Shown: piece after piece, positions 1-64,000 of the stretch
Layout of the letters: each line of letters opens with the position of its first letter
How positions within the stretch are numbered: the stretch's first letter is position 1
Origin: a virus
Taxonomy: Duplodnaviria > Caudoviricetes
Reading direction: 5' to 3' (one strand)
IMG/VR virus record: IMGVR_UViG_2855946969_000005
Coordinates: 1 to 64,000 of that record
DNA: 64,000 nucleotides
Program-made: the position numbers and the translations under genes
Notes under the pieces: model-generated
What the model was told of the DNA's origin: nothing
The model's database searches: none
What the model saw: only the letters and a program-made list of their open reading frames with translations

Positions 1-1
1 C

Positions 2-577
2 CGTCGGCAGCACGATCGAGGCGCGCCCGGCCGCTGGCGCGACGAAGCTCTGCTGGCCCGTGTAGGTGCGCGATCCGTCCCGGGCGATGAAGGTCGAGGT
101 ATCGACCGAGGCCGCCGCCTGCTGAGCCGTCTGCGCGCTCGTGGCCGCTGAGGTCGCCGAGTTGGCGGCGTTGGTCGCGGAGGTCGCCGCCGATGTGGCG
201 GAGGCGCCGGCATTGGTAGCCGAAGTCCCAGCGCTGGTGGCCGCCGCTTGCGCCTGCTGGCGCTGGTACATCGCGCTGTCGCGCGCGGTCTCGGCCTCGC
301 CCTGTGCCGCAATCGCAGCGTCGCGCGCCGCGGTGATGCCGCCCGAGGCGGAGACGGCGGTCGCGGCCGAGGCCGCGGCGTCCTGCGCCGAATCCTCCGC
401 CGCGTCGGCCGAGGTGTCGGCCGCACCCGCGGAGATGGCGGCCGCGCTCGCCGATCCCGCCGCGGCACCCTGCGATGCCTTGGCCTGGACCGCGAAGCCA
501 TAGACGGCCGCGACGGCCTGGACGACGGACGAAGTCACGTCGTCGTCCGGCTCCTCGGAGGAGACGAGAATGGTCAT
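2..577 (-). CDS. tail fibre-like Ala/Ser/Thr-rich protein (runs off the window edge)
   Basis: Not in the ORF track. Read manually from ATG at 577: MTILVSSEEPDDDVTSS...ATSAATSATNAANSATSAATSAQTAQQAAASVDTSTFIARDG. Lies at the distal end of the tail operon. Confidence 0.65.
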   Translation of the reverse strand, partial: MTILVSSEEPDDDVTSSVVQAVAAVYGFAVQAKASQGAAAGSASAAAISAGAADTSADAAEDSAQDAAASAATAVSASGGITAARDAAIAAQGEAETARDSAMYQRQQAQAAATSAGTSATNAGASATSAATSATNAANSATSAATSAQTAQQAAASVDTSTFIARDGSRTYTGQQSFVAPAAGRASIVLPT

Positions 578-639
578 CGGGGAGCCTCGGGGAGGAGGGG
601 CGGCGGTCCCGGGAGGGGCAAGGCGTGGGCGCCCCGCGC

Positions 640-1302
640 TCAGAGCCGCGTCACGCCCTGCGTGAAGGTGATGGTGCCGCCGTAGAGGACGGCGTCGGAC
701 CCGTCCGGCGGCTCGTGGCGAACGTCGTAGGCGTAGGAACCAAGGAACCGGCCGGCGTCCGCCTCAGCCATGGCGAGCGTCACCACGATGCCGCCCCCGC
801 CGAGCGACGGACCGGACAGGGTCGCGCCGGAGACGGTGGTCGCGAGCGCCATCCCGTTCGCGAGCGGGCCCGTTGCCTGCGTGGCGATCCCGAGCGCGTT
901 GCCGTTGATCGTGAAGACCAATGCGTCGAGCGTCGGGTCGGCCGAGGCGTTGAGGAAGGCTGCCAAGCTCGCGAGCGTCGCTGGCAGGTCGGCGCCGATC
1001 TGAACCTGAAAGGCGCCCGGGCCGCCCGCCACGAAGGTGATAACCCGCGCGCCTAAGGTGAGGGCCGTGCCGGCTGCCGGGTTGCTCGTGAACGCGATGC
1101 TTCCCACGGCGGGTGTCGGCGTCAGGGTCAGATTGCCCTTCACCGTGGACCACTCGTGCCGGACGAGCGCGCTCTCGGGCGTGTCGCGCAGATGCGCCCG
1201 TACCAAGCCTGCGGTCAGGTCGCGGCGCCGGGCAGTGGACGTGAGGAGGCGCCCGAACACGAGTTGCTCCGTGTTCGGCGCGCTGACGTTCACCGTCGCC
1301 AT
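640..1302 (-). CDS. phage tail/baseplate-associated protein
   Basis: 220 aa, beta-rich, C-terminal GSYAYDV...LYGGTITFTQGVTR, within the tail operon. Confidence 0.55.
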   Translation of the reverse strand: MATVNVSAPNTEQLVFGRLLTSTARRRDLTAGLVRAHLRDTPESALVRHEWSTVKGNLTLTPTPAVGSIAFTSNPAAGTALTLGARVITFVAGGPGAFQVQIGADLPATLASLAAFLNASADPTLDALVFTINGNALGIATQATGPLANGMALATTVSGATLSGPSLGGGGIVVTLAMAEADAGRFLGSYAYDVRHEPPDGSDAVLYGGTITFTQGVTRL

Positions 1303-1312
1303 GGGCTCGGCC

Positions 1313-2122
1313 TCAGTACTCGATGACGATCAGACCCGCACCGCCGCGCCCGGTTTGACCGACCGTGCAGGCGATCTGAGTGCCGGGGGTCAGGCCCGAG
1401 ATTTCCTTGAGGCAGAAGGCGCCGCCGCCGTTGCCGCCGACCGTTGTGCTTCCGCCAACGAACCCGCCGGTCCCACCGCCTGGGAAGCCGCCGTCGCCGG
1501 CCGAGCCAAGGATGCCCGCTGTCGCGCCGCCGCCACCGCCGCCGTTGGCCCCGCGGCCGTAGGGGCCGTTGCCGCCACCGCCGGTGCCGATGAAATCCAG
1601 GCTGTCGGTGCGTCCGAGGCGCCCGTGCGAGCCCCCGACGAGGCTCGCGCCCTCGCCCGTATAGCCGTTGGCCCCGAAGCCGACGCCGCCGAGATCGCCG
1701 GGCGTGAACAGGTTGCCTGCCGCGCCGCCCGCGTAGCCGTTGCCGGACCCGCCGTTGCGGTTGATGTCGCCGCCGGTCGCCGTGCCGCCCGCGCCAGGCA
1801 GCGCGGTATTGCCAGCACCCTGCGTGCCCTTCTTGCCGCCGCCCGCCGTGAGGTAATTGCCGAACTTGCTGTCGATACCGTCGCTGTTGCTGGACGCGCC
1901 GTTGTCCTGCGAGGCGCCGGAGCCCCAGGCACGCACGCGGATGCGCGTCACGCCGGGCGGCACGGTCCAGTTGCCCGAGGCCAGGATGCGGGCAATCCGG
2001 CCTGCGCCGTAGACCCCGCTCTCCGGGTTGATCAGGCTCGGGGCCGAGCCGTTGTTCAGGCCGGGCGCGCCGTTGGCGCCACCCGCACGCGCCGTCTCGA
2101 GGGCGCTGGAATAGACCCGCAT
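1313..2122 (-). CDS. glycine-rich tail fibre-associated protein
   Basis: SGNWTVPPGVTRIRVRAWGSG, GGG-rich body and GGAGLIVIEY end, typical of phage glycine-rich domains. Confidence 0.7.
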   Translation of the reverse strand: MRVYSSALETARAGGANGAPGLNNGSAPSLINPESGVYGAGRIARILASGNWTVPPGVTRIRVRAWGSGASQDNGASSNSDGIDSKFGNYLTAGGGKKGTQGAGNTALPGAGGTATGGDINRNGGSGNGYAGGAAGNLFTPGDLGGVGFGANGYTGEGASLVGGSHGRLGRTDSLDFIGTGGGGNGPYGRGANGGGGGGATAGILGSAGDGGFPGGGTGGFVGGSTTVGGNGGGAFCLKEISGLTPGTQIACTVGQTGRGGAGLIVIEY

Positions 2123-2125
2123 GGA

Positions 2126-2467
2126 TCAGGCTCCCTTCTGGCCGACGAGCGTGGCGGAGAGTCCACCGGTCGCGGTGACGAACAGGCGCCAGCCCGAGCC
2201 CAGCGTGAGGGGCTGGATCAGCCACCAGCCGCGCGGCTCGATCGTGAAGGCGGGCTGGATCTTGTTGGCGGCTGTCGGGTCTGCGCCCGAGGTCAGGGCC
2301 ACCTGACTCACGGTGACGCTGGCATCGGTGTCGTTCGTCAGCTTCAGCGAGTAGGTGCCCGCCTGCGCATCGCCGATGCTCCCGTTGGTCACGTCGGTCT
2401 GCGTGTTCGCCGCAAGGGTGATGGCGACGATGTTGGAGCGGTCGTAGACGACCGGAGGGGCTGCCAT
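2126..2467 (-). CDS. hypothetical virion protein
   Basis: 113 aa, tightly packed in the tail operon. Confidence 0.55.
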   Translation of the reverse strand: MAAPPVVYDRSNIVAITLAANTQTDVTNGSIGDAQAGTYSLKLTNDTDASVTVSQVALTSGADPTAANKIQPAFTIEPRGWWLIQPLTLGSGWRLFVTATGGLSATLVGQKGA

Positions 2468-2476
2468 CGGGGGGCC

Positions 2477-3754
2477 TCAGAGCATGGACAGGTAGAAGGC
2501 CGGGGGGCGCAGCGCCTCGATCATCGCGGCGACGGCGGCGGGGTCGGTGAACAGTCCGGTCCGGGCGGCGGCAGACTCGCTCTCGCTCGCGAAGGCGGAG
2601 CGCCAGCCGGAGGCCTGCCGGATCATGAAGGCGCCGCGCCCGGTCTGGTCCGAGACGCCGATCAGGAAGCCGACCGGCGGGCTGCGGTAGACGTAGCCGC
2701 CACCGGTAGCACCCTGCGCGATCTGCCCTGAGAGGCCCGCCCACGCCCCTGTGGCGCCGATCGGGATCAGGTAGGTGTCGCCCGGAGCCGGGCTCGCGGG
2801 CGGGGCCGTCACCGTCGCGGATTTGACCGCGAGAAAGTACGGGACGAGCGGGCCGGTGATGTCGTTTCCGGTCGCGGGTCCAGACCCGCCGCCCGTACCC
2901 GGGGGCGGGTTGAGCAACTGGAACTGCGTCCCATCGTAGAACAGGATGGTGCCGTACCCGACCATGAGGTCGTTGGCCGAGAGCGGCGTGCCGGACCCTC
3001 GGACAATCGGTTTCAGCCCCAGCCCGGCCATGTTGACCTGGGCCGGGCCGGTGTTGTTGTTGTTCGGCTTGACGACGACGATGAGCCCGGCAGAGTAACT
3101 GGCGACGGCAGGGGTCGGGTTCAGCGTCAGGGCGTTCGGTGTGGTCGAGAGATCGACACCGTAGTGCAGAAGGCTGTTCTGCAGAGGCCCGGCTTGTGCA
3201 GGCGAGAACCCGGTCAGAAGCTGCGCGATGCCGTTGTTGTCGAAGGTGAACAGGTAGATCCCGTTCGCCTTGACGGCGCCCACCTCCAACTGGTCCCCGG
3301 TCGGCCGGATCACCGCGGCGGGCGCGAGCCCGTTGATGATGATGGTCGTGTTGCCGGTGTTGGCCGCCGCGACGCGCACGAGGACGGTCAGGCCCTCGGT
3401 GTAGGCGGCCACGCCCGGAACCGCGATCTGGATCTGATTGAGTGTCGTTGAGGCATCGACCGAGTAGTGCAGAACCTCGGAGCCGAGCGACTGCTGAAGC
3501 GCGGCGACGAAGGCGCTCTCAAAGGCCGCGACATTGCCATCGTCGCGGACATCAAGACCCGAGTAGTCGGCCGTGAACTGGCCCAGCATCGCGGCGGCGA
3601 ACGAACTCTGTCGCCAGACCGTGTTGAGGTGGTCGGGCTGCGCGATCCCGTTCTGGAAGCCCTGCTGGCGCGCCGGGAGGTTCTTGTAGTCGTCGGGGTC
3701 GAGCACGTTGGCGCCCACCCCGGTCCCGAAGGGCAAGAGTTCGTTTGCGGCCAT
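2477..3754 (-). CDS. tail fibre protein with C-terminal DUF2793-like region
   Basis: N-terminus MAANELLPFGTGVGANV...GFQNGIA..LNTVWRQSS, two internal repeated domains, and APPASPAPGDTYLI..GATGAWAG. Confidence 0.8.
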   Translation of the reverse strand: MAANELLPFGTGVGANVLDPDDYKNLPARQQGFQNGIAQPDHLNTVWRQSSFAAAMLGQFTADYSGLDVRDDGNVAAFESAFVAALQQSLGSEVLHYSVDASTTLNQIQIAVPGVAAYTEGLTVLVRVAAANTGNTTIIINGLAPAAVIRPTGDQLEVGAVKANGIYLFTFDNNGIAQLLTGFSPAQAGPLQNSLLHYGVDLSTTPNALTLNPTPAVASYSAGLIVVVKPNNNNTGPAQVNMAGLGLKPIVRGSGTPLSANDLMVGYGTILFYDGTQFQLLNPPPGTGGGSGPATGNDITGPLVPYFLAVKSATVTAPPASPAPGDTYLIPIGATGAWAGLSGQIAQGATGGGYVYRSPPVGFLIGVSDQTGRGAFMIRQASGWRSAFASESESAAARTGLFTDPAAVAAMIEALRPPAFYLSML

Positions 3755-3786
3755 GCGGGCCTCGCATCAGCGGGAGGGGAGGGGGT

Positions 3787-4476
3787 TCAGTAGCCGCGCG
3801 CGACGAGGTCGGCGGGCGCGGCACCGAACGCACCGCGTCCGAAGCCGCCGATGAAGGCGTTGTCGACGCCGAACCCGAACAGCGGCGCCCGATCGACGGT
3901 CGTCACGAGCGTGCGCCCGCGGACCGTCACCGGACGCGCCGGCAGATAATCCTCGGCGAGCAGCATGAGCTTGTGCAGCGGCGGGATCTCACCGGAGACC
4001 CCGAGCAGGACCGCGCCTTCGCCCGCATCGGCATGGACGACGACGCGTGTGTTCGGGCTCGCGAAGAAGGCGTCGTAAACCTCGGCCGCGCCGGACACGG
4101 TGCCGTCCCAGCGGTTGAGCACCGCCTTGGCGCGCAGGAGGTCGCGATAGGTGTCGTCCGTCAGGCGGGTGATGCCGGTCTGCGGGTCGGTGGCTACGTA
4201 CCAGAGACCGCGCCCGAAGCCGCGCGCCGCGTCACCGAACGAGAACCAGTTGTTCGGCAGCGGGTAGGAGAGGAAGCGGGTGTAGCCCTCCCACGCACCG
4301 ACGGCATCGAGTTGGACACCCACCGCCTCGTCGATGTCGAAGGCGCGCGGCAGGTCGAGCACCGCGTTGCCCACGGCGACGGCGGGCGCGACCGAGAGCG
4401 CCACTGTGGCCTGGAAGCGCGGGCGCTGGCGGTGGTAGGCGGTCACCCGCGCCTGGAAGTCGGCGACCTGCTTCAC
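3787..4476 (-). CDS. baseplate wedge protein (DUF2612-like)
   Basis: FDIDEAVGVQLDAVG...LTDDTYRDLLRAKAVLNRWDGT. Confidence 0.8.
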   Translation of the reverse strand: MKQVADFQARVTAYHRQRPRFQATVALSVAPAVAVGNAVLDLPRAFDIDEAVGVQLDAVGAWEGYTRFLSYPLPNNWFSFGDAARGFGRGLWYVATDPQTGITRLTDDTYRDLLRAKAVLNRWDGTVSGAAEVYDAFFASPNTRVVVHADAGEGAVLLGVSGEIPPLHKLMLLAEDYLPARPVTVRGRTLVTTVDRAPLFGFGVDNAFIGGFGRGAFGAAPADLVARGY

Positions 4477-5651
4477 GGCACGCTCACGAAGGCGACGCCG
4501 TCAGGCGGCATCTCGGGTCGCTCATCGAAGCGGAAGGCAAGATCGGTCTCGCCCGGCTCCGCGCCATCGCGCGCCACGTCCACGCCGACCAAGCTGTAGG
4601 TCTCGGAGCCGGGCCCGTTGCCGAGCCGGGCCGGGACGTAGGCCCCGCCGCGCTCGAGCTGCCCGCCGATGCCCACGCTCTCGGTGAAGGTGGCGAGGGC
4701 AGCCCGGATGTCGGCCTTCACGTCGTCGGTGAAGCCGCGCTTCGCCCGCAGGCGCACCTGGTAGGTCGCGGGCACGATGGTCGGGCGGGTGAACGTGATC
4801 GTCTGGGCGATGCCGAAGGGGTCGATGTAGGATGCCCTGGTGTTCCCGATGGGAGGCACGCCGGGTGGCGCCTTGCGCCCGATCACGCTCGCGATCGCGC
4901 CCGCGTCGCCGCCCTCGATCACCAGCGCGTAAGAGCGGGGGGGCAGACCGTTCTGATCCACCGCGAGCGTCGGGTTGATGTAGCCGCGCGCGTGGATAAC
5001 GCCGGGGAGGTTGCCGATCTCGGCGATCATCCCGCCGACCACCGTGGCAGCCCCCGCCATCGTGGAGGCGGCCTGCCGCCGCCGGAGTGCCGGGTCGCGC
5101 TCGATCGGCGCGCCCGGCACGGCCGCGCGCGGGTTCGACACCGACTGCCAGCCCGGCACGGGCGTCTCGATCACCGAGAGCGCACCGGGATCAGCCGCGA
5201 CCGCCCCGGGCTCGGAGCAGGTCGCCGTAGCCGTGGTCTCGCCGGAGAACGGGATCTCGACCAGGGCGGGCAGCGTCCAGACCGTACCGTCCGCATCGGC
5301 GATCTGACCGTCCTCGATCTGCGTGCCGGCCTGGCCGATGATTCGCACATCTGCGGTCGAGGCGGTCGCGATCTTGCGCCGAAGCCCGTTGAGCTTCACC
5401 GAGCGGGACAGCCCGACGCCCTGCGCCGTCGCGGGCGAGAAGGCGTTGTAGACCGCCACCATCGCGCCGTTGGCCTGATGCAGCGCGTCGGCTTGGAGGC
5501 GGATCCACTGGCCGTCCTGGGTGTCCTCGTCCAGAACGATGTCCTGCCCGTAGATGCCCCGGTAGCCGTCCGCATAGTAGGCGAGGCAGTCCTCGAAAGG
5601 CGGGCGGTGGATGCCCGTCTCGTCGATGGTGCAGACGGGCGGGCTGGCCAT
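4473..5651 (-). CDS. baseplate J/gp47 family protein
   Basis: Start MASPPVCTIDETGIH at 5651. Motifs PATAQGVGL, GLRRK, ERDPALRRR. Confidence 0.85.
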   Translation of the reverse strand: MASPPVCTIDETGIHRPPFEDCLAYYADGYRGIYGQDIVLDEDTQDGQWIRLQADALHQANGAMVAVYNAFSPATAQGVGLSRSVKLNGLRRKIATASTADVRIIGQAGTQIEDGQIADADGTVWTLPALVEIPFSGETTATATCSEPGAVAADPGALSVIETPVPGWQSVSNPRAAVPGAPIERDPALRRRQAASTMAGAATVVGGMIAEIGNLPGVIHARGYINPTLAVDQNGLPPRSYALVIEGGDAGAIASVIGRKAPPGVPPIGNTRASYIDPFGIAQTITFTRPTIVPATYQVRLRAKRGFTDDVKADIRAALATFTESVGIGGQLERGGAYVPARLGNGPGSETYSLVGVDVARDGAEPGETDLAFRFDERPEMPPDGVAFVSVP

Positions 5652-6034
5652 CAGAGGGGACTCGCTGTGGTGAGGGAGCCGGGCCCGTAGGCCGTGTCGA
5701 CCTCGACCGTGACCGCGTTGTGCCGGGTCTCGCGGTCGAGCGTAGAGTCGTAGGCGGTGATCGCCCGGACGCCGGTCGTGCCGAGGATGCGGGAGCGGAT
5801 CGTGGGGTCGCGCAACGCGCCGGTGTATTTGCCCAGAACCTGTGTGTTCCAGGGGGTGCCGGCGGCGAGGTCCTGATACCACTCGCCCAGGAACATCTGC
5901 AGGCGGGTTTCGGCGCACTGCGCGGGCGCCTCGGGCACGTCCCGGTAGAAGTTGGACTGCCCACGCCCGAACGTCATGTCGCGCGAGCCCGCCGGATCGG
6001 CCGGATCGTAGGGCGTCAGCTTGCGCACGCGCAT
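5651..6034 (-). CDS. baseplate wedge subunit (gp46/gp25-like)
   Basis: MRVRKL...TRLQMFLGEWYQDLAAGTPW...V.VDTAYG. Confidence 0.75.
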   Translation of the reverse strand: MRVRKLTPYDPADPAGSRDMTFGRGQSNFYRDVPEAPAQCAETRLQMFLGEWYQDLAAGTPWNTQVLGKYTGALRDPTIRSRILGTTGVRAITAYDSTLDRETRHNAVTVEVDTAYGPGSLTTASPL

Positions 6035-6036
6035 CG

Positions 6037-6927
6037 TCAGCCCTCCAGCGCGGTCATGGCCGCGACATCGACCTTCATGGGGGGCGTGTGCGCGATCTGC
6101 GCGGCGAGCGCAGCGTCCATCGCGTCCTGCGCCTCGCCTTGCACCAGAGAGCGCAGGACGCCCTGGAAGCCGGTGGCGGCGCCCTCCTGGCGATTGCCCG
6201 CTTCATCGAACGCGGGCGGCACGGCGAGGGCGCCGGCCACGCTGGACACGGTCGCGATGACGGGGTGCATCTGCTCGGACCACGCCAGGGCGCCGGCCGA
6301 GCCCGCGACGATGGTGGCCGCGGTGTTTATCTGGTCGAGCACCCAGGAGGTTGCCGCGTCCGGTGCGAGGCGGCCTGCCACGACGTCGGCAACGACGCCC
6401 GGCAGCGCGCCCGCCACATCCCGCACGAAGGGGATCGCGGTGAGCGGGGCCGTGACCACCTCCATCGCGGCGGCGGCCGGCAGCGCGGCCCCCGCGAGGT
6501 CCGCCGTGTTGGCGTGGCCGATCATGGCGAAGAAGCCCTGGGCGCCGTTCGTCAGGCCCGCGAGGTTGTCGCCCGCGGCCCGCAGCGCGCCCATCGCTTG
6601 GTCGAGCCCTCCTGTGAGGCCAGAGGCGCCCGCCGCGCCCTGGATCGCGTCGATCAGGCCCTGCGTCCCGCCGCCTGCCATACCCTGAAGCTGCGAGACC
6701 AGCCCGCCGACCTGCCCCTGCACCGCGTTCGTGAGCGCGGCCGCCGGGTTCTGCATGATCGCGGACAGGTTCCCATCCTGGATTACCTTGCCCATGAGGC
6801 CGCCCATGCCGCCGCCATCCATCCGCTTCACGACGGACAGCTTCTCCATGAACACGGTCGCCACCTTGGAGAGCGGCACGCCAGACTGAAGCTGCAGGTT
6901 CTGGCCGAAAGGAACGAAGCCGGCCAT
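6037..6927 (-). CDS. hypothetical Ala/Gly-rich protein between spike and wedge genes
   Basis: Long ORF tightly packed between its neighbours. Start taken at MAGFVPFG. Confidence 0.6.
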   Translation of the reverse strand: MAGFVPFGQNLQLQSGVPLSKVATVFMEKLSVVKRMDGGGMGGLMGKVIQDGNLSAIMQNPAAALTNAVQGQVGGLVSQLQGMAGGGTQGLIDAIQGAAGASGLTGGLDQAMGALRAAGDNLAGLTNGAQGFFAMIGHANTADLAGAALPAAAAMEVVTAPLTAIPFVRDVAGALPGVVADVVAGRLAPDAATSWVLDQINTAATIVAGSAGALAWSEQMHPVIATVSSVAGALAVPPAFDEAGNRQEGAATGFQGVLRSLVQGEAQDAMDAALAAQIAHTPPMKVDVAAMTALEG

Positions 6928-6937
6928 GCGCTGCACC

Positions 6938-7576
6938 TCAGCAGTTGAGCAGGACCTTGCCCGCGACGTTCTGGATGGTCTTGTTGTCGACGAAGTGCGT
7001 CGCGCCTTCGCGCTGTGTCAGCACGCCCGTGTCGTTGGCCTGATGCACGGACTTCCCGCGCACCTGGGTCACGGCCGAGCCCGAGACGTCGGAGAGCGAC
7101 TGCTTGTCGTCGGACCGGGTCTGGGTCGAGGACTGCGACACGCCCTTGAGCGCGTTCGGCTTGGAGCGCGAGCCGGGATGGAAGCGCCCGTCCGAGAGCG
7201 CGCTGCGCATGATCACGGCGGGCTGTACGCCGCCCTTGTCGTGCCAGTTCGAGATGCCGCGTGAGCCGAAGACGATAGAGCCCTCGGACCCCTTCTTCAG
7301 CGGGAAGGTCTTCGAGAACCCGCCCGCGCCGGGGTAGTGCACCACCACGTCATCGAACTCGGGCAGCTCGACCCACTTGGTCGTGCCATCGGGCTGCATC
7401 TCGGGCAGCTTCAGCGCGCACTTCAGCTTGACGGTGTTCCCGTCCTTCGAGTCCTCCGCGACCATCACAGGTAGTTCCGTGATCACGCCGCGCAGGGCGT
7501 TGTCGATGATGGAGCGGAACTGCTCCTCCTCGTCGAAGAAGGCTTCGCGCAGGTCGGCGAGGTCGCTGTTGCTCAT
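6938..7576 (-). CDS. baseplate central spike (Gp138-like)
   Basis: Start MSNSDLADL. Motifs LP...DVVVHYPGAGGF..TFPLKKG.EG.IVF..R.I.NW and LSDG. Confidence 0.8.
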   Translation of the reverse strand: MSNSDLADLREAFFDEEEQFRSIIDNALRGVITELPVMVAEDSKDGNTVKLKCALKLPEMQPDGTTKWVELPEFDDVVVHYPGAGGFSKTFPLKKGSEGSIVFGSRGISNWHDKGGVQPAVIMRSALSDGRFHPGSRSKPNALKGVSQSSTQTRSDDKQSLSDVSGSAVTQVRGKSVHQANDTGVLTQREGATHFVDNKTIQNVAGKVLLNC

Positions 7577-7592
7577 CGGTGCCGCTCGTGGC

Positions 7593-8522
7593 TCAGGCCC
7601 GGCCCAGGCGCGCCTGCGCCGTCGTAGAAGCGCCCAGCGCGTTGCAGACGAACTCGCTGTAGAACTCGTTGCCCCGGGTATCCCCGACGTGATCGACGGC
7701 GAGCACCTTGTAGATCCCGTCCGCGGCGATGGTGCCGAGATTGGGTTCGATGTTTCGGACCTCACCACTGACGCTTAGATCGAACGCTGCGCGGTCAATC
7801 GACTTTTCGTCGATATGTACCCGGCCGTGGGCTTGGATGCGCGGGTTCAGGAGCGACCTGCCGATGATGCCGTTGTCGGTCTGCGTGGGGCGGCCGATCA
7901 TGCCGGTGTCGGAGTTCAGCACCACCGCATCCCCCGGCAGTGTCCCGCCCGCGGGCACCACGTTGAGACGCCCATCACGGATGCACCACGTGCATCCGAG
8001 CGACTGGGCGAGGCGGCGCATCGTATCGCGTGCCATGCCGAAGTGGACTTGGGCTCGCGGATCTTTCGTCTGGGCCAGGATCGGAGGGGCATACCCTGGG
8101 GATATGCCGTACTGCTTCATGGCTTTGACGACGAGGTCGTAGAGATCCTTGCCGGTCGAGTTGGCCGGCAACGCCCCCTTGATCGTAGCCTGTTGGTAGG
8201 CCTTCAGGCCGTCTTCTGCGAACAGGTCGACGTAAGTGTCCGTTGGGCTTTCGCGGCCACTATTGCGGGATCTGACATCACCCGTGAAGATCAGGCCGTA
8301 CAGACCCTCGTACCCAAGCTCTAAGCTCACGCGCCCCGAGCGCTTCGGCAAGGCCTGAACTGTGGCCTCGGAGAGGTTTGAGATGCGGATAACCGCGGCT
8401 CTCGGCGATTGAACGAACGGATCCCTGATCCTGAAGCGCACCCGGAACTCGGACAGATCCAAAGTGCCGCCTGAGCCGCCGCTCGCAGTGACCCGGCAAA
8501 CACGGCGGTACAGGCGCGTCAT
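7593..8522 (-). CDS. baseplate hub protein, copy 1
   Basis: I.NLSE, LELGYEG, IF.GDV, WCIRDG, TGMIGRP, GIYKV..V.HVGDTRG.EFYS. Confidence 0.8.
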   Translation of the reverse strand: MTRLYRRVCRVTASGGSGGTLDLSEFRVRFRIRDPFVQSPRAAVIRISNLSEATVQALPKRSGRVSLELGYEGLYGLIFTGDVRSRNSGRESPTDTYVDLFAEDGLKAYQQATIKGALPANSTGKDLYDLVVKAMKQYGISPGYAPPILAQTKDPRAQVHFGMARDTMRRLAQSLGCTWCIRDGRLNVVPAGGTLPGDAVVLNSDTGMIGRPTQTDNGIIGRSLLNPRIQAHGRVHIDEKSIDRAAFDLSVSGEVRNIEPNLGTIAADGIYKVLAVDHVGDTRGNEFYSEFVCNALGASTTAQARLGRA

Positions 8523-8836
8523 TCGACAGGCTCGTAAACGAGAAGCGTCTTGGCGCCGAGGTCGTTGAAGCCGGGCTTATAATCCGGCTCCCCTGGCGTG
8601 AAGATCGCCATGCGACACGGTATGCCCAGATCTGCGTGGGGCTCTAGCAGGTCTTGGCCGGGAAGGAGCGGCAGCCCTGCAATGAGCGCCACATCTTCTG
8701 CCAGCGAAATGTCGAGCGTCCAGCCGCCCTCTTCCTCGTCAACATAGTAGAGGAAAAGAATATAGTAGTTCTCGCCCAACGTGAGGGCCATTTTCTGAGC
8801 CGCGCCAGGAAACACGGGGATTTCAAAGATCGCCAT
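8519..8836 (-). CDS. baseplate plug-like protein
   Basis: MAIFEIP...WTLDI......IAGLPL..G.DLL, positioned between the Dit-like gene and the hub. Confidence 0.7.
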   Translation of the reverse strand: MAIFEIPVFPGAAQKMALTLGENYYILFLYYVDEEEGGWTLDISLAEDVALIAGLPLLPGQDLLEPHADLGIPCRMAIFTPGEPDYKPGFNDLGAKTLLVYEPVE

Positions 8837-8846
8837 AGCAACCCTC

Positions 8847-9530
8847 TCAAAACGCCGCGTTGCCGCTGGGGCCGCTTAGGCCAAAACCTCCGCCGCCGGG
8901 CGCCCGGCCAATGCCCGACTCGGTGTTGGGCAGCAGCGTCCCGAAGCCTACGGCGTTCGGTGAGATCTGCGTCGAGAGCCCTGACAGCCCCCCGATGTTG
9001 ACCTCTGTCGGCAGGACCGTGCCAACGTCCTTCCACGCACCTGTCGCTTCAGGGCTGGCCTGCGAGCCGTTCGGCGCGATGCCGCCTCCGCCGGCTCCAC
9101 CCCCGCCGCCTCGCGCCCGCGCCAAGCGCACCCGGCGCAGGCGCACGATGAGCATGGCGGCGTTGGTGGTCTGGTCCGTCGTGTCGGCGCCGACGAACTC
9201 CACGAGCATGTCGCGGTAGGCGCGCTTGGCGGTGAAAACCTGGAACGGCTCCCGCGCCGCCATCAGGTTGAGAACCGCCTCGTACTGCTCGCGGGAGTAG
9301 CCGACGTAGCCGCCGGTCGCATCCGAGTAGCCGATGCGCATCTCCAGCCGCTCGGGCAGGATGAAAGCATGGTCCGAGACGGAGGCGCCGATCTCGACCG
9401 GGTGGTCCGTGATCGCGACCGCGTCCTGATGGACCTCCGAGACCACCACGTCGGTGACCAGCGAGCCGATCACGCTGCCGGTCGGGACCAGCAGCGCGTA
9501 GAAATCATCGAGCAGGGCCACGGGCGGCAC
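8847..9530 (-). CDS. Dit-like distal tail/baseplate organiser
   Basis: VVSE.H.D...ITDHPVE.GA.VSDHA...P motif. GTG start. Confidence 0.75.
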   Translation of the reverse strand: MPPVALLDDFYALLVPTGSVIGSLVTDVVVSEVHQDAVAITDHPVEIGASVSDHAFILPERLEMRIGYSDATGGYVGYSREQYEAVLNLMAAREPFQVFTAKRAYRDMLVEFVGADTTDQTTNAAMLIVRLRRVRLARARGGGGGAGGGGIAPNGSQASPEATGAWKDVGTVLPTEVNIGGLSGLSTQISPNAVGFGTLLPNTESGIGRAPGGGGFGLSGPSGNAAF

Positions 9531-9611
9531 CTTCGGAGGAGGGGTGGCGCGGATGGCGGGGAGGGCGCAGTGGAGCGCCGATCAGAGGGCTAGCGTATGC
9601 ACTCGGAGCCC

Positions 9612-9764
9612 AGATGCGACAAAGGCCCGGCGTCGCCGCCAGGCCCTCGGATCTAGTCTCGGTTGTGCGTCAAATTCTCGGTGGGGGCAAGCGGTTTGGG
9701 TCGCGCCCGGCACCGGAGAGATGCAGGGTCATCTATGCCGCAAGATCCAAGCCCGGTCTAGGGG
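9612..9764 (-). promoter_or_regulatory. conserved ~150 bp non-coding element upstream of resumed tail genes, copy 1
   Basis: Collinear with 19726-19881: AGATGCG, AAAGGCCC, CGGTTGTGCG..AAATTCTCG, CAAGCGGTTT, CCGGTCTAGGGG. Confidence 0.65.
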
Positions 9765-9800
9765 ATTGGTTTCAGGCGCCACAGAGAGACAGATACGAAA

Positions 9801-9828
9801 GAGCCCCGCCGGCGGGCCGGCAGGGCTC
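9801..9828. terminator. GC-rich hairpin downstream of the PemK-like gene
   Basis: GAGCCCCGCCGGC-GG-GCCGGCAGGGCTC with AAA on the + side, giving a U-tract on the minus strand. Confidence 0.5.
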
Positions 9829-9935
9829 GTTCTGAAGCTGATTCCACGTCGGCGCCAAGACGTGTCGCAACTCCCAAAGCCCCTTCCGGGGACACGCTGG
9901 ATATAGCGTGCGGGCGAATCGCTTTCAATCAGAGG

Positions 9936-10370
9936 TCAGAGACCGAGCGCGGCGCGGAGGCCTGCCTCGACACGCGCCATGTCCCACGGAGCCAGGAACT
10001 CGCCTCGGTAGCCCTGACCCGCGAGAACGCGGTCCAGCCTCGCGTGCGACACTCTGATGGGCGAAGCGCAACTCGCCCAGACATCCTTCGTGAAGGCTCG
10101 GTAGGATCGCGCCAGGAAGGGAACATCCCAGGGACCCTCCGTCCGAGGTGGCGTCGAGGTGCACGGAACAACGGTGCAGAGCCCCGGGCCAGCGCCGTGC
10201 CGGTGGTTGAGCCTATCGTCTGACACGACGATGGCCCGCCTGTTCTTCCATACCTCGGGAGCCGCCGAGACTGGCGGCTCATAGACAGGGAAGGTGTGCG
10301 GGTTCAGTGGGTCGGGCCCGAAGTAGCACATCAGGATTGCGCCACGGCGGGGCGTGAAGGTGATAGGCAC
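9936..10370 (-). CDS. PemK/MazF-family toxin
   Basis: PITFTPRRGAILMCYF...PE.WK.R.AIVVS...LCTVVPCTST. GTG start at 10370 inferred. Confidence 0.75.
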   Translation of the reverse strand: MPITFTPRRGAILMCYFGPDPLNPHTFPVYEPPVSAAPEVWKNRRAIVVSDDRLNHRHGAGPGLCTVVPCTSTPPRTEGPWDVPFLARSYRAFTKDVWASCASPIRVSHARLDRVLAGQGYRGEFLAPWDMARVEAGLRAALGL

Positions 10371-10377
10371 GATCGTA

Positions 10378-10800
10378 TCAGCGGCCGTGAGCTTGAGCGT
10401 CGGCGCAACTCTCAAGACAGCGCATGATCCACGCATTGAGCGACTGCCCCCTGGCGGAGGCCAGAGCTTCGATCCTGCTCTTCAGACTGTCGGGGATGCG
10501 AACCGTCACTCGGCTTTCGGCCTCACCTGCCTCAGGCTGAGGACCGAAGTGGCGTTCGATCAGATGGGCGAAGCGATGCTTTTCCATCCAAGACTGCGCC
10601 TGTGCTGGCGACAATGGTTCGATGTCCTCAAGCATTTCCTCGTGCGGCCCGCCATAACTCCAGTCACCGTGGTGGCGGAAGTATGCGCCGTGACGGGTCT
10701 GATACAGCGTGTCATGCAAGTGGCCGCCGTCCTGTTCGGCTTTTGCCAGCATCGTCGCCGTTTCAGTGTTGTAGGTCTTCCCGTCCAAGATGCGTTTCAT
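10378..10800 (-). CDS. probable antitoxin with C-terminal Arc/HicB-like ribbon-helix-helix
   Basis: C-terminal RVTVRIPDSLKSRIEALASARGQSLNAWIMRCLE. Directly upstream of the toxin. Confidence 0.7.
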   Translation of the reverse strand: MKRILDGKTYNTETATMLAKAEQDGGHLHDTLYQTRHGAYFRHHGDWSYGGPHEEMLEDIEPLSPAQAQSWMEKHRFAHLIERHFGPQPEAGEAESRVTVRIPDSLKSRIEALASARGQSLNAWIMRCLESCADAQAHGR

Positions 10801-10823
10801 CGCCTGCCTCACTTGGCGCACTC

Positions 10824-10869
10824 ACATGACGTCATGTAAAGGACTTGGCGTCATGTGTCAACAGTTGAC
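10824..10869. promoter_or_regulatory. palindromic operators upstream of the TA pair
   Basis: ACATGACGTCATGT and GTCAACAGTTGAC palindromes. Confidence 0.5.
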
Positions 10870-10935
10870 GTCGAGTGATGCATGGCTCCGCATGCCGCTA
10901 CCGCTCGGTAAGCAGGACGAGCCTATGCTCAGGGG

Positions 10936-11355
10936 ATGCGTGCCTCTACCGCCATGCTCGCCTGCCTAACTGCCCTGGTCGCGGCTGAGCCTGTCCGCGC
11001 GCAAGGTGCCCTGCATCCAGACTGTCGATGGTCGAAGGGCATGCGTGCGGATCCAACTCGCGAGTGCCCCGGCGATCCGGTCCTGCCCGTAGAACTGCCC
11101 CGCTACGATGTAGAGGCCGCGTGCCGCCGGCAGAACTTCAACCCTTCAACGTGCGTCGAGTATGTCCAGCCCTACTACGACCAATTGAAGGAAGTTTGGC
11201 TGCACTTGGACGAGGACCTGAAACGGCGCTGCACTGAGAAGTACCGCGAGAACATCCACGCCCGATACGTTCAGATCCACGCCTGCATCGACGCCGAACT
11301 CACGAGGCGCGAGCATCAGGACAAGCAGCACAACCCGACGCGCTTCCGGTACTGA
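10936..11355 (+). CDS. exported Cys-containing hypothetical protein
   Basis: Signal peptide (MRASTAMLACLTALVAAEPVRA), 6 Cys in the mature part. Confidence 0.7.
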   Translation: MRASTAMLACLTALVAAEPVRAQGALHPDCRWSKGMRADPTRECPGDPVLPVELPRYDVEAACRRQNFNPSTCVEYVQPYYDQLKEVWLHLDEDLKRRCTEKYRENIHARYVQIHACIDAELTRREHQDKQHNPTRFRY

Positions 11356-11363
11356 CCTGCTCG

Positions 11364-11420
11364 GACTTCTCCTCCCCAGATTACCCCTTGTTCAGGTTCG
11401 CGCGTTATGGGTGAGCCATG
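11364..11420 (+). promoter_or_regulatory. repeated 54-bp leader before exported-protein genes, copy 1 of 4
   Basis: GACTTCTCCT..ATTACCC.T.GTT....TCGCGCGTTATGG...CCATG. Other copies start at 11807, 14905 and 32835. Confidence 0.75.
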
Positions 11421-11792
11421 TACGCTCGTCTCGCTCCTCGCTTGATCACAGGTCTTTTGCTGCTGACCTCCAGCTTCGCGGCGGCTGCCGAAGACCAATA
11501 TGATCGCGATCTGCCGTATCTATTCAGCTGCGTGAACAAGAACCTGGGCGATCTGATCCCATCCGGGGAGCCGATCAAGACTATCAATGAGGCGGTACTG
11601 GAAATCTGCGAAAGCGAATTTGACCGCGCGCTAAATGAAATGACACGCGCTGCACTCAAGGATCCCGAGCGACCGCCCCACCTTACAGAGCGCCAAGTCT
11701 ATGCCTTCTTCAATGAGAAGATGCGCAAGATGCTGTTGGCCTATGCAATCAAGTTCAAGGCGACGGGCGGGCCTACCAGCTTGTCTAGATGA
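11418..11792 (+). CDS. exported hypothetical protein
   Basis: Signal peptide LITGLLLLTSSFAAAA, 2 Cys. Confidence 0.7.
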   Translation: MYARLAPRLITGLLLLTSSFAAAAEDQYDRDLPYLFSCVNKNLGDLIPSGEPIKTINEAVLEICESEFDRALNEMTRAALKDPERPPHLTERQVYAFFNEKMRKMLLAYAIKFKATGGPTSLSR

Positions 11793-11876
11793 TCCCGGGC
11801 CGACTCGGCTTCTCCTTCCCGCATTACCCTTCGTTGAGGATCGCGCGTTATGGAGAGACCATGCGCGCCTACGGCC

Positions 11877-12185
11877 TCAGTCGCGCTCCGCCCTTTCCCA
11901 CAAGAAGGACAGGGCTTGGTTGATCGCCTCCTCGGGAGTGTCACGATTCGTCCAGGGCAGATCCCAGTCGGCCCAGACCATCATCTTGACACGGCTCTCT
12001 CCGGTGCCGGGGTAGACGAGATCCGCATAAATCTCGCGCTGTATGTAAGACACAGTCGAGAATGTGCCGCGTAGGTTGTCACGCGCAACAATCCGGATGT
12101 GCTCGGTCACCCCGTTGACGCGAACGTAGAGTTCGACAGTCTTTGCAATCTCGTAGAACTCGGAGACGCCCTCGCGATTATACAT
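11877..12185 (-). CDS. hypothetical protein
   Basis: 102 aa, overlaps the stop of the XRE gene, protein-like composition. Confidence 0.55.
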   Translation of the reverse strand: MYNREGVSEFYEIAKTVELYVRVNGVTEHIRIVARDNLRGTFSTVSYIQREIYADLVYPGTGESRVKMMVWADWDLPWTNRDTPEEAINQALSFLWERAERD

Positions 12186-12420
12186 TCGTAGGCTCCTTCA
12201 ATCTCACGCCAGGGCCGCCCCCATTCTGAGAGATGAACTCCACGCCGGCCTCCTCAAACGCGCGCTGAACCGCCGCCAGGTTATTCGCCGAGGGCACGCG
12301 TCGGCCCTTCTCGAAATCCCGGATCGTGCTCTCGCTCAGGTTTGACAGGCGGGCGAGCTGCATCTGCGGCCAGTCCAGAAGGCCCCGAGCGGCCCGCGAC
12401 TGCGCGGGGGTGAGTGACAT
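12178..12420 (-). CDS. XRE-family HTH regulator (island 1)
   Basis: MSLTPAQSRAARGLLDWPQMQLA...TIRDFEKGRR...GVEFI...GGGPGVRL. Confidence 0.9.
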   Translation of the reverse strand: MSLTPAQSRAARGLLDWPQMQLARLSNLSESTIRDFEKGRRVPSANNLAAVQRAFEEAGVEFISQNGGGPGVRLKEPTNV

Positions 12421-12525
12421 AACGGCTCCATATCTCGGAAACCGTTTAGCACACACGGAAAGCGTTGACAGCGCCTAATTTCCACGGTATCCGTTGGTGG
12501 CACACGGAAACCGAGGGAAGCAGAC

Positions 12526-12822
12526 ATGTCCGTCCGGACCATCTCCTGGAACGCCGCCCTCCGCGATCTCCGCGACGACCGCACCAAGGTCCCAGCCGGC
12601 TTTGCAGGCTCCCGCGCCCTGGCGCAGACTTTCATCAAGACCCGCCGCCTTCCGCTCGTCGTCGCCGGTCAGTACGATCGCTCGGCCATCATGCAGGTCG
12701 CGATCCTCGCGGCGAAGGCGCACCAGGGCCGGTACGGCTCGACCTGGGGCGAGGCGCTCTCCGTCTCGCTGAAGGCGACGTGGCAACTCGCTAAGGCGGC
12801 GCGCGCCGCAACCCGGCACTAG
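12526..12822 (+). CDS. hypothetical protein, paralogue of 24773-25063
   Basis: RT.SWN.ALR...LVVAGQ.DR.AIM...RYG.TW.EA.SV.L.A.WQ...ATRH shared between the two copies. Confidence 0.8.
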   Translation: MSVRTISWNAALRDLRDDRTKVPAGFAGSRALAQTFIKTRRLPLVVAGQYDRSAIMQVAILAAKAHQGRYGSTWGEALSVSLKATWQLAKAARAATRH

Positions 12823-12890
12823 CCGACGCCGGGCACCTATACCCGGCACTCCCCCAACAATCTGTCTGCCCAACCCCAGGAGGTGAACCC

Positions 12891-13322
12891 GTGGGAATGA
12901 TAAACCGTGTCTCGAACCGGCGGGGGGTGCTTGCCGGGCTGGCGGCAGCACCCTTCGGAGGCGCCGTAGCCGCTGCTGTGGCGGCAGATCCTGATGCGAC
13001 CCTACTCGCGCTCGGAACCCGTTTTGAGGCCGCCTGGGCGCACGAGCGGAAAACGGACGCCCGATTCAAAGGCGACCTCTCGGCCGAGGCAGTCGCAGCC
13101 TGTGAGGCGGCGTACGCGGCCACGGGGCTGATCGCGGAAGAGATCGAGCCGATCCGCGCAAACACGCTCGCAGGCCTCTACGTTCGCGCCCGCGTCCTAC
13201 TCTGGTGCATGGGAAGCGATCCACTGATTGCTGAGCAGTTCTCAGACAGCCCGCCCGCTACCGACGTTCGAATGATCGTCAGCCTTGCGCAGGACGTGCT
13301 CCGGATCGGCGCCGCCCCGTGA
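12891..13322 (+). CDS. twin-arginine-like hypothetical protein
   Basis: NRRGVLAGLAAA...PDATLLALG...ANTLAGLYVRAR. Confidence 0.7.
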   Translation: MGMINRVSNRRGVLAGLAAAPFGGAVAAAVAADPDATLLALGTRFEAAWAHERKTDARFKGDLSAEAVAACEAAYAATGLIAEEIEPIRANTLAGLYVRARVLLWCMGSDPLIAEQFSDSPPATDVRMIVSLAQDVLRIGAAP

Positions 13323-13753
13323 CCTACGAAGAACTGATCGCCTCGCCGTTATGGGCGAGGCAGCGCCAGGAGGCGCTCGCCCGCGACGGCTTCCGCTGCC
13401 GGGGCTGCGACACGACCGAGGATCTTGAGGTCCACCACCGCCGCTACGGCGACCCGCTGGGGACCGAGACCGTCGACGATCTGACCACCCTCTGCCGGGA
13501 ATGCCACCATGCGATCACGGAAGTCATCCGCCGCCGCCGCTCCGCCGGACGCGCCCACATCGTCCCAGAAGCCGCACGCCGCATCCCAGGCGCTGCCGCA
13601 GGCTTCAGCGCCGAAAGGCTACCAGCGCCTCAACTTCAGGCTCACCGGCGTGTCCGGCCTGGTCATGCACAACGGCCAACTGGCGAACCCGCTGAACCCC
13701 TTCGCGAAGGCGCTGAAGGCGGTCTCGGGCAAGCGAGCGAAGACGGACGCTGA
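13319..13753 (+). CDS. HNH endonuclease
   Basis: RDGFRCRGC....LEVHHRRY...DLTTLCRECH. The C-terminal half overlaps the next gene in another frame. Confidence 0.8.
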   Translation: MTYEELIASPLWARQRQEALARDGFRCRGCDTTEDLEVHHRRYGDPLGTETVDDLTTLCRECHHAITEVIRRRRSAGRAHIVPEAARRIPGAAAGFSAERLPAPQLQAHRRVRPGHAQRPTGEPAEPLREGAEGGLGQASEDGR

Positions 13754-14183
13754 CTTCGAGGAGATGGCCCGGATCGAGTTCCTGGGCGGCCTCTACGTCG
13801 GCGAGGACGGCCCTTGCATCCCGGGCGAGTTGATCGAGGCCACGCTGATTTCGGCGGCCAAGAAGGTGAAGCGCGGCCCGCAGGCAAAGGCCGGCATCCT
13901 CTCGGATGGCAACCACCCGATCCTCTACGATGGCCCGCGCAACCCGGACGCCCTCTGGGCCGAGGAGCGCTTCCGGCTCGTGGCCGGCGTGAAGGTCGGG
14001 CAGGCTCGCATCATGCGGACGCGGCCGATCTTTCGCGAATGGTCGGCCGACGTGTTCGTGGATTTCATGCCCGACGCGCTCAACGCTTCCGAGGTGGAGC
14101 AGATGATGCGCACGGCGGGTTCGGTGATCGGCCTGGGCGATTGGCGCCCCAGGTTCGGACGGTTCACAGCCGAGAGGCTGTGA
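13509..14183 (+). CDS. stand-alone Cas7/RAMP-like RNA-binding protein (Vipr-like effector)
   Basis: First strand FRLTGVSGLVMHN, CIPGE.IEATL..AA, RTRPIFREW, and C-terminal Gly-rich loop AGSVIGLGDWRPRFGRF. GGY-NN arrays begin immediately downstream. Confidence 0.75.
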   Translation: MRSRKSSAAAAPPDAPTSSQKPHAASQALPQASAPKGYQRLNFRLTGVSGLVMHNGQLANPLNPFAKALKAVSGKRAKTDADFEEMARIEFLGGLYVGEDGPCIPGELIEATLISAAKKVKRGPQAKAGILSDGNHPILYDGPRNPDALWAEERFRLVAGVKVGQARIMRTRPIFREWSADVFVDFMPDALNASEVEQMMRTAGSVIGLGDWRPRFGRFTAERL

Positions 14184-14185
14184 AG

Positions 14186-14278
14186 GGCCTGTCGGGGCTG
14201 GTCACGGCTGGGTGCGCCATGGTCAGGCGAGGCGGGGCAAGGCAGGGGTGAAGGGCGGCTTCGGCCGTCCTTCCGCCT
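14186..14278 (+). ncRNA. putative guide RNA 1: 13 x 5-nt GGY-NN units plus terminal hairpin
   Basis: GGCCT GTCGG GGCTG GTCAC GGCTG GGTGC GCCAT GGTCA GGCGA GGCGG GGCAA GGCAG GGGTG, then hairpin GAAGGGCGGC-TTCG-GCCGTCCTTC and CGCCT. Confidence 0.8.
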
Positions 14279-14338
14279 GATGACTGTGAACTCCCATCGC
14301 GGATGAGCGCGATCGGCGTCCACAGCGTGGACGAGCCA

Positions 14339-14440
14339 GGCGGGCTAAGGCACGGCATGGCAAGCTGAGGCAAGACCGGGTTCGGCTTGGCAAGGCGAGG
14401 CAAGGGTGAAGGGGTCGGCTCGCGCCGGCCCCTTCCGCCT
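14339..14440 (+). ncRNA. putative guide RNA 2: 14 x 5-nt GGY-NN units plus terminal hairpin
   Basis: GGCGG GCTAA GGCAC GGCAT GGCAA GCTGA GGCAA GACCG GGTTC GGCTT GGCAA GGCGA GGCAA GGGTG, then hairpin GAAGGGGTCGGC-TCGC-GCCGGCCCCTTC and CGCCT. Two small hairpins precede it (14296-14313, 14317-14333). Confidence 0.8.
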
Positions 14441-14479
14441 TCCACCAGTCGGTAAGGAGAACGAGATCAGTATGCCCGC

Positions 14480-14896
14480 ATGGGCATTCTGCGCGGCCTC
14501 CTCTTGCTCGTCATCATCTTCGTGTTCGTGGCCATGCGCCGCGATCCGCCGGAACCTGATCCCGAGCCGGACCGCAACGTCACGGTCATCGAGAAGAACG
14601 TGCAGCCTCCGGCCGGGCGGCCCCCGCGTGCTGAGCCAAAGCCTCAGCCGCAGATATCGCCCACACCACAGGGCGCCGAGCGGCCCAAGCTTCAGTGCAT
14701 GATCACGCGAGCCGGCAATGGCTCGTACTCGTCCTATGATGGGGGCAAATCGGCGCTGGCCATCATGATGGCATGTCCGAACGACTATGCTGCGTGGGTC
14801 GCCTATTGTGAGACGAGCGGCCCGAACGAAGACGGGAGGTGCGATGTCGCTTTGGCTACCATGGTGCAGGTGATGCTGAAGCAAGCGGGGCGCTGA
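14480..14896 (+). CDS. membrane-anchored periplasmic hypothetical protein
   Basis: N-terminal TM segment, Pro-rich linker, 4-Cys domain. Confidence 0.65.
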   Translation: MGILRGLLLLVIIFVFVAMRRDPPEPDPEPDRNVTVIEKNVQPPAGRPPRAEPKPQPQISPTPQGAERPKLQCMITRAGNGSYSSYDGGKSALAIMMACPNDYAAWVAYCETSGPNEDGRCDVALATMVQVMLKQAGR

Positions 14897-14958
14897 CCCG
14901 CGCAGACTTCTCCTCCGGCTATTACCCTTCGTTGACGCTCGTGCGTTAAGGGCAGGCT

Positions 14959-15327
14959 ATGCGCGCTGCCCTCACCCTTATCTCCGTGCTGAGCCTAACC
15001 GTCAGCGCGCTAGCGGCTGAGCGAATCCCATCTTTTCCGAAGCGGACCAGTTACGACGACGCCCGAAATAGCCTGCGTGCGCTCGGCTGGGCGCCAGTCG
15101 TGCAAACGGGCCAGCGCTGTGGGACGGATGGTTGTTACGAGCGGTGCGCGCCAGGATTTGAAGCTCGGTGCCTCACCTACCCCGAGACGGCCATCTGCCG
15201 CGGGACAGGCTTGGCCGCCTGCGAGTTCCTGTGGAAGCGAAACGATGTGCTGATCGAGATCCGGACAATCGGTGAGGATGATCCGCCTACTGTCGCCGGG
15301 GTCAGTTGCAAGGTTAATTGTAGATAG
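14959..15327 (+). CDS. exported Cys-rich protein, candidate muramidase inhibitor
   Basis: Signal peptide, Y..AR..L...GW.P...C..YPE...C.GTG...C.F.W. Convergent with tape measure copy 2. Confidence 0.7.
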   Translation: MRAALTLISVLSLTVSALAAERIPSFPKRTSYDDARNSLRALGWAPVVQTGQRCGTDGCYERCAPGFEARCLTYPETAICRGTGLAACEFLWKRNDVLIEIRTIGEDDPPTVAGVSCKVNCR

Positions 15328-15358
15328 CCCCTGAGGCGTTGGCGCCCCAGGGTTCATC

Positions 15359-18280
15359 TCACGCATACCTGTTGTTGAAGTTCCCGATCAGATCGGACCG
15401 CTGGCGCGATGCTGCGCCTGTGATGTGGCTCGCAGCCTCCTTCGGGTCGGAGACGCCGGTCACGGTTGCGGTCGTTGTGCGCTGATCGTTGAACGTCCGC
15501 TGATCGTAGACCGTTTTTCCGGCTTTGGAATCACCCGCTCCCAGCGGGCTCGTCTGGAAGGCGCCGCCCGCTTTCCACTGTTCGGCCGTCAGGCCGCGCG
15601 GGTTGATCTTGCCGATGCTGCCCTCTGCCTTGCCGATCCACATTTCTGGATAAGCCACAAGCGTTTGCTCGACCTTTTCGGCAGTTTGAAGGGCGACTTT
15701 TCTCAGCTTCTCAACGGCAGCATTGACCTCGGGTGCTAGGCCAGAGCCCTGGCCAGCCGTGTTACCGGCGCCGAACGAGTCGTTGAACCTCTGTTCAAAT
15801 GCAGAGCTGCCTTTGGGCTTGTCTGGGTCCTGTACTGCGCTTTGCATCCGCTCCAACATGGTCTGCGGATCAATCAGTTTGCCGTCCTTGTCCCGCATCT
15901 CAAGGTGTAGATGTGGGCCAGTTGAACGACTGTCGGTCGGGCCAACAGCGCCGATCCGCCCCCCTCCTTTCACAGCGTCACCCTGCTTCACCGAAGGGAC
16001 AACATGTCTATAAGTAGACGACGAACCGTCTTCGTGCTCGATGGTAATGTCGCCATGCTCATTGAGCTTGACCACCTTCCCATCTTTCAGTGCTTTCACC
16101 CCGGTCCCTGGCGTTGCGGCGAGATCGACTCCATTGTGATGACGGACATCGCCGTGGATGGGGTGTTGGCGCGGTCCAAACTTCGACGTGATGCGTCCGC
16201 CACCTTCCAAGACGTTGGCGCCGTCGCCACCAGCCTTTCCATTCGACCCGGTTTGGCCCCCTGATCGATCATCCCGCTCAAGGGCTCGTCGCGCAGCCTC
16301 ACGCTCCTTCGGGTGCGTCTTGAACCCCTCCCAAGCACCTAGGCCCTGCTGTCGCGCGATCCAATGCGCGATCTGATCTTGTGTCTTTTCATCGAACTTC
16401 GTTGTGTTCGGGTCAAGGCCAAGCGCTTTGATGGCTTCCTTGAGCGTAGAACCAACGATTTGGTATCGACCGAGCGCCGACGAATTCGGATTCCCAGGCT
16501 GTTGGCGCATGAACTTGCCGAGGTCTAGGATCTCAGCAAGTGTCTTGTCCGTAAGTGTTTGCTCTTTACCGCCAGGGAGATATTTACCGTAGCCTAGAGA
16601 GGTGTTGTAACCATTCCCGGGCCGGCCGGCAGTACCTTCGGCTCGCGCAATGTTATCAAGGAGGCCATCTGGCGCGGGACCTAAGCCCAACTTCCCCTTC
16701 ACCCAGCCGAGACCACGGCTGACGATGTTGGGGCCGCGCTCGGCACCCTGCTGAGTCTTGCCGTAGATGCGGTCGGCGATGCCCGGGTCGAGCGTGCGGA
16801 CAACGCTCTCGTGCCAGGACCGCGAGCCGGCCCCCGCGTCGAGGATACCGGCATCGTTGGCCACCTTGGCCGCGACGCCGATCCCGAGAAGGCCGAGCAG
16901 CCACGTGGGCGGACGCATGGCGCCGAGCGTCCCGAGCAGGCCCACGACCTTGCCTAGGGGTGCCAGCACCTTGGCCGCCAGCACGACCGCGAAGGCCGCG
17001 AAGGCCGCGGTGAGACCGTCCTGGCCGGTGATCGCCTTGGCGACCCGGTCGAAGCCCTCCCAGAGGTCCTTCAGGGCGTTCAGCGTGGACTGGATCGCGG
17101 GCCACCACCGATCCCACGGGATCAGGGTGTCCTTCGCGCCCTCGCGCCACTTCTGGTAGTCGTCGTAGAGGACGACGATTGCGCCCGCGAGCGCGAGCAG
17201 GGCCGCGACGGGCCCGCTCTTGAGCAGGAGGAGCGCGGTCGCCACCGCTGCGATCGAGATCAGGAACTGCTTCGTCGCCGGGTCGAGGTCGTTAAATTTG
17301 CCGATCAGGTCGACGACGCGGGTGGCCAGGCGCAGCAGGGTCTCACCGATGCCGATGACCGCCTTGGCGATTCCGTCCGCGTTGGCGAGCAGGTAGTCCG
17401 TCAGGCGCCCGATCTGCGCGCCGAACTTCGTCGTCAGCGCGGCGCCGATGCGGGTGAACAGGATGTCGACGGCGGCCCACATGCGCCGCCACATATTCAT
17501 GAAGGCGGCCGAGTCCTTGGCCGCGCGGTCGGGATCGACGCCGGCCTTGCCGAGCATCTCCCGGTATTCGAGGACCGCCTTCTTGAACGAGCCGTCCTTC
17601 AGCGCGATCAGCGTGCGCTCGTCGATCCCGAGCGCGTCCGCGTAGGCCTTGGCCTGGAAGTGCGGCATCTTGGCGAACGCGTCGCCGAGCTCCATCGTGA
17701 CCTCGGTGAGATCGCGGAGCTTGCCGTTCTGGCGCGTGGCGACGCCGAGGTTCTTGAGCATCCCCTCGTAGCCGGGGGAGGAGCGCATGTTCTGCGCCAG
17801 CGCCTCGAGCGAGCCCGCCGCGCCCTCGGCCGTCGAGCCGAGCTGCGAGGCGGCGTAGCTGAACGCCTTGAGGTTTCCGACCTTGGAGTTGGTGCGCTCG
17901 GAGGCGTAGTAGAGCTTCTCCAGCCCGTCCGAGATCTTCACGACCGCGGCAGTGGAGGCGAGGGCCGCGGCCTCCAGGGCGACCGCCATCGCGGCCACGC
18001 CCTTCACGAAGGCGGTCGTGCGCTCCTTGGCCGCCTTCGCGGCAGCGGACTCGGCGGCCTCCCGCTCCTTGGCCCGCTTCAGCGCATCCTTGGCCGCGCG
18101 GACATCCGCGTCGGCCTTGATCTTGTTCGCTTCCTGCGCCGACTTCGCGCCCGCGAGCCGGGCCGCCTCGGCCCGCTTCTCGGCCTCGATGACGGCCTTC
18201 TCGTAGGCCTTGACCGAGCCCTCCGCCTTGGACTGGGAGGCGGTGTCAACGCGCCAGCCCAGGAGGTAGACCGCGAAGCG
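15359..18280 (-). CDS. tape measure protein copy 2 with lambda-lysozyme/GH104-like and M23 peptidase domains; canonical start codon missing
   Basis: Paralogue of 33314-36265. LDNIARAEGT...YN...SSALGRYQIV..TL...F....QD, plus M23 motifs HNGVD and TGPHLHLE. The frame is open to 18280, but the first GTG is at 18007. Confidence 0.8.
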   Translation of the reverse strand, partial: RFAVYLLGWRVDTASQSKAEGSVKAYEKAVIEAEKRAEAARLAGAKSAQEANKIKADADVRAAKDALKRAKEREAAESAAAKAAKERTTAFVKGVAAMAVALEAAALASTAAVVKISDGLEKLYYASERTNSKVGNLKAFSYAASQLGSTAEGAAGSLEALAQNMRSSPGYEGMLKNLGVATRQNGKLRDLTEVTMELGDAFAKMPHFQAKAYADALGIDERTLIALKDGSFKKAVLEYREMLGKAGVDPDRAAKDSAAFMNMWRRMWAAVDILFTRIGAALTTKFGAQIGRLTDYLLANADGIAKAVIGIGETLLRLATRVVDLIGKFNDLDPATKQFLISIAAVATALLLLKSGPVAALLALAGAIVVLYDDYQKWREGAKDTLIPWDRWWPAIQSTLNALKDLWEGFDRVAKAITGQDGLTAAFAAFAVVLAAKVLAPLGKVVGLLGTLGAMRPPTWLLGLLGIGVAAKVANDAGILDAGAGSRSWHESVVRTLDPGIADRIYGKTQQGAERGPNIVSRGLGWVKGKLGLGPAPDGLLDNIARAEGTAGRPGNGYNTSLGYGKYLPGGKEQTLTDKTLAEILDLGKFMRQQPGNPNSSALGRYQIVGSTLKEAIKALGLDPNTTKFDEKTQDQIAHWIARQQGLGAWEGFKTHPKEREAARRALERDDRSGGQTGSNGKAGGDGANVLEGGGRITSKFGPRQHPIHGDVRHHNGVDLAATPGTGVKALKDGKVVKLNEHGDITIEHEDGSSSTYRHVVPSVKQGDAVKGGGRIGAVGPTDSRSTGPHLHLEMRDKDGKLIDPQTMLERMQSAVQDPDKPKGSSAFEQRFNDSFGAGNTAGQGSGLAPEVNAAVEKLRKVALQTAEKVEQTLVAYPEMWIGKAEGSIGKINPRGLTAEQWKAGGAFQTSPLGAGDSKAGKTVYDQRTFNDQRTTTATVTGVSDPKEAASHITGAASRQRSDLIGNFNNRYA

Positions 18281-18282
18281 GC

Positions 18283-19209
18283 CTAGGCCCGCCCCAGCTT
18301 CGTCTGGGCTGTCGTAGAGGCCCCAAGCGCGTTGCAGACGAACTCAGAATACCAAGCCTCGCCTCTGGTGTCTCCGATGTGATTTACAGACGATACTTTG
18401 TAGGTTCCGTCAGTCGAGATCGTGCCGAGATTAGGCTCAGACTTGTTAACTTCGCCTTTTACTGAGAGATCGAACGGGGATAGATCAATTGACCTTTCGT
18501 CAATTACAACCTTGTGTCCGGCCTGGATCCTGGCATTAAGGAGGGATCTGCCAACGATGCCCTGCTCAGTTTGCAACGGTCTTCCTATGAGACCGCTATT
18601 AGAATTCAATACAACAGGCCCGCCGGGAAGCGCCTCGCCAGCGGGCAGTACGTTCAGTCTGCCGTCCCGGATCAGCCATGTGCAGCCGAGGGACTGCGCG
18701 AGCCGTCTCATCGTATCGCGGGCCATGCCAAAATGAACCTGCGCCCTGGGATCCTTGGTCTGGGCAAGAATCTTGGGGATGTTCCCGGCAGTGATGCCAT
18801 AGGGCTTCATCGCTTCAAGAACGATGTCTAGTATGTCTTTACCTGTTGAATTCGCCGGCAACGACTTTGACACTGAAGCGTACTGATACGGCTTGAGGCC
18901 GTCCTGTGCGAATATGTCAACGTATGTGTCTGTCGGGCTTTCGCGACCAATATTGCGTGCCCGAACCTCGCCCGAAAAAATTTGCGAGTAGAGTCCGGCA
19001 TACCCGGCGATTAGGGCAATTCTTCCGCCTCGTTTTGGTATGGACCGCGCCGTACTATCGGAGAGGTTCGTTATTCGGATGGCTGCAGCTCGCGGTGTCT
19101 GAACCACCGGGTCGGTGATCCGGAAGCGCACCCGGAACTCGGACAGGTCGAGCGTGCCGCCACCGCTGCCGACATGAAGCTGGCAGATCCTGCCGTACAG
19201 TTGCGTCAT
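18283..19209 (-). CDS. baseplate hub protein, copy 2
   Basis: Full-length paralogue of 7593-8522 (for example GGTLDLSEFRVRFRI, QVHFGMARDTMRRLAQSLGCTW). Lower GC than copy 1. Confidence 0.85.
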   Translation of the reverse strand: MTQLYGRICQLHVGSGGGTLDLSEFRVRFRITDPVVQTPRAAAIRITNLSDSTARSIPKRGGRIALIAGYAGLYSQIFSGEVRARNIGRESPTDTYVDIFAQDGLKPYQYASVSKSLPANSTGKDILDIVLEAMKPYGITAGNIPKILAQTKDPRAQVHFGMARDTMRRLAQSLGCTWLIRDGRLNVLPAGEALPGGPVVLNSNSGLIGRPLQTEQGIVGRSLLNARIQAGHKVVIDERSIDLSPFDLSVKGEVNKSEPNLGTISTDGTYKVSSVNHIGDTRGEAWYSEFVCNALGASTTAQTKLGRA

Positions 19210-19218
19210 TCGGCTTGC

Positions 19219-19656
19219 CTACTTATGCCTGATCTCGAATGTGTATGCATCCGAGATTGACTTGAGGTCCGGCAGGCCGGGGCTATTGAGCGGTTGCCCT
19301 TCGGCAATCTTGGCTTTGACTGCCCGAATTACGCACTCGCTCGCTTGATGGGCTTCGGCCTCGGCCCCTGCCGCATCCCCCAATACTGCGCGCCGCGCGG
19401 CCTCTACCATGTGGCCGGCAACTTCGGGGTGGGCGCCCTCTATGGCGCGCCGTAAGTGAAAATCCGGCGGGAGATTGATTTCGGGTGCGCCCGTCTCATG
19501 CAGATAGCCAACACCCGCTGCGCTGACCAGCGTCCCACTTGCCTGCACATTCGCAGACGCCTCTGCGGGGATCCCTATTGCTATCTGGATCTGCCCTAGT
19601 TCGGCTATGCGGCGCTCAATGGCACCGAAGCCGGGACCTTTGCGAATGACGGGCAT
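19219..19656 (-). CDS. diverged paralogue of neck/tail-completion protein 40030-40584
   Basis: KGPG...IAIGIPAE...A.VGYLHETGAPEINLP versus KGPG...VLVGVPAE...AYIHDTGMPEQNIP. Confidence 0.7.
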   Translation of the reverse strand: MPVIRKGPGFGAIERRIAELGQIQIAIGIPAEASANVQASGTLVSAAGVGYLHETGAPEINLPPDFHLRRAIEGAHPEVAGHMVEAARRAVLGDAAGAEAEAHQASECVIRAVKAKIAEGQPLNSPGLPDLKSISDAYTFEIRHK

Positions 19657-19725
19657 GGGTGCTCCACACGCCCGCGGATGCGGGCGCCTTAGAAGGCTTT
19701 GAATGAGAAGGGGGGGGCGTGCGCG

Positions 19726-19881
19726 AGATGCGCAAAGCAAAAGGCCCCGCGTCATCGCAGGGCCTCTGATCCAAGGTCGGTTGTGCGCGAAATTCTCGCT
19801 GGGGACAAGCGGTTTTGCTCGCCGCGTCACCTAGTCGTCGCAGGATCGGTTATGGCCCAAGTTCCAGCGCCGGTCTAGGGG
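19726..19881 (-). promoter_or_regulatory. conserved non-coding element, copy 2
   Basis: Collinear with 9612-9764. Confidence 0.65.
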
Positions 19882-20060
19882 GAGCCAAGATCGCAGCGCC
19901 CCCTCGGCCCGGCAAGTACGGCGCCGATGGAGTCCAGGGGACGGACCGCATCAGGCTATATCTCAAATCGCAGTCGCACCGTAGCATCAGAGGCGCATTA
20001 GGTCGTATCAATCGAGCCGCCGTCAATCAGTGCGGCTCATTAAGAGGTCCGGGGGAAGCG

Positions 20061-21256
20061 GTGGCCAACAAGAAAAGGCAGCACTTTATCCCCAAATATG
20101 TACTTAGGAATTTTGCGGTTGACGGCCACAAAGCGCCCAAGGACAGAAAGCAGATTGCCCTATACAATCTCAATAAGGGTTTTTCTGTGCGCGCTGCGTC
20201 ACTTAAAGAGCAATGCTATCGAGATTATATGTACGGGAAAGATCTCGTTCTTGAGGACCATCTCGGGATAATGGAGGGCGTATTCGGGGAGATCACAACA
20301 AACGCAATAAGCAGGAATGCCCTTAGCCGAAGCTTTGATGACATAGCTGCCATTGCATTTATGGTCGCGCTACAGAAAGGCCGAACTGCTGCTTCAGAAG
20401 ACGATGCCAACTCCATGGTCGACAAGATGATGAAGATGGTAGCCTACGGGCGATTTCCTCGGGAGCAGCTTGAGCAGTTCAAAATAGGACTTACAAACGC
20501 CGCTGGCATCAACATCACGGCGGCAATGCGCGCTAGCCCTGTCATATTCGATCTAAAGCAGAAGCTTATACTTAACAAAACCAAGACACCATTCGTTTTG
20601 TCCGACAATCCCGTTTGCATGACAAACTTTTTTGCCGCAGAAAATTCGGCGAGGAGTTTGGCCTCGGCCTGGCTGCTGCGGGCCTGCAAATCTATATGCC
20701 AGTCTCGTCGTCGCATGCTCTGATTTTGTATGACGGAAATGTTTACTCATGCGACTCAGGAAATGCAATATCAATCAGCAATGTCGACGAGATATGGGCC
20801 TTAAACAGGATATCCTATTTCAATTCGAGGGAGAACATATATTTCAATGGGAATCTGTCGGAGACAGATATCTCGCGCTTCCGACAAATGGGCAAGCCGG
20901 CCAACGGCGAAGTCTTTGAGCGTCTGGAGGAAGTCGGCCCAGGGACTTACAGGCTCACCCAAAAAGACGAATATGAGGGGCCGTCAGAAGGGGTGACATC
21001 TGAGATCATCAGGTTCGGCAAACAACACCTCCCAGAAGATATCCGACTGCGCGCGTTGCGCCTGCGCAACAAACCGCAATATCACTATAATGGAACGCTG
21101 GCTGGCCCCCAGCGGGATCCGGCGTGGCTCGAAATCGTTGATGACTTTTCTGGACTTTTAGAGAAAAAGTTTGTCAAACTAACGCGGATACTGGACTATG
21201 CAAAAAATCATGCGTTGCGGGATCGCGTGGGATCCTGGATCAACAGGGTCGATTGA
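20061..21256 (+). pseudogene. DUF4238-like protein split by a frameshift (or sequencing error) in a T6 tract
   Basis: KRQHFIPKYVLRNF, FVLSDNPV and LQIYMPVS motifs lie in two frames joined at TTTTTT 20628-20633. Low GC. Confidence 0.75.
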
Positions 21257-21401
21257 GCGCGGCGCCGCCCCGGAGTAGGCAGTGAGTTGTTATGGGCGCG
21301 CCGGTGCGTCGAGTCTCCTAGGCCCAGCCGATCCGCCGCCTCAGATCTCGGAGAGGGGGTTATCCACAGGCTAAGCGCTCGGGCGCTGCTTGCACGATTT
21401 A

Positions 21402-21427
21402 GAACAATACGGGAACATGCGTGGAAC
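21402..21427 (+). promoter_or_regulatory. tandem alphaproteobacterial LexA boxes
   Basis: GAAC-N7-GAAC-N7-GAAC. Confidence 0.75.
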
Positions 21428-21483
21428 CATGCTCGGACCGGCGCACGGTCGGACACCGCGGCGCTCTATGGAGAAGCCTAGCC

Positions 21484-21735
21484 ATGACCCTACGCACGAG
21501 CTTCATGGTGCAAACCTTCGGTATCCACCGGAAGCAACTTCGGCCGAACCGGCCCGAGCCGGCATCCACGGCCAGCGGCGCGCTCAAGAAGGCGGAGGCG
21601 ATGGCCGGGCGCATGCCGGGCACCGCGGCCCTTCAGATCGTCGCCGATGACGAGACCGGGGAGTTGGAGAGCGCGACCATCCTGGGCCAGTTCGGGCAGG
21701 TGCCGGACGATTTCGCGGAGAGCTTGACCGGATAA
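21484..21735 (+). CDS. small, probably SOS-regulated hypothetical protein
   Basis: FMVQTF...D.ETGE.....ILGQFGQVPD, with LexA boxes upstream. Confidence 0.7.
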   Translation: MTLRTSFMVQTFGIHRKQLRPNRPEPASTASGALKKAEAMAGRMPGTAALQIVADDETGELESATILGQFGQVPDDFAESLTG

Positions 21736-21782
21736 CTGCGCCCTGCGGGCTAGTATGAGTAGTCGGCAGGGGAGGGGGGCGA

Positions 21783-22253
21783 ATGGCCAAGGATGCCCGT
21801 CTGCGGACGCCCGTGGATGATGCGTACCTGATCTCCCTCGGGCGTGCGCTCTACGCCTTCGCATGCCTTGAGTGGAATGCGCTTTGTTGCTGTGACCGCA
21901 TGAAGCCGGGGTACGTTCACAAGGCGGACAAAGTGACGGCCAAAGGTCTTGCCAAGGATGTAGCGAAGTACGCCGGTAGGCTAGCTGAAGAAAACGTGCG
22001 CCTCGCCTGCGTTGCCGCCGCTGAAGAGTTCGGGCGACTCGCCGATCTGCGAAACGACATCTATCACTCTCATCCGGCCACCCTGAGCGATGGGTCGCAG
22101 AGACTACTTCGCCGTCAAAGAGCCCTGACGATTGAAGAGATTGACGACGCTGCGGACGCTTTCACCGAATGCAGCATGACCCTCAACGTGCTATTGCATG
22201 GCCCGCTCAGGGAAGTGTTAGAGCTTAGTCCGTCTGCTCAGGAACCGACTTGA
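21783..22253 (+). CDS. hypothetical protein
   Basis: 156 aa, RBS GGAGG, R-N-x3-H motif (LRNDIYHS, possibly HEPN-like). Confidence 0.6.
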   Translation: MAKDARLRTPVDDAYLISLGRALYAFACLEWNALCCCDRMKPGYVHKADKVTAKGLAKDVAKYAGRLAEENVRLACVAAAEEFGRLADLRNDIYHSHPATLSDGSQRLLRRQRALTIEEIDDAADAFTECSMTLNVLLHGPLREVLELSPSAQEPT

Positions 22254-22759
22254 ACCTAAGCAATGAGGATCGCCTAATGCAGCACTACCTACCGGGCCGG
22301 GTCTGTTCGGTCGATGACCTGAAGGCCGGCGACTGCGCCCTGGTCCGCGTCGAGAGCGGCACCGTTCGGCTCGCCTTCGTCGTGGACCTCGGGGGCGAGT
22401 TGGGGTTGCTCGACCCGCTCGGGACGCATGAAGGCACCGCCCGGCCGGTCGTCTACAAGCTGTCCAGCTTCAACAACGAGGACTGCTTGGCCTTGGGCCA
22501 AGCGCGCATCGTGCCGAACGTGACGCCGGATTGGCTGCGCTACGGGCAGTGGACCGAGCTTCCGGCGACGACGCTGTACGTGGCCAATGACACCATGGTG
22601 ATCCGCGCCATGAACGGACACCGGGTCGCAACCTTTGATCTGGTCACCGGCCGGCTCGCGCGCGCCGCCACCGAGTCGATGTTCCACACGCCCGTGTGGC
22701 GCGTCGAGGTGCCGAGGGCAGATGGGAAGTACGAGACGCTGGCCGAGTTTGGGGGCTGA
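22250..22759 (+). CDS. hypothetical protein
   Basis: Overlaps the stop of the previous gene, globular composition. Confidence 0.6.
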   Translation: MNLSNEDRLMQHYLPGRVCSVDDLKAGDCALVRVESGTVRLAFVVDLGGELGLLDPLGTHEGTARPVVYKLSSFNNEDCLALGQARIVPNVTPDWLRYGQWTELPATTLYVANDTMVIRAMNGHRVATFDLVTGRLARAATESMFHTPVWRVEVPRADGKYETLAEFGG

Positions 22760-22804
22760 TCCAGAAGAGACGGGGGAGGCGCCCCAACGCCGAGCGTCGG
22801 AGGC

Positions 22805-23014
22805 TCAGGCGCGGCGCTTCACCTCTTCGCCGCCGCCCGTGAGGGGCGCCGGGCTCTCGCGCAGGATTGGCAACGGGGCTGCGCCCCGCGAACCGGCCGG
22901 ATTGAGGACCGCAGCGCGGAAGGCCGGATCGAAGGCCAGATTGCGCATGTAGCCCTTCGTCCGCTGCTCAGCGGTCGCGGCCAATCGCTCTAGTTCCTCG
23001 CGCGTCATCGTCAT
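22805..23014 (-). CDS. small hypothetical protein
   Basis: 69 aa, ATG overlaps the upstream stop. Confidence 0.4.
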   Translation of the reverse strand: MTMTREELERLAATAEQRTKGYMRNLAFDPAFRAAVLNPAGSRGAAPLPILRESPAPLTGGGEEVKRRA

Positions 23015-23472
23015 TCCTCGCAGCCCTGAGGATCGGGAGCGGTGTGAACTTTGTCAACACGCGGGGGCTTGATGCGTTCGGCCCTCCATGCCTTTCGCCC
23101 GTGCCGCAGGGGCGTCTCCGTCACGCCATAGCCAGCAGACACAACGGCGCGGCGCCAGATTTCATATTTTAGAAGCGCACGCGGCGATAGATCATCGTCG
23201 TACGTGAACCAAACGAGGTCATCCGGTTTCAAGCCGAGAAGCAGCAGGCGAATAGCCCGGCGCGTGTTGTAGACGATCGCCGATCGCTGGTGTACATCGA
23301 AAATTCTTTGCGTCTCCCGTCCGCTCCAATACGTATAAAAACTGCCCGTTGCGGCGCGGGTTTCGAGGATGTGAAAGTACAACTCCAAATCCCCGCCGGG
23401 CAGGGAGTCTAGGCCAACAACGCCTGTGTAGAGTAGCCCTGCGACGGGGTTCGATCCGATGTCTATAACGAC
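23011..23472 (-). CDS. hypothetical protein (start uncertain)
   Basis: Protein-like C-terminal part of ORF 23011-23709. Confidence 0.4.
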   Translation of the reverse strand, partial: VVIDIGSNPVAGLLYTGVVGLDSLPGGDLELYFHILETRAATGSFYTYWSGRETQRIFDVHQRSAIVYNTRRAIRLLLLGLKPDDLVWFTYDDDLSPRALLKYEIWRRAVVSAGYGVTETPLRHGRKAWRAERIKPPRVDKVHTAPDPQGCEE

Positions 23473-23609
23473 CGAACCCAACTTGCCGTCAGGCAGGAGG
23501 CGCAAGGGCAGGCGGACAACCGGGACACGCCTAGCTCGCGAGTAGCCCACTTTGCGCCCGGCTCGCCCGCCGCCGACGCGCCTGCCATGAAGCTGGACGG
23601 GCAAGGCCT

Positions 23610-23864
23610 CTAGCCCCGCACGGGCGCGCCGCCCTGCAGGTGCGCGGCCAACTTCTGGATGTCGTCCCATCCGATGATGGCGAAGCCATCGAGCGTGATG
23701 TCTAGCCAAGCCGGCGCCGGATCCAACGCGGCGAACTCATGGGCCCACCGAACGCAGTCGGCGAGCGTCCCGTCGCGGTTCGGGAGCGGGAAGCTCGGTG
23801 GCCAGACCACCAGCTTGGCAGCTTGGCCGAAGGGGATCGGGTCGGCCTGGAAAATGGAGCGCAT
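23610..23864 (-). CDS. hypothetical protein
   Basis: 84 aa, protein-like composition. Confidence 0.5.
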   Translation of the reverse strand: MRSIFQADPIPFGQAAKLVVWPPSFPLPNRDGTLADCVRWAHEFAALDPAPAWLDITLDGFAIIGWDDIQKLAAHLQGGAPVRG

Positions 23865-23906
23865 AACCAGACCCGTCGCGAGTTTTCGGCGTGCTCGGTG
23901 CGTCCG

Positions 23907-24131
23907 TTACGCCCGCGTGCGTGCCGGCTCAGGCGGAGCAGGCACCCTGCCATGCATCATCCGGTCCGTTCGGCGCATCGTCGTGGCAAGGGCGCCCTTT
24001 GCCAGGGCGTCGCGCTCTTTCCGCGCAGCATCGACCTGGGCAGCGCTTCGCATGACTGCGCGCCGCGACAGAAGGGCGAGGACCAGCGCCAGGGCCGGCG
24101 GGACAGCGAGGTAGAGGTAGGACCACTCCAT
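23907..24131 (-). CDS. small membrane protein
   Basis: MEWSYLYLAVPPALALVLALL TM segment, coupled to the upstream gene. Confidence 0.5.
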   Translation of the reverse strand: MEWSYLYLAVPPALALVLALLSRRAVMRSAAQVDAARKERDALAKGALATTMRRTDRMMHGRVPAPPEPARTRA

Positions 24132-24451
24132 CAGCGGAGACTTTCGAGCATCGTGCGCGCCCACCAATGTAGTGCACCCGAGACCAAGGTCCAAACGACC
24201 ATCGTGAGCAGGGTTAGCTGACCGGGAGGGGGCGCAGCCGCGAGGGGGTAGCTGAGCCCGACAAGGGGCAGCACGACGCCTCCTCCGAACAGGCCGAGCG
24301 CCGTGGTGTTGATCGTGGTGGCCGAGAGCTTGGCCTTCTCGTTGTGGATCGCCGTCAGGCGCGCCAGCGCCGCGTTCGCCTCGTTCAGGCGCTCGATCTC
24401 GATAAGCCGGAGGTCTTCCCTCTGGGACTCGGGCTGGGCGGTGCCGGTCAC
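24131..24451 (-). CDS. two-TM membrane protein
   Basis: HNEKAKLSAT..N followed by two hydrophobic segments, coupled to the XRE gene. Confidence 0.6.
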   Translation of the reverse strand: MTGTAQPESQREDLRLIEIERLNEANAALARLTAIHNEKAKLSATTINTTALGLFGGGVVLPLVGLSYPLAAAPPPGQLTLLTMVVWTLVSGALHWWARTMLESLR

Positions 24452-24702
24452 GCCTGAGGGTCTTTCAGGCGGACGCCTGCGCCCTCAGCCCCTCCTGGAA
24501 TGAAGGCGATGCCCGCCGATTCAAGGGCGGCCTGAAGGTCGTCAACCGTCCGCTCTCTCACCTGCCGCTTCGCTTGCTCAAAATCGGCAATGGCCGCGCG
24601 CGAGACCTTGCTGGCCGCAGCAAGATCCTCGCGGCTCCAGTCCAAAAGCGCTCGCGCCGCTCGACACTGAGCCCCGGTTATCGTCTTTTCGTCGGAATTC
24701 AT
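24448..24702 (-). CDS. XRE-family HTH regulator (island 2)
   Basis: ITGAQCRAARALLDWSREDLA...IADFE...LESAGIAFI...GAGVRL. Confidence 0.9.
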   Translation of the reverse strand: MNSDEKTITGAQCRAARALLDWSREDLAAASKVSRAAIADFEQAKRQVRERTVDDLQAALESAGIAFIPGGAEGAGVRLKDPQA

Positions 24703-24772
24703 GCAAAATGACTTGCCAAGGCCGGTTTCAGTCGATATAACTGAAATCACACGAACCGCCAAGGCTCTTCTG

Positions 24773-25063
24773 ATGCCCCGCACCCTCTCCTGGAATAACG
24801 CCCTTCGCGGCCTCCACGCTGACCGCGCCGCTGTCGTCCCTGGTCTCGCCGGTGCCCGCGCCATGGTCCAGACCTTCGCCCGCACCCGCGGCGCGCTGGT
24901 CGTCGCCGGCCAGTTCGATCGCAAGGCGATCATGGCTCACGCTGCCGCCGCCGCGAAGCTCCACCAGCGCCGGTACGGCGGCACCTGGGCCGAGGCGATG
25001 TCCGTCGCGCTTCGCGCCTCGTGGCAGGCCGCGCGCGCCGTGCGCCCGGCAACCCGGCACTGA
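24773..25063 (+). CDS. hypothetical protein, paralogue of 12526-12822
   Basis: Same motifs and same divergent arrangement with an XRE gene. Confidence 0.8.
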   Translation: MPRTLSWNNALRGLHADRAAVVPGLAGARAMVQTFARTRGALVVAGQFDRKAIMAHAAAAAKLHQRRYGGTWAEAMSVALRASWQAARAVRPATRH

Positions 25064-25075
25064 GGGGAAGGCACG

Positions 25076-25381
25076 ATGGCCGAACACACCATGCAGACCT
25101 CGCTCACCGTGTCCCTCGGGCACGGCGAAGACCGCGAGTTCGATCTGAGCGTCACCTACCGCTTCATCCCTGGCTACCCGGCAACGCGGGACGAGCCCGG
25201 CGCCGACCACGATGCGGACATTCTGTCGGTTCGGCTGGTCGCGCCCGGTTCGGACGCCAGCCTGCCGGTCCCGGAGTGGATGGACGCCCTCCTGCGGAAC
25301 GATGAGATCCTGCGGACCTGTCTGGCGATGGACGGCCGCGAGCGCGAGGCCGCGGCCCGCGAAGACGCGCAGTCTCACTGA
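25076..25381 (+). CDS. hypothetical protein
   Basis: RBS and packing in the + strand operon. Confidence 0.65.
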   Translation: MAEHTMQTSLTVSLGHGEDREFDLSVTYRFIPGYPATRDEPGADHDADILSVRLVAPGSDASLPVPEWMDALLRNDEILRTCLAMDGREREAAAREDAQSH

Positions 25382-25394
25382 GGGGGAGGAGCCG

Positions 25395-25595
25395 ATGTCC
25401 TCTCTCGCCGATCGCTCCCGCGCCCGCCGCCGCCCGCCGAGCCGGGCCGAGGTGGAAACGATGATCGAGACCCTGATCGCCTACCTCGACGTGCTCGACG
25501 GGGATCCAGATCTCGAGACCGAGGAACCTGAAGCCGGCGCCCGCGAGTGGTGCGGCTCTGGCGCCCACCGCTTCGATGTCGGGGCGGAGTCCTAG
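25395..25595 (+). CDS. small hypothetical protein
   Basis: IETLIAYLDVLDGDPDLE motif, RBS GGAGG. Confidence 0.6.
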   Translation: MSSLADRSRARRRPPSRAEVETMIETLIAYLDVLDGDPDLETEEPEAGAREWCGSGAHRFDVGAES

Positions 25596-25633
25596 CACCG
25601 CCCACCAACACAGATCCGGCCGCAGGGCCGGAA

Positions 25634-25772
25634 GCGCCCAGCGGCCATGTAGAGAGTGAGACCCACTACGCGCCTGCCGCCGGGCGCACACCAACCCTGA
25701 GATCCGGCTTCGGCCGGAAGCGGTCGGCGGCCAGGTGAATCATGGCCCCAACGGGACGTTGCCGCCGACCGC
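25634..25772 (+). ncRNA. two TIGR-like stem-loop dual-spacer units
   Basis: stem-CCA-TGTAGAGAG-TGAGACCCA-CTACGCGCC-TG-stem (25634-25687) and stem-CCA-GGTGAATCA-TGGCCCCA-ACGGGACGT-TG-stem (25720-25772). Confidence 0.75.
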
Positions 25773-25823
25773 ACCCCGAACCCAACCGATCCACCAAGCC
25801 GAGCCCCGCCGGGAGCCCGACCC

Positions 25824-26243
25824 ATGCCCCATGTCCCGACCCACGCCGACCCGATCCAAGGCGCCATCACCGACCACCGGAAGGCATGGGCTGCGTTTCA
25901 GGTCGCCCCGGCCGGCAATCCGTCACTGGTCGCGGAGCAGACGCTCGATGGGACGCTGAGCACCCTCCTGCTCACACCCTGCAAAAGCCGAGGCGGCGCG
26001 GTGGCCCTCCTGCAGCACCTTCAGTGGTGGATCGCCGAAGAGGCGCCCTACGCAGACTCGTTCGCCCCGCTCTACGCATTCGCGGAGACCCGGGCCGCCG
26101 ATCTGGCGCTGTTCCTGAACGCGCAGCCGCCCGCCGACGTCGAGCGCGAGGCGGAGGCCCGCCGCGTCGCCCACGCGCCGCGCCCGCCGGGCCCGCCCGC
26201 CAACGACCTCTGCACCTTCCGCGATCCGCGGCCTGCCTCGTAG
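25824..26243 (+). CDS. hypothetical protein
   Basis: DPI..AI.DHR.AW, TPC.S..G..ALL. Contains near-matches to the two upstream guide units. Confidence 0.65.
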   Translation: MPHVPTHADPIQGAITDHRKAWAAFQVAPAGNPSLVAEQTLDGTLSTLLLTPCKSRGGAVALLQHLQWWIAEEAPYADSFAPLYAFAETRAADLALFLNAQPPADVEREAEARRVAHAPRPPGPPANDLCTFRDPRPAS

Positions 26244-26291
26244 CGCGCCGTCTCGCCCGTCTGCCTGCCCCTCAAGCCTCAGGAGCCATCC

Positions 26292-26699
26292 ATGCGAACC
26301 GCTATGTCCCGCCGCGGCCTTCTGACCGTCGCCGCCCTGCCGGCCCTGGCCGCGCCCACGTTCGCCGCCTTGGCGGACGTCCAGCCCGACGCGGCGCTGA
26401 TCCGCGACTGCGACCGCGCAATCGCTATGCACGACGAGACGAGCCAGCGCGCGATCAATGAGAACTGGTCCGACGAGCGGCTTGAAGAGGCGTGCGACGA
26501 GTTCAACGTCCTCGCTGAAGGGATCATCGCTACACCCGCCCTCACGCAGGCCGGGTTGCGCGCCAAGGCACGGATCGTCGCGCAACAGGTCACGGCCTAT
26601 GCCAGCGACACGCCGGACCAGAGCGAGCGCTTCGCGCTCAGCCTGCTCCGCGATCTCGGCGCCGAGCCGCCCCGCCGCGAGGCGAGCGCCGCGCAGTAG
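26292..26699 (+). CDS. twin-arginine-like hypothetical protein
   Basis: SRRGLL...PDAALI...TPALTQAGLRAKAR. Confidence 0.7.
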   Translation: MRTAMSRRGLLTVAALPALAAPTFAALADVQPDAALIRDCDRAIAMHDETSQRAINENWSDERLEEACDEFNVLAEGIIATPALTQAGLRAKARIVAQQVTAYASDTPDQSERFALSLLRDLGAEPPRREASAAQ

Positions 26700-26763
26700 G
26701 GCGCGCACCGTCCCGCCCGTCACCCCTCAATTCTCGACACCCCGGAGCCAAGGAGGCCCACCG

Positions 26764-27132
26764 ATGTCCCTTCTGCCCCATAGCACCGATAACGTGATCC
26801 GCCTCGCGCAGGTCGGGCTCCGCCCGCAGGCGCCTGCGCCCGAGCCCAAGGCCGGAGACCTGATGGTCGATGAGCGGGCGTGGTGCGACAAGCACCTGAG
26901 CACCACACTCGGCGCCGCCCGCATCGTCTCGATGCCGCGCGCCGACCTGATGACGAACCTCGCCGCCCTGCGCGAGAGCGGCCCGGCTGAGATGCCCGGC
27001 GTGCTCGGCGACATCGGCGCCACGATCCTTGAGCTTGAGCGCATGGTCGGCATGCTCAGTCTCGCACAGGATCGGATCTACTCCACCGTCGCCGCCTTGA
27101 TCGCGGCAGAAGCCGCGGAGGTGCGCCAGTGA
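26764..27132 (+). CDS. hypothetical protein
   Basis: RBS AAGGAGG, start MSLLPHSTDNVIRL. Confidence 0.6.
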   Translation: MSLLPHSTDNVIRLAQVGLRPQAPAPEPKAGDLMVDERAWCDKHLSTTLGAARIVSMPRADLMTNLAALRESGPAEMPGVLGDIGATILELERMVGMLSLAQDRIYSTVAALIAAEAAEVRQ

Positions 27133-27512
27133 GCGCCGCAGGGCTGAGCCCTGCCCGCCGCGGCTTCCTCCGAGGCCTCGTCTCGCTCCCGCTCATCGGC
27201 GGCGGCGTGACGCTCATCGGCGCGCCCACGGCCGTCGCCCAGCCCGTCACACCTGGGCTTCTCGACGCCTACGCGGATTGGCTGGCCGTCGAGTACGGCG
27301 AGACCCTGATCGAGCGGAACGGGATGCAGCACCGCGAGGACTACAGGCAGTCTCTCGCGATCATGAAGTTCCGGCGCGAGTGGTGCCAGGAGAACCCGAC
27401 GCTCAACGCGGCGGGCAATAGGTTCCTGTCGCCGCCCGCCACGCTGCCGAGCGCGCGCGCTGCCGTCGTGCTGGCTGCGGCGGGCCAGAACTGGCGGGAG
27501 GGCGGACGATGA
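27129..27512 (+). CDS. twin-arginine-like hypothetical protein
   Basis: RRGFLRGLVSLPLIGGG...PSARAAVVL. Confidence 0.65.
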   Translation: MSAAGLSPARRGFLRGLVSLPLIGGGVTLIGAPTAVAQPVTPGLLDAYADWLAVEYGETLIERNGMQHREDYRQSLAIMKFRREWCQENPTLNAAGNRFLSPPATLPSARAAVVLAAAGQNWREGGR

Positions 27513-28291
27513 GCCGCCCCTTCAACCGCCGCGGGCTACTCGGCGCCTTCGCGCTCGCGCCGCTCACCGCCGCACCCGCGCTGGCGACCGCCCACCCTGA
27601 CGCCGAGATACTGAGGCTTGAGCGGCAGTGGCGCCAAGCCGGCGAGGTGCTTGCGGACTCGCTGCGCGAACTCAACGCCGCGCGTGACATCGTTCACCCC
27701 GTACTTTCGGAGTGGCCCGCCTCCCTGGCTCGGACCCCGTGGGAGCAGCGGCAGGACGACTGTCTCAACAACGTGTTCGTCCGGATGCGCGTGCGGTTCC
27801 GCTGGACCCCGCCACGAGACGAAAGCGGGTTCAGCGCAGCAGTGTGGACGGGGGCAGGCCTCCGCCGTGCCATCGCGGGGGCTGTGCCGCACCTGGGGCG
27901 TGGCGGGCTCACGCCGCATCGCATCCGCAGATGGAAGGCACTGCTCCCGCAGGCGGACGCTTTCGACAGCAGGGTTGAGGCCGCGGAAGCCCGCGCAGGG
28001 CTGAAGGCCGCCGAGGCTAGGAAGCGGGAGGCTGAGCGCGTGCGGGGGGAGGCCACCGGGGCGCTCTCGGCGTGTGTCGCCACCACCCCAGAAGGATTGG
28101 CGGCCCTGGTCCGCGTCGTCGGCGGGTATCGGTGGAAGGATGAGGGCGGCGCGTGGCCGAACCTTCTCCGTAGCGCCGCCATCGTGTCGGGCGTCGGTCT
28201 CGATGCGCTGGAACACCAGCACGCCTCTCTGCGCGGCCCTGAGGTGGCTGCCGCCCCCGCCCCGCAGCGCAAGTCCGGTGCGCGCAGCTAG
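27509..28291 (+). CDS. twin-arginine-like hypothetical protein
   Basis: NRRGLLGA...HPDAEILRL...ATTPEGLAA. Confidence 0.65.
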   Translation: MSRPFNRRGLLGAFALAPLTAAPALATAHPDAEILRLERQWRQAGEVLADSLRELNAARDIVHPVLSEWPASLARTPWEQRQDDCLNNVFVRMRVRFRWTPPRDESGFSAAVWTGAGLRRAIAGAVPHLGRGGLTPHRIRRWKALLPQADAFDSRVEAAEARAGLKAAEARKREAERVRGEATGALSACVATTPEGLAALVRVVGGYRWKDEGGAWPNLLRSAAIVSGVGLDALEHQHASLRGPEVAAAPAPQRKSGARS

Positions 28292-28328
28292 TCGCGCCTC
28301 GCTCCCTCGCACCTCTGGAGCCCACACC

Positions 28329-29009
28329 ATGGGATCAATGAATCACGCTCCATCGCGCCGGGGCATGCTGGCGGGCCTCGCGGCCGCGCCGCTGGCCGCG
28401 CTGCCGATCGCCACGGCAGCATTCGCCCTGAACCCCGATACTGCCCTCCTGGCGCTCGGCCGGCGCTGGCGCGAGGCGGTTGCTGCACGCGAGGCCGTCA
28501 GCGAGCATGCGGATGCGTGTGCAACCGCCGCGCACCGCGCCGCGCCGGGACTTCCCGAGGCCGTGCTGTACCGGGAGGGCGATGACGCCCTCGACATCGC
28601 CCACTTCACCTCAGCCCGCGGCGACGGGCGGCGCTGGTACAGCGTCGGCACCAGCGCCTGTGACGGGAAGGCATCTTGGATGCGGGCGATGGTGCATGGG
28701 CCGCAGACGCCGCGCGCGGTGCGCGCGACCGAGATCGTCGCAGCGTTCGATGCGTGGCGCGCCGCCTGCCAAGCCACACACGACGCATGCGGGCTGACGG
28801 CCGCGGATTCGGCTTGGGAGGAGGCCTGCGAGCGCGTCAGCGAGATCGAAGACCACATCAGCGCAGCGACCGCCCACACGCCTGCTGGGCTTGCCGTGAA
28901 GGCGCGCATCGCTGAGCAGGACATAGAGGCCGGCAACAAGCCTGCCCAAGCCCTGCTGGCCGGTCTCGTGCGCGACGTTCTCGCCATCGCTGAACCGGCC
29001 GGATCGTAG
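28329..29009 (+). CDS. twin-arginine-like hypothetical protein
   Basis: SRRGMLAGLAAA...PDTALLALG...AHTPAGLAVKAR. Confidence 0.7.
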   Translation: MGSMNHAPSRRGMLAGLAAAPLAALPIATAAFALNPDTALLALGRRWREAVAAREAVSEHADACATAAHRAAPGLPEAVLYREGDDALDIAHFTSARGDGRRWYSVGTSACDGKASWMRAMVHGPQTPRAVRATEIVAAFDAWRAACQATHDACGLTAADSAWEEACERVSEIEDHISAATAHTPAGLAVKARIAEQDIEAGNKPAQALLAGLVRDVLAIAEPAGS

Positions 29010-29017
29010 GGGAGGGG

Positions 29018-29566
29018 ATGGCTATGGCCACCGCATCGCAACGAAATTCGTCGGCTGACGCTGTTGCCCAAGCCGCCCGCGCCGCGCTGAAAACGGCCAA
29101 TGGCGATGTCCGCACCGCTTCGGTCGCGCTCGAGGCGCGCGTGCGCCGGGATCGCGCCTTGCGGGACGCGCTCACCGATCCCTTGCTCGCCACCGCCTGC
29201 TACACGGCCGTGGCCGTTCAAGTCCGGCAGGCTCGGCGTTCGGTTTGGGCTGCACCCGCGGCGTCCCGCCAAGAGGCCGCGGCCGCGCCTCAGCGACGGG
29301 CCCCGGAGGATGCGCGCCGAGTCGCTCAGCTCGCGGCCGGCACGCTGGCCATGTTCCCGTTACCCGGCGGCAAGCGCCTCGGTGAGGCGACCCGGGAGGA
29401 GATTGCCGCGGCGGCCTCGTTCTACGAGGCGCAGAGCGCGGACATGGCGGACAAAGCCCGATGGCTCCGCCTGATCGCCCAGAGCGTGCCGCACGCGAAG
29501 AAGGTCGGCGACGTGCTCAACGAGCGCCGCTTGCGCGAATTGCAGACGGAGGCGCGTCGTGGATAG
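29018..29566 (+). CDS. hypothetical protein translationally coupled to the Tas-like gene
   Basis: FPLPGGKRLGEATREE. The stop overlaps the GTG of the next ORF. Confidence 0.65.
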   Translation: MAMATASQRNSSADAVAQAARAALKTANGDVRTASVALEARVRRDRALRDALTDPLLATACYTAVAVQVRQARRSVWAAPAASRQEAAAAPQRRAPEDARRVAQLAAGTLAMFPLPGGKRLGEATREEIAAAASFYEAQSADMADKARWLRLIAQSVPHAKKVGDVLNERRLRELQTEARRG

Positions 29567-30566
29567 GATCGAGTTGCCGGGCAAGCCCCGGCGCGGCCGG
29601 GCGGCCAGAAGGGATTTGTCCCCCAATGATGGCACGCCGCCCGCCGCACCCCATTCCGAGATCGGCGCCAGCGCCGATCGCGAGGCCGGCCACTGTTCCG
29701 ATGCGCCCCATAGAAGCGCTGCCGGTCTCGCACCCCATTCAGAGATCGTCAGCCGCGAGGCTGGCGAGGGCGAGGTCGGCCCTTCGTCCTGCGAACCCCA
29801 AGTACCGCCTGCCGACCTCGCCGACCAAATCGCCGAGCTCCGTGAGCAGTGGCGCCGCCGCCAAGCCTGGCATCGCGCTGAGAAGGCGCTGACGCTTCAG
29901 GCCAAGGCGCTGTGCCGCCGCCTCGCGGAGGGCGGTGACAAGGCGGAAGCGGATCGCATCTACGGCGCCGCCTACGGCAAGGGCTCGCATCCTCTGGCCG
30001 ACATCGCCCTCGCGGCGACCTTCCCGTTAACCGAGGCACGGGACAGCATCGCGAAGCACCGGGCGGCCGTGGAGAAGCGGCTCGTCAAGCTGGCGAAGGC
30101 GCTCCCGGTCGCGCCGTGGGTCGAGGGTACGCGCGGCGTCGGGCTGCTCTCGCTAGCAGCGATCGTGGGCGAGGCCGGCGATCTCGGCGCCTACGCGAAC
30201 CCGGCCAAGCTATGGAAGCGCATGGGTCTGGCCATCATGCCGGATGGGCGGCAGCGGCGGACCACGGGAGCGGCGGCGCTCGACCATGGGTATTCGCCGG
30301 CGCGGCGCTCCGTCGTCTGGAATATCGGCGCCTGCATCATGAAGGCTGGCGGGCCGCTGAAAGAGATCTACGACGCACGGAAACTATACGAACTGCCGCG
30401 CGTCGAGACGAAAGGACATGCTCACAACCGCGCTCAGCGGTACGTTGAGAAGCGATTTCTTCGCTTGCTCTGGTGCGAGTGGAGAAAAGGCGGGGGCGAC
30501 CACCGCGGCCCTGACACCCATAGGACGCGTGTCGCCTCCGTCACCCCCATTCCGGACGCCGCGTGA
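29559..30566 (+). CDS. IS110-C-terminal/Nop-like RNA-binding protein lacking RuvC (TIGR-Tas-like, nuclease-less)
   Basis: Coiled coil followed by GVGLLSLAAIVGEAGDL..Y.NPAKLWKRMGLA...RR...GYSP.RRS and H..A.RY..K.FL..LW. No DEDD RuvC domain. Flanked by dual-spacer hairpin units. Confidence 0.75.
   Translation: MDRIELPGKPRRGRAARRDLSPNDGTPPAAPHSEIGASADREAGHCSDAPHRSAAGLAPHSEIVSREAGEGEVGPSSCEPQVPPADLADQIAELREQWRRRQAWHRAEKALTLQAKALCRRLAEGGDKAEADRIYGAAYGKGSHPLADIALAATFPLTEARDSIAKHRAAVEKRLVKLAKALPVAPWVEGTRGVGLLSLAAIVGEAGDLGAYANPAKLWKRMGLAIMPDGRQRRTTGAAALDHGYSPARRSVVWNIGACIMKAGGPLKEIYDARKLYELPRVETKGHAHNRAQRYVEKRFLRLLWCEWRKGGGDHRGPDTHRTRVASVTPIPDAA
29598..29822 (+). ncRNA. three TIGR-like stem-loop dual-spacer units
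   Basis: Units 29598-29643 (GAAGGGATT/ATGATGGCA), 29680-29731 (CTGTTCCGA/TAGAAGCGC) and 29769-29822 (TTCGTCCTG/AGTACCGCC). Each has a 30-nt CA-N9-TGN4CCA-N9-T core (minor variants) closed by a GC stem. Confidence 0.8.
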
Positions 30567-30627
30567 GCGGCGAGGCGGGCGCGCCCAGTGGCACTCTGGC
30601 GCCCTTATCAGGAATGGCGCGCCCGCC
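30491..30627 (+). ncRNA. two TIGR-like stem-loop dual-spacer units
   Basis: 30491-30540 (CCGCGGCCC/TAGGACGCG) and 30574-30627 (GTGGCACTC/TATCAGGAA). Confidence 0.8.
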
Positions 30628-30780
30628 GCCCAACTACCCCGCCGCGAGCGCAGCCCGGCAGCTCGACGGCCCGCGGCAGCGGGCGGCGCTCCCCGCCTTC
30701 GTGAGGCGCCGCCTCGTGGAGGGCGCCTGAGTGCCCCTCCGCCACGCCCTACTGCGCCGCATCCTCAAGGGAGACGACCC

Positions 30781-31332
30781 ATGCAGAACGTCGTGACCGT
30801 CCCGTTCCACGCCGACACCGTGTTCGCCGTCGAGCGCGCGGATGGGGTCTACATCGCCCTCAAGCCGATCGCCGACCGGCTCGGGCTCGACTGGTCCGCG
30901 CAGTACCGCCGAACCAAGCGCGATGTGGTGATGGCCCGAGGGATTGCCGTCATGGCAATACCTTCCGAGGGCGGCACGCAGGACGCGCTCTGCCTCCGCC
31001 TGCCACTCCTGCCGGGGTGGCTGTTCGGCATTGAGGTCCGCCGCGTGCGGGCCGAGTGCCGGGCCGCCGTGCTGGTCTATCAAGCCGAATGTCACGAGGC
31101 TCTTTTCCGGCACTTCTACGGCGTGGCGGACCGGGCGCCCGAGGCGCCGGACGCCCGGCGCGAGCCGCTGAAGGTGCGGCGGCAGATCGTGACGGAGGCC
31201 CGGCTGATCTTCGGGCCGCGGGCAGCTGCGGCGCTCTGGCGTTCGCTCGGCCTACCCGACGTGACGGAAATGGGCGCGCCGCCGGATCAAGGCGCGCTGC
31301 CGCTGGCACCGCCGAGCCCGCCTGCGCCTTAG
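30781..31332 (+). CDS. phage antirepressor (P22 Ant N-terminal-like domain)
   Basis: VPFH...YIALKPI...LGLDWSAQYRR...GG.Q...CL.L..LPGWLFGI...YQ.EC..ALF.HF. Confidence 0.85.
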   Translation: MQNVVTVPFHADTVFAVERADGVYIALKPIADRLGLDWSAQYRRTKRDVVMARGIAVMAIPSEGGTQDALCLRLPLLPGWLFGIEVRRVRAECRAAVLVYQAECHEALFRHFYGVADRAPEAPDARREPLKVRRQIVTEARLIFGPRAAAALWRSLGLPDVTEMGAPPDQGALPLAPPSPPAP

Positions 31333-31374
31333 GGCCACCTGACAGCGGGCCACGGGCGTCTCTGACTTCCAAAT

Positions 31375-31389
31375 GTTCTTGTTTTGTGC
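31375..31389 (+). promoter_or_regulatory. degenerate LexA box
   Basis: GTTC-TTGTTTT-GTGC, one mismatch from GTTC-N7-GTTC, 15 bp before an ATG. Confidence 0.5.
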
Positions 31390-31403
31390 TAGAGGCGAAG
31401 CTA

Positions 31404-32786
31404 ATGGGCGCTCCACCTCCGACGATCTACACCATCTACACCATTACTAATACCGTCAATGGTAAGATATATGTAGGACGCTCCAAAGAATATGAGCGCA
31501 GAAAACAAGCTCACCTGAATTGGTCCCGTCGTGGCGACAAGCCAAGGCATCCTCTATATAACTCAATCCGCAAGTACGGTGAGGAAGTTTTCGCTTTTGA
31601 AGTGATTGCGGATCTGGCCGGGTACGAAGAGTCTTTAGCGGCTGAGAAGACTCTGATATCGGAGCTGGGGACAACCAAACGAGATCGGGGATACAACATA
31701 TCCGATGGAGGTGAGGATATCCTATCTGCTATAAAAGCCAACGTCGCGCGGATAGAATTATGGAGGAAAGAGGATCCAGAAGGGTTCAAGGCTTACTATT
31801 CAGCCTTGAACAAGGCCGGCTGCGCTAGCCTGACCTTGGAGGCGAGGCAAGCAACAATACGGAAAGCCCATATAACAATGGGGCCAGCTGCAATGCGCGC
31901 CCGATTGTCAGCGACCAGAGCCGCACTGTCCCCGGCGGACCTGCGGGCCAACGCCGCGAAAGCACTCGCCACCCTCGGGCCCGAAGGTCGGAAAGCACGA
32001 GCACGCGCCGCCGTGGCCACCCTCGGTCCAGAGGGGCTAAGCGCCCGCGCCAAGAAAACGGTCGCGGCACAATCTCCCGAAGCGCGGAGCGATGCGCGCA
32101 GGCGTTCATGGAAGGCTCGGCGGGAGACATGGGCCAAACGTGCCGAACAAATCGGGCCGCCACCGACAATTACAGGTGCTCAACTGTTCGCCGCGCGGGA
32201 TCAATTGGGCTGGTCACGCCCTCGACTGTACGAATTGACAGGTGTAGGGCGCGGGACGATTGAAAACTTTGAGACAGGCGTTCGGCCAATGCCAGTCCAC
32301 AAGCTTGCGAAGATCGAGCGCGCCTTGACTGAGGCCGGCGTAGAAATATGTCATATTTCTGAGTTGTCTTCCGAATATACAGCCGACTTTAGTCCCCAAA
32401 ACCTGCCAATTTACCGCGAGAGGGCCAAGATTACGCAGGACGCTCTCTCGGAGATATCAGGTGTTCCAGCTTGGTTGATCAGGGATTACGAGCGGGGCGC
32501 CCGACCGATGCCCGGCTACAAGCTCGCCAAGATCGAGCGGGCCCTTGTCGCGCTCGGGCTTGACCTTGCGGTGCCGATCAAGCCCGAGCCGTCCGCCCCG
32601 GCCGACTTCGGTCCAGAGGAGGTAGCGCGGCGCAGAAAGGCGCTGTCGTGGTCTCGGGTCCGCCTATCCGAGGCGTCCGGCGTCCCGGTATGGTTGATCC
32701 TCGACTATGAGCACGGCAAGCGAGGCATACCGCCGAGGAAGCTCGCTCGGATCTGGGGCGCACTCACAGCGGGCACGCAAGACTGA
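31404..32786 (+). CDS. GIY-YIG endonuclease fused to helical repeats and three XRE-like HTH domains
   Basis: IYTITNTVNGKIYVGRS...R...H, IRKYG, GYN, repeats ATLGPEG, and three R..LGWSR..L/SGVP.WLI.DYE.G.R units. Confidence 0.75.
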   Translation: MGAPPPTIYTIYTITNTVNGKIYVGRSKEYERRKQAHLNWSRRGDKPRHPLYNSIRKYGEEVFAFEVIADLAGYEESLAAEKTLISELGTTKRDRGYNISDGGEDILSAIKANVARIELWRKEDPEGFKAYYSALNKAGCASLTLEARQATIRKAHITMGPAAMRARLSATRAALSPADLRANAAKALATLGPEGRKARARAAVATLGPEGLSARAKKTVAAQSPEARSDARRRSWKARRETWAKRAEQIGPPPTITGAQLFAARDQLGWSRPRLYELTGVGRGTIENFETGVRPMPVHKLAKIERALTEAGVEICHISELSSEYTADFSPQNLPIYRERAKITQDALSEISGVPAWLIRDYERGARPMPGYKLAKIERALVALGLDLAVPIKPEPSAPADFGPEEVARRRKALSWSRVRLSEASGVPVWLILDYEHGKRGIPPRKLARIWGALTAGTQD

Positions 32787-32888
32787 GGGGACCGCACCGG
32801 CCGGTCGAGCGCCGGGACCGGCTAGACCCGCCCGGACTTCTCCTGCCGGCATTACCCTTCATTGACTCTCGCGCGTTATGGGTTGGCC

Positions 32889-33311
32889 ATGCGCGCCGTA
32901 GCCGTAATCACCATCGCTGGGCATCTCCTCTGGTCCATGTCGGCCGCTATGGCCGAAGATGCGCGCCCGCCCGGCATCTACCTGCGAGACACCATCCAGA
33001 CACCAGCGGGATCTGCAGCATTCTCGGATCTGCTAAAGCAAGAAGCGAACGTGCCGCCGTGGTTGGGGAAATTTATAAGGGATGGTGATGGCATTGATAT
33101 GCCATTCAGACTTGTTCGAATAGACGGCGAGAAACACTATTATTCCAGAGTATGCCGACCCCGCGCATGTTGGCAGGACGAGGTCAACATACTGTTTACC
33201 GCAGACATGGCTCATGCTTGGGGCTATCGCCTTGAGAACGGGAAGCCTCACTGGGTTGGCTACGTGCCCCCTACAGTGAAGCGCGCCATCCTCAAGGCGC
33301 AATCCGAATAG
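32889..33311 (+). CDS. Ivy-family lysozyme inhibitor-like exported protein
   Basis: Signal peptide, P.W, CRPRAC resembling the Ivy CKPHDC loop, LFTAD..HAWG, W.G..P. Convergent with tape measure copy 1. Confidence 0.7.
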   Translation: MRAVAVITIAGHLLWSMSAAMAEDARPPGIYLRDTIQTPAGSAAFSDLLKQEANVPPWLGKFIRDGDGIDMPFRLVRIDGEKHYYSRVCRPRACWQDEVNILFTADMAHAWGYRLENGKPHWVGYVPPTVKRAILKAQSE

Positions 33312-33313
33312 CA

Positions 33314-36265
33314 CTAAGCATATCGGTTCTGGAACTGTCCGATCATATTGGAACGTTGTCGATTCTCAGCGCCAATTACCTGATCTGCTGCGGTCTTCGG
33401 CTCAGAGACGCCATTGACGGTCGTCGTGCGAGTTCCCTCATTGAATACTCGATTATCAATGATGGTCTTGCCTGCAGATGTTCCGCCGGCACCTAAAGGT
33501 GCAGTCTCGAACGCCGGCCGCCGCCGCCAATTGTCGACGGCATCGAGACGTGAAGGACCCTTGCCGAGAGACGTTTCAGCTTGGTCCATCCAAGCTCGCG
33601 GATAGGCGATCAGGGTTTGCTCAACCTTGCCGGCCGTGTCGAGCGCTACACGCTTCAGTCGATCAACGGCAGCATCGACCTCAGGCGAGGCCGCACTCTG
33701 CTTCCGCTCCAGGGAGGACTGAGGATCGACTAAGTTGCCATCCTTATCCCTCAACTCGAGATGAAGGTGCGGGCCTGTGGACCTACCGTCAGTGGGCCCA
33801 ATTTTTCCAATTTGTCCGCCACCCTTTACCGCGTCTCCATTTCGGACGCTCGGCACAATGTGACGATATGTCGAAGAAGACCCGTCCGGGTGCCGTACGG
33901 TTACATCGCCTTCGCGGTTAATCGACACGATGCCATCGCGCATCGCCTGCACATCTGTCCCCTCGGGGGCTGCCAAGTCGATGCCGTTGTGATGCTTCAT
34001 CTCGCCTGTTTTGGGATGACGGCGCATCCCGAACCGGGAGGAAAGCCGGCCCTGGCCGCCTAGAGGATGATGCCCTCTCTCAACGGCGCCGCCCTCCTCC
34101 GGCTTGCCCTTGACGATTGGGAGCCAGCCTCGTGCGTGCGCGCCCCGGTTGCCCTCCTCGCCGACCCCATACCGCTCAAACTCGCGGATTCCCTCCATCG
34201 CGTGGTCAAGGTCGCGCGGGTTGCGGAGGATCTTGCCAGCTTTCTCGGTCCGCCGGCTGTCGTAGAGCGGGTCGCCGGGCTTGGCATCGAGTTCTGCGAT
34301 GGCGCCCTTCGTCTGCCAGCGTGCGTCGTAGGGGTCGCCACCCTGGTCCTCAATCCACTTCTTGATCTTGGGCCAGCGGTTCTTGTCCCATTGGAACAGG
34401 CCGGTGTGGCCGCCCGCCACCTCGTTGCGCGCACGAGGGTTGAAGGTGCTTTCGGTCTGTGCAGAGCCGAGCATGGCGGCGATCGCCTCATCGGAGTACC
34501 CTGCGGCGCTCAACTCCTCCATCATAGCCCGCGCATTCCCATTCTGCGCGAGCTTACCGATTCGGCTTGTACCGCCCCCAGCCGGATCCCCACCGAGTCC
34601 GACCTTCTCCTTCACCCAACCGAGACCTCGGCTGACGATGTTGGGCCCGCGCGCAGCGTCCTGCGAAGTCTGCCCGTAGATCCGATCTGCGATGCCCGGA
34701 TCAAGCGTGCGGAGAATGCTCTCGTGCCATGACCGGGAGCCGGCGCCGCCGTCGAGGATCCCATTGTCGTTTGCCACCTTCGCCGCGACGCCGACGCCCA
34801 GGAGCGCGAGCATCCACCCCGGGGGACGCATGCTCCCGAGGGAGCCAAGGAGGCCGACGACCTTCCCGAGCGGGGCCAAAACCTTCGCCGTGAGCACCAC
34901 CGCGAACGCTGCGAACGCCACGGTCAAGCCGTCCTGCCCGGTCAACGCCTTCGCCGCGCGATCGAAACCTTCCCAGAGTGACTTGAGCGCCGCTAGTAAA
35001 TTCTCAACGGCCGGGGCCCATTTGTCCCAATCGACAAGATTGTCTGTCGAGCCCTCGCGCCACTTCTTATAATCGTCGTAGAGGACGACGATGGCCGCCG
35101 AGAGCGCCAACAGAGCTGCGACAGGCCCGCTCTTGAGGAAAAGCAGTGCCCCCGCAATCGCTGCCATTTGCAGAACGAAGGATCGCGTACCGGGATCGAG
35201 GCGCGTAAATGCCTCCACCAAATCCACAACACGCTTCGCGAGCCGAAGGAGCGTTTCCCCAATGTTGATTACGGATTTCGTAATCTGATCGGCGTTGTCG
35301 TGTAGGTACTTGGTGAATCGTTCGATCTGCGCAGAGAACTTGTCGAATACCGCGCCACCGATCCGGATTTTCAGGCCGTCGATAGCCGCGAACATGCGAC
35401 GCATCGCATTCTCGAACACGACCGCGCCAGCCGCAGCCTTGTCCGGATCGACGCCCATCTTGGCGAGACTGTCGTTGTATTCCTTGGTGAGCTTATCTAC
35501 TTCGTTGCTGCGAAGCATGCGAACGAGATCTTCATGCAGACCCATCGCATTGGCGAAGGAATTGGCCTGATGCCGCGGCTGCTCTGTAAAAGCACGCTTC
35601 AGTTCTTCGATAAGCTTTACAGTGCCGATGAGGTCGCCATTGGCATCCCGCGTCTGGACCCCAAGGTTTTTCAGCATCGTCTCATAGCCAGGGGAGTCGC
35701 GCATGTTCTTGGCGAGCGCTTCGACTGACTGAATTGCAGTCTCAGACGATACGCCCAACTGCTCCGCCGCATAGGCGAACGCCTTGAGATCTTTGACGCT
35801 GCTGTTCGTGCGCTTGCTCGTATAGTACGCACGCTCCAAGCCGGACGCGATATTGTCCACAGCCGCCGTAATACCGACCGCGGCGGCCTGGATAGCCGCC
35901 ACCATCGCCAAGGAGCCCTTGACGAAAGCCGCAGTGCGGTCTTCATGGGATTGCGCAGCGCGCTTGTTGGCTGTGGTCTCGGTCTCCCGAGCCTCCGCGC
36001 TCGCCTTCGCGGCTTTCGCTTCGGCCGCCTGCTGGCGCTTCAGGTCGGCGATGTGGGCGGCGGCCCCCTTCGTCCTGACGCCGCGCTCGCGGTTGGTCTC
36101 GATGATCCGCTTCGCCGCGCCCTGCACGGTCGCCTTCGTGGCGCGCGACTCTGCCACCTCGACAGCGGACGCCACCTCGTCCGGCGCCGCCTTCGCGCGC
36201 CGGACGCTGGCCTCATCGACCTTGAAGCCAAGGGCGTAAAAGAAGTCCTGAAGTATGTTGTTCAC
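33314..36265 (-). CDS. tape measure protein copy 1 with phage tail lysozyme and M23 peptidase domains
   Basis: Follows the tail chaperones. GYS.EAIAAMLG....ES.FNP.A....G..GLFQW...R, HNGID and TGPHLHLE. Confidence 0.85.
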   Translation of the reverse strand: MNNILQDFFYALGFKVDEASVRRAKAAPDEVASAVEVAESRATKATVQGAAKRIIETNRERGVRTKGAAAHIADLKRQQAAEAKAAKASAEARETETTANKRAAQSHEDRTAAFVKGSLAMVAAIQAAAVGITAAVDNIASGLERAYYTSKRTNSSVKDLKAFAYAAEQLGVSSETAIQSVEALAKNMRDSPGYETMLKNLGVQTRDANGDLIGTVKLIEELKRAFTEQPRHQANSFANAMGLHEDLVRMLRSNEVDKLTKEYNDSLAKMGVDPDKAAAGAVVFENAMRRMFAAIDGLKIRIGGAVFDKFSAQIERFTKYLHDNADQITKSVINIGETLLRLAKRVVDLVEAFTRLDPGTRSFVLQMAAIAGALLFLKSGPVAALLALSAAIVVLYDDYKKWREGSTDNLVDWDKWAPAVENLLAALKSLWEGFDRAAKALTGQDGLTVAFAAFAVVLTAKVLAPLGKVVGLLGSLGSMRPPGWMLALLGVGVAAKVANDNGILDGGAGSRSWHESILRTLDPGIADRIYGQTSQDAARGPNIVSRGLGWVKEKVGLGGDPAGGGTSRIGKLAQNGNARAMMEELSAAGYSDEAIAAMLGSAQTESTFNPRARNEVAGGHTGLFQWDKNRWPKIKKWIEDQGGDPYDARWQTKGAIAELDAKPGDPLYDSRRTEKAGKILRNPRDLDHAMEGIREFERYGVGEEGNRGAHARGWLPIVKGKPEEGGAVERGHHPLGGQGRLSSRFGMRRHPKTGEMKHHNGIDLAAPEGTDVQAMRDGIVSINREGDVTVRHPDGSSSTYRHIVPSVRNGDAVKGGGQIGKIGPTDGRSTGPHLHLELRDKDGNLVDPQSSLERKQSAASPEVDAAVDRLKRVALDTAGKVEQTLIAYPRAWMDQAETSLGKGPSRLDAVDNWRRRPAFETAPLGAGGTSAGKTIIDNRVFNEGTRTTTVNGVSEPKTAADQVIGAENRQRSNMIGQFQNRYA

Positions 36266-36282
36266 AAATAAGCCTCAGGATC

Positions 36283-36534
36283 TCAACGGCCGTTGTTCTT
36301 CTCTGCGGCTGCATTGGCGCGCGCTTGATTCTCCAAAGAGATATCAATCACCTCGTTCATGCGCGCGATGTCGCAGAGGTCGAAGGTCCCGTCGAATAGG
36401 CTCTCCGCTTTGCAGAGCCCTCGCTCAACGGGGCGCCACATCCACCCCTCTTCGTCGGGGAGGGCGACGGGGTCGAACTCTACGCCGCCGCTCTCCCGCC
36501 GATCGACGTGAAAGCGTTGCCGGGCCCAAAAGGG
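36283..36534 (-). CDS. tail assembly chaperone, second frame
   Basis: LPD...W..RPV..GLC..ESL.DG..DL.DIA.MN. Candidate -1 slip site CCCTTTT at 36534-36528. Confidence 0.65.
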   Translation of the reverse strand, partial: PFWARQRFHVDRRESGGVEFDPVALPDEEGWMWRPVERGLCKAESLFDGTFDLCDIARMNEVIDISLENQARANAAAEKNNGR

Positions 36535-36965
36535 CCGATGTTCTCCTGGATCACCTGCTGGGCGATCGCGAGCATCTCCAGGGCGGAGAGATCGTTGAAC
36601 ATCAGACCCGCGCCCTTGCGGTAGAGCAGGGACCACGTCGGCTGCGCCTCGCTGCCCTGACGGCGCGAGACCACCGCGAAGCACTTGTTGAGGACGTACT
36701 CCGAGTCCTCGTCCGACATCGCGCCGACCGCCTTGGCGATCGGGATGGCGATGGCGGCGAGGGTATCGGTGGAGGCCTCGGGCTTCGGGGCCTCGGCCCC
36801 CTCGTCCGAGCCATCGGCGGGCGCAACCTTGGCCTGCACGAGGCTCTGGCGGGCCTCCACCAGGGCCGCGACCACAGGCGTGAGACGGCGCAGCACGTGG
36901 AACTGGGTCATGCCGTCGAGCTTGCCCGAGCGGTAGGTGTGCGATCCGACGACGAACTCGGCCAT
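36480..36965 (-). CDS. tail assembly chaperone
   Basis: EF.VG...YR..KL....QFHV.RRL.P, positioned between tube and tape measure. Confidence 0.8.
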   Translation of the reverse strand: MAEFVVGSHTYRSGKLDGMTQFHVLRRLTPVVAALVEARQSLVQAKVAPADGSDEGAEAPKPEASTDTLAAIAIPIAKAVGAMSDEDSEYVLNKCFAVVSRRQGSEAQPTWSLLYRKGAGLMFNDLSALEMLAIAQQVIQENIGPFGPGNAFTSIGGRAAA

Positions 36966-36976
36966 GGGGTGCTTCC

Positions 36977-37444
36977 TCAGATCAGGGGCTGGTCGAGGCC
37001 GTTGACGCCGAGGTTCGGGTCAATGACGATGAAGTCGAGCATCCAGTCCAGAGCCGGGCCGGACTTGCTGTAGGAGTTCTTCGGCAGCTTCACGAAGGCG
37101 CCGCGCAGACAGGTGTAGAAATCACCGCTGGCCACGTTGCCGAGGGTCAGCGTGTTGCGCCCGTGGTAGACAGCGGTGTTGGTCGTCTGGAGCTTGTAGA
37201 GCTGCAGGAGCTTCGCGTTGACCGGGCTCACCTTCAGGAGGTGGATGGTCACGCGACCGGCGCGGGTGCCGTGCAGGTTGTGCTGCCCGGCGCCGCCGGC
37301 GCCGATGATCATGGAGGACTTGTCCTCCGTCATGTCGATCTCGATGCCCTCCTCCGCGGCCGCCGCGCTCTGCGCGCTGAGGTCGAGGGAGCCGAAGGGA
37401 CCGGCCAGGGTGCCGGTGAAATCGAGGAACGAGTACGCGGGCAT
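36977..37444 (-). CDS. tail tube protein (DUF3277-like)
   Basis: YSFLD, AEEGI, M.IGA.G.G.H.L, LLK.SP.NA.L. Confidence 0.8.
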   Translation of the reverse strand: MPAYSFLDFTGTLAGPFGSLDLSAQSAAAAEEGIEIDMTEDKSSMIIGAGGAGQHNLHGTRAGRVTIHLLKVSPVNAKLLQLYKLQTTNTAVYHGRNTLTLGNVASGDFYTCLRGAFVKLPKNSYSKSGPALDWMLDFIVIDPNLGVNGLDQPLI

Positions 37445-37521
37445 GAGCGCGCCTCCTCAGGAAGAACGGGAACGGGTCAGGGCGGGGGCGCGCCGCGGCG
37501 TGGGCGGCGCGCCGGTCGGGC

Positions 37522-39018
37522 TCAGCGGTTGACCGTGAGCAGCACGTCCACGTCGTGGACGGCGCCCGCGAGCTTCACGAGCACTTGGAACGGCACGGCG
37601 TGGCGCGCCTCGCGGTCGGCCTGGGCCTGATCCGCGACGAGGCCGTAGATCACCGCGAAGCCGGTCGCGAGCATGTCGCCGGTCTCGATGGTGCCGACCG
37701 GGTCGCCGTTCCACTGGCCGGGGGCGAGCAGGCCGTTGTTGACGCCGCGCTCGCAGGCCCGCGTGATCGCGTTGGCGATCCGCATCATGCCGGCGTCGGT
37801 CTGCGGGATCTTCGTGGTCGACTGCGCGAGTTCGTTGAACACCTCGGTCTGGATCTCGGAGACGAGCCAGTCGAGACCGTGCACCTCGTCGGCGAAGGTG
37901 CCGTCCGCCATCACGCCTTGCTGGATGATGGCGGTGTCGTTGGCGTACTGGACGAAGACGTTGACGTTCTTCGCCTTCAGCGTGTTCGCCTGGGTCTGCG
38001 TCAGACGCTCGGCCTTCACGCCCGGCTCGTTCTTGAACTTGAGCGTGATGGTGGAGCGGTTGGCCTTGAAGTTGACCGTGAACATCCGCCCGATCAGCGA
38101 ATTGATCGCGTGGATCGAGGAGGACGAATACTGCGAGAGGGTGCGGCGGTAGCCGAAGTCCTTCGCCACCGAGCCGAGATCGGTGTTGTTGGTCGGGTCC
38201 AGCACCGTGGTGTCGACGATGGTCGAGGCGAAGATGCGCGCGCGCTCCGAGCCCTCGATGTAGGCCGAGACCGCCATCTGGTCGTCGATCTCGGGGATGG
38301 CGTCGGTCGCCACCGTGAGGCCGTACCACTCGGACGAGGCGTCAGCGAGCGCGAGCACCGCGTCGATCAGCGCCTCGGCGGCGACGCCGGGCACCGCGAG
38401 CGCGCCCTGCGCGGCGTTCAGGCCGAACAGCGCGGCGACGTTCACGCCCGCGCTCGGCGCCACGGGGTAGAGCAGCACCGAGGCGGTGCCGGCGCTGGGC
38501 GCGGTGAGGATGAAGCGGCTCTGCACCGCGTCGAACTTCACCGTGGTGCCGGCGGCGAGCGCGGCGAGCGCCGACTGGAGAATGGAGGCGACGCCGTTGA
38601 TGTTGGTCGCGCTCGAGAAGTCGAGCCCGGTGACCTCGCGCAGCGTTCCGTTGATGGAGAGCTTCAGCGCGCCGGTCTTCACCGCGGTGAAGTTCGCGAG
38701 CGCGCGCTGGGTCGGGTTGAGGATCGTGCCGCGCAGGATGCCCGCCGCATCGGTGCGCACCCAGCGGCCGACGTAGAGCACCTTCGGGCGCGGTTTCTGG
38801 CTGAAGTAGAGGTTCGCCGCCGCGAACACGGGCGAGCTCGTGCCGTGGTCGAGGCCCACCGACAGGGAATCGGTGTAGGTGCGCAGGCGCTCCTGCTGGT
38901 CGATGGCGGGGCTGTCCGTGAGGGTGAGCAGCGTGCCGAAGTTGCCGGGCTGCGCCGCGATACGGGCGAGCGACAGCGTGACGTTGACGATGTTGGAGAC
39001 GGAGAGGGCCTGAACCAT
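37522..39018 (-). CDS. tail sheath protein (DUF3383-like)
   Basis: L.VS.IVNV, AA.LYFSQ.P.P, T.KFK.EPGV, DEVHGLDWL, KIPQTD.G, KLAGAVH. Confidence 0.9.
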   Translation of the reverse strand: MVQALSVSNIVNVTLSLARIAAQPGNFGTLLTLTDSPAIDQQERLRTYTDSLSVGLDHGTSSPVFAAANLYFSQKPRPKVLYVGRWVRTDAAGILRGTILNPTQRALANFTAVKTGALKLSINGTLREVTGLDFSSATNINGVASILQSALAALAAGTTVKFDAVQSRFILTAPSAGTASVLLYPVAPSAGVNVAALFGLNAAQGALAVPGVAAEALIDAVLALADASSEWYGLTVATDAIPEIDDQMAVSAYIEGSERARIFASTIVDTTVLDPTNNTDLGSVAKDFGYRRTLSQYSSSSIHAINSLIGRMFTVNFKANRSTITLKFKNEPGVKAERLTQTQANTLKAKNVNVFVQYANDTAIIQQGVMADGTFADEVHGLDWLVSEIQTEVFNELAQSTTKIPQTDAGMMRIANAITRACERGVNNGLLAPGQWNGDPVGTIETGDMLATGFAVIYGLVADQAQADREARHAVPFQVLVKLAGAVHDVDVLLTVNR

Positions 39019-39608
39019 CAGGGCTGCGCCTTCTGTGACGAAAAGGGGAGGGCCGCGTGGCCGGTCCGGACGACGCCGCTGGCGGCGACGAGGTTGAGGA
39101 CGCTGTATGTCCGGTCGATCTGGCGTCGGACGCGGAGCGACAGGTCGATGCGGCGCACCCACTGCCCGTTGGTGAGGGCGGGGGCCGCGATGGCCTTGCC
39201 GATGTCGGCAAGCGCCATGTTCGCGCGGTAGAGCGCCTCGCGGTTCTGGGGGATCGCGAGACCGTCACGCAGGCGCGCGGCGTAGCCCCAGGCGTTGGGG
39301 CCGTAGAACGAGACGAGGATCTCCACGCTCTCGTGCCGGCGCAGATGGTCCGAGCCGTCGCCCCGGCTGTCGTGGCGAACGTAGGCGTTGGCGTCGGGGG
39401 TCACCTCGGTGACGCCGAGCGCCGCCCAGTCCGCGTCCGCGGGCGGTTGCGGGGGCGGCTCGGCCTGCCAGCGCGGGCGAACCAGATCGCCGGGCAGTCC
39501 GGTGATGCCGGCGATCGCCGCCTGGATCTGATCCTCGAACGCGTCGTCCTGCGTCGGCTGCGGACCGACAGGCGCGAGGTATCCGCCGCTGGCGGATGTG
39601 TTGGCCAT
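39018..39608 (-). CDS. tail terminator/neck protein
   Basis: NTSA.GGYL, GITGLPG.LVRPRWQ, SFYGP. Confidence 0.75.
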   Translation of the reverse strand: MANTSASGGYLAPVGPQPTQDDAFEDQIQAAIAGITGLPGDLVRPRWQAEPPPQPPADADWAALGVTEVTPDANAYVRHDSRGDGSDHLRRHESVEILVSFYGPNAWGYAARLRDGLAIPQNREALYRANMALADIGKAIAAPALTNGQWVRRIDLSLRVRRQIDRTYSVLNLVAASGVVRTGHAALPFSSQKAQP

Positions 39609-39639
39609 CGGCGGTGTCTCGCGTCGGGGGAGGGGAGCG

Positions 39640-40026
39640 TCAGACCGGCTGGGCGGTCAGGTCGGTCAGCGTGCAGACGGCGGCGCAGAAGCCGGAGCCG
39701 TAGGGGCTGAAGTCGGACAGGGCCGAGACCGTGTAGAGCGCGCCGAGGTACTCGATCCGATCGGCCGCCGAGCGCTCGGTCTGCACCGAGAGCTTGGTGC
39801 GGGTGTAGACCGCGATGGCGCCGCTCGCCCGCGCGCCGTCCGGCAGCAGGTCGAGCATCGAGCCCGAGGCCGGCATTGCCACACCCTCCAGGGGCGTGCG
39901 CGCCGACGTGGTGCGGGTGCGCCCGTTCTCGCCGATCCCCTGCGCCCGGGTGAGCAGGAACAGCGTGCCGGGCTCGGCCGCGAAGTCGGGATCGTCGATG
40001 AGTTCGGAGGCGTCGAGGAGGGGCAT
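39640..40026 (-). CDS. head-tail adaptor/closure protein
   Basis: MPLLD.S.L..DPDF, YG.GF. Confidence 0.7.
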   Translation of the reverse strand: MPLLDASELIDDPDFAAEPGTLFLLTRAQGIGENGRTRTTSARTPLEGVAMPASGSMLDLLPDGARASGAIAVYTRTKLSVQTERSAADRIEYLGALYTVSALSDFSPYGSGFCAAVCTLTDLTAQPV

Positions 40027-40029
40027 CGG

Positions 40030-40584
40030 CTACTCCCCGCGCGGCCGGATGACGTAGGTGATGGAGTTCCGGAGTTGCCCGGTGTCGATCAGGGGCTTGG
40101 CGTTCGTGAGCGTCGGGGCCTCGCCCTTCGCTCGCGCCTTCAGTTCCTTGATCGCGCCCTTGCGCCCGCGGGCGGCGCGCGCCCGCAGCGTGCGCTCGGA
40201 CAGCGGCGGGGCGATGCCCTCGTTGATCTTGCCCCGGATGGCGTTCTGCGCCGCGAGTCCGGCCATGTGCTGCGCCCGGATCATGCCCGCCTCGTCGCCG
40301 ATCAGCGCCTGCTGACCCGCAAGAGCGTACGCCTTCGTGATGGCGCCCTCCCCCTCGGCGATCCCGGGCGCCATGAAGGGACGGGCCGGGATGTTCTGCT
40401 CCGGCATGCCGGTGTCGTGGATGTAGGCCAGCGCCGCGTTGTTCGGGCGCTCGCCTGTCTCCCCGGGCTCGGACGGGCGCTCGGCCTTCTCGGCCGGCAC
40501 GCCGACGAGCACGTCCGTGCGGGTCAGCGCGCGCACGTTCTTCAGCACCCCGGCGAGGCCGGGGCCCTTGGCCGTTACGGTCAC
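40030..40584 (-). CDS. neck/tail completion protein
   Basis: VLVGVP, NA.LAYIH..G.P..NIPARPF, KPLIDTGQLRNSITY. Confidence 0.75.
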   Translation of the reverse strand: MTVTAKGPGLAGVLKNVRALTRTDVLVGVPAEKAERPSEPGETGERPNNAALAYIHDTGMPEQNIPARPFMAPGIAEGEGAITKAYALAGQQALIGDEAGMIRAQHMAGLAAQNAIRGKINEGIAPPLSERTLRARAARGRKGAIKELKARAKGEAPTLTNAKPLIDTGQLRNSITYVIRPRGE

Positions 40585-40958
40585 AGTTGCGCCCCGCCCG
40601 CACCGAACATGCGCATCAGTTGATAGAACTGAACGCCGTAGGGGGTGGTGTTCCAGTTGCCTGCACCGGCGATCGTGCCCGCCCCCGTGTCGTAGCTCAC
40701 CGAGAGCTTGTCGATGGACTTCGACGCGACGACGCCAACGCTTGCCGCGCCGCCCTTCGCGGCAGCTTTCGCGCTCGCACGGCCCGAGACGAGCTTGTGC
40801 GCGGTGTAGAGGGCGAGGCCCTGGTCGAGGAGTTCGGCCCAGCGCCCGGGATCGAGTTGCAGCGACGCCTGCTTCAACCAGAAGTCGATCGCCGCGTCCG
40901 GGTAGATCGCGGCGTCACCGAACTCGGTGAAGAGGGCCCGGAAGGTGGGCCGGTCCAT
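40581..40958 (-). CDS. head-tail adaptor (DUF4054-like)
   Basis: FR..F.EF, L.TAH.L, SVSYD, WN.T.YG.QF. Confidence 0.8.
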   Translation of the reverse strand: MDRPTFRALFTEFGDAAIYPDAAIDFWLKQASLQLDPGRWAELLDQGLALYTAHKLVSGRASAKAAAKGGAASVGVVASKSIDKLSVSYDTGAGTIAGAGNWNTTPYGVQFYQLMRMFGAGGAQL

Positions 40959-40960
40959 CG

Positions 40961-41410
40961 TCAGGCGGCCCGACGGGCCTTGGACGGGGTGGGGTCGGTG
41001 GCCGGCTCGGCCGAGGGCGCCTCGGCGCTCGCAGCGGGCGTGCTGGCCTCGCTGATGAGCGCGTGGGCGGCCTCCAACTCACCGGTCAGGCGGGCGATCT
41101 CGGCCTTGGCCGCATCGCGCTCGGTGACCAGGGCATCGCGGGCGGCAACAGCCGCGTCACGCTCGGCCACGGCGGCGTCGCGCTCGCTGCCCGCATCCTT
41201 CAGGCTCTCGACCTGGCGGCGCAGCATGGCGAACTCGCCCGGATCCACGACGCCATCCGGCAACTCCTCTGGCTCGCCGCAGTGCAGCTTGGTGAACCAG
41301 TGATCGGCGTGCTCGTCCGGCACGTTGCGGTGGGTGCCGACCGAGTAGGGAACGCGCTCGCCGCCGGTGAGGGCCAGGACGAATGCCTTGATGACGTGGA
41401 TGGTCTTCAT
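40961..41410 (-). CDS. phage-associated protein downstream of the capsid gene
   Basis: V.KAF.L...G.H.V....ADHWF followed by a coiled coil. Confidence 0.6.
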   Translation of the reverse strand: MKTIHVIKAFVLALTGGERVPYSVGTHRNVPDEHADHWFTKLHCGEPEELPDGVVDPGEFAMLRRQVESLKDAGSERDAAVAERDAAVAARDALVTERDAAKAEIARLTGELEAAHALISEASTPAASAEAPSAEPATDPTPSKARRAA

Positions 41411-41561
41411 GTCGGGATCCCAGGAGGACGCAGGCTTGACGGGAGCGGCGCCCGCGACGGGCCGCTGGCAAAGGGACTAAGCGAATCGTGCGTCGGCAAA
41501 GGGCGCGAGAGGCGGGCACAGGGAACCCCATGCCCGCCGCCGCAAAGCGCGGCGCGACGGC

Positions 41562-42611
41562 TTACATGCCGTCGGCGTAGGCGACCGTCTCCGGGTACAC
41601 GAACTCCACGGCGCCGAGGCGGCCGTAGTAAGTCGTGATCTGGTAGAGGGAGCGGTACTCCAGCGGGGTGCGCTGCAGGGGCACCATCGGGAACCGCACG
41701 CGGTTCTTCTGCTGGGTGTAGGCCAGCATGCGGTCGGTGCCGCCGACGCCGCGGCCCGTGAGCCACTTCACCGGCTGGATGTCGAGCGGGCGACCGTTCT
41801 GGGCGTTCGCGATGCAGTTCTGCTTCACGTACTCCAGCACCGAGATGTTGCCGGCCTCGGAGACCTTGCGGCTCACGAGGTAGCTGAACTTCAGCGGCGC
41901 GAGCAGGAGCTTGCTCGGCACGACCGAGTAGCCGGTGGCGGTCCACGACGCGGTGAGCACGTCGTTGATGTCCGCCACGATCTCGTCGGCGGTCTTGTTG
42001 CGCCACAGCGGCGAGGCGGCGGCGCCGTTGGCCACGTTGGAGGCAGCGACCAGCGGCGAGTTGGCCAGACCGAACATGCCGAGCTCGGCATCGCCGATGT
42101 AGACCTGCTCGTCGATGTCCATGTCGTGCTTGATCGACAGGCCGGTGTACTTCTGCGCGTCGATCGGCCGGCCGGCGCGGATGGCCGACTCCAGCTCGGG
42201 CAGGGAGTATTTCAGCTCCTGCGCCCAGATCGGCAGCGGGTTGGCCGTCTTGCCGATGTCGAGCGCGATGCCGGCGATCTGGTTGGCGGCCTTCGAAGCC
42301 CAGGACTTGCCGCCCGGGGTGGTGCCGCCGACCGAGGCGAAGGTCGAGTTGGTGAAGCTCGACACCTCGTCGCCCATCGACACGTCCTCGCGGAGGTCGA
42401 TGTCACGACCCCAGGTCGTGGCGTAGAGCGGGGCGTGATCCTCCTGGTCGAGCCGCTCGAGCTCGCCGATGAGGAAGGCGCCGGTCGAGTCGATCGTCCG
42501 GCGGTCGTAGGTCTGGAAACCGCTGTCGAGCGTGCGGGCGCGGACCAGGGCGGGGGCGGCCAGGGTCAGGGCGGCGGCCGAGACGCCCACGATGTTGCGA
42601 GTGTGGAACAT
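41562..42611 (-). CDS. major capsid protein (DUF2184-like)
   Basis: DSTGAFL.GELERLD, TW.RDI.LREDV, GRPID.QK, Y.GRLG.VE.VYPET..Y.DG. Confidence 0.9.
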   Translation of the reverse strand: MFHTRNIVGVSAAALTLAAPALVRARTLDSGFQTYDRRTIDSTGAFLIGELERLDQEDHAPLYATTWGRDIDLREDVSMGDEVSSFTNSTFASVGGTTPGGKSWASKAANQIAGIALDIGKTANPLPIWAQELKYSLPELESAIRAGRPIDAQKYTGLSIKHDMDIDEQVYIGDAELGMFGLANSPLVAASNVANGAAASPLWRNKTADEIVADINDVLTASWTATGYSVVPSKLLLAPLKFSYLVSRKVSEAGNISVLEYVKQNCIANAQNGRPLDIQPVKWLTGRGVGGTDRMLAYTQQKNRVRFPMVPLQRTPLEYRSLYQITTYYGRLGAVEFVYPETVAYADGM

Positions 42612-42631
42612 GGAGGTCAGGTTCCCGGGGA

Positions 42632-43123
42632 TCAGATGTTGAACTCGAGCTCGGTCACGGCGCCGGCGTCGGCCGGACCCGCGAAGGTCGTGGTCGCGGG
42701 CAGCGCGATGGTGTTCGTGCTGTCGGCCGCGGCCTCGAAGCCGCCGATCGGCTTGCCAGCCGCCGGGGCGGCGATGCGCACGTAGACCGTGCCGCCCTTC
42801 ACTGCCGGGGCGGTGCCGCCGAGCAGGATCGAGATGCGACCGCGGCGCAGGACGTTGCAGTGGCCGGAGGTCGGCGGGACCGCGGCGCCCAGCGCGTTCT
42901 GCGAGGACTGCGTCGGGAAGGGGCGCACCAGCACGCCGGCGACGACGGCGGCGGTGTCACCCGCGCCGACCGGCACGAACTTGCCGGCGACGAACTTGCC
43001 GGGCAGGCCGTAGGCCGGGAACGGAGCGCTGCTGTCGTAGTTGCCCGGCGCGACGTCGGCGGACTCGGCGCGGGTCACGTCGCCGGGGATGCCGGCGGCC
43101 ATCCGGTAGAGGAAAGCGACCAT
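42632..43123 (-). CDS. capsid decoration/cement protein
   Basis: AFLYRM..GI.G, GVLVRPFP, GG.VYVR. Confidence 0.75.
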   Translation of the reverse strand: MVAFLYRMAAGIPGDVTRAESADVAPGNYDSSAPFPAYGLPGKFVAGKFVPVGAGDTAAVVAGVLVRPFPTQSSQNALGAAVPPTSGHCNVLRRGRISILLGGTAPAVKGGTVYVRIAAPAAGKPIGGFEAAADSTNTIALPATTTFAGPADAGAVTELEFNI

Positions 43124-43135
43124 GTCAGGGGGTCC

Positions 43136-44554
43136 TTAGTTCCGGCCCCAGCGGGCGCGGTTGGCTGCGTTGATCTGGGCGGGGGTGCGGGCCTGGGCCG
43201 TGGTGCCGCCGCCTGCCGCGCTGTCCCGGATCGAGGAGAGGATCGAGCCGGTGGTCTCGGTCTTGGCGCGCTCGCTCGCGGCCACGAACAGGATGCGGGC
43301 GGCATCGCAGGTCATGTCGGCGAACTGGGTGCGACCGTCCGAGAACGGGGTGATGGCGGCGCGACCGGAATCGGTCTTCATCGCCGCGTCGAGCACCTTG
43401 CGCCGGAAGACGCAGAGGGTGTCCTTCGTCGCCTTGGCGTCGGCCTTGGCGTCGTAGGTCGGAAGCTTGATGCCGGGCGCGAGGATCTCAGCGCGGGCGA
43501 GGGTGTCGCGGAACAGCGGGGCGAGCCCAGCCGCGTCGGCGGTCTTCCCCTTGTCCTCGTCCTCCTCGGCGGCCTCGTCCTTGGTCTCGGACTCGGCCTT
43601 GTCCTCCTCGGACGCCTCGTCCTTGGTCTCGGCGCCCTCGCCCTCCTCCTCGGAGGCCTCGTCGGTCGCGCCGGCCTTGCCGTCCACGAGCTTCTGCAGG
43701 AGGGCCTCGATCGCGGCGAAGCGCGCCTCGCACTGAGCGCCCAGCGTAGCGACCGGGTCGTCGTCGCCGGTCTTCGTCTCGGCCTCGGCCGCGGCGGCCT
43801 CGCCCTTCTCCTCGGGGTCGGCGTCGGGCGTCTTCACCTCGATGACGACGCGCTGGGGCGCGGTCTCGCCGCTCTCCATCTCGGCCTGGGCGGCCTCGAT
43901 CTCCTCGTTGAAGGCGGCCTCGTCCTTGGCCTTGAACGCGGTGGTCAGGCGGTCCCAGACGGTCCGCTTCGACTTGGGCATCTTGTGGTCTCCGATGGCG
44001 CAGCGGGGTCCGCACCGGCCTTCCTCGACCAGCGCGACGTGGTTCCCGATGATGTTGGTCTGGCGGCCCCGGCCGGAGCCCGCTTGCTCGTACTCGGCGT
44101 CGTAGCCGCAGCTCACCTCGCGCTTGCCGGCGCGGACCGCCGCGATCGTATCGGCGCAGGTGATGACGAGGTCGGCCAGGAGCAGGTCAGCGTGATCGCC
44201 GACGCCCTGGCGGACGTTTCGGACGAAGCCGCGAGCGAAGCGGCTCCAGTTCGAAGGGGTGACATCGACGGGCGGGTGGTCGTCCGTGACCGGCTTGCCC
44301 TCAAAGGACGCCATGGTCTCGGGCCGGAACACCTCTGCGGCGTCGCGTTCGACGGTGATGATCCCGTCCGCGCCCGGCTCCAGCGGCAACTCGCCCGCGG
44401 CGTAGTGCATCTGGCCGGTGCGGGCGATGGGGACCGCCTCGCAGATCAGGAAGCCCTCGGGCGTGAGCGTCTGGCTTGGGCCGAGACGCGACGGGGCATA
44501 GAACGTCGCCCGCTGCGGATCAGCGTCCGCGCGGTCACGGGTCGGATGGGGCAC
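43136..44554 (-). CDS. prohead protease/scaffold (DUF2213-like)
   Basis: TPEGFL.C..VPIARTG, SFEGKPVT..HP, EVSCGY, NHVALV..GRCG, acidic scaffold tail. Confidence 0.9.
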   Translation of the reverse strand: MPHPTRDRADADPQRATFYAPSRLGPSQTLTPEGFLICEAVPIARTGQMHYAAGELPLEPGADGIITVERDAAEVFRPETMASFEGKPVTDDHPPVDVTPSNWSRFARGFVRNVRQGVGDHADLLLADLVITCADTIAAVRAGKREVSCGYDAEYEQAGSGRGRQTNIIGNHVALVEEGRCGPRCAIGDHKMPKSKRTVWDRLTTAFKAKDEAAFNEEIEAAQAEMESGETAPQRVVIEVKTPDADPEEKGEAAAAEAETKTGDDDPVATLGAQCEARFAAIEALLQKLVDGKAGATDEASEEEGEGAETKDEASEEDKAESETKDEAAEEDEDKGKTADAAGLAPLFRDTLARAEILAPGIKLPTYDAKADAKATKDTLCVFRRKVLDAAMKTDSGRAAITPFSDGRTQFADMTCDAARILFVAASERAKTETTGSILSSIRDSAAGGGTTAQARTPAQINAANRARWGRN

Positions 44555-44591
44555 GGGCAGGAGCCTCAGGCGAGAGGCCGGGCGGCGATCC

Positions 44592-45359
44592 TCAGTCGGG
44601 GATCACCACCTCGGAGTAGCACCGACAGTTGGGCAGGCAGCCCGCGTGACCGGTGAGCTTGTCGAGGGTGGGCGGGCTGTCCCAGCGGACGAACTTGCCC
44701 TCCATCGTACGGTGAGAGGGCCGAACGTCGCCGTCGCCCGAGGTGCGCCAGATGTAGCCCTCCGAGCCGACGTGCTCGGCCCGCGCCTGCGTCAGCGCAG
44801 AGGCGGTGCGCGAGACCTCGGTGCGGGCGATCAGCGTCGCGCGTGCTTCGGTCACCTCGCCGGTGCGCAGGATCTCGGCGGCGATCGCGTCGGCGCGCCG
44901 CCCCTGCACGATCCCCTCCTGCGTCAGGCGGTGAACCCGCTCGGCCGCCTCACGCGGAAGGGAGGTGATCAGCCCGACTTGGTCGGCGAGTTGTCGCCGC
45001 ATCACTGCGCCCGTGGGCGCCGTGGTGATCTCCTTGTGAAGCGCGCGGCCCATCTCGGCCGAGACATGCCGCCACGCCTGCGCGTCGCGCTGGGCCACCT
45101 CGGCGACCATGCGGGCCCCAACGGACTGCGCCCAGGGCTCGATCGCGTTGGCGTATCGGCGCAGAGCCTCGCCGAGCAGCGGCACGCGCTCAAGACCCGC
45201 AAGGTCGAAGCCGCGGACCAGCACGCCGATGTGACGGGCGAGCCCGCGCAACTGCCTGGCGTAGAGGTTCTCGGCCTTGCGCGCCCGGATGAACGCCGAG
45301 CGCGGAGAGGGCGGGGCGCGGTCGCCGACGCTAAGCCGCGAGCGACAGTGCTGGCACAT
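44592..45359 (-). CDS. minor head protein (Mu F/SPP1 gp7 family)
   Basis: RA.LIARTE, Y.WRT..D..VR.SH, G...NCRC. Confidence 0.85.
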   Translation of the reverse strand: MCQHCRSRLSVGDRAPPSPRSAFIRARKAENLYARQLRGLARHIGVLVRGFDLAGLERVPLLGEALRRYANAIEPWAQSVGARMVAEVAQRDAQAWRHVSAEMGRALHKEITTAPTGAVMRRQLADQVGLITSLPREAAERVHRLTQEGIVQGRRADAIAAEILRTGEVTEARATLIARTEVSRTASALTQARAEHVGSEGYIWRTSGDGDVRPSHRTMEGKFVRWDSPPTLDKLTGHAGCLPNCRCYSEVVIPD

Positions 45360-46791
45360 CGGGCCTGCCCTCGGGGGTTGTGGGCCCATCCGCGGGGTCC
45401 GCGACCGGGTCGAGTTCGCTCGGCAGCGGGATCGTGTCGTCGGCGGCCTCGATGTCGGCGTCGGTGATGTTCGACCACACGCCGGTCACATCGCTGGACT
45501 GCCGCAGTTCCTTCAGGGCCGTGCGGTCGGAGACGACGCCGGCCTCCTTGGCGCCGAGCACGGTGTCGGTCACCGTCTTGGCAACGTCCGCCTTCTCCTT
45601 GTCCGACATCTGCCACAGCGGCTCAAAGCTGAACTCAAAGCCCTCGGGGAGGGGGCGCCCCGTCTCGGAGCGTGCGAGCACGTCGAGGATACGCGCGAGC
45701 CCCGGCCGCAGGCGGCTCTCCTGCTGCGCATTGATCCCGTCGTAGTAGTTCCGGATGTCGCTCTCGCCGCTGGAGAACCCCGCGGGCGATTGCCCGAACA
45801 GGATCACGAGCGGGATGCCCGAGGCCATGGACAGTTGTTCGGCGAAGCGTGCCAGCACGTCGGGCAGGCCCGAGAACTGGTAGGTCAGCGCCTCGAACTT
45901 GTCCTTGGCATCAATGAGAGTGATGCCCTCGATCGACTGGAACCGCCGGATGGCCTCGACGCGCTTGGCGAGGACCTCCAGCGCCGGCCCGCCCATCCCG
46001 AGGATGTCAACGAGACCTTCGATCTGGAGGACGCGCAGGTGCGCGCGGTAGACAAGCTGCGCCGTGCCCTGCGTGGTGGAGTCGAAGGCCACCAGCCGGT
46101 CGTAGAGACGCTCGACCACCGAGGCCCCCCAGCCGTTCTCGGCCTGGGCCTGCCAGAAGGGGAGTTCGACGCCGTCGAAGCGGATCACCCGGGAGTAGTG
46201 GACGTAGCGACCCGAGAGCGCGGGCGCGTTGGCGTTGGGGATGTAGTATTTCGGCTGCCCGAGATCGGGGCCGAGCTCCTGCACGGTCTCGGTGAGTGTC
46301 GGCTGCACCATCCACCGGTCGAGGACGAGGATGCCCTTGAACTGGCCGGGGCCCACGGTCTCAGGGCGTAGCGGTGTCGCCGGGTGCTGGCCGTCGATCA
46401 GGAGCACCCCGATCGCGCCGCCGTAGAGGCGCGACCACTTCAGCGTGCTCTCGATCGCTTTCCACACCCCGCGGCGCTGCAGGCCGGCCTTGATCGCCTC
46501 GCCGTCGTCGGGCGGCAGGGTCGAGCCGAGGTCGATGCCGGCGCGCACCATATCCTCGGCAGGCGTGTCAACGATCCGGCCGACGATGGCCGATCCGCGA
46601 TACATCCACTCGAGCTGCAGGCGGTTCCGGGTGACCGGGTTGAAGCCGTACTGCGAGGCTGAGGCGAGGTTGTCCGTCCCGATGCCGATCCGGGCCTCAA
46701 AGTTCTGGTAGCTGTCCAAGGTGCTGAGGCGGTCGGCGGTCGGCGCGGACCCGGCCGGCACGCGCAGGCGCGGCTTCTCGGAGGTGCTCAT
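45331..46791 (-). CDS. portal protein (DUF1073-like)
   Basis: IVD.PAEDM.R, W.RLYGG, H.SRVIRF.G, IPL..LFGQSP.GF..GESD..NYYD. Confidence 0.9.
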   Translation of the reverse strand: MSTSEKPRLRVPAGSAPTADRLSTLDSYQNFEARIGIGTDNLASASQYGFNPVTRNRLQLEWMYRGSAIVGRIVDTPAEDMVRAGIDLGSTLPPDDGEAIKAGLQRRGVWKAIESTLKWSRLYGGAIGVLLIDGQHPATPLRPETVGPGQFKGILVLDRWMVQPTLTETVQELGPDLGQPKYYIPNANAPALSGRYVHYSRVIRFDGVELPFWQAQAENGWGASVVERLYDRLVAFDSTTQGTAQLVYRAHLRVLQIEGLVDILGMGGPALEVLAKRVEAIRRFQSIEGITLIDAKDKFEALTYQFSGLPDVLARFAEQLSMASGIPLVILFGQSPAGFSSGESDIRNYYDGINAQQESRLRPGLARILDVLARSETGRPLPEGFEFSFEPLWQMSDKEKADVAKTVTDTVLGAKEAGVVSDRTALKELRQSSDVTGVWSNITDADIEAADDTIPLPSELDPVADPADGPTTPEGRPDVPALSLAA

Positions 46792-48329
46792 CAGCCGAAC
46801 GCTCTCATCATCTGCTCGGCAGCCGAGCCGGCCCCGCCCACCATCTCGTTGACTGCGTCCATGGTCGGATCAACTTGGTCGTCGTGCGCGCCGTTCGGGA
46901 AGGCGAGCATCTCGCCCCGCCAACCCGCGATCCAAGCCGTCTCGGGCCCCTCGGCGGGGATCCGGACGAGCCCGGCCGCGAAGGACGGCAGCGCGTCGTT
47001 GGCGCGCATCACCTTGTCCTTCTCGCGCGGGATGCCGACCACCGGCACCACGACCTGAGCCATGGCAGGATCAACGGGCAGCCGCCCGAGTGACTGGATC
47101 AGGCCTGTGCCGGAGGATTTGTCCTCGATCTTCATGGCGCGTAGGGCGCCGAAGATGGTGTGATCCGCCGCGCGGTGTTTAGCCCAGAAGAGCCGGGCGG
47201 TCTTTTCCAGATCCGGCGCCTCAAAGCGCCCGCGGATCTGGTCCAGCAGGTATGCTTTGCCGTCCTTGCCCATGCCCCAGCACTGGAACACGGAGTAGTC
47301 GTTCCGCTCGGAGGTCTTCTGCGCCGTGTCGACGTAGATCACCCGGTAAGCGAGGGGCGGCAGCACGGTGTAGGGCGTGAGCCACTCCGCCTTGAACAGG
47401 TTGCCGCCCGCGACGGTGGGCACCTGCCCATACTGGCCCGCGAAGACGTAGGGATTCGTCTTCAGGAGGACGATCTGCTCGCCGGTGTGCTTGGCCGCCC
47501 AGAGGGGGCCGTCCGGCAGACCATGCGGGATCGGGTCGCCGTGGGTGTACTCGGCCGGGTAGAGGGCCGCGTTGTCGATCTCGACGGGCAGGAGCAAGTG
47601 GTGCCAGCGGCAGCCCGCGCCGCCCTTCAGGAGGAAGCCCGAGAAATCGTCCACATGCAGGCGCTGCATGATGACGATGACGGGCACATCCTCGTGCGCG
47701 AGGCGGCTCTTGAAGGTCGAGTGCCAGCGGTTGTTGACCTTGGTCCGCTCGATCTCGCTCTCGGCATCGTCGGGTTTGACCGGGTCGTCGATGATGAGGG
47801 CGCCAGTGAAGCCCGGCTCCATACGGCCCGCGCGGAAGCCCGTGATCGGGCCCGCCGCGTGGGAGGCCTTCATCCCGCCGCCCTCGGTCGTGCGCCAGAG
47901 TTCCTTGGCGGCTACGTCGTCACGAATTTTGACCGGCCAGTGCTCTTGGTAGCCCTCCAGGGCCACGACGTCTCGCACCGAGTTCGAATTGAACAGGGCG
48001 AGCGGGCCGTTGAACGAGGCGTGGATGAAGCGTGCGCGAGGGTTCCAGGCCAGACCGCGGGCCACGAAGTGGACCACCGCCATCTCGGTCTTGGTGTAGC
48101 CCGGCGGGATGTTGATGATCAGGCGCGGGATCTCGCCCCGGATGACCCGGTCGAGGGTATCGGCGATCACGCGATGATGGGCGCCGACCAAGAACTCGGC
48201 CTGCTCTTTCTCGCGGAAGAACTTCGCGGTGAACCGAAGCTGGCTCTCCAGGCAGTCGACCCGGTCAAGCTCCTTCAGTGTCGCCCGCGGATCCGCCAGC
48301 CAGTTGCTCAAGCGCTGCTCGAAGCCCAT
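46791..48329 (-). CDS. terL: terminase large subunit
   Basis: LIINIPPGYTKT, IIDDP.K, IMQRLH.DD, DTA.K...NDYS, FPNGAHDDQVD. Confidence 0.93.
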   Translation of the reverse strand: MGFEQRLSNWLADPRATLKELDRVDCLESQLRFTAKFFREKEQAEFLVGAHHRVIADTLDRVIRGEIPRLIINIPPGYTKTEMAVVHFVARGLAWNPRARFIHASFNGPLALFNSNSVRDVVALEGYQEHWPVKIRDDVAAKELWRTTEGGGMKASHAAGPITGFRAGRMEPGFTGALIIDDPVKPDDAESEIERTKVNNRWHSTFKSRLAHEDVPVIVIMQRLHVDDFSGFLLKGGAGCRWHHLLLPVEIDNAALYPAEYTHGDPIPHGLPDGPLWAAKHTGEQIVLLKTNPYVFAGQYGQVPTVAGGNLFKAEWLTPYTVLPPLAYRVIYVDTAQKTSERNDYSVFQCWGMGKDGKAYLLDQIRGRFEAPDLEKTARLFWAKHRAADHTIFGALRAMKIEDKSSGTGLIQSLGRLPVDPAMAQVVVPVVGIPREKDKVMRANDALPSFAAGLVRIPAEGPETAWIAGWRGEMLAFPNGAHDDQVDPTMDAVNEMVGGAGSAAEQMMRAFG

Positions 48330-48795
48330 CCCGGCCTGCCTGGTCCAGGCCCGAGAGGTCGGGCTTCACGACGGTCTCGGATTGGATCGGGCCACCGCCA
48401 AGGCCGCCGATCTCCCGCTTGTTGGTGAAGGCGCCGCCCGACTCCTTGGCTGCCTGCTCCATGAGCGAGGCCACGAGGACGAGGTTGCCGGATTTCTCGG
48501 CCTTCTCGGCGAGGCGCTGCAGCGTGCGCAGACGAACCGCGCGGTGCGAGACGCCGATCCGGGCGGTGTCGGTGAGGAACTCGGTGCGGGTCGATTCGAA
48601 GATCGCCCGGTAGCCCTCGGAGAGGAACCGGCCGGCCCGCTTCGTCGGATCGTAGGCCTCGACCTGCTGAGGCGTGACGGCCAAGCCGTCGAACTCTTCC
48701 TTCACGGCACGCACGACGGCCGAGGGCGGATCGAAGCACGCAAGCTGCTGGACGATGAAGGTTTTCACCTCATCGGAGAGCGTGTTCTGGGCCAT
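48265..48795 (-). CDS. terS: terminase small subunit (DUF2280-like)
   Basis: VK.FIVQ.LACFD.PS.V, YDPTK, EQAAKE.GGAFTN. Confidence 0.85.
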   Translation of the reverse strand: MAQNTLSDEVKTFIVQQLACFDPPSAVVRAVKEEFDGLAVTPQQVEAYDPTKRAGRFLSEGYRAIFESTRTEFLTDTARIGVSHRAVRLRTLQRLAEKAEKSGNLVLVASLMEQAAKESGGAFTNKREIGGLGGGPIQSETVVKPDLSGLDQAGRDGLRAALEQLAGGSAGDTEGA

Positions 48796-48820
48796 GGCTG
48801 TCTCAAGGGGCTATCAAGGA

Positions 48821-49462
48821 TCAGCCCACTCCTCTCCCGCACGTCCCGCAGGCGCCGGCGATGTCGGCCTCACAGATGATCGGTGTACGGCCAGCGGCAG
48901 CCACGAGGGCGGCGGTCTGACCGGCGGCGTTGCCCACCCCGTAGCGGGAGACGACGCCGACGAACTCCTCAACGTCATGGCCTCGTATGCCGAAGACGGG
49001 CCGGCCGGTCTGGGCGTTGAAGCGCGGCGCGCCCCAGCGGTCCCGCTTCTGGCCAGCGTGGTAGAGTTCGTGCTCGACCAGGGCGCAGAAGGCAGCGTCG
49101 GAACACTGGTCGGCGTAGGCAGCGTCGAAGGTGAGCAGGAAGTCGGGGATGGTGCCGAACCACCCGGTGATCTGCTGCTCCCATCGGGCCTTCGCCCAGC
49201 GGTTACCGATGAAGGTGGCCTCCTCGCAGAGGCCGACGACGGTGTTGCCCTTGCTCTCCATGGGCTCGGAGCACCAGAGCAGGCCGAGGGTCGCGTCACG
49301 CAGGTGCGCGTGATCCTCGTTCAGCAGTCGCGCGTCCTCCGCGATGAAGGTGGCGCGGGCCCAGGCCTCCAGATCGTGTGCGGGCTCCACCGTGCGGAAG
49401 GCGGTGGCGGCATCCTGCTCCATGAGGAGCGAGGCGGGCGGGCGCGGGCGGGCTAGTTCCAT
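48821..49462 (-). CDS. putative phage metallopeptidase
   Basis: LVEHELYH and HDVEEF.GVV.RYG. Confidence 0.8.
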   Translation of the reverse strand: MELARPRPPASLLMEQDAATAFRTVEPAHDLEAWARATFIAEDARLLNEDHAHLRDATLGLLWCSEPMESKGNTVVGLCEEATFIGNRWAKARWEQQITGWFGTIPDFLLTFDAAYADQCSDAAFCALVEHELYHAGQKRDRWGAPRFNAQTGRPVFGIRGHDVEEFVGVVSRYGVGNAAGQTAALVAAAGRTPIICEADIAGACGTCGRGVG

Positions 49463-49587
49463 CGCCCCACCCTAGGGAGAAGACCATCGCGGGCGGGAGA
49501 AGTCTTCTCCCCGCCTGTTGCATCATGTGGAGAAGTCATGCGTTATGGACACGATCTGTTCCGCACCTGCAACACAGTGATGCGCCG

Positions 49588-50091
49588 ATGCTCGACAGCA
49601 GCTCCAGCCGGTTCGACTTCTCCGAGCCGTACGCACCCACCTCGTCCGAGGACGAGACCCGCTCCGATTACTCGGCGGCGATCTCGCGCGCTGCGCCGGC
49701 TCTCCCCGCCTCGCTGGATCCAGAGGCGATCAGCGCGGCGCTGTCGGCAGCGTTCGCGGCAGGGGTGCGGGCAGCGGCCGAGCGGGCGGCCTCTCGTCAG
49801 AAGGTCCGGGGCGACCAGCCGAAGTACCAGATCATCGCCGACCTCCTGCAGCGTGAGCAGGGCTGCATGGCCTGGGAGATCCGGGAGGCGACGGGCTGGA
49901 CGACGTTCTCGATCCCCCGCTGGGCGGAGGCCGCCGGTCTCGTGCTGCACAAGGTCCGGATCGCCGGGAACACCTTCCGGTTCTTCGGCATCCCACGGGA
50001 GATGGCCGAGACCATGGACTATGAGGTGATCGGGCCGCCGAAGGACATGCGGATCGTGTTCCGGCCGAAGGCGGTGCGGTTGCAGGCCTAG
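49588..50091 (+). CDS. winged-HTH-like hypothetical protein
   Basis: K.QIIADLLQR.QG....EI.EATGW. Start uncertain. Confidence 0.5.
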   Translation: MLDSSSSRFDFSEPYAPTSSEDETRSDYSAAISRAAPALPASLDPEAISAALSAAFAAGVRAAAERAASRQKVRGDQPKYQIIADLLQREQGCMAWEIREATGWTTFSIPRWAEAAGLVLHKVRIAGNTFRFFGIPREMAETMDYEVIGPPKDMRIVFRPKAVRLQA

Positions 50092-50843
50092 GCCGCGAGC
50101 GCCAGAAGAGGCTCGGGCTCGGCCTGGGCGAGACGCCGCGCCGCGATGGCGTGGTGCGCCGGCGCCTTCTCGATCAGGATCGAGCGGCGACCGAGGGCGC
50201 GGCAGGCAATACCGGTGGTGCCGGTCCCCGCGCAGGAATCCAAGACGAGATCGCCGGGGCGGGTATAGGTCGCCACGAGGTAGCGCATCAGCTCCTCGGG
50301 TTTTTGGCTGGATAGTAGCCGCCCTTCCGCGCCGCGCCGATCCGCCTTGATGGTGATCAGGTCGCGGGGATAGCGCAGGCCGTCCGAGCAGTCGGTCGTG
50401 GCGGGACGCTGGAACTTGTAGACGTTGCCGTCCGCCTTCGTCGCCTTCCGGTACGGCTCACCCTGAACCATCTGCGGGTTGTAGGTGTGCGGGCCCGGCG
50501 CGAAGACGAGGACGTCCTCCGTCACGCGCAGCGGCTGGCGCTTCGCGTTGAGGTGCCCCGACATCCGGTTCACCTTGTCCCAGGTCCAGCGGTAGCGGAA
50601 CCAGTCGAGGTTCGAGACCGTGAGGAGGGCCGAGAACACGCCCGAGGCGGTGAGCACCACCACCCCGTTCGGCGCCAGCACGTGGCGGTAGGCCGCCCAG
50701 AGCGCGTCGAAGGGGATGATCTGGTCCCAGGCGCACCGCGTGGACCCGTAGGGCAGATCGGCGATGATCGCGTCGACCGAGCCGGCGGGCAGGGTCGGGA
50801 TCACCGAGAGGCAGTCGCCCAGGATCAGGGTTGGGTCCGGCAT
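50088..50843 (-). CDS. N4/N6 DNA methyltransferase
   Basis: GDCL, DLPYG, QKP.EL..YL..TYT..GD.VLD..AG.GTT. Confidence 0.9.
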   Translation of the reverse strand: MPDPTLILGDCLSVIPTLPAGSVDAIIADLPYGSTRCAWDQIIPFDALWAAYRHVLAPNGVVVLTASGVFSALLTVSNLDWFRYRWTWDKVNRMSGHLNAKRQPLRVTEDVLVFAPGPHTYNPQMVQGEPYRKATKADGNVYKFQRPATTDCSDGLRYPRDLITIKADRRGAEGRLLSSQKPEELMRYLVATYTRPGDLVLDSCAGTGTTGIACRALGRRSILIEKAPAHHAIAARRLAQAEPEPLLALAA

Positions 50844-50854
50844 GCGGGCTCGCG

Positions 50855-53849
50855 TCAGCGGCCCAGCGGCCGGTCGGTGTCGATGAGGACAGTCTGGCCG
50901 GTGATCGGGTTGAGGATGGCGATCTTCGCCATGGCTCAACGCTTCCGGTAGCGGCCAGCAGCGTTGCGCGCTGGCGGCGCGTAGGCGCAGCCGGACGGCG
51001 GCAGTTCGCGGCACGGCATGACGAGCACCCAGATCAGTCCGGCGACGAGCCCGGCAGCGAGGACCGCGAAGAGGTCCGGGTGTGTGAGGAGCGCGTCGCG
51101 CGCCGCCTCGCGGAGGCCAGGGCCGATTGCGGCGCCCAAGCTGCCCGCAAGGGTCGCGGCGAGAACGGAACGGAGCATCATGGCCTCTCGGGATCGGCGG
51201 CGGGCGCCGGCTCCTCCGGCCAGGGTGCGCGGTAGGGTTCAAGCCAGCCCGTCGACCAAGCGGCGATGCCGACGGCGTAGGACAGCCAGAGCTCCACCAT
51301 GCGGTCGATGAGATCGGGGCGTGGGCCGAGCGTCACGCGTAGAGGTCCGAGGCATCGATCGGCGGCCCGGCGGCCTCAGCAGCGCGGGCCCGGATCGCCG
51401 GGTCGGCCTGCCAGCCGTTCGCCGCGGCGAGCTCCACGTAGTCCCGGCTCGAGACGTAGCCGGCATCGCAGAGCGCGCGCACGGTGGTCTGGTCGAGCGT
51501 GACGAGTACGACCGGAGCGGGCGCGCCGTAGCCGTCGAACGGGTCAGCGTGCCGCATGGTCCTGTCCCTTCCGGCGTTCGCAGGCGATCTTGAGATACCG
51601 ACCCTCGCCCGGATGGCCGAAGGTCTCGGCGGCGAGCGTCTGGCCGACATGGGCGCACTCGGCGACGGTCGCGACCGGCTGGGTCATGACGTCGAGCGCA
51701 TTGGTGCGGTCGCAGTCTGGGCCGGCGATGGACGCGGCGCAGACGAGGATGACGGCGAGGGCCTGGGACATCACGCGCTCCGGAGACCGTAGACGGGGAC
51801 GCAGCGCGCCCGCACCGTCCACGCGCCGGCCGGAAGGCCGATACGGGCGAGCATCGCGGGCTCGGCGAATTGCTGCATGGCCTCGGCCCGGGTCTGGCAG
51901 GCGTAGCGCTGCCCCCAGGTCCGGGGGGAGGGCGGGAGCGCGACACAGCCCGCGGGCCGGCAGGCCTCGGCGAGGATCTGGAAACCGGTGACGACGCGGG
52001 CGTCCTGCGCGTGCCCGGCGCCGATGGCGGCCAGGAGCACGGCGGAGGCGACGGCGACGTAGAGCACGGCCACCCGCCAGCCGAGCGGGAAGCGGACGGC
52101 GGCGCGGTTCATGGTGGGGCTCGCGGATCAGGGATCCCCTCCCCCCTCAGCGGGGGAGGGTGGTCGGCTCACTCGGCCGCGTAGCGCAGCACCACCCGCT
52201 CGGCCGCGCCGACGCGGAAGGGCAGGTAGAACGAGGGCGGCTCGTAGCCGGTGAGGTGCGTACCGGGTGGCAGCGCGTAGACACCGGGCGGGATTTCGCC
52301 CTCGTCGTCCGTCACCACGGCGGTGAGACCGGCGGAGGCTCCGGGGCCGAACACGCCGCAGAGGTAGGCGATCAGGCAGGCGAGCCCGAGAACGGCGGCG
52401 ACGCCGATGGCGATGGCGGCGTCCATCAGCGCCGTCCCGGCTTCACGCGCGGGGCGAAGCGGCCACCACGACCGCCCTGCACCCGCGTCTCGCCCGCCGC
52501 GTACCCGTCCGCGTAGGACTCCCGGCAGACTGTGTCGGCGAGCGGGACATGGGCCGTGAGGCCGCGTTCCTTGCGCCAGCGGCCAAGGGCGAACGAGGGA
52601 CCGTGCATGGGGGATCAGACCGGATAGGAGCGGGCGGGCCGGCCGGGCTGAAGCACGGGCGGGGCGGGCAGAATCAGGGGCAGCGCCGGGCGCGCCGCGG
52701 CGAGCGCGACGGCGGCGGAGAGAGCGAGGGCGACGCGGAGCATCAGGCTGCCATCCGGACCGCAGCGGGCGTGCCGCCCAGATCGTCGGTCGGCAGGCCA
52801 TGGGGCGGTGCGACGCCGACGTCCCACTGGTCGTGCGGCAGGTGCTCGGCGGCGAAGGCGCAGGCCTTCTCGGGCGAGCCGAATTTCTCGGCCCGGGCGA
52901 TGTCCTTCGTCCAGGTGAAGGGGCGCCAGCCCTTCGCGCGGGAGCCCTCGGCGTCAGGCCGCGCGAGGTAGCGCCGGAGCCGGCCGGACCCGAAGCAGAC
53001 GACGTAGCGCATGGGTTCGGTGCTCTCGGAATCGATGGATCTGCGCGCGCTCGCGCCGCTCCTCCGCCTCGACCCACGCCAGGGCATCACGCACCGGGGA
53101 TCGAGAGGCGGCGAGACGAAGGTCGCCTTCCGAGAGCCGGAGGTCAGGCTCTCGGGCATCGGCGTCGGCGAGGACGCGGTCGGTGGAGGTCATGCCGTGA
53201 GCAGGCCCACGTCCCGGAGGAAGGCCGCCACGTCGAACAACTCGGGAGCGAGTTCCATGACGAAGGCGCGCTTCGTCGGGGCGTCCATGCCCAGCACGTC
53301 GCCGTAGCTGAAGCCGTAGGACATCAGGAACAGCGTGAGGCGAACCTCGGGCGGCGTCGGGCCCGCGGCGGGCGCACGGAGCGGTGCGGGCTCGGCCGGC
53401 GCTTGCCCCCAGGGGCTCGTGCGCGCGGCGGCCGCGTCCCGCTTCGGGCAGACGATGCCCTTGCACCACCCCGGTGCGTCGTACCCGCAGCGCCGGCAGG
53501 CGGTGCCCGCGGTCGGCTTCGGCTCGGGCGCCGGCTCGCGCCGCGGCACGCGCGGCTCGGCCATCGTGCCGAGGATCGACATGGACGTCATGTTCCGCCG
53601 CTGCACCATGATCGGTTCGCGGAAGACCGGGATGTCGTCGGGCCGGCCGCGCATCAGCAGCGCCTCGTCCGCCTCGGTCGGCGCGACCAGCACATGCGTG
53701 GAGGCCATCGCATCGACGCCGTGCATCGACGTGCGCAGGTCCCGCACGAGACAGGCATCCGCCTTGTCCATCACGAAGACGACCACGCTGGTGCGCGGCA
53801 GGGACGCGACGAAGGCCGCCGTTTCGGCGACGCGATGCGGCTCAATCAT
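50855..53849 (-). other. string of about ten small overlapping phage hypothetical genes
   Basis: Coupled short ORFs, for example 50936-51181, 51333-51557, 51544-51771, 51771-52112, 52169-52426, 52426-52608, 52743-53032 and 53190-53849. Confidence 0.5.
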
Positions 53850-53985
53850 GTTGGAGGTCCGGTCAGGGTTAGGGCGAGCCGCACAGGCGGTCGCGGGCCG
53901 GGCGCGGGATGCGTCGGGCCGGGCGCGCGGCGGGAGCCGGCGCAGTCAGAGCTTCAGGGGATCACAGGATCCGGTGAGCTGTAGG

Positions 53986-54112
53986 GGTCGAAGGCGGGCC
54001 GGGCTCGACACCGGCTCAGAGTATTCGGCTTTACAGGTTCGCCATGTCTCTGCCGCCCACTGAGTAGGCCCTGCCTTGGCTGGCGCGTCCTTCCGCGCCG
54101 CCGCCTTCGACC
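53986..54112 (-). ncRNA. structured RNA with tRNA-like outer arms, copy 1
   Basis: Minus strand GGTCGAAGGCGG...CCGCCTTCGACC closing stem, GCGCGGAAGGACGCGC hairpin, and GCCGG-TGTCGAGC-CCGGC T-arm-like hairpin. Confidence 0.5.
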
Positions 54113-54120
54113 GCTACCGC

Positions 54121-54381
54121 CTATGCCGCGAGCGCGAGGCCGCGGAGTGGTTCGAACTCCATCACCGGGAGAACGATGGTGGCCACCTCCCCGCGCGGCG
54201 GCGGGTTCTTCTGTATAGCGTCGAGCGCCGCCTTGATCGACGCGATCTCGCCGGGGCCCGTGCCGACTCTGTAGAGGGTCGGACCGGTCCAGACCTGAGG
54301 CCGGATCACCGGAAGCCCGACAGCCGCCGCGCCCGCGGTTGCGAACACGCTTCCGAGGAAGGATCGGCGGCTCAGGCGCAT
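54121..54381 (-). CDS. small twin-arginine-like protein
   Basis: MRLSRRSFLGSVFATAGAAA. Confidence 0.45.
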   Translation of the reverse strand: MRLSRRSFLGSVFATAGAAAVGLPVIRPQVWTGPTLYRVGTGPGEIASIKAALDAIQKNPPPRGEVATIVLPVMEFEPLRGLALAA

Positions 54382-54403
54382 CGGGCTCGTCTCCACATGG
54401 CCA

Positions 54404-54575
54404 GAGCAGCAGGGGGCGAAGGCGGACCGGGCCTGCAAGGAACCCGGCAATTCGGTCCGCACCTTTCTCGACAGATCTCGGCGCATCCTACGGCCTGCAG
54501 ATTGGGCGCAGGTCTATGCACGCCCTCAGGGCCGAAGCCCTTTCACCGTGTCGCCGCCTTCGACCACTACTGCTC
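54404..54575 (-). ncRNA. structured RNA, copy 2
   Basis: Same GGTCGAAGGCGGCG...CCCGGTCCGCCTTCGCC closing stem, different interior. Confidence 0.45.
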
Positions 54576-54772
54576 AGGGGCGAACGTTACCAGAACGTCC
54601 GATCTCCGCAAGCCGTAGCGCCCACGCATACAGCCCCGCACGAAAGGCGATCGGCGGTAGCGCGGGCATGACGGGATCCTTGGATCAGGTGAGCGCTAGG
54701 ACGCCCAGCAGCAGTGCGGCGCCCGCCGCGATCGGCAGGCAGATGGCCAGGGCGTCGGCGCGCATCAGAGCC

Positions 54773-55639
54773 TCAGAGGATCGGGGCGTGCGTGCCGTCT
54801 TGCAGGACGTGCGTCGTCGCGCCGTTCCACTGGAACAGGTATTCGAGCGCGCCGCGGTACTTCTGATTGTCCACGATGTAGGAGATGCCGGACGGATGCC
54901 AGATGCCGCCGTTCGGTGCCGGGATCCCCTCCCCGTTCAACTCTGCGCAGATCGAGCGAAGTGTGCGCTTCTCGCGCTTCACCGCCTTGTAGATCCGCTT
55001 CACGACTTTAGCCTGCTCGGGCACGACGACCAACTGGCGTTGGCCTTTGTCGCCGCCCTCGACCCGGTAGCCGTAGGGCGCCCTCCCCCCGGCGAAGCCG
55101 CCGCGGCCGGCCTTGTTCATCCGGCCGCCGGCTGTGCGATCCCGGATCGTGTAGCGCTCGTTCTCCGCCATGCCGGCGAAGATCGCGAAGAAGGTTCGGC
55201 CCATTGGGCTCGACGTGTCGATCACTGACTCGGTCACGGACCGGAACGCCACCTCGTGCTGCTCGGCCAGATCCGAGACCGTCGTGATCGCGTAGCGGAT
55301 GTCGCGCGCCAGACGGTCGATCTTGTAGACGAGCAGGATCGAGAATGCCCGCGCCTCTGCCAACTCCATCACCCGGGCGAAGCCGGGGCGATCCGCCGGG
55401 CGTGTCGCACCGGAGAACCCGGGGTCGGTGATCGCCTCGACCACCTCGTAGCCCTGGCTCTCAGCGAAGGCGTGAACCGCGCGCTGCTGCGTCTCGAGGC
55501 CGGTGCCGCTGTTGGCCTGCTCATCGGTCGAAACGCGGAAGTAGGCGACGACCTTGGTGCGCTCGGCCGCCTTCTGGCTAGCTCGGACTTCCGTCCTAGC
55601 CTTGATCCGGGCTACCCGTTTGCTGCCAAAAGCGCCCAA
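54773..55639 (-). CDS. serine recombinase (resolvase plus recombinase domain, short)
   Basis: AYFRVSTDEQ, SGA...RPGF, KIDRLAR, IDTSSPMG, GG.APYGY, LN.EGI. TTG start uncertain. Confidence 0.9.
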   Translation of the reverse strand: MGAFGSKRVARIKARTEVRASQKAAERTKVVAYFRVSTDEQANSGTGLETQQRAVHAFAESQGYEVVEAITDPGFSGATRPADRPGFARVMELAEARAFSILLVYKIDRLARDIRYAITTVSDLAEQHEVAFRSVTESVIDTSSPMGRTFFAIFAGMAENERYTIRDRTAGGRMNKAGRGGFAGGRAPYGYRVEGGDKGQRQLVVVPEQAKVVKRIYKAVKREKRTLRSICAELNGEGIPAPNGGIWHPSGISYIVDNQKYRGALEYLFQWNGATTHVLQDGTHAPIL

Positions 55640-55800
55640 AACGCTAACCCTACCAGAGCGTTAAGACCCCTAGGAAGCCGCTTTGTCCAAACTCTCACAA
55701 GAATTCGAACACGGCGATGCTTCGGGGTAGGGACGGCTGGTTAACAGATGGTTTACGCTGCGTCTCTGGCCGCGCTTGCGGGCCGCCCTGGGAGCCAATC

Positions 55801-56517
55801 GTGTCGCGCCTGAAGCTCTATCGCGCCATCGGTGTGAAGCCCGTCGCCTCGCCGATCACGGCGATCCGCGCCGAACTCCGGAGGTACGACCGCAAGCGGA
55901 CGTGCCGAGCCCGCGCGATCCTCATACCCGTCACAGAGCCCCGGGGGCCCGGCTCGGGGGCGCACGCCGGACGCCACATGCAGCTGAAGCTCAGCGCCCA
56001 AGCCTTCCTGAGAGGGCAGGGGAAGCTCGACGTCACCCTGGAGCAGGACGACCGAGGCCGCGTCTATGACGTCGCAGCCACGTGCGAGCGGGTGGCGGTC
56101 GAGGTCGGCCAGACCCAGGTGTCGAAGCTACTCAGCATCGCCCAGGATGGCGTGCTTGCCATCTGGCTCCCGTACCGCCCCGAAGGCGACTATCAGGTCG
56201 GCGATCTCGCTCAGGCCGTGGCGCTGACAAGCCCGCGCGTCCGAGCGACCAAGAAAAACACTCCAGGGGCGATTGCCGTTCACATCGAGCAGAGGCGCAC
56301 CCTTGCAAGGGCGTACGCTGTCATACTGGAGACCAATTCTGTGGACGCCTACCTAGCTGAGCTGAATTTGTTCAAGAAGCCCCGACTCCGAGAGCATGAA
56401 GAGTTCGCAACGAACTGCCTCAAACTGCCGGAACCCATTCCCGACGACGAGCCAGAGGTCCAACGAGAAATCGAAGTCGACTGGGCGGGCCTAAAGAAGG
56501 CCTTCCCCTTCATGTGA
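55801..56517 (+). CDS. hypothetical protein, possibly PD-(D/E)XK-like
   Basis: H.QLK...YDV...VAVEVG.T. Divergent from the recombinase. Confidence 0.45.
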   Translation: MSRLKLYRAIGVKPVASPITAIRAELRRYDRKRTCRARAILIPVTEPRGPGSGAHAGRHMQLKLSAQAFLRGQGKLDVTLEQDDRGRVYDVAATCERVAVEVGQTQVSKLLSIAQDGVLAIWLPYRPEGDYQVGDLAQAVALTSPRVRATKKNTPGAIAVHIEQRRTLARAYAVILETNSVDAYLAELNLFKKPRLREHEEFATNCLKLPEPIPDDEPEVQREIEVDWAGLKKAFPFM

Positions 56518-56526
56518 GGGTCCGAC

Positions 56527-56946
56527 CTACGCCGCGCTCGCCAGCCCGATCGTCCCCGCGATCCGCCGATGCGGCGCCCGGACCTCGGCCTTGGCCACGT
56601 GCCCCGCCCGCTTCGGCCCGAAGTTGGCGAACACGTCCTGCGCGCGGAAGGTCCCGCGCTCGGCCGGGTCGTCGCGGCGCGCCACCTCGTTCGCCCGGCG
56701 TCGCATGGCGCGGGCGAGATCGAGCTTGGCGTGGACGGGCTCGGCTGGGTCCGTGTTGCTGGCGAGGGCGAGCGCCTCGACCTGGTCGGCGAAAGCGCGG
56801 AGCTCGGCGACGTAGTCGAAGCGGCGCTTCAGGGGAGGGGCCACGTGCGGGCTCCGGTTTCCAGTGACAAAGGCGTTGGCAAGGCCGGACCCCAACTCGG
56901 CTATCGCACCCGCCCTTCGCCGATGCGAGTAGCGGGGTTTGATCAT
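56527..56946 (-). CDS. hypothetical protein (start uncertain)
   Basis: Protein-like C-terminal part of ORF 56527-57255. Confidence 0.4.
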   Translation of the reverse strand: MIKPRYSHRRRAGAIAELGSGLANAFVTGNRSPHVAPPLKRRFDYVAELRAFADQVEALALASNTDPAEPVHAKLDLARAMRRRANEVARRDDPAERGTFRAQDVFANFGPKRAGHVAKAEVRAPHRRIAGTIGLASAA

Positions 56947-57350
56947 GCGGAGAGACGCGCGAGATCCGCCGGGGCCTGAGGGCTCGCCGGGGCGCATCAT
57001 CATCCGCCAAGGTACTGAGGGTGCGTTTACAGACTTCTTGCCAAGATGGACGCGCAGTTCGCGCGAATAGCATGCGGCACCGAACGACGCCTCGCCAGTG
57101 CTAAACTCGACTGCTTTGGAGGGGAGCAGAGCCCAGCAGCCCGCGCCAGCGAAGTACGCTAGACGCACAAAAGGCCCCCGCGTTTCCTTGGGAGCCCTTG
57201 TTGAGCCGCTATGGAAACGTGTGTGCCAAATTCCAAGCCCGAGGTCAACAGCCATGGCGGGCCGCCATCGCGGCCGGCGCGCCCGCGAGAAAGAGGAGAA
57301 GACCGCGCCTGAGTGGTTGATATCAGCCCAGGAGAACGTACTATGAACGC

Positions 57351-58490
57351 GTGAGCATCGTTTGTGCGCATCAATATCGGATCTACCCGACGAAAGAGCA
57401 GGCCGACCTGCTCACGAGAACGTTCGGGTGTGCCCGCCTTGTATACAACATGGCTCTTGAGCATTGGCGAGATGCTCATAAGGCGGAGCAGCGACTTATC
57501 CCCTTCCGCGAGCTAAGTGCGATGTTGCCGACGTGGAAAGGCAAGCTGCCGTTCCTCAAAGAGGTATCGTCGGTCCCATTGCAGCAGGCAATTCGCCATC
57601 TAAATGAAGCCATAGGCAATTTCTTCCAGAAGCGAGGCAAATACCCTTCTTTCAAGAGCAAAAGCGGTCATCAGTCTGCGACATTCATGCGGAACGCGTT
57701 CAAGATTGCCGATGGCGATTTGACGCTTGCGAAGATGCCCCACCCGCTGCGCGTTGTTTGGAGCCGCCCACTTCTGGGGCACCCGTCGACCGTGACGATC
57801 ACGAAAGATCCTGCAGGAAGGTGGTTCGCTTCACTACAATTTGAGTGCGCCCATAAAGTCGTTCCTGCGCCGAGCAATGCCGCAATTGGTGTCGATGTCG
57901 GGCTTATTGATATTGCTGTGACGAGTTGCGGCAAGCGGTATAAGGCCCCGCGGTATCTCAGTCAGCGGCTGCATTCGCTTAAAAGGGCCCAGCGTGCTCT
58001 AGCAAGAAAAAAGAACGGCAGCAGAAATCGGGAAAAAGCAAAGCAGCGCGTCGCACGGCTGCATTCCAAGGTGGCTGACCAAAGGAGAGATTTTACCCAT
58101 AAGCTTTCGACTAACCTGATCCGCGATAACCAAGCGATCTATGTAGAGGATTTGGACGTTGGCCCGTTGGGTAGAACGTTCCTGGCTCGCGCAATCTATG
58201 ATGCAGGCTGGGGCATGCTCAGGCGGCAGCTAAAGTACAAAGCCTCTTGGTACGGCAGGTCTCTGATAAAGGTCCCGAAGCATTACCCTAGCACTAGGAA
58301 GTGCTCCAACTGCGGCATCATTGGCCAGAAGAAACCCTTGCCCGTTCGGACTTGGACATGCCATGGCTGCGGCGCAGAGCATGATCGGGATATGAATGCT
58401 GCAATAAATATTTTGGCCGCGGGGCACGCGGTGTCTGCCTGTGGAGAAGTCTTAAGTCCTGTTCCAGAAATGGATAGGCAGCCTTCGTGA
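57351..58490 (+). CDS. tnpB: TnpB RNA-guided endonuclease (IS200/IS605 family)
   Basis: YRIYPT.EQ...FGCAR.VYN, RuvC GVDVG / YVEDL / DRDMNAA.NI, zinc finger CSNCG...CHGCG. Confidence 0.93.
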   Translation: MSIVCAHQYRIYPTKEQADLLTRTFGCARLVYNMALEHWRDAHKAEQRLIPFRELSAMLPTWKGKLPFLKEVSSVPLQQAIRHLNEAIGNFFQKRGKYPSFKSKSGHQSATFMRNAFKIADGDLTLAKMPHPLRVVWSRPLLGHPSTVTITKDPAGRWFASLQFECAHKVVPAPSNAAIGVDVGLIDIAVTSCGKRYKAPRYLSQRLHSLKRAQRALARKKNGSRNREKAKQRVARLHSKVADQRRDFTHKLSTNLIRDNQAIYVEDLDVGPLGRTFLARAIYDAGWGMLRRQLKYKASWYGRSLIKVPKHYPSTRKCSNCGIIGQKKPLPVRTWTCHGCGAEHDRDMNAAINILAAGHAVSACGEVLSPVPEMDRQPS

Positions 58491-58572
58491 AGCAGGAACC
58501 TGTGAAGCAATTCATAGGATCGCATGGGCGATTCAGCCCTTGAGAACATGCCAAGGGCGTCTCGTGAGTCTT
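58417..58572 (+). ncRNA. putative omegaRNA scaffold, right end and guide
   Basis: GCGGGGCACGCGG..TGCCTGTGGAG...TGAAGCAGGAA, then a degenerate terminal hairpin ending ATGCCAA at about 58554. Confidence 0.55.
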
Positions 58573-58671
58573 GCCCCTACAAATACAAGGACCCAATCCA
58601 TCTTACCGTCCCGTAAGCCGCCGCCGCGAAGGCGTAGGGCAGGCAGTCGATCCAGCATTTGAGGGGGACGG

Positions 58672-61352
58672 TCACGTCGGCGCGTGCTCGCTGATCTTCA
58701 CGTCGAGCGCCGCAAAGCGCCCGAGTTCGCCGAACACCCGCACCTTGATCGCCTCGCGCGGGCCCGGCGCCATGACACCGAGGGAGAGAGGCGAAAGGAA
58801 CTGGTAGTCCCAGCGCGGATCCTCGTGGACGCTCGCGCTCGCGCAGCCGACGAAGGTGGAGCCGGACCAGATCTCGACCCGGCCGGGATCGGCCGCGGGA
58901 TCGATCTGGATCGGGAATCGGCCGGTGAAGCCGATGCGGACGAAGAAGGTGGCTGCCGGACGTGGCGGGGCTGCGGCCGCGCGGGCGAGCGCCGGTGCGG
59001 CGAGCGCGCCGGCACCGAGACCAAGGAGGGCGCGACGGGCGAGGATCACGCCCGCCCTCCCCCGAGCGCCGGGCGCAGGGCTTCGGGCCGCAGTGGGACC
59101 TCAGCCGCGATGCGGGCCAGGATGTCGGGGTGCGCGTGGATCGCGTCACCGAAGACGATCACTTGGGGGCTCGCCCGCTGCACGGGACGGATGCGCTGGG
59201 GATGACCCTGCCGCCGACGGCGCGACGCGCGAGAGGGCGAGCGCACCTCGGACCAGTCCTCCGCGGTCTCGGTGAGGAACGGGGACGGCATGAGGCGCAT
59301 GCCGAACATCAGGCGGCCGCCGCGTAGACAGCCGGATCAATGTGCCGGACCGGCTCCGGCGTGCGCTTGCGCGGCGGCAGGGTGGCGACCTTCGCGGGGG
59401 CGAGATCGTCGTTCATCGGTACGAGGCTCGGGCGCACGGTGGCGGGCTCGGTCGGGCCCGAGAGCCAGGGCGCGGCCGGCGCGCGGGGCGGCGTCACCTT
59501 GAGCGAGGTGAGGTGGCCGAGCCGGTCCGCGAGGTAGCAGAGCGCGGCGTGCTCGGTGGCGTAGCGGGCGCGGTCCTCGGCGACGTCGTTGTGATCGCGT
59601 CCCCAGACCAGGCGGCAGTAGAGGCCGGCGTCGCGGGCATCGCCCTTGGACGCGGCGCGCTGCGGCGCGGTGAGGAAGAGGGGATGCCCCTGCGCATCCA
59701 CGCCGGCCGGCGTCGAGACCATGCGCCAGAGCACGACCTTGCCGTTGGGGCCGATCTCCTGTTCGCAGTGGACGGTCTCGTCCAAGCTCGGGCGCTTGCC
59801 CTTTACGGCATGTGTGATGAGCCAGCCGCAGGCCTCGAGCACCGCGTTGTAGGCGATCTGGTTGGCCCGGGTTTCCCGGCCGAGCCGGTAGCCGATCCGG
59901 TAGCCGTCGAGGTTGAGCGGGAGCGGCTCCCGCGCCTCGGCCGCCCGCTTGATCGCGGCGTCGAGCGCCAGGATCTCCGCCTCGATCAGGAGCGCGTCGG
60001 GATGGGGGTCGCCCATGGCGAGCGGCATGCCGGGCTCGCGAGACCAGCAATCGATGCGACCGCCGAAGATCCCGCCCCGCCACATCGGGTGCATGGAGGC
60101 GGTGGGCGGGGCCTTGATCGGCTGATCGCGGCGGCGCTTGGGCAACTCGTCCCGGAGGCACCACCGCAGGACTTCCTCCACCGGCAGCGCACGGCGCGCC
60201 CGGCCCTCAGCGGTGAAGGTGTTCGGCGCCGACGTGAGCATGGTGGGGACTCCCGATGTGCGCGTCCGGTCCGAGAACGGAGCGGAAACATCGGTCTCTT
60301 CACTCAGGCCCGATCAATCTCACTGTCAAGCGGCTTCACGGTGCTGCGACAAGAAATTCTTGAGGTCCGCCGCGTTCTTAGCTGCGGTGATCCGCTCGCA
60401 GGCGCGCTTGCGGCGGCGGTGGAAGGTCGCGGGGCTCCACCGGTCCCCTTTTCGGCTGCACCACTCGGCGATCGAACCCTCAGCGCGACCGCCCTCCGCC
60501 ATGATCCGGGCCCAGGTCACGACCGCGAGGAGATCGTCGCTGCCCTTGCCGAGCACCGTCCGAGCGAAGGCCAAGATGTCGAAGGTCGACGAGGGCTGGT
60601 TCGGATTCACAGCGATCAGCGCATTCCCCGCGGAGGCGATCAGCGCCGTCTCCCGCAGCGCCCGCATGGGGATGACCAGCCATCGCTCGACATCGCGAAC
60701 GGTCCAGGGAGCGGGAGGTGCCAGTCCGGTCGGGGCGGGCATGGTGGGGAAGGCGGGGGACTCTCGGGTTGGGGGAGCGAGCCGCGGTTGGCTCGGCTAG
60801 GGGCTGGGCTCCACGTGGAGGAACAGCATCGTGGAGATGATGAGCAGCGTCCCGAACGCGTAGGACGCCGGGATGTCGCGCCAGTCCCGTGGGATCCGCC
60901 CTGCGACCTGCATGAACAGGCGCGTCGCCGTGACGGACGTGGCCATGGCCGACACGAGCATGGCGGCGAACAGGATCCAGCCGGGGAGCGTCTGGGGCAT
61001 CGGCCTACCCCTCCCCTGCCCCGTTAGCTGTGGCGTTGAAGCGTCCGCGCGCCCGCCAGCCATCCACGAAGCCTGCCCGCCACGTCGCCTCGGCGAAGGT
61101 CGGGATCCGGTGGCGCTCGCCGAAGGCCCGAACATCGGGCGGGCACCGAAGCTCGGAGAGGCACGACAGCGCCGCGACGCCGGCCGCGCGATCCTCCGCA
61201 TCAAGGCGTTCCTCCCGTTCCCGCAGGACGTCCGGGTTCGACAGGAACAGCGCCTTGTTGCGGAGGTCTCGGTTCTCCCGCCGGAGCGCCAGGATCTCGC
61301 TGCGCATCTGCGCGGGCGTCAGCAGCTCGGTGTCGTCTGTGACGTGGCTCAT
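58672..61352 (-). other. phage hypothetical genes
   Basis: ORFs 58672-59049 (RR motif), 59046-59309, 59309-60241, 60326-60742, 60797-61000 and 61005-61352. Confidence 0.55.
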
Positions 61353-61735
61353 GGCGCCTTCCCCTCCACCGCGTAGATCACTGAGACGCCAGCTGCGTCG
61401 GCCTGCTTAGTCATGTCGGTCGTGCCCTCGCCCCAGCGTCCGTTAGCCCGCGGGAACGCGAAGACGATCTCCGGCTGCACGACCTCAAGCATCCGTCCGT
61501 TCCGGTACGGGCCGCCGGGCTTTCCACGCCCCTCCCAGTTCGGCGGGAAGGCGATCCGGTCGATCCCGCGCTTCATCGCCCACTGGTCGCCCATGAGATC
61601 GGCACCGCCGGGGCGGTGGGTGTCGAGGCCTGTCACGACCAGGGTGATTGGGCGGCGTGCATGATGCGCGTCGAGGAACGCCCAGGCGCGGTGGAACAGG
61701 GTGAAGTCGCGACCGCCGCAGATCAGGGCGCGCAT
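61349..61735 (-). CDS. SLOG/YspA-like (DUF2493) protein
   Basis: MRALICGGRDF, GAD.MG..WA, GPYRN..ML, AFP...GT.DM. Confidence 0.8.
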   Translation of the reverse strand: MRALICGGRDFTLFHRAWAFLDAHHARRPITLVVTGLDTHRPGGADLMGDQWAMKRGIDRIAFPPNWEGRGKPGGPYRNGRMLEVVQPEIVFAFPRANGRWGEGTTDMTKQADAAGVSVIYAVEGKAP

Positions 61736-61986
61736 ATGGTCGCCTCCGCGGTGGGCTGTCGCAGAGGCAGCGATCCTGTTTCGACGAAGTGCTGAAGCAG
61801 CGGCACGAGCGCCGCGGCCATCTCCTGCGTGAGGTGCGCACGAGAGCCCTCGCCCTCGTCGCACCCGAGCCAAATGCACGCCTCCTCCGCGAGGCTGCTT
61901 TCTTGGATGGAACAGCTCCGCTGGTAGCGGTCGAGAAAGCGCCCGACCGCGAACCCGCGCGAGGTGGTCGCGAGTTCGATAATCAC
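61723..61986 (-). CDS. phage hypothetical protein
   Basis: T.RGF....F.DRY...CSIQESSLA....IWLG...R.HL. Confidence 0.65.
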   Translation of the reverse strand: MIIELATTSRGFAVGRFLDRYQRSCSIQESSLAEEACIWLGCDEGEGSRAHLTQEMAAALVPLLQHFVETGSLPLRQPTAEATICAP

Positions 61987-62546
61987 GCGCCCTCCCCCTT
62001 CCATCCCCGCGCCGCGGCCGCCGCGCGCAGCACGACCTTCGCCGGCTCGTACTTCGCGAGGAGCCGGGCCCGGGTCGCTTCATCCAACAGCGCCAGCCGG
62101 TCCGGATCCGAGTTGACCTCGACGTCCGCGAGCTTGACCAAGATGCAGTGGAGCGGCGCCTTCGCACCGATGCTCGCGATCCACTCCGCGTAGGGGCGCG
62201 TATCCCCGCGCTGGCGCGTCAGCCATTCCACGCCCGTGACGACGATCAGGCTGAAGCCCTCGGCCCGGAGGTGATTGCCGTCGTAGGGGGCGTCCTCGAT
62301 GACGTCGTGAAGCCACGCGATTTGCATGGCCTCATCGAAATCCACTCCGCGCCAGCTCCGGGGCGCGAACTCTACCAAGACCTCAAGAACCCGGGTCAGG
62401 TGGCGCGCGTACGGGTGTCCGGCCTTGTCGGTCTGGCCGCAGTGGGCGTGCAGGGCGAAGGTGCGGGCGTCCTGCTCTGTCCGCCGGAAGCGGGGAAGGA
62501 CAAGCGCTGGGCCGAGCGGGCCATGGTCGATCGGGGCGGGCTTCAT
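61983..62546 (-). CDS. HD-domain phosphohydrolase (RelA/SpoT hydrolase-like)
   Basis: AH.GQ.DK.G.PY..H..RV, AWLHDVIED, VKLAD. Confidence 0.85.
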   Translation of the reverse strand: MKPAPIDHGPLGPALVLPRFRRTEQDARTFALHAHCGQTDKAGHPYARHLTRVLEVLVEFAPRSWRGVDFDEAMQIAWLHDVIEDAPYDGNHLRAEGFSLIVVTGVEWLTRQRGDTRPYAEWIASIGAKAPLHCILVKLADVEVNSDPDRLALLDEATRARLLAKYEPAKVVLRAAAAARGWKGEGA

Positions 62547-62918
62547 CGCGCCACCTCGGCGGGCGCGGGCTCCGGCTCGACCAAGGGGGTGCCTCGCGCG
62601 ATCAGGGCGGCCACGGCCTCTGCGCGGCTGATCCGGCGGCTTGCATCGAAATCGTAGCGGTGGCCGTGCTCGTCCCGCCCGTAGTCCCGCAATGCGCAGT
62701 ACCGACCCCGGGCGGCCTTCACGAGCGGCTCGCTGTAGGAGAGCGGATCGTGGCGGTTCTCGATCGCATCGAGGAGCCGAACGATCTGCGTCGACAAAGC
62801 CGTGTCGGCCTGGCACGCGGGGTCCTTCCCGCCCTGGACCGCGCCGACGAACCACGACCCGAACTGAACGCCGTAGAGACGTAGTCGGAGATCGCCTCTT
62901 GGCGGGTGAGGAGATCGG

Positions 62919-63803
62919 TCATCGGGCCGCTCCGGTACGTTGGTCCTGCAACCGCGCCAGCTCACCCTGCATGACTTCGCGTGCCGCACAGAGCGCCGCC
63001 AACGGATCTGGCGAGGAAGAAGCTTCAGCGAGCATCCTCATGGCCGATCCGATCACCCCACTTGGCGGGCCGCCATAAGGTGAGAAGTCACCAGGGTCTG
63101 GTGCCTCCAGGAAGCTGAAGAAATCGCTGCGAGTAAATTTCGCCGTTCCATACTGACTGTGGAAGCGATGATGGCAGGGCTCGCATAGAGTTGCGCCATT
63201 TGAAATGTCTTTGCGTCTCTCAACGCAACGTGCATACCCAACGATATGATGGGCGCAGCGCGCATCTTCGCTGTGGCATGCGGCACATACAAATTTGTCC
63301 CGGGTCAATACGCTCGACCGCCACGAAGATGTAGATCTGTAGGCCGATCTCTCTGCGTCCGAGATACTGGGATCCCACCTCGGGTGCTCTGGCCCCTTAC
63401 GACCTGCAAGATTCTTCGACGCCAGGGCGCTGGAATTCTCTGACTGCAGGCACCCGCAGGACTTGGTATGACCCGAGGTCAATCTCCCATATGTCAGTTC
63501 GGTTATGCCGCCACATTCGCATACGCATCTCCAAATTGAGATGCCACGCGCAGTCGAGACAAGATCCCGAGCCGTCAATCGGCCAAACTTACGGCCAGTA
63601 ATATCCTTTGCCTGCCGCCGAGACTTCAGGCAGCCGCAGGATTTTGTGTTCCCGGACTTCAGGTTCAGTCCGGTTGCGGTTGCGGATTGTCCGCAGTCGC
63701 ATCGGCAAAGCCAAGTGGTCTTTCCACTTGGGTCGTAGCCGGCACGGCCATTGACCACAAGCATGCCGAACCGAAGCCCCGAAAGGTCAATCACCCTTCG
63801 CAT
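62919..63803 (-). CDS. HNH homing endonuclease with tandem CxCxCG/SCGC DNA-binding repeats
   Basis: DL.G.RFG.L...W.C.C.CG...L.SG.TKSCGC twice, RDKF.C..C...AHH...NG.TLC..CH. Confidence 0.85.
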   Translation of the reverse strand: MRRVIDLSGLRFGMLVVNGRAGYDPSGKTTWLCRCDCGQSATATGLNLKSGNTKSCGCLKSRRQAKDITGRKFGRLTARDLVSTARGISIWRCVCECGGITELTYGRLTSGHTKSCGCLQSENSSALASKNLAGRKGPEHPRWDPSISDAERSAYRSTSSWRSSVLTRDKFVCAACHSEDARCAHHIVGYARCVERRKDISNGATLCEPCHHRFHSQYGTAKFTRSDFFSFLEAPDPGDFSPYGGPPSGVIGSAMRMLAEASSSPDPLAALCAAREVMQGELARLQDQRTGAAR

Positions 63804-63999
63804 GCTTTTCTCTCTCAACGGCCCGAGTGGCGTACCAGAGGCACTTTTCGAGATCTTGAATCTTGCTGGCTCCGTCCTTTAGGCCGGCGCGCCACGCATA
63901 TTTGATGATATTGCCGATCACGAAGTCATAGTGCTCTGTGATCGCGATACATTCCACGCCGGAGGGATGCGAGGTGTAGTGCTTCGGATGATTGACAGC
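63787..63999 (-). CDS. DUF3310-like protein (5' end outside the window)
   Basis: Read manually: VNHPKHYTSHPSGVECI...GNIIKYAWRAG.K....QDLEK..WY. Confidence 0.8.
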   Translation of the reverse strand, partial: AVNHPKHYTSHPSGVECIAITEHYDFVIGNIIKYAWRAGLKDGASKIQDLEKCLWYATRAVEREKHAKGD

Positions 64000-64000
64000 A

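What the first reader, a model, noticed from the sequence alone, without database searches (positions are those of the whole stretch)
14339..14408. Array 2 decodes to the 3' end of the tape-measure gene
The NN series is GG AA AC AT AA GA AA CG TC TT AA GA AA, spelling G-K-T-I-(N/K)-D-N-R-S-F-N-(D/E)-(N/K). Tape measure 1 (33472 to 33434) reads GGC AAG ACC ATC ATT GAT AAT CGA GTA TTC AAT GAG GGA (GKTIIDNRVFNEG): 10/13 dinucleotides, 21/26 nt. Tape measure 2 (15520 to 15482) reads GGA AAA ACG GTC TAC GAT CAG CGG ACG TTC AAC GAT CAG (GKTVYDQRTFNDQ): 8/13 dinucleotides, 21/26 nt. Two independent arrays thus decode, in codon register and in sense orientation, to tail genes flanking the island, and both genes are duplicated here. 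The copy adjacent to the locus has more broken dinucleotides, consistent with self-avoidance.
Basis: partly seen in the sequence, partly recalled or inferred. Interest (0 to 1): 0.93.

Follow-up and report, generated by a model that had tools for sequence, protein, structure and literature searches.

The report
VIPR guide RNA aimed at tape-measure gene
The five-base repeat array is a guide RNA of a VIPR system, a phage RNA-guided DNA silencer first described in 2026 preprints, and its variable bases do spell, with every third base skipped, a conserved motif near the end of the two tape-measure genes in the same provirus.

Summary
Array 2 (14339-14403) is 13 pentamers of a GGY-like triplet plus NN. 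Read as NNx, the NN series matches 21 of 26 bases at 33472-33435(-) and at 15520-15483(-). These are in-frame, homologous sites in the two tape-measure genes. The next best hit in the whole 99,285-bp record is 16 of 26. One of 3000 composition-matched shuffled guides reaches 21. None of 96 guides from other loci gives p<=0.01 on this record.

The "gapped code" is already described. Three 2026 bioRxiv preprints describe VIPR: a Vipr RAMP protein plus vrRNAs of GGY/NN repeats that read DNA by a 1-nt skip rule, with the skipped base mostly on the wobble position. The upstream ORF matches PDB 36pp "SUSP1 Vipr protein" (E 8e-34). This scan had already found VIPR on other DNA: 24 findings in at least 24 genomes. 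So this is a new member of a known kind.

The match (0.81) sits just above the preprints' 0.80 cut-off. No better allele was found in any collection searched. Array 1's match to the baseplate hub is weaker: 18 of 24, p about 0.06.

The parts
13319..13753 (+). HNH endonuclease ORF, a candidate VIPR accessory (vap) gene. Its 3' part overlaps the vipr ORF in another frame.
   Evidence: Pfam HNH E 3.1e-5. PHROG HNH families down to E 1.1e-11. tblastn finds it directly upstream of, and overlapping, the vipr homolog in 8 of 39 loci searched (L001/L008 are the same place, L009/L010 near-duplicates, plus L029, L012, L003, L004). The preprint's Fig. S21 legend names HNH-domain Vap proteins.
13509..14183 (+). 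vipr gene (RAMP / Cas7-like protein, P0001). Homology to other Viprs starts at about residue 40 (about nt 13626), so the true start is probably downstream of 13509.
   Evidence: PDB 36pp_D 'SUSP1 Vipr protein' E 8.3e-34 over residues 40-222. 38% identity, E 1e-43, to SUSP1 ORF 28474-29061(-). phrog_4652 E 2.6e-52. AF2 model pLDDT 90.6. Foldseek top hits are Csm3/Cas7, type VII Cas7, Cmr4 and Cas6.
14186..14245 (+). vrRNA1 repeat tract: 12 GGY-like/NN pentamers, starting 2 nt after the vipr stop.
14246..14279 (+). vrRNA1 3' tail: GGGTG junction plus a 10-bp GC-rich hairpin with a tetraloop.
   Evidence: RNA fold. The same GGGTG/GGGTA junction occurs in the SUSP1 arrays.
14339..14403 (+). vrRNA2 repeat tract: 13 pentamers. 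This is the finding. Guide NN = GG AA AC AT AA GA AA CG TC TT AA GA AA.
14404..14445 (+). vrRNA2 3' tail: GGGTG junction, an 11-bp hairpin (about 14409-14434), then CCGCC.
   Evidence: The hairpin is kept through sequence changes between vrRNA1, vrRNA2 and L001.
33435..33472 (-). Best guide-2 match in tape measure 1 (GKTIIDNRVFNEG), 21 of 26.
15483..15520 (-). Equal guide-2 match in tape measure 2 (GKTVYDQRTFNDQ), 21 of 26, 1.1 kb from the array.
33314..36265 (-). Tape-measure gene 1 (983 aa; tail lysozyme plus M23 peptidase). It is the last gene of the myovirus tail operon before the island.
   Evidence: phrog_2276 E 1.3e-51, Pfam Phage_lysozyme2 and Peptidase_M23. Sheath and chaperone lie upstream.
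15359..18007 (-). Tape-measure gene 2 (882 aa), inside the island. BLASTP gives 65% identity to copy 1 over 408 aa.
   Evidence: phrog_2276 E 1.1e-62. Paralogy.
18656..18690 (-). Best guide-1 match in baseplate hub 2 (LGCTWLIRDGRL), 18 of 24.
   Evidence: Hub annotation phrog_196 E 3.1e-59.
7966..8000 (-). Guide-1 match in baseplate hub 1 (LGCTWCIRDGRL), 17 of 24.
   Evidence: phrog_196 E 8e-57.

Best explanation
Array 2 is the second of two guide RNAs (vrRNAs) of a VIPR system carried in a low-GC island of a myovirus-type provirus.

Shown for the model systems in the preprints, inferred here by homology: Vipr protomers coat the transcript, one per pentamer. They bury each GGY and expose the NN dinucleotides. 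The filament then reads double-stranded DNA two bases on, one base off, forming a gapped R-loop that blocks transcription. Here the conserved HNH partner might add cleavage; that is untested.

Guide 2 is written for a conserved C-terminal motif of this phage group's tape-measure protein, G-K-T-(I/V)-x-D-x-R-x-F-N-(D/E). It matches all 14 read bases at the 7 codons that are invariant between the two resident copies. It matches 7 of 12 read bases at the 6 variable codons in each copy.

The most likely reading is that the cognate target is a third, unsampled allele of this tape-measure family, in a rival phage or satellite. The two resident copies would then be near-cognate relatives, each with five mismatches. 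Those mismatches include the tail-proximal unit, where filament assembly on DNA begins according to the structural preprint. Whether the resident copies are bound at all is open.
For: Membership in VIPR:
- P0001 matches PDB 36pp_D 'SUSP1 Vipr protein' at E 8.3e-34 and the SUSP1 ORF at 38% identity, E 1e-43.
- The residues the structural preprint names for GGY, target and non-target-strand contacts (H17, K33, R39, E71, K82, R138, D177, W178, R179) align with identical residues H54, K70, R76, E107, K118, R172, D211, W212, R213 (my reading of the alignments).
- The fold is RAMP-like.
- GGY/NN arrays accompany the homolog in 31 of 32 loci examined, in Gordonia phage Trine, in wV8 and in SUSP1.
- Only two arrays exist in the 99-kb record, both directly after vipr.
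- Thirteen units lies within the published 9-16 range, and there is a conserved structured tail.

The rule: the 1-nt skip, wobble-aligned targets and the >=80% NN-match criterion come from the preprints.

The target:
- 21 of 26 (0.808) at two homologous in-frame tape-measure sites, against a next best of 16.
- 1 of 3000 shuffled guides reaches 21. 0 of 300 Markov surrogates exceed 19.
- 0 of 96 heterologous natural guides give p<=0.01 on this record.
- The pattern of perfect match at family-invariant codons and half match at variable codons is read directly.
- Guide 1 points, more weakly, at the baseplate hub, the other tail gene duplicated here.
Against: - The score is only just above the preprints' 0.80 cut-off.
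- The authors report no own-contig hit >=0.80 for the P. fulva-clade, type III and type V guides, the sets for which they describe this control. In my own survey of 68 arrays from other loci, own-locus hits were at chance: 5 of 68 at p<=0.05. An own-contig target would therefore be atypical.
- No better allele was found. There was no exact match in IMG/VR, no exact match of units 1-12 in JGI metagenomes, and none with <=3 mismatches in 146 genomes of the genus of G001.
- Windows of GC-rich guides from two other arrays also reach 21 of 26 on this GC-rich record (5 of 192 windows), so the raw score alone is not decisive. Only the composition-matched null is.
- Expression of the array, RNP formation and any effect on tail genes are untested.
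- The preprints are not peer reviewed. Their figures and supplements were not visible to me.
Confidence: 0.72

Rival explanations
1. The array is a vrRNA, but the tape-measure match is chance. The real target lies in some unsampled mobile element unrelated to tape measures.
For: - 0.808 is barely over the cut-off.
- No perfect allele was found.
- Array 1's hub match is not significant at full length (p 0.056-0.33).
- GC-rich heterologous guide windows can reach 21 of 26 here.
Against: - The composition-matched nulls give 1 of 3000 and 0 of 300.
- All 14 read bases at family-invariant codons match in both paralogs.
- 0 of 96 heterologous full-length guides give p<=0.01.
- The second guide's best hits fall on the other duplicated tail gene.
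Confidence: 0.13
2. The island is a satellite-like element whose VIPR silences the host provirus's tape measure 1 (and hub 1). Its own copies are spared because more of their dinucleotides are broken.
For: - TMP1 keeps 10 intact dinucleotides against 8 in TMP2.
- The island carries its own tape measure and baseplate hub. The second preprint says SUSP1 satellites encode exactly these two structural proteins (passages seen).
- The island interrupts the tail operon between TMP1 and the baseplate genes.
Against: - By the published per-base score the two copies tie at 21 of 26.
- For guide 1 the island's own hub scores higher (18 against 17).
- No integrase and no flanking direct repeat of >=11 nt were found for the island.
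- Nothing in the text I read says that dinucleotide integrity matters more than base count.
Confidence: 0.1
3. Both resident tail genes are deliberate targets. The provirus uses VIPR to keep its own late tail genes (tape measure and hub, both copies) quiet in lysogeny or to time them.
For: Both guides have their best record-wide hits on resident tail genes, and both paralogs score alike.
Against: - The preprints describe VIPR as aimed at rivals and report no self-targeting for the guide sets they checked against their own contigs.
- Five mismatches to each copy would be odd for a dedicated self-regulator.
- A conserved HNH partner would make self-targeting risky.
Confidence: 0.04
4. The pentamers are only a periodic protein-binding or G-rich structural tract, in the manner of TRAP sites or G-quadruplexes, and their NN spacers carry no information.
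For: Before the literature was found this was the natural null. The GGY triplets are constant and the NN bases drift freely between loci.
Against: - The preprints report reprogramming of targets by changing only the NN bases, and structures of NN-DNA pairing.
- The protein here is a clear Vipr homolog with the contact residues kept.
Confidence: 0.01

Closest known systems
VIPR system of Escherichia phage SUSP1 (type II; Vipr + Vap1 + four vrRNAs). Sources: bioRxiv 10.64898/2026.04.26.720920, 10.64898/2026.04.26.720927 and 10.64898/2026.10.15.759431; PDB 36pp.
   Same: - Homologous Vipr protein (38% identity), with the named GGY-binding and DNA-contact residues kept.
- vrRNAs of GGY/NN pentamers placed next to vipr.
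- A GGGTG/GGGTA junction into a structured 3' tail.
- The best predicted target follows the 1-nt skip rule with the skipped base on the codon wobble position.
- The system is phage-borne.
   Different: - The partner gene is an HNH ORF upstream of and overlapping vipr, not a small downstream vap1.
- There are only two vrRNAs, both downstream.
- The tail is a simple GC hairpin; a pseudoknot was not tested.
- The host is Methylobacterium-like (closest homologs), and the element is a provirus rather than a lytic phage.
- The best hits are tail structural genes on the same contig, not a satellite recombinase.
Nuclease-associated VIPR types (types III-V in the first preprint; HNH-domain Vap shown in its Fig. 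S21 legend)
   Same: A conserved nuclease-type neighbour (HNH) and few vrRNAs per locus. The preprint mentions systems with a single vrRNA.
   Different: I could not assign a type number: the figures and supplements were not visible. [quoted passage not shown]
Class 1 CRISPR backbone subunits (Cas7/Csm3/Cmr4) on crRNA
   Same: RAMP fold. Foldseek top hits are Csm3 and type III-D, type VII and Cmr subunits, at E 7e-5 to 1e-3. One protomer binds per repeat unit, with periodic thumb-induced base flipping.
   Different: - Six-base periodicity with 5 paired and 1 flipped base, against 5-base guide units with 2 paired bases and a 3-base target period here.
- No CRISPR repeat-spacer array in the window: TRF lists no array with a 24-50 nt period and three or more copies. 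No second RAMP was found in the record.
- Other cas or adaptation genes were not searched for as such.
F5 satellites of SUSP1 (second functional preprint)
   Same: An element carrying just a tape-measure gene and a baseplate gene related to those of a co-resident myovirus, embedded in VIPR-mediated conflict.
   Different: Here the island also carries a complete VIPR, whereas F5 satellites carry solo vrRNAs only. No recombinase or att repeats were found, so satellite status is unproven.
TRAP (trp RNA-binding attenuation protein) binding sites. Recalled from memory, not from a call.
   Same: Triplets spaced about 5 nt apart, each bound by one subunit of an oligomer.
   Different: In TRAP sites the spacers carry no information and the protein fold is unrelated. 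This was rejected as a model once the Vipr homology was found.

Membership tests
VIPR (Viral Interference Programmable Repeat) system | A Vipr protein homologous to the characterised ones | tested here: met
   PDB 36pp_D 'SUSP1 Vipr protein' E 8.3e-34 over residues 40-222. BLASTP 38% identity, E 1e-43, to the SUSP1 ORF between its arrays.
VIPR (Viral Interference Programmable Repeat) system | RAMP architecture (RRM core, G-loop, thumb) and the residues that hold GGY | tested here: met
   AF2 pLDDT 90.6. The Foldseek PDB top hits shown are all CRISPR RAMPs (Csm3/Cas7, Cmr4, Cas6), 37 hits at E<=0.001. H54, R172, D211, W212 and R213 align with SUSP1 H17, R138, D177, W178 and R179 named (alignments). 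The thumb and G-loop were not inspected in 3D.
VIPR (Viral Interference Programmable Repeat) system | vrRNA tract of about 9-16 tandem GGY/NN (YNNGG) units with a conserved triplet and hypervariable NN | tested here: met
   13 units, 10 of them GGY. vrRNA1 has 12 units. The triplet is constant and the NN bases vary across 31 of 32 homologous loci and across genus relatives.
VIPR (Viral Interference Programmable Repeat) system | Invariable, structured 3' tail after the repeat tract | tested here: met
   A GGGTG junction and a 10-13-bp hairpin in vrRNA1, vrRNA2 and L001, kept through sequence changes. The same junction occurs in SUSP1. A pseudoknot was not tested.
VIPR (Viral Interference Programmable Repeat) system | Accessory vap gene beside vipr | tested here: inconclusive
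   The HNH ORF is conserved upstream of and overlapping vipr in 8 of 39 loci. HNH Vaps are mentioned in the preprint. I could not match it to a numbered vap because the supplements were closed.
VIPR (Viral Interference Programmable Repeat) system | A natural target that fits the 1-nt skip rule at >=80% NN match | tested here: met
   0.808 at two tape-measure sites, p about 3e-4. This is at the very edge of the criterion and lies on the system's own contig.
VIPR (Viral Interference Programmable Repeat) system | vrRNA expressed and bound by Vipr; sequence-specific DNA binding or silencing | not testable with these tools
   No RNA data. Needs small-RNA-seq, pull-down and reporter assays.
CRISPR-Cas | Repeat-spacer array (about 24-50 nt repeats) and cas operon | tested here: not met
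   TRF lists no such array in the window. Only the single RAMP gene was found in the record. cas operon genes were not searched for as such.
Phage satellite of the F5 kind (for the island 9.5-33.3 kb) | Recombinase and att repeats, tail-module genes only, no capsid or packaging genes | tested here: inconclusive
   Tape measure 2, hub 2 and a neck-like gene are present. No integrase hit among 20 island ORFs against PHROGs or among the 10 of them also run against Pfam; only an IS110-like transposase. No shared k-mer of >=11 nt between the island ends.

The most novel reading that the evidence does not exclude
The 24-kb low-GC island splitting the myovirus tail operon is a satellite-like hijacker (or its remnant). 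It carries its own tape measure and baseplate hub, and, unlike the described F5 satellites, a complete HNH-armed VIPR. Both guides of that VIPR are written against exactly those two tail genes. The 5-mismatch state of all four resident copies would then be the frozen trace of an arms race, in which helper and hijacker each escaped the guide by amino-acid changes at the variable codons. This would be VIPR used in competition over virion tail parts rather than over regulators or recombinases.
Probability: 0.2. Interest if true: 0.65.

Novelty: new member of a known kind. Interest (0 to 1): 0.4.

Why it matters
That supports the quality of the observation, but the kind is already described, so the value lies in the details.

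- This is an alphaproteobacterial, provirus-borne VIPR of an HNH-associated clade.
- Both of its guides point at tail-morphogenesis genes (tape-measure C-terminus and baseplate hub).
- Those genes are present twice in the same record, with one guide at the published target cut-off on its own contig. The preprint reports no own-contig hit at that cut-off for the guide sets it checked, and 68 arrays from other loci surveyed here show none above chance.

If the near-cognate sites are bound, this is a natural case for measuring mismatch tolerance and self versus non-self discrimination in VIPR. If they are spared, it marks the tape-measure C-terminal motif as a conflict hot spot and predicts a third allele in Methylobacterium-type phages or satellites.

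Tried and rejected
- Rfam: no family at gathering score in the window. Only chance-level hits at E<=10 around the arrays. No tRNA.
- Consensus promoter and terminator scan of 13300-15400: nothing found. The tails are GC hairpins without a U-tract.
- TRAP-like sites, CsrA-sponge and G-quadruplex readings were considered before the literature hit and dropped once the Vipr homology was found.
- Search for a better tape-measure allele, all negative:
  - exact full pattern in IMG/VR, 0 hits;
  - units 1-12 in JGI metagenomes, 0 hits;
  - <=3 mismatches in 146 genomes of the genus of G001, 0 hits.
- Search for relatives of the tape-measure C-terminus, to score their alleles. None was found in:
  - IMG/VR, with either copy or with their alignment;
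  - JGI metagenomes;
  - 401 genomes of the family of G001;
  - the 5.8-billion-protein set at lengths 540-1721 aa (shorter fragments were not searched).
  The absence of a perfect allele therefore says little.
- Own-locus targeting in other VIPR loci: 68 arrays, 5 at p<=0.05, 2 at p<=0.01, 2 with identity >=0.8. The two best (L009 at 0.67, L029 at 0.80) were inspected and were not convincing.
- L001's guide has two 17-of-20 hits in its genome. One lies 1.5 kb from a second vipr, but with the skip base on codon position 1. It is left as a note.
- Island boundaries: no direct repeats shared by the two ends.
- Sequencing runs: no RNA holder listed.
- Supplementary files and figures of the three preprints were not visible. 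They may hold the type assignment of HNH-associated systems, mismatch-tolerance data (figs. S12, S13) and lists of loci that could already include this one.
- Preprints, what I saw:
  - 720920: outline, Results, Methods sections 18, 20, 26, 27, and found passages.
  - 759431: outline, sections 6, 8, 17, and found passages.
  - 720927: outline, Results, Discussion, and found passages.

Full report
**What is there.** From 14339 the + strand reads 13 pentamers, each a near-constant triplet (GGC nine times, GGT once, GCT twice, GAC once) followed by two variable bases. The tract is followed by GGGTG and a GC-rich hairpin. A sister tract of 12 units starts 2 nt after the stop codon of the ORF 13509-14183 and ends in the same GGGTG-hairpin. 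A simple caller (at least 6 of 8 GGY at 5-nt spacing) finds these two tracts and nothing else on either strand of the whole 99,285-bp virus record to which the window belongs.

**The match.** I scored every position of both strands for identity to the 26 informative bases at a period of 3.
- The two tape-measure sites come first at 21 of 26. Everything else scores 16 or less, in the window and in the whole record.
- Both sites are in frame and in sense, and they are homologous positions of two paralogs that BLASTP finds 65% identical over 408 aa. They therefore count as one event.
- Nulls: 0 of 300 permutations of unit order reach 21. 1 of 3000 base shuffles of the guide reaches 21. 0 of 300 Markov surrogates of the record exceed 19.
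- Other periods (2, 4, 6) give at most 17.
- As a specificity control, 96 full-length natural guides from other loci were scanned against this record. None gave p<=0.01 and one gave p<=0.05.
- A cruder control with 13-unit windows of foreign guides did reach 21 of 26 in 5 of 192 windows. All five came from two very GC-rich arrays (17-19 G+C of 26), whereas guide 2 has 8 G+C. Raw score alone is therefore not decisive, but the composition-matched nulls are.

**What it is.** The upstream ORF (P0001) has no Pfam family. It belongs to phrog_4652 and has more than 1000 unnamed relatives.
- In 31 of 32 related loci from genomes, MAGs and IMG/VR, the gene is accompanied by one to eleven GGY/NN tracts. 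L001 and L008 are the same place, and the 2-kb contig L004 had none.
- The same holds in Gordonia phage Trine, coliphage wV8 and coliphage SUSP1.
- A full-text search for 'GGYNN' led to bioRxiv 10.64898/2026.04.26.720920 and 10.64898/2026.10.15.759431.
- These preprints describe VIPR. A Vipr RAMP protein polymerises on vrRNAs of 9-16 GGY/NN repeats capped by a structured tail. Each GGY is buried and the NN bases pair with double-stranded DNA while one target base is skipped. The skipped base mostly falls on the codon wobble position. Targets lie on either strand. The outcome is transcriptional silencing of rival phages, prophages and satellites. Accessory vap genes include HNH-domain proteins.
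- P0001 matches PDB 36pp_D, deposited as 'SUSP1 Vipr protein', at E 8.3e-34.
- An AlphaFold model (pLDDT 90.6) finds Csm3/Cas7 and other RAMPs as its best PDB matches.
- The HNH ORF that overlaps the start of vipr is conserved in that position in 8 of 39 loci searched, which are the closest relatives.

**Is the tape measure the target?** The preprints count a hit as a natural target at >=80% NN match, and 21 of 26 is 0.808.

In favour, beyond the nulls:
- At the seven codons whose residue is the same in both tape measures (G, K, T, D, R, F, N), the guide matches all 14 read bases in both genes.
- At the six variable codons it matches 7 of 12 in each gene, with different mismatches in each (read).
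- This pattern is what a guide written for a third allele of the same family would show.
- Between the two copies, the read positions are 18 of 26 identical and the skipped positions 3 of 13. This fits the published rationale for skipping the wobble base.

Against:
- The score is at the edge of the criterion.
- The authors saw no own-contig hits at that level for the guide sets they checked against their own contigs.
- My survey of 68 arrays from other loci found own-locus hits only at chance.
- No better allele exists in IMG/VR, JGI metagenomes or 146 genomes of the genus.
- That absence is weak evidence, because the tape-measure C-terminus has no relative anywhere I could search.

**Self-avoidance.** Both copies score 21 of 26. 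Copy 1 has 10 intact dinucleotides and copy 2 has 8, but the published scores count bases. For guide 1 the island's own hub scores higher than the other copy (18 against 17 of 24). I find no support for discrimination between the copies. The structural preprint reports that filament assembly on duplex DNA starts at the tail-proximal units and proceeds 3' to 5'. The last unit of guide 2 and the last two units of guide 1 mismatch all resident copies. By inference only, this argues that the resident sites are poor substrates.

**Context.**
- The record holds a myovirus-type provirus with sheath at 37522-39162, chaperone at 36480-36965 and tape measure 1 at 33314-36265.
- About 24 kb further on come the genes that follow the tape measure in SUSP1: two small genes, baseplate hub 1, wedge and fibres.
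- Between them lies a lower-GC island. It carries the HNH-vipr-vrRNA module, tape measure 2, hub 2, a neck-like gene, DUF4238, an IS110-like transposase, an antirepressor and a GIY-YIG/regulator gene.
- The second functional preprint says that satellites of SUSP1 carry just a tape-measure gene and a baseplate gene. The resemblance is suggestive, but I found no recombinase or att repeats.

**Verdict.** This scan has met VIPR before on other DNA, with 24 findings in at least 24 genomes. The locus is a new member. It has three uncommon features: an overlapping HNH partner, both guides pointing at tail genes, and a threshold-level hit on its own contig. Expression, binding and any effect on tail genes remain untested.

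Noticed in passing
window 13319-13753 / 13509-14183: The HNH ORF runs about 70 codons past its domain and overlaps the vipr ORF in another frame. The same overlap is kept in the related loci where tblastn finds the HNH ORF (for example L001: HNH 2799-3239, vipr match from 3001). It may reflect translational coupling, a shifted fusion or a mis-called start.
   Followed up: partly
window 9531-33313: A lower-GC island of about 24 kb interrupts the myovirus tail operon exactly between tape measure 1 and the genes that follow the tape measure in SUSP1. It holds second, diverged copies of tape measure and baseplate hub in the reverse of the usual order. No integrase was found among 20 island ORFs searched, and no end repeats.
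   Followed up: partly
G001:C2:134923-134951 (L038 1501-1529) and G001:C2:132794-133402 (L048): The Methylobacterium haplocladii genome has two vipr loci. The single guide of the first matches 17 of 20 at a site 1.5 kb from the second vipr, inside an 889-aa recombinase-like ORF. The skipped base there falls on codon position 1, not on the wobble position.
   Followed up: partly
L006 (Gordonia phage Trine, MH271318.1) 32131-32210 (-): The vrRNA-like tract lies inside the annotated N-terminus of gp40, directly after the vipr homolog gp41 in the replication module. The gp40 start is probably mis-annotated.
   Followed up: no
L035 (phage wV8, EU877232.1) 3750-3807 and 5143-5200: The record's 'DR_4' direct repeats are the ends and tails of two vrRNAs flanking genes 95 (vipr homolog) and 94.
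   Followed up: no
L013 125-1610; L005 2867-3006 and 4207-4291: Some loci carry very large vrRNA sets. L013 has five tracts upstream and six downstream of vipr. L005 has a 26-unit tract directly upstream of the gene.
   Followed up: no
window 19815-21256: A DUF4238 gene appears split over two overlapping ORFs (Pfam E 1.6e-24 and 8e-6). It may be frameshifted.
   Followed up: no
window 14480-14896 and 14959-15327: Two small ORFs between the vrRNAs and tape measure 2 have no Pfam or PHROG family. The first starts with a hydrophobic stretch.
   Followed up: no

Follow-up and report, generated by a model that had tools for sequence, protein, structure and literature searches.

TIGR-Tas systems were first described in 2025 and, to our knowledge, the known Tas systems target DNA and not RNA. 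The closest described counterparts of the locus reported here are stem-loop TIGR arrays accompanied by nuclease-less TasA proteins, as described for PlTasA from a Peromyscus gut contig (PMC12045711, 10.64898/2026.08.11.744272) and for BlTasA and MbTasA (10.64898/2026.09.09.750476). In the accounts given in PMC12045711 and 10.64898/2026.07.30.739390, the spacers of stem-loop tigRNAs measure 8–12 nt, with box C (CCA) on the 5′ side and box D (UG) on the 3′ side; the same two sources and section 7 of 10.64898/2026.09.09.750476 give 9-nt spacers between these boxes and a 9-nt loop region between TG and CCA. PlTasA with a stem-loop guide is described as forming two heteroduplexes of 9 bp, one with each strand (10.64898/2026.08.11.744272, section 5). 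Section 12 of 10.64898/2026.09.09.750476 reports DNA binding and transcription repression by TasA and by dead TasR, and section 11 of the same source describes a CUU at the stem base as a 'highly conserved' processing mark.

The window analysed here, the whole 64-kb stretch of DNA, is part of a 99-kb record and contains two elements that are probably functional stem-loop tigRNA genes of a prophage-borne TIGR–TasA system (Table 1). Both elements follow the same plan: a stem of 11–12 bp, CCA-9 nt-TG, a loop of 3–4 nt, a second CCA-9 nt-TG and the closing stem. In the strict pattern scan, 10 of 11 stem pairs form in unit 1 and 11 of 12 in unit 2; in neither unit does any of the ten box letters deviate, and the spacers are 9 + 9 nt in length. 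The preliminary description had placed TIGR-like units at 25634 and 25720; tigRNA anatomy is present at both places and the start positions agree. Three of the five proximal units carry one or two box deviations, against none in the distal units, so that the distal pair is no less canonical than the proximal set. The distal pair is arranged in tandem with an 86-nt period, on the same strand as the single tas gene of the record, and occupies a 228-nt intercistronic gap in a long run of co-directional genes.

Table 1 Features of the TIGR–TasA locus in the window.
Feature	Position	Strand	Description
Linker hairpin before unit 1	25615–25632	+	TCCGGCC-GCAG-GGCCGGA; 7 bp, loop GCAG; AGATC just 5′
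Distal tigRNA unit 1	25633–25688	+	11-bp stem; closing stem at 3′ end
Unit 1, A half	CCA 25645–25647; spacer A 25648–25656		Spacer A TGTAGAGAG; then TG, loop AGAC
Unit 1, B half	Spacer B 25666–25674; TG 25675–25676		CCA; spacer B CTACGCGCC; TG; closing stem
Linker hairpin before unit 2	25703–25718	+	TCCGGC-TTCG-GCCGGA; 6 bp, UUCG loop; GAGATC just 5′
Distal tigRNA unit 2	25719–25773	+	12-bp stem; closing stem at 3′ end
Unit 2, A half	CCA 25731–25733; spacer A 25734–25742		Spacer A GGTGAATCA; then TG, loop GCC
Unit 2, B half	Spacer B 25751–25759; TG 25760–25761		CCA; spacer B ACGGGACGT; TG; closing stem
Downstream ORF	25824–26243	+	139 aa; helical protein of unnamed family
182-aa gene	29018–29566	+	Directly upstream of tas; 8-nt overlap with tas start
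tasA	29559–30566	+	Coiled coil + Nop domain; nuclease domain absent
Proximal tigRNA unit	29593–29648	+	Inside 5′ end of tasA; 40.2 bits
Proximal tigRNA unit	29678–29733	+	Inside 5′ end of tasA; 47.9 bits
Proximal tigRNA unit	29768–29823	+	Inside 5′ end of tasA; 50.1 bits
Proximal tigRNA unit	30488–30543	+	Inside 3′ end of tasA; 55.3 bits
Proximal tigRNA unit	30573–30628	+	Just downstream of tasA; 50.2 bits

Scanning the 64-kb window with the strict pattern CCA-N9-TG-N1-12-CCA-N9-TG gave seven matches, four of them with at least 10 flanking stem pairs; these four are all on the + strand and include both distal units. By chance, a mean of 1.03 matches was obtained in 100 Markov simulations, and none had a stem of eight or more pairs, placing the distal units far beyond chance. 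The region of the units folds strongly (z = −3.35), with none of 200 shuffles folding equally well. No Rfam family was detected in the window at gathering thresholds, ARAGORN found no tRNA or tmRNA gene, and a σ70 promoter scan of 24300–31500, which is uninformative for this host type, returned no site. Terminator-like sites include the first small hairpin, on the − strand reading only, and neither hairpin passes as a + strand intrinsic terminator. REP-like or terminator hairpins were also considered for the units themselves and rejected, as a T-run is absent and the box structure is present. Among listed sequencing runs, one small run of unspecified type contains the stretch, and no RNA run does.

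A covariance model (R1) was built on the units of the window and of 12 related loci. Units 1 and 2 score 46.9 and 41.9 bits, respectively, against 19.7 bits for the next-best non-unit match in the window, although these scores are high by construction because both units are in the training set. Across the whole 99-kb record, R1 finds exactly seven units, all on the + strand; five of these lie within the single tas gene or next to it. Applied to 32 related tas loci, R1 gives 104 matches at E ≤ 0.01, of which 103 are co-directional with tas. Stem covariation was assessed over 35 units: 87.1% of cells pair versus 67.5% in shuffles (a percentage that is partly circular because the unit scanner demanded a stem), and slid controls of the stem alignment give 34–58% pairing. 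Changes on both sides of a pair occur in 86 cells versus 26.2 in shuffles, and none of 500 shuffles reaches 86. The spacers are hypervariable against the conserved boxes (column information of 0.03–0.47 bits versus 1.37–2.0 bits), and in both distal units the spacer pair is flanked by variable, palindromic sequence. The distal units are akin to the units beside tas, both here and in 30-odd related loci. A CUU processing motif is lacking: none of the seven units has a CTT in the interval that runs from 8 nt beyond a stem base to 4 nt into the stem, on either side. As the motif has been described as 'highly conserved' and not as universal, we treat its absence as a clade difference.

Where the locus stands apart is in distance. 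The preliminary description put the units ~3.8 kb from the Tas-like gene, and the interval from the end of unit 2 to the start of the ORF at 29559 is 3,786 nt. All 104 units of the 32 related loci lie within ~2.3 kb of tas, the 2.3-kb case being one continuous array. No outlying unit was found in 10 whole records or genomes of relatives, three of them bacterial genomes in which scoring covered 150 out of thousands of first-look candidates. The 3.8-kb gap is the one unusual feature here and is unmatched among the relatives examined. Relatives were found in Methylobacterium, Lichenihabitans, Brevundimonas and Caulobacterales records.

The product of the tas gene is a nuclease-less TasA. It matches the NCBIfam model TIGR_Tas_endo (NF052498) at E = 3.2 × 10−26 and 92.6 bits, just under the curated cut-off of 100, and phmmer aligns its residues 172–310 with TasR (PDB 9mty, chain 9mty_A; E = 3.8 × 10−14). 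In the AlphaFold2 (AF2) model, most blocks of residues 85–311 have a pLDDT above 90, whereas residues 1–84 and 312–335 fall below 50. The structured core (85–311) is made up of a coiled coil and a Nop domain only, and the disordered N- and C-terminal tails (residues 1–84 and the last 24 residues) are encoded by the intragenic tigRNA units. Foldseek searches with this model place solved TIGR-Tas structures (TasR or TasH) at all of ranks 1–10 (E = 1.2 × 10−7 to 1.2 × 10−4), and Pfam gives no match to the protein, nuclease families included. No second tas gene was detected on the record by tblastn, which finds a single copy; a second tas gene near the distal units was rejected on this basis. The preliminary description had the distal units served in trans by the Tas-like gene, a proposal that the box C/box D dual-spacer anatomy, the R1 scores and the single tas gene support.

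The 182-aa gene overlapping the start of tas is conserved, with tblastn matches just upstream of tas in at least 14 related loci (15 matches counted). Its product has no Pfam, PHROG or NCBIfam match, and its AF2 model (pLDDT 78.6) finds no PDB fold match at E ≤ 0.001 with Foldseek. The best Foldseek match, to an ECF sigma factor, has an E value of 1.4 and was dismissed as noise.

A small hairpin had been noted before each distal unit, and both sequence and fold bear this out (25615–25632 and 25703–25718). The same linker, GAGATC followed by a hairpin, precedes the upstream units of three relatives (L001, L011 and L013), in which the 182-aa gene and tas follow directly after one or two units. 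Of 34 units in close relatives, 26 have the linker hairpin, the stems of which covary. Linkers of ~30 nt result in a unit period of ~85 nt; in more distant relatives the periods are 48–65 nt.

No target was found in any geometry searched. For all seven units in four spacer arrangements, scores on the 99-kb record do not exceed 14/18 in the canonical geometry or 15/18 in controls. Comparing 116 spacer pairs all-against-all (32 loci and the record) yielded no 17/18 or 18/18 site, and 16/18 sites numbered seven in the canonical geometry versus three, seven and three in the controls. Allowing up to one mismatch, 301 genomes in the family of the L002-bearing genome contain no site for either unit; allowing up to two, the four genomes holding relatives contain one site, with two mismatches. 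In metagenome contigs, unit 2 has seven exact matches in six unrelated contexts, which is about the chance expectation.

A target next door had been proposed: in the preliminary description, both units match the gene directly downstream, taken as a diverged self copy. That gene was at first an apparent orphan, as a word-index search found itself alone, but a full HMMER search finds 87 representatives of its family at E ≤ 0.001, and the label was therefore dropped. It has no Pfam or PHROG match itself, Pfam over 41 family members gives no family beyond one stray match, and the ESM Atlas returns only unnamed clusters scoring below 0.9. For unit 1, the claimed match of 13/17 recounts as 12/17, and the 17-mer used is out of register: 10 nt come from the side of spacer B, the T of box D among them, and the other seven from the nine nucleotides of spacer A. 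When anchored on the boxes, the 18-mer reaches 6/18 at the claimed site and at best 11/18 in the gene, a value equalled by 70.8% of 420-nt windows. For unit 2, the count of 12/18 at 25948–25965 stands, but its significance does not, the score being at chance level. As background, the window contains 19 sites of at least 12/17 and 26 of at least 12/18, and 11.9% and 13% of 420-nt windows, respectively, do as well as the gene. When 116 units (window and related loci) were compared with their own ±600-nt flanks, 12/18 was the modal best score, in the true geometry and in three control geometries alike. The resemblance of the spacers to this ORF is coincidence, and the ORF is not a demonstrable target of the units. 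When a dual 9-nt guide and an adjacent GC-rich gene agree at 12/18 positions, this is the background to be expected and should not be taken for self-targeting.

The explanation built on that resemblance holds that the guides are aimed at the neighbouring ORF or its alleles and that the resident copy has diverged enough to escape, by analogy with an immunity cassette sitting beside a self copy. Both best matches do lie within this one 420-nt gene, in sense orientation and canonical geometry, and just 1.7% of 420-nt windows match both units equally well when the composites of the preliminary description are used, but the unit 1 composite needs one base dropped and the fraction rises to 9.1% with anchored composites, neither figure being corrected for the freedom to choose the register and the neighbouring gene. 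Flank matching by the 116 units is no better in the true geometry (mean 11.17) than in three controls (11.09–11.28; Wilcoxon P = 0.15–0.71). Alignment of homologues had been proposed as a check, with the lack of any homologue better than self as the first half of what would refute the claim: the 10 DNA homologues score 10–12, none above self. The spacer-encoded peptides DGTLIH, GTLIH, YAPLY and YAPSL occur in none of the 87 protein homologues and the aligned columns are not conserved; IMG/VR contains no exact 18-mer of unit 1 or unit 2; none of the seven metagenome matches of unit 2 is a homologue of the gene; and none of 10 loci encoding its homologues carries tigRNA units. We regard this explanation as largely refuted and hardly credible.

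Two further explanations accept the structures and deny them a guiding role. The distal units could be relics, stranded by the ~3.3 kb of genes that intervene before the tas cassette, their expression, processing and use since lost. The separation is itself derived, because relatives (L001, L011 and L013) have kept units with this linker immediately before the 182-aa gene and tas; moreover, no relative examined has units so far from tas, and the searches for a target came back empty. However, decay would be expected to strike the 2–3-nt boxes first, and the boxes are perfect, the covarying stems are intact, the linker hairpins are intact with stable UUCG and GCAG loops, the model scores fall within the range of the proximal units and the orientation of the surrounding operon is retained, so that loss of function seems improbable to us. 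The units could instead act in cis, as intercistronic hairpins that stabilize, punctuate or attenuate the early transcript and resemble tigRNAs by descent or by chance, without guiding. Their place in an intercistronic gap of a co-directional gene run and the strong folding of the region are what such hairpins would show, and excision of the units would necessarily cut the polycistronic RNA between 25595 and 25824. Simple stabilizers, however, need neither two box C/box D pairs at an exact 9-nt spacing nor hypervariable 9-nt segments, and neither hairpin qualifies as an intrinsic terminator on the + strand. A cis effect is also compatible with guide release and is not an alternative to it; a purely cis-acting role is, in our judgement, very improbable.

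We therefore return to functional tigRNA genes, the reading we favour, for which the following mechanism can be proposed. The distal units would be transcribed rightward along with the surrounding + strand genes and excised from the transcript at the linkers, each with its GAGAUC motif and small tetraloop hairpin. The excised units would load in trans on a dimer of TasA, the only Tas protein of the record. Each of the two spacers would pair with a different strand of a single uninterrupted 18-bp DNA site; read along one strand, this site would consist of spacer B and then the reverse complement of spacer A, a geometry inferred from the residue numbering given in PMC13421893. Since this TasA has no nuclease domain, it would be expected to bind DNA under RNA guidance and to block transcription without cleaving.

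A broader reading of the same features is more tentative, and we consider it rather unlikely: guide genes would have dispersed from the array, each bracketed by linkers, with excision serving as an mRNA switch and the 182-aa protein as the linker factor. The guide genes may thus be dispersed over three places (25.6, 29.6–29.8 and 30.5–30.6 kb) on one ~8-kb early transcription unit. The linker of GAGAUC plus tetraloop hairpin may be specific to the clade and co-occur with the 182-aa partner gene, and that partner could be the factor recognizing it. If this is true, excision of the two distal units would necessarily sever the polycistronic mRNA in the stretch from the second small early gene to the downstream ORF, guide maturation would double as a processing switch for the mRNA of the downstream genes, and the intergenic, snoRNA-like dispersal would represent a natural halfway stage from arrays of guides to scattered box C/D RNA genes.

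The locus offers a clean, nearly complete temperate-phage example, and its lineage is proteobacterial and GC-rich. Intragenic units occur here together with a conserved partner gene and with a pair of fully canonical guides that lie 3.8 kb off within an operon. This combination makes the locus well suited to studying whether guides can work in trans over a distance, how stem-loop tigRNAs are processed without CUU and what a prophage TasA represses.

The distal pair belongs to the already known stem-loop tigRNA kind. As in stem-loop TIGR/TasA systems, palindromic stems of variable sequence surround CCA-spacer-UG-loop-CCA-spacer-UG, with 9-nt spacers, a TG-to-CCA loop region of ~9 nt and stem conservation confined to the bases adjoining the boxes. 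Units are found upstream of, downstream of and inside tas, the intragenic ones encoding disordered protein segments; the protein consists of a coiled coil and a Nop domain without a nuclease; and the element is a phage or prophage. Unlike in those systems, two of the seven units here lie 3.8 kb from tas, behind six ORFs, the reported CUU is missing at the stem bases (0/7), the linkers are ~30 nt long with GAGATC and a tetraloop hairpin and give a unit period of ~85 nt, and there is a conserved 182-aa partner that is not ParB-like by any test run. With the dual-repeat TIGR systems of TasR and TasH (TaTasR, PDB 9MTY; SpTasH, PDB 9W04), the locus shares the box C/box D logic, the Nop-domain fold and two 9-nt (or 8-nt) spacers pairing with opposite strands, and TasR and TasH are the best structural matches of this TasA. 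In contrast to the dual-repeat systems, the locus has neither conserved edge or loop repeats nor a 36-nt unit. Its TasA lacks a RuvC or HNH domain as well as a structured processing loop at the C terminus, where the last 24 residues are disordered and encoded by a tigRNA unit.

More remote are the IS110/IS621 bridge RNA recombinases, which have a related RNA-binding domain and guide segments in the loops of extended helices. TasA matches NCBIfam transpos_IS110 at E = 1.9 × 10−9, over model positions 118–341 only and with 37.1 bits against a cut-off of 140, and matches 8wt6 with a Foldseek E value of 6 × 10−3. Neither Pfam DEDD_Tnp_IS110 nor Transposase_20 is detected in TasA even at E ≤ 10. 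Unlike IS110/IS621, the locus has no N-terminal DEDD/RuvC-like domain and no IS boundaries, and has many single-loop units in place of one two-loop bridge RNA at the element end; an IS110 bridge RNA was rejected on the missing DEDD domain and the presence of seven units. Finally, the locus differs from box C/D s(no)RNAs with Nop5 or Nop56/58 in missing the RUGAUGA and CUGA K-turn boxes: RTGATGA occurs in none of the seven units, and one unit has a stray CTGA that is not at a box position. Nop56/58 structures match TasA weakly in Foldseek (E = 0.04 or worse). The two have in common a guide bracketed by box C and box D, a bipartite RNA and a Nop-domain dimer and, like snoRNA genes, the units here are scattered among genes.

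The window is GC-rich (67%) and comes from a tailed phage or prophage; its record totals 99,285 bases, with an estimated completeness of 90% (CheckV). Two guide-RNA units lie in tandem in a 228-nt gap, after a 66-amino-acid (aa) ORF that ends at 25595 and before a 139-aa ORF that begins at 25824. The two copies share one architecture, in the order AGATC, small hairpin, AGCG, long stem and C-rich tail (GCACACCAACCC and GCACCCCGAACCC). The long stems are 11 bp (unit 1) and 12 bp (unit 2), each around ~31 nt. The RNA fold of the gap region consists of exactly four hairpins (−96.9 kcal/mol, z = −3.35, equalled in none of 200 shuffles), including both small ones, in agreement with the preliminary description of two units each preceded by a small hairpin. 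The stem interiors (31–32 nt) read CCA-TGTAGAGAG-TG-AGAC-CCA-CTACGCGCC-TG in unit 1 and CCA-GGTGAATCA-TG-GCC-CCA-ACGGGACGT-TG in unit 2. As set out in PMC12045711, 10.64898/2026.07.30.739390 and 10.64898/2026.09.09.750476, TIGR guides carry a box C (CCA), a box D (UG) and two 9-nt spacers, and in the 'stem-loop' class variable palindromes take the place of edge repeats. Neither distal unit has a box deviation, compared with one or two in three of the five proximal units in or beside tasA; the distal units are thus without decay.

The dual-box pattern is present beyond chance in three scans. A strict pattern scan of the 64 kb gave seven matches, four of them with at least ten flanking stem pairs; 100 Markov simulations gave a mean of 1.03 strict matches, and a stem of at least eight pairs in none. 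Under relaxed conditions (at most two box deviations, stem of at least eight pairs) there were nine matches, seven of which lie on the plus strand between 25.6 and 30.6 kb; the remaining two (22668, plus; 60076, minus) fall within the simulated background of 0–4 per window (27 in 20 simulations). Finally, R1, a covariance model of tigRNA units trained on 35 units from the window and 12 related loci and run with filters off, recovered exactly the seven units at 40–55 bits; these were in its training set, so what counts is how far the next match, at 19.7 bits, falls below them. No further unit was detected by R1 on the whole 99-kb record. The reading of the units as TIGR-like is therefore borne out by the published anatomy, the above-chance scans and the R1 gap.

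Coordinates of features of the window and of related tas loci
Feature	Position	Strand	Remark
Distal unit 1	25633–25688	+	
Distal unit 2	25719–25773	+	
Small hairpin 1	25615–25632	+	loop GCAG
Small hairpin 2	25703–25718	+	loop UUCG
Strict-pattern matches, at least 10 stem pairs	25645, 25731, 29690, 30500	+	pattern scan
Clade-specific linker	25610–25632, 25698–25718, 29655–29680, 29740–29765, 30550–30572		window
Clade-specific linker in relatives	L001, L002, L005, L011, L017		related tas loci
Downstream ORF	25824–26243	+	139 aa
44-nt repeat	26310–26353, 27527–27570, 28356–28399	+	
182-aa gene	29018–29566	+	
tasA	29559–30566	+	335 aa
Intragenic units	29593–29823	+	TasA residues 12–88
Intragenic unit	30488–30543	+	TasA residues 310–328
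Antirepressor gene	30781–31332	+	P22_AR_N
GIY-YIG/HTH_3 gene	31404–32786	+	low GC
DUF4238 protein	19815–21256		two overlapping ORFs
Opposite-strand unit	L002:8421–8476	−	43.9 bits
28-unit array	L031:7717–10778		

The Tas-like ORF has no Pfam match even at E ≤ 10. Matches were obtained to the Nop domain of TIGR-TasR, whose structure is solved (PDB 9MTY, the accession given in PMC12045711; E = 3.8e-14), to NCBIfam NF052498 'TIGR-Tas system RNA-guided endonuclease' (E = 3.2e-26; 92.6 bits against a cut-off of 100) and to a PHROG annotated 'transposase' (E = 2.2e-18). An AlphaFold2 model built with 27 homologues has a confident helical core (residues 85–311) and disordered tails (1–84 and 312–335). 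When this model was compared with the PDB by Foldseek, TasR or TasH chains took all of the first ten places (E = 1.2e-7 to 1.2e-4); IS621 is next at 6e-3, and Nop56/58 and Prp31 match weakly. The ORF lacks a nuclease domain and is therefore a TasA, and it is the sole tas copy in the record. The parts of TasA encoded by intragenic units are exactly its disordered tails. The first ~88 and last ~25 codons (29559–29823 and 30488–30566) consist of tigRNA units and linkers in translated form, the repeated APHSEI being the translated linker GCACCCCATTC(C/A)GAGATC.

Genome contigs gave 10 loci with relatives of TasA and IMG/VR gave 24, the records including Lichenihabitans, Methylobacterium iners, Caulobacterales and Brevundimonas. 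The unit scanner identified 113 co-directional units at these loci, making 120 with the seven of the window, with 116 distinct spacer pairs. With two duplicate loci excluded, R1 gave 104 matches at E ≤ 0.01 over 32 related loci, 103 of them on the tas strand. The sole strong exception lies ~1.5 kb upstream of tas in a Methylobacterium iners prophage. The stems of 35 aligned units covary strongly (86 double-change cells versus 26.2 in shuffles; 0 of 500 shuffles reach 86), the percentage of paired positions being partly circular as the scanner demanded stems, and the spacer columns hold nearly no information. The locus is thus a stem-loop TIGR-TasA system in which family, guides and their association are real.

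In the window and in its close relatives, the clade-specific linker consists of (G/C)AGAT(C/G) followed by a 6–7-bp hairpin, often with a GNRA or UUCG loop, and the unit period is ~85 nt; more distant arrays (L022, L028, L030 and L031) are packed at 48–65 nt without it. Motif and hairpin together precede 10 of 26 units where the locus also has the 182-aa gene, versus 1 of 82 where it does not, a count uncorrected for relatedness, and the loci being close kin, the association may be simple inheritance. The 182-aa gene overlaps the start of tas by 8 nt and is kept directly upstream of it in the closest relatives (15 tblastn matches, 14 loci listed, 45–62% identity). It has no family in Pfam, PHROG or NCBIfam; its product is modelled by AlphaFold2 as helical (pLDDT 78.6), with no PDB fold match at E ≤ 0.001, and is a candidate Tas accessory protein.

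The position of the distal pair is unusual. Between it and tas lie 3786 nt and six ORFs, confirming the ~3.8 kb first described, whereas in 32 related loci no unit lies outside an interval from about −2.3 to +1.1 kb around the tas match. The −2.3 kb end is set by a single uninterrupted array of 28 units (L031), and the largest empty gap, ~1.5 kb, precedes the opposite-strand unit of L002. Whole-record scans of seven related virus records revealed no units away from the tas locus, nor did those of three bacterial genomes, among 150 scored of several thousand first-look candidates. The distance is unusual relative to these 32 loci; distances of units from tas are also catalogued in Fig. 1d of 10.64898/2026.09.09.750476, in whose text the word 'orphan' does not occur. 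At three loci (L001, L011 and L013), one or two units lie directly upstream of the 182-aa gene preceding tas; they share their AGATC, small hairpin and AGCG linker and their CACCAAYCC tail with the distal pair, which therefore corresponds to this 'upstream' sub-array and has been moved away from tas by gene shuffling. In L001 and L011 the units are preceded by a homologue of ORF 27129–27512, an ORF that follows the units here. A 44-nt repeat recurs in three stretches, at the start of called ORFs at 26292 and 27509; in the former it reads as a twin-arginine-type signal peptide (MRTAMSRRGLLTVAALPALAAP...). This suggests that paralogous small exported proteins cluster between the distal units and tas.

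The units had also been proposed to resemble the gene directly downstream, as guides beside a diverged self copy. From the strand numbering in PMC13421893 we infer that one strand of a target carries spacer B and then the reverse complement of spacer A, the arrangement used in that proposal; for this reason every match test was run in all four spacer arrangements. The unit 2 composite (the 18-mer joining both its spacers) is identical to the one first drawn and matches 25948–25965 at 12/18, as claimed, but unit 1 matches 26060–26076 at 12/17 rather than 13/17, with a 17-mer one base out of register. The box-anchored unit 1 18-mer scores 6/18 at that site and at best 11/18 anywhere in the gene, and across 18 alternative registers the best score in the gene is only 10 to 12. 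Such scores are at chance level: the window holds 19 sites of at least 12/17 for unit 1 and 26 of at least 12/18 for unit 2, and 11.9% (unit 1 17-mer), 13% (unit 2) and 70.8% (anchored unit 1 composite) of 420-nt windows do as well. Both matches occur jointly in 1.7% of windows with the composites as first drawn and in 9.1% with the anchored ones. When 116 units are compared with their flanks of ±600 nt, the modal best score is 11–12/18, with a mean of 11.17 in the true geometry versus 11.09, 11.28 and 11.18 in the controls; flanks of ±1500 nt again show no difference.

Homologues of the downstream gene give the same answer. Although a word-index search returned this ORF alone, it is not an orphan: with full HMMER, 87 representatives emerged at E ≤ 0.001 (best ~50% identity). 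DGTLIH, GTLIH, YAPLY and YAPSL occur in none of the 87 proteins, and the aligned columns are variable. As DNA, ten homologous genes from IMG/VR score 10–12 against the composites, none above self; the suggested search for alleles matching the spacers thus yielded none. No tigRNA units were found at these ten loci (best R1 17.8 bits, E = 0.28), and the juxtaposition of units and gene is therefore specific to this phage. With scores at chance level, controls equal and homologues no better, the proposed self-match is not real and the resemblance is a coincidence.

Searches of the record, related loci, IMG/VR, the genomes of one bacterial family and, for unit 2, the metagenome collection revealed no target of the units. 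The seven guides match the whole record at 14/18 at best in canonical geometry. No spacer pair reached 17/18 or 18/18 at any locus; 16/18 was reached at seven sites in canonical geometry versus 3–7 in control geometries. Neither distal composite occurs exactly in IMG/VR or, with one mismatch allowed, in 301 genomes belonging to the family of the L002-holding Methylobacterium, which may not be the host's. In the metagenome collection the unit 2 composite has seven exact occurrences, whose six contexts are unrelated (among them a PAS protein and two different transposases); this is the chance expectation for an 18-mer. One of these exact matches, L039:144–161, lies in a transposase-like ORF with the peptide ...DGTLIHHSDRGSQ, which we take to be an IS3-type transposase motif; a single match is consistent with chance. 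Separately, the antirepressor gene contains 14/18 matches to two proximal units (29605 and 29780), at 30928–30945 (plus) and 30970–30987 (minus). Both place the spacers in same-strand order (B+A and A+B) rather than in the canonical opposite-strand geometry. The background is roughly one 14/18 site per composite in 99 kb, which two in 552 bp exceeds, in a post hoc comparison. Directly after this gene, a GIY-YIG nuclease domain is fused to three HTH_3 repeats in what looks like a homing-endonuclease-type insertion. Elsewhere, the lowest-GC part of the window (55%) holds a DUF4238 protein that appears split over two overlapping ORFs (profile positions 1–220 and 218–278), a possible frameshift.

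Both units are real guide-RNA genes, unusual in position but belonging to a known kind of system. The plus strand carries every ORF from ~24.7 to 32.8 kb as well as the seven units, with short or no gaps, an arrangement suggesting that the units are probably released from one long early transcript. The reported CUU processing motif is present in none of the seven units, so processing here cannot use CUU; as a candidate signal, the conserved linker is the obvious choice. By analogy with the PlTasA structures (10.64898/2026.08.11.744272, section 5), released units would assemble in trans with a TasA dimer. The complex may then bind an 18-bp site and block it without cutting, as described for MbTasA and catalytically dead TasR (10.64898/2026.09.09.750476, section 12).

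In its TasA tails, the system agrees with section 5 of 10.64898/2026.09.09.750476, where intragenic stem-loop units map to disordered regions. The 182-aa protein differs in not being recognisably the ParB-like partner described in PMC12045711. In the L031 array, 28 units with a 48/63-nt period have stems alternating between two nearly constant sequences (GCGGTCG/CGACCGC and GAGCCCGG/CCGGGCTC); the stems of this stem-loop array are repeat-like, and it hence resembles a dual-repeat array.

What the first reader, a model, noticed from the sequence alone, without database searches (positions are those of the whole stretch)
30902..31118. Four TIGR-like guides point at the adjacent antirepressor gene
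Each unit's target was built as spacer A plus the reverse complement of spacer B (or its complement). Unit 1: GAAGGGAT(T)GCCATCAT versus 30937-30953 CGAGGGATTGCCGTCAT, 14/17. Unit 2: CTGTTCCG-GCGCTTCTA versus 31102-31118 CTTTTCCGGCACTTCTA, 15/17 (LFRRFY versus LFRHFY). Unit 3: AGTACCGCC-GGACGAAG versus 30902-30918 AGTACCGCCGAACCAAG, 15/17 (both QYRRTK). Unit 5: TATCAGGAA-GAGTGCCAC versus 31078-31095 TATCAAGCCGAATGTCAC, 13/18 (YQEECH versus YQAECH). All four fall within ~220 bp of one gene, with mainly synonymous or conservative differences. Inference: silencing of a rival phage's antirepressor allele, or tuning of its own. Caveat: the two halves overlap by 0, 1 or 2 nt depending on the unit, and unit 4 has no convincing joint match.
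Basis: partly seen in the sequence, partly recalled or inferred. Interest (0 to 1): 0.88.

Follow-up and report, generated by a model that had tools for sequence, protein, structure and literature searches.

The report
Phage TIGR-TasA guides aimed at antirepressor
A phage carries a nuclease-free RNA-guided DNA-binding system (TIGR-TasA) in which four of its five nearby guide RNAs are aimed at the antirepressor gene family, including the imperfectly matching copy next door, which gives this newly described system a candidate natural target.

Summary
The four strings, coordinates and match counts (14/17, 15/17, 15/17, 13/18) are exact.

The locus is a genuine stem-loop TIGR-TasA system:
- The protein matches TasR (PDB 9MTY) by sequence (E 2.3e-14) and by fold (TM 0.66-0.68).
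- Five hairpin units have the layout CCA-9nt-TG-N4-CCA-9nt-TG.

The matches are not chance:
- For U1-U3 the best hit in the 64-kb window lies in the adjacent P22_AR_N antirepressor gene, and only for cognate pairs in the A+rc(B) geometry.
- Shuffle p-values are 3e-4, 2e-3 and 5e-3.
- Only 1 of 294 real guides from other loci reaches 15/18 on this gene.

Among 94 distinct antirepressor alleles, all four guides hit the homologous sites. Some alleles match better than the resident one (17, 16, 16 and 16 of 18), and self ranks third. No perfect target was found.

Most likely TasA-tigRNA complexes block transcription of antirepressor genes. Whether the main target is a rival phage's allele or the phage's own gene stays open.

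Earlier notes of this scan describe similar near-self targets in other phages.

The parts
29559..30566 (+). tasA-like ORF. The conserved coiled-coil + Nop core is 29829-30563. The 5' 270 nt of the ORF overlap units U1-U3, and the true start is unresolved.
   Evidence: phmmer to PDB 9mty_A (TasR) gives E 2.3e-14 over residues 82-220. The AF2 model has pLDDT 87.7. Foldseek's top hits are TasR 9mty (TM 0.66-0.68) and then TasH entries, ahead of IS110-family recombinases. There is no Pfam domain and no nuclease domain. 680 homologues were found.
29590..29648 (+). tigRNA unit U1 (spacer A 29608-29616, spacer B 29626-29634)
   Evidence: Layout CCA-9-TG-TCCC-CCA-9-CG. The stem closes the loop in the MFE fold.
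29680..29731 (+). tigRNA unit U2 (A 29693-29701, B 29711-29719)
   Evidence: Layout CCA-9-TG-CGCC-CCA-9-TG with an 11-bp stem.
29769..29822 (+). tigRNA unit U3 (A 29781-29789 or 29783-29791, B 29801-29809)
   Evidence: 12-bp perfect stem with a 30-nt loop. The first box C is degenerate (CCC/GGC).
30489..30542 (+). tigRNA unit U4, inside the 3' end of the tasA ORF (A 30503-30511, B 30521-30529). It has no antirepressor match.
   Evidence: (p 0.88)
30574..30627 (+). tigRNA unit U5, between tasA and the antirepressor gene (A 30588-30596, B 30606-30614)
   Evidence: Layout CCA-9-TG-GCGC-CCT-9-TG with a 12-bp stem.
30781..31332 (+). Antirepressor gene (P22_AR_N domain, residues 6-113)
   Evidence: Pfam PF10547 E 2.5e-27. 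PHROG 524 'anti-repressor Ant' E 1.9e-38.
30902..30919 (-). Target site of U3 (B 9/9, A 6/9), codons 41-46 QYRRTK
30937..30953 (+). Target site of U1 (A 7/9, B 8/9, one shared base pair), codons 53-58. An overlapping second U1 site lies at 30949-30965 on the minus strand (15/18) because the region is a near-palindrome.
31078..31095 (-). Target site of U5 (A 7/9, B 6/9), codons 100-105 YQAECH
   Evidence: The homologous site scores 16/18 in L055.
31102..31118 (+). Target site of U2 (A 7/9, B 8/9, offset -1), codons 108-113 LFRHFY
   Evidence: The homologous site scores 16/18 in L201, L203 and L210.

Best explanation
This is a stem-loop TIGR-TasA system carried by a phage or prophage.

The nuclease-free Tas protein is inferred, by homology to PlTasA/TasR, to act as a dimer. 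It would load each hairpin tigRNA. Spacer A pairs with one DNA strand and spacer B with the other, over a contiguous 17-18 bp. The bound complex acts as a roadblock to transcription.

Four of the five guides around tasA (U1, U2, U3, U5) are aimed at four segments of the N-terminal domain of P22-type antirepressor (Ant) genes. The resident ant gene, 215 nt downstream of tasA on the same strand, carries 2-5 mismatches per site. Ant alleles of related Methylobacterium-type prophages carry 1-2.

I read the system as an RNA-guided 'anti-antirepressor'. It would mainly silence ant genes of related co-resident or superinfecting phages, which could otherwise switch the lysogen into lytic growth. The phage's own allele would escape fully or partly.

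Shown here: the family membership, the unit anatomy, the geometry-specific and gene-specific matches, and the better matches in other alleles.

Inferred: expression and processing of the guides, DNA binding, repression, and which allele is the physiological target.
For: Identity of the system:
- TasR sequence and fold matches.
- Units with box C (CCA) and box D (TG) and closing stems.
- The same units with different spacers occur beside homologues in 14 genome loci and 80 metagenome loci. 308 units lie on the tasA strand against 15 on the other strand in 99 loci.

Targeting of ant:
- The window-wide best hits of U1-U3 lie in the ant gene.
- In-gene best exceeds the rest of the window for 3 of 5 cognate class-I pairs. 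The same holds for 0 of 15 other-geometry tests (2 ties) and 1 of 20 mispaired tests (1 tie).
- Shuffle p-values are 3e-4, 2e-3 and 5e-3.
- 1 of 294 foreign guides reaches >=15 on the gene.
- Over 94 distinct ant alleles, U1, U2, U3 and U5 reach 17, 16, 16 and 16 of 18 at the homologous sites and in the same registers. By comparison, 3 of 294 foreign guides and 6 of 882 shuffles reach >=16.
- The guides read in frame as Ant-like peptides, and 6 of 12 mismatches to self are synonymous third positions.

Trans rather than cis:
- 7, 4, 1 and 7 of 93 other alleles beat self for U1, U2, U3 and U5.
- The two best alleles (L209, L201) sit in a genome in which tasA was not found with this query.
- At five of the six synonymous mismatches (codons 44, 101, 103, 104, 108) and at codon 53, the guide carries the family's commonest codon.
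- Published TasH data show strong mismatch sensitivity (passages of preprint 10.64898/2026.08.11.744272; passages of PMC13421893).
- TasA proteins repress transcription with reprogrammed guides (sections 12-13 of preprint 10.64898/2026.09.09.750476).
Against: - No perfectly matching allele was found. Exact 17-mers of U1, U2 and U3 gave 4, 6 and 7 hits in IMG/VR, none in an ant homologue. The best alleles still have 1-2 mismatches.
- Self ranks third of 94 alleles in summed match (58, against 61 and 60; median 49). The guides are therefore about as close to the resident allele as to any sampled one.
- The test for site-specific synonymous recoding of the resident allele was not significant (Fisher p 0.26 and 0.18). 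Allele L044 shares several of the resident's 'rare' codons.
- TasR bound and nicked an E. coli site with 9/9 + 6/9 pairing (passage of PMC12045711). That is exactly U3's match to self, so binding to the resident gene is not excluded.
- Cis or antirepressor targeting is not general in the family. 1 of 38 units in 14 related genome loci has a >=15/18 hit within about 6 kb. L118 has an ant gene beside tasA, but its 5 units do not match it.
- The register differs between units (-1, -1, 0, 0).
- There are no expression data.
Confidence: 0.55

Rival explanations
1. Cis autoregulation. The guides tune or shut off the phage's own antirepressor gene, playing the role that Mnt and the sar RNA play for ant in P22 (recalled, not checked here). 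Imperfect pairing would be tolerated or would set a weak, adjustable block. TasA complexes bound at the four sites would stop read-through from tasA into ant.
For: - The targets lie 0.3-0.55 kb downstream of the array on the same strand, and no terminator-like or promoter-like site was found on that strand between tasA and ant.
- Self is third-best of 94 alleles.
- U3 pairs 9/9 + 6/9 with self, a degree of pairing that sufficed for TasR binding and nicking in E. coli.
- A mismatch at spacer position 1 is tolerated by TasH, and U1's spacer A mismatches are at positions 1-2.
Against: - Every site has 2-5 mismatches, several at central positions: U1 B5, U3 A5, U5 A4.
- TasH is strongly mismatch-sensitive, and adjacent double mismatches abolish activity.
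- Other alleles match better.
- A regulator selected for cis control would be expected to match its target.
- L118's array ignores its neighbouring ant gene.
Confidence: 0.27
2. Relic guides. The spacers once matched an ant allele, either an ancestor of the resident one or one replaced by recombination. They have since drifted and now repress nothing.
For: - No perfect target was found anywhere searched.
- The recoding test was not significant.
- How TIGR spacers are acquired and turned over is unknown (Discussion passages of PMC12045711; section 13 of the 2026 preprint).
Against: - Boxes, stems and loop lengths of all four units are intact.
- The tasA ORF is intact, and its core model is confident.
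- The guides keep the family's commonest codons rather than random changes.
- The sampled alleles number only 94 and are 42-68% identical in protein to self, so the true target may simply be unsampled.
Confidence: 0.13
3. Chance. Short GC-rich 9-mers in a GC-rich window give such matches without any meaning.
For: - Mock spacer pairs cut from the window reach 15/18 on the gene in 2.2% of tries.
- One other 15/18 hit of U3 exists elsewhere in the 99-kb contig.
- U5's 13/18 alone has p 0.09.
Against: - Three units independently have their window-best hit in one 552-bp gene.
- The signal is specific to the geometry and to cognate pairs.
- The same sites and registers recur, with higher scores, in independent alleles.
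- 1 of 294 foreign guides reaches 15/18 on the gene.
Confidence: 0.03

Closest known systems
Stem-loop TIGR-TasA systems (PlTasA from a Peromyscus leucopus gut contig, BlTasA, MbTasA; Faure et al. 2025, PMC12045711; Xu et al. 2026 preprint 10.64898/2026.09.09.750476; preprint 10.64898/2026.08.11.744272)
   Same: - A nuclease-free coiled-coil + Nop protein.
- Hairpin units with two ~9-nt spacers, each preceded by box C (CCA) and followed by box D (UG).
- Units lie upstream, downstream and inside the tas ORF.
- The target is spacer A on one strand plus spacer B on the other.
   Different: A coherent set of natural targets can be named here: four guides on one gene family, one copy of it next door. 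The papers state that natural targets mostly cannot be determined. The conserved 3' flank is CACCCCATTC rather than the reported CUU motif. The host clade is GC-rich Alphaproteobacteria-type phages rather than CPR or gut contigs.
TaTasR / SpTasH dual-repeat TIGR systems (PDB 9MTY, 9W03, 9W04)
   Same: Best sequence and fold matches of the protein, and the same tandem-spacer logic.
   Different: Those carry RuvC or HNH nucleases and 36-nt dual-repeat guides. This protein has no nuclease domain, and its guides are long-stem hairpins.
IS110/IS621 bridge-RNA recombinases (PDB 8WT6, 8WT9)
   Same: The Nop-like RNA-binding domain gives weaker fold hits (E 0.01-0.05). Databases label homologues 'IS110 family transposase'.
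   Different: No DEDD/RuvC domain and no donor/target double loop. The guides come as multi-unit arrays, not as a single bridge RNA.
Control of the ant gene in phage P22 (immI: Mnt, Arc, sar RNA), and nuclease-free CRISPR repressors of mobile elements (type IV, V-M) — recalled from general knowledge; the latter are also cited in PMC12045711
   Same: The functional logic is the same: a temperate phage keeps antirepressor expression off, in itself and in superinfecting relatives, and mobile elements use guide-directed binding without cleavage against competitors.
   Different: The effector here would be an RNA-guided Tas protein binding inside the coding sequence, not a protein repressor at an operator or an antisense RNA. 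There is no homology to Mnt/Arc or to Cas proteins.

Membership tests
TIGR-Tas (TasA, stem-loop type) | Protein with the coiled-coil + Nop RNA-binding domain homologous to characterised Tas proteins | tested here: met
   9mty_A E 2.3e-14. Foldseek 9mty_B E 6.3e-7, TM 0.66. TasH entries score E 1e-4 to 7e-4.
TIGR-Tas (TasA, stem-loop type) | No nuclease domain (TasA rather than TasR/TasH) | tested here: met
   No Pfam domain in the 335-aa ORF. The 245-aa core is all-helical and aligns to the CC-Nop part. The N-terminal 90 aa are encoded by units U1-U3.
TIGR-Tas (TasA, stem-loop type) | Guide units with two 8-12-nt spacers, each flanked by box C (CCA) and box D (UG) | tested here: met
   Five units around tasA have CCA-9-TG-N4-CCA-9-TG. 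There are three deviations: the first box C of U3, the second box C of U5 (CCT), and the last box D of U1 (CG).
TIGR-Tas (TasA, stem-loop type) | Palindromic arms closing each spacer pair into a hairpin | tested here: met
   11-12-bp stems appear in the MFE folds of all five units, with z-scores from -1.6 to -3.5.
TIGR-Tas (TasA, stem-loop type) | Boxes and architecture conserved, spacers variable among relatives | tested here: met
   Units lie beside homologues in related loci, with different spacers. 308 are on the tasA strand against 15 on the other strand in 99 loci.
TIGR-Tas (TasA, stem-loop type) | Targets follow the tandem-spacer geometry (A identical to one strand, B to the other, 3' ends meeting) | tested here: met
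   Only A+rc(B) with cognate pairs gives in-gene scores above the window background.
TIGR-Tas (TasA, stem-loop type) | Conserved CUU motif at the stem base marking processing (Xu et al. 2026) | tested here: inconclusive
   I saw no CUU at the stem bases on reading the sequence. Instead CACCCC(C)ATTC follows U1, U2 and U4.
TIGR-Tas (TasA, stem-loop type) | tigRNAs expressed, processed and bound by the protein; RNA-guided DNA binding | not testable with these tools
   No RNA holder was listed. The single run holding the stretch gives contigs identical to the window in the array and target region.
P22-type antirepressor (Ant, P22_AR_N) | N-terminal P22_AR_N domain | tested here: met
   PF10547 E 2.5e-27, 95.8 bits against a cut-off of 30.7. 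PHROG 524 E 1.9e-38.
P22-type antirepressor (Ant, P22_AR_N) | Binds and inactivates a phage repressor | not testable with these tools
   The function is inferred from the family name only. The C-terminal 70 aa have no family match.

The most novel reading that the evidence does not exclude
A temperate phage uses nuclease-free TIGR-TasA as programmable, RNA-guided superinfection immunity. Its guides silence the antirepressor genes of rival phages of the same clade, so that those phages cannot induce the resident. The resident's own antirepressor allele has changed at exactly these sites so that it escapes. This would be the first natural target and biological role established for a TasA system. 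It would also be an arms race readable in the codons of one gene.
Probability: 0.4. Interest if true: 0.85.

Novelty: new member of a known kind. Interest (0 to 1): 0.7.

Why it matters
TIGR-Tas systems were described in 2025, and TasA proteins were shown in 2026 to repress transcription with reprogrammed guides. Both papers say that the natural targets and the biological role are unknown, because 9-nt spacers give too many false matches.

Here four guides of one array converge on one gene family with a known role in the lysis-lysogeny switch. One copy lies next door, and the statistics survive shuffled, mispaired, wrong-geometry and foreign-guide controls.

This turns the open question 'what do TasA systems do in phages?' into a short list of bench tests with defined DNA sites.

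In the library searched, no paper holds both 'TIGR-Tas' and 'antirepressor'.

Tried and rejected
- Cis targeting as a family rule: rejected. In 14 related genome loci, 1 of 38 units has a >=15/18 hit within the locus, and none of the 14 loci holds an ant homologue. L118, the only other locus with ant beside tasA, has 5 units with no hit >=13 inside its ant ORF.
- Antirepressor as a general target of the family: rejected. 35 of 294 foreign units reach >=15 on any of 94 alleles, against 62 of 882 shuffles; for >=16 the counts are 3 against 6.
- A pooled search of 219 strict units against 1.55 Mb of fetched loci gave 114 hits at 16/18 and 7 at 17/18. One shuffle per unit gave 51 and 4. This is too weak to name targets.
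- Escape recoding of the resident allele: suggestive but not shown. A/T-ending codons are enriched in the sites (8 of 22 against 26 of 183, P 0.005). Comparison with 43 alleles was not significant (8 of 20 against 19 of 65 codons off the majority codon, p 0.26; rare codons 4 of 20 against 6 of 65, p 0.18).
- Exact composite 17-mers in IMG/VR: U1 gave 4, U2 gave 6 and U3 gave 7 hits, none in an ant homologue. Three of the U2 hits lie in one small conserved phage ORF next to a long ORF (L211, L215, L216). I take these as one chance event copied by relatedness.
- blastn of the ant gene against the 'phages' and 'plasmids' collections: no match.
- Distal units U6/U7 (25645-25676, 25731-25761): their best window hits (15/18 and 14/18) lie elsewhere, and nothing >=14 lies in the gene downstream of them.
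- Sequencing runs: no RNA holder was listed. The one holder (X1, contigs) is identical to the window across the array and targets, and two differences lie at 31613 and 32492. This is no evidence on expression.
- P0130, a Methylorubrum MAG allele, shares EGIAIM, QYRRTK and LFRRF with the guide readings.
- Supplements of the TIGR papers (table S1, TIGRSafari annotations) are closed. They may already list this locus or its relatives.

Full report
**What is there**

The region 29.5-31.4 kb of the window (66.9% G+C) holds three elements on the + strand:
- an ORF at 29559-30566;
- a 214-nt spacer region;
- a 183-codon gene at 30781-31332.

The second gene is a P22-type antirepressor: Pfam P22_AR_N E 2.5e-27 and PHROG 524 'anti-repressor Ant' E 1.9e-38.

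The first ORF has no Pfam match. Its conserved 245-aa core (29829-30563) matches the TasR chain of PDB 9MTY by sequence (E 2.3e-14). 9MTY is the TIGR-TasR structure of Faure et al. 2025 (passage of PMC12045711).

An AlphaFold2 model built on 27 homologues (pLDDT 87.7, pTM 0.79) finds these structures, in this order:
- TasR 9mty (TM 0.66-0.68);
- seven TasH chains (six entries);
- IS110-family recombinases (ISCro4, then IS621).

There is no nuclease domain, so this is a TasA.

**The guides**

Five hairpins surround and enter the ORF. Each has an 11-12-bp stem closing a 30-nt loop of the form CCA-9nt-TG-N4-CCA-9nt-TG. This is the published signature: box C = CCA, box D = UG, two spacers of about 9 nt, and palindromic arms in the stem-loop type (passages of PMC12045711; sections 3 and 5 of preprint 10.64898/2026.09.09.750476).
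- U1-U3 lie in the 5' part of the ORF.
- U4 lies in its last codons.
- U5 lies just downstream.

Two more units sit 3.8 kb upstream.

The protein family is large: 680 homologues, named 'hypothetical' or 'IS110 family transposase' by their sources. In 99 related loci the same unit type occurs 308 times on the tasA strand and 15 times on the other strand, with different spacers.

**Checking the observation**

The geometry used (spacer A as written, followed by the reverse complement of spacer B) is the right one for two reasons:
- Box C sits at the outer DNA-unwinding junction, so the 3' ends of the spacers meet in the middle (section 5 of preprint 10.64898/2026.08.11.744272).
- Only this arrangement gives the reported 8-nt 3' overhangs (my derivation from the passages).

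I scored both 9-mers with offsets -2 to +2 over both strands of the window.
- The best non-self hit of U1, U2 and U3 is in the antirepressor gene (15/18 each).
- U5 is tied-best at 13/18.
- U4 has nothing there.

**Controls**

| Test | In-gene best exceeds rest of window |
|---|---|
| Cognate pairs, A+rc(B) geometry | 3 of 5 |
| Other geometries | 0 of 15 (2 ties) |
| Mispaired A/B combinations | 1 of 20 (1 tie) |

- Shuffled spacers reach the observed in-gene score in 1, 6 and 15 of 3000 tries for U1-U3. The fractions are 0.088 for U5 and 0.88 for U4.
- Mock pairs cut from the window reach 15/18 in 2.2% of tries.
- Real guides from other TasA loci reach 15/18 in 1 of 294.

Chance is excluded for U1-U3 together.

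**Other alleles**

I collected antirepressor homologues from three sources:
- 79 viral contigs;
- 12 of 401 genomes of the family around Methylobacterium iners;
- 10 of 146 genomes of its genus.

This gave 94 distinct alleles, 42-68% identical in protein to the resident one. The four guides hit the homologous codons in the same registers, and some alleles match better than self:

| Guide | Best score | Alleles |
|---|---|---|
| U1 | 17/18 | L027, L031, L035, L096 |
| U2 | 16/18 | L201, L203, L210 |
| U3 | 16/18 | L209 |
| U5 | 16/18 | L055 |

- Only 3 of 294 foreign guides and 6 of 882 shuffles reach 16/18 on this allele set. In this array 4 of 5 local guides do.
- In summed score the resident allele (58) is third, behind L209 (61) and L201 (60). 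The median is 49.
- L209 and L201 lie in one Methylobacterium-genus genome, in which tasA was not found with this query.
- No other ant locus holds tasA or units, apart from one unit-like hit.

**Nature of the mismatches**

The guides read in frame as EGIAIM, LFRRFY, QYRRTK and YQEECH, all plausible Ant peptides. Of the 12 mismatched bases, 6 are synonymous third positions.

In five of those six, the resident allele has an A/T-ending codon where the guide has the G/C-ending one: CGA, CAA, GAA, TGT and CTT. In all five the guide's codon is also the commonest among 43 alleles. The resident Arg53 (CGA) stands where almost all alleles, and the guide, have Glu.

This looks like escape of the resident allele, but the formal comparison of in-site and off-site codons is not significant (p 0.26 and 0.18). 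Allele L044 also shares several of these states. I therefore treat recoding as a lead, not a result.

**How it most likely works**

By homology, TasA dimers load the processed hairpins, unwind 17-18 bp and pair one spacer with each strand. TasA proteins with reprogrammed guides repress transcription reversibly (section 12 of the 2026 preprint).

The four sites form two close pairs inside the N-terminal domain:
- 30902-30919 and 30937-30953;
- 31078-31095 and 31102-31118.

I read the array as directed at antirepressor genes of the phage's own clade.

**Which allele is the target?**

For a rival allele:
- Better-matching alleles exist.
- TasH is strongly mismatch-sensitive.
- The guides carry the family's commonest codons.

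For self-tuning:
- The resident gene lies just downstream on the same strand, and no terminator-like site was found between tasA and ant.
- Self ranks third of 94 alleles.
- TasR bound and nicked a 9/9 + 6/9 site in E. coli, which is exactly U3's pairing with self.

Against both: no perfect target was found.

My odds are about 0.55 for mainly rival alleles (with or without weak self-damping), 0.27 for cis tuning, 0.13 for relic guides and 0.03 for chance.

**Comparison with what is known**

The system is a member of the stem-loop TIGR-TasA class, and all testable defining features are met. What is new is a nameable natural target set. Both TIGR papers say natural targets mostly cannot be determined. 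No paper in the library holds 'TIGR-Tas' together with 'antirepressor'.

The targeting is specific to this array. Related arrays do not hit antirepressors or their own neighbourhoods.

**Earlier notes of this scan**

Earlier AI notes of this scan, on other phages, describe TasA guides that nearly match the phage's own genes at silent positions, or that match sibling elements. They are unchecked. They prompted my recoding test and are not counted as evidence.

**Limits**

- No expression data.
- Supplements of the papers are closed.
- The true start of tasA and the processing sites of the guides are unresolved.

Noticed in passing
window 25645-25676 and 25731-25761: Two further strict TIGR units (CCA-9-TG-N3/4-CCA-9-TG with 10-11 of 11 stem pairs) lie 3.8 kb upstream of tasA. 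Their best window hits are 15/18 at 33260 and 14/18 at 42428, and nothing >=14 lies in the gene just downstream of them.
   Followed up: partly
window 29647-29664, 29731-29748, 30543-30560: A conserved motif CACCCC(C)ATTC follows the 3' arm of U1, U2 and U4. Similar CACC(C/T)AT(T)C motifs follow units in L118. It may be the processing signal of this clade, and it differs from the published CUU motif.
   Followed up: no
window 29018-29566: The 182-aa ORF just upstream of tasA has its stop overlapping the GTG at 29559. It has no Pfam or PHROG match. Its C-terminal 80 aa are conserved directly upstream of tasA in 7 of 14 related genome loci. It is a candidate partner gene of this TasA clade.
   Followed up: partly
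window 30937-30965: The U1 target region is a near-palindrome (GGGATTGCC..GGCAATACC), so U1 scores 15/18 in both orientations on overlapping sites.
   Followed up: no
window 31404-32786: The gene after ant encodes a GIY-YIG nuclease domain fused to three HTH_3-type domains. Its third-position G+C is only 62%, against 80-86% in its neighbours, which suggests recent acquisition.
   Followed up: no
loci L201, L209, L210 (one contig of genome G449, 787992-820664): One Methylobacterium-genus genome carries three antirepressor paralogues within 33 kb. Two of them are the alleles best matched by this window's guides, and tasA was not found in that genome with this query.
   Followed up: partly
loci L211, L215, L216: Three related viral contigs share a small ORF (147 aa in L215) that contains the exact 17-nt composite of U2 (…LFRRFYTAG…) just upstream of a long ORF. 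It is not an Ant homologue.
   Followed up: partly
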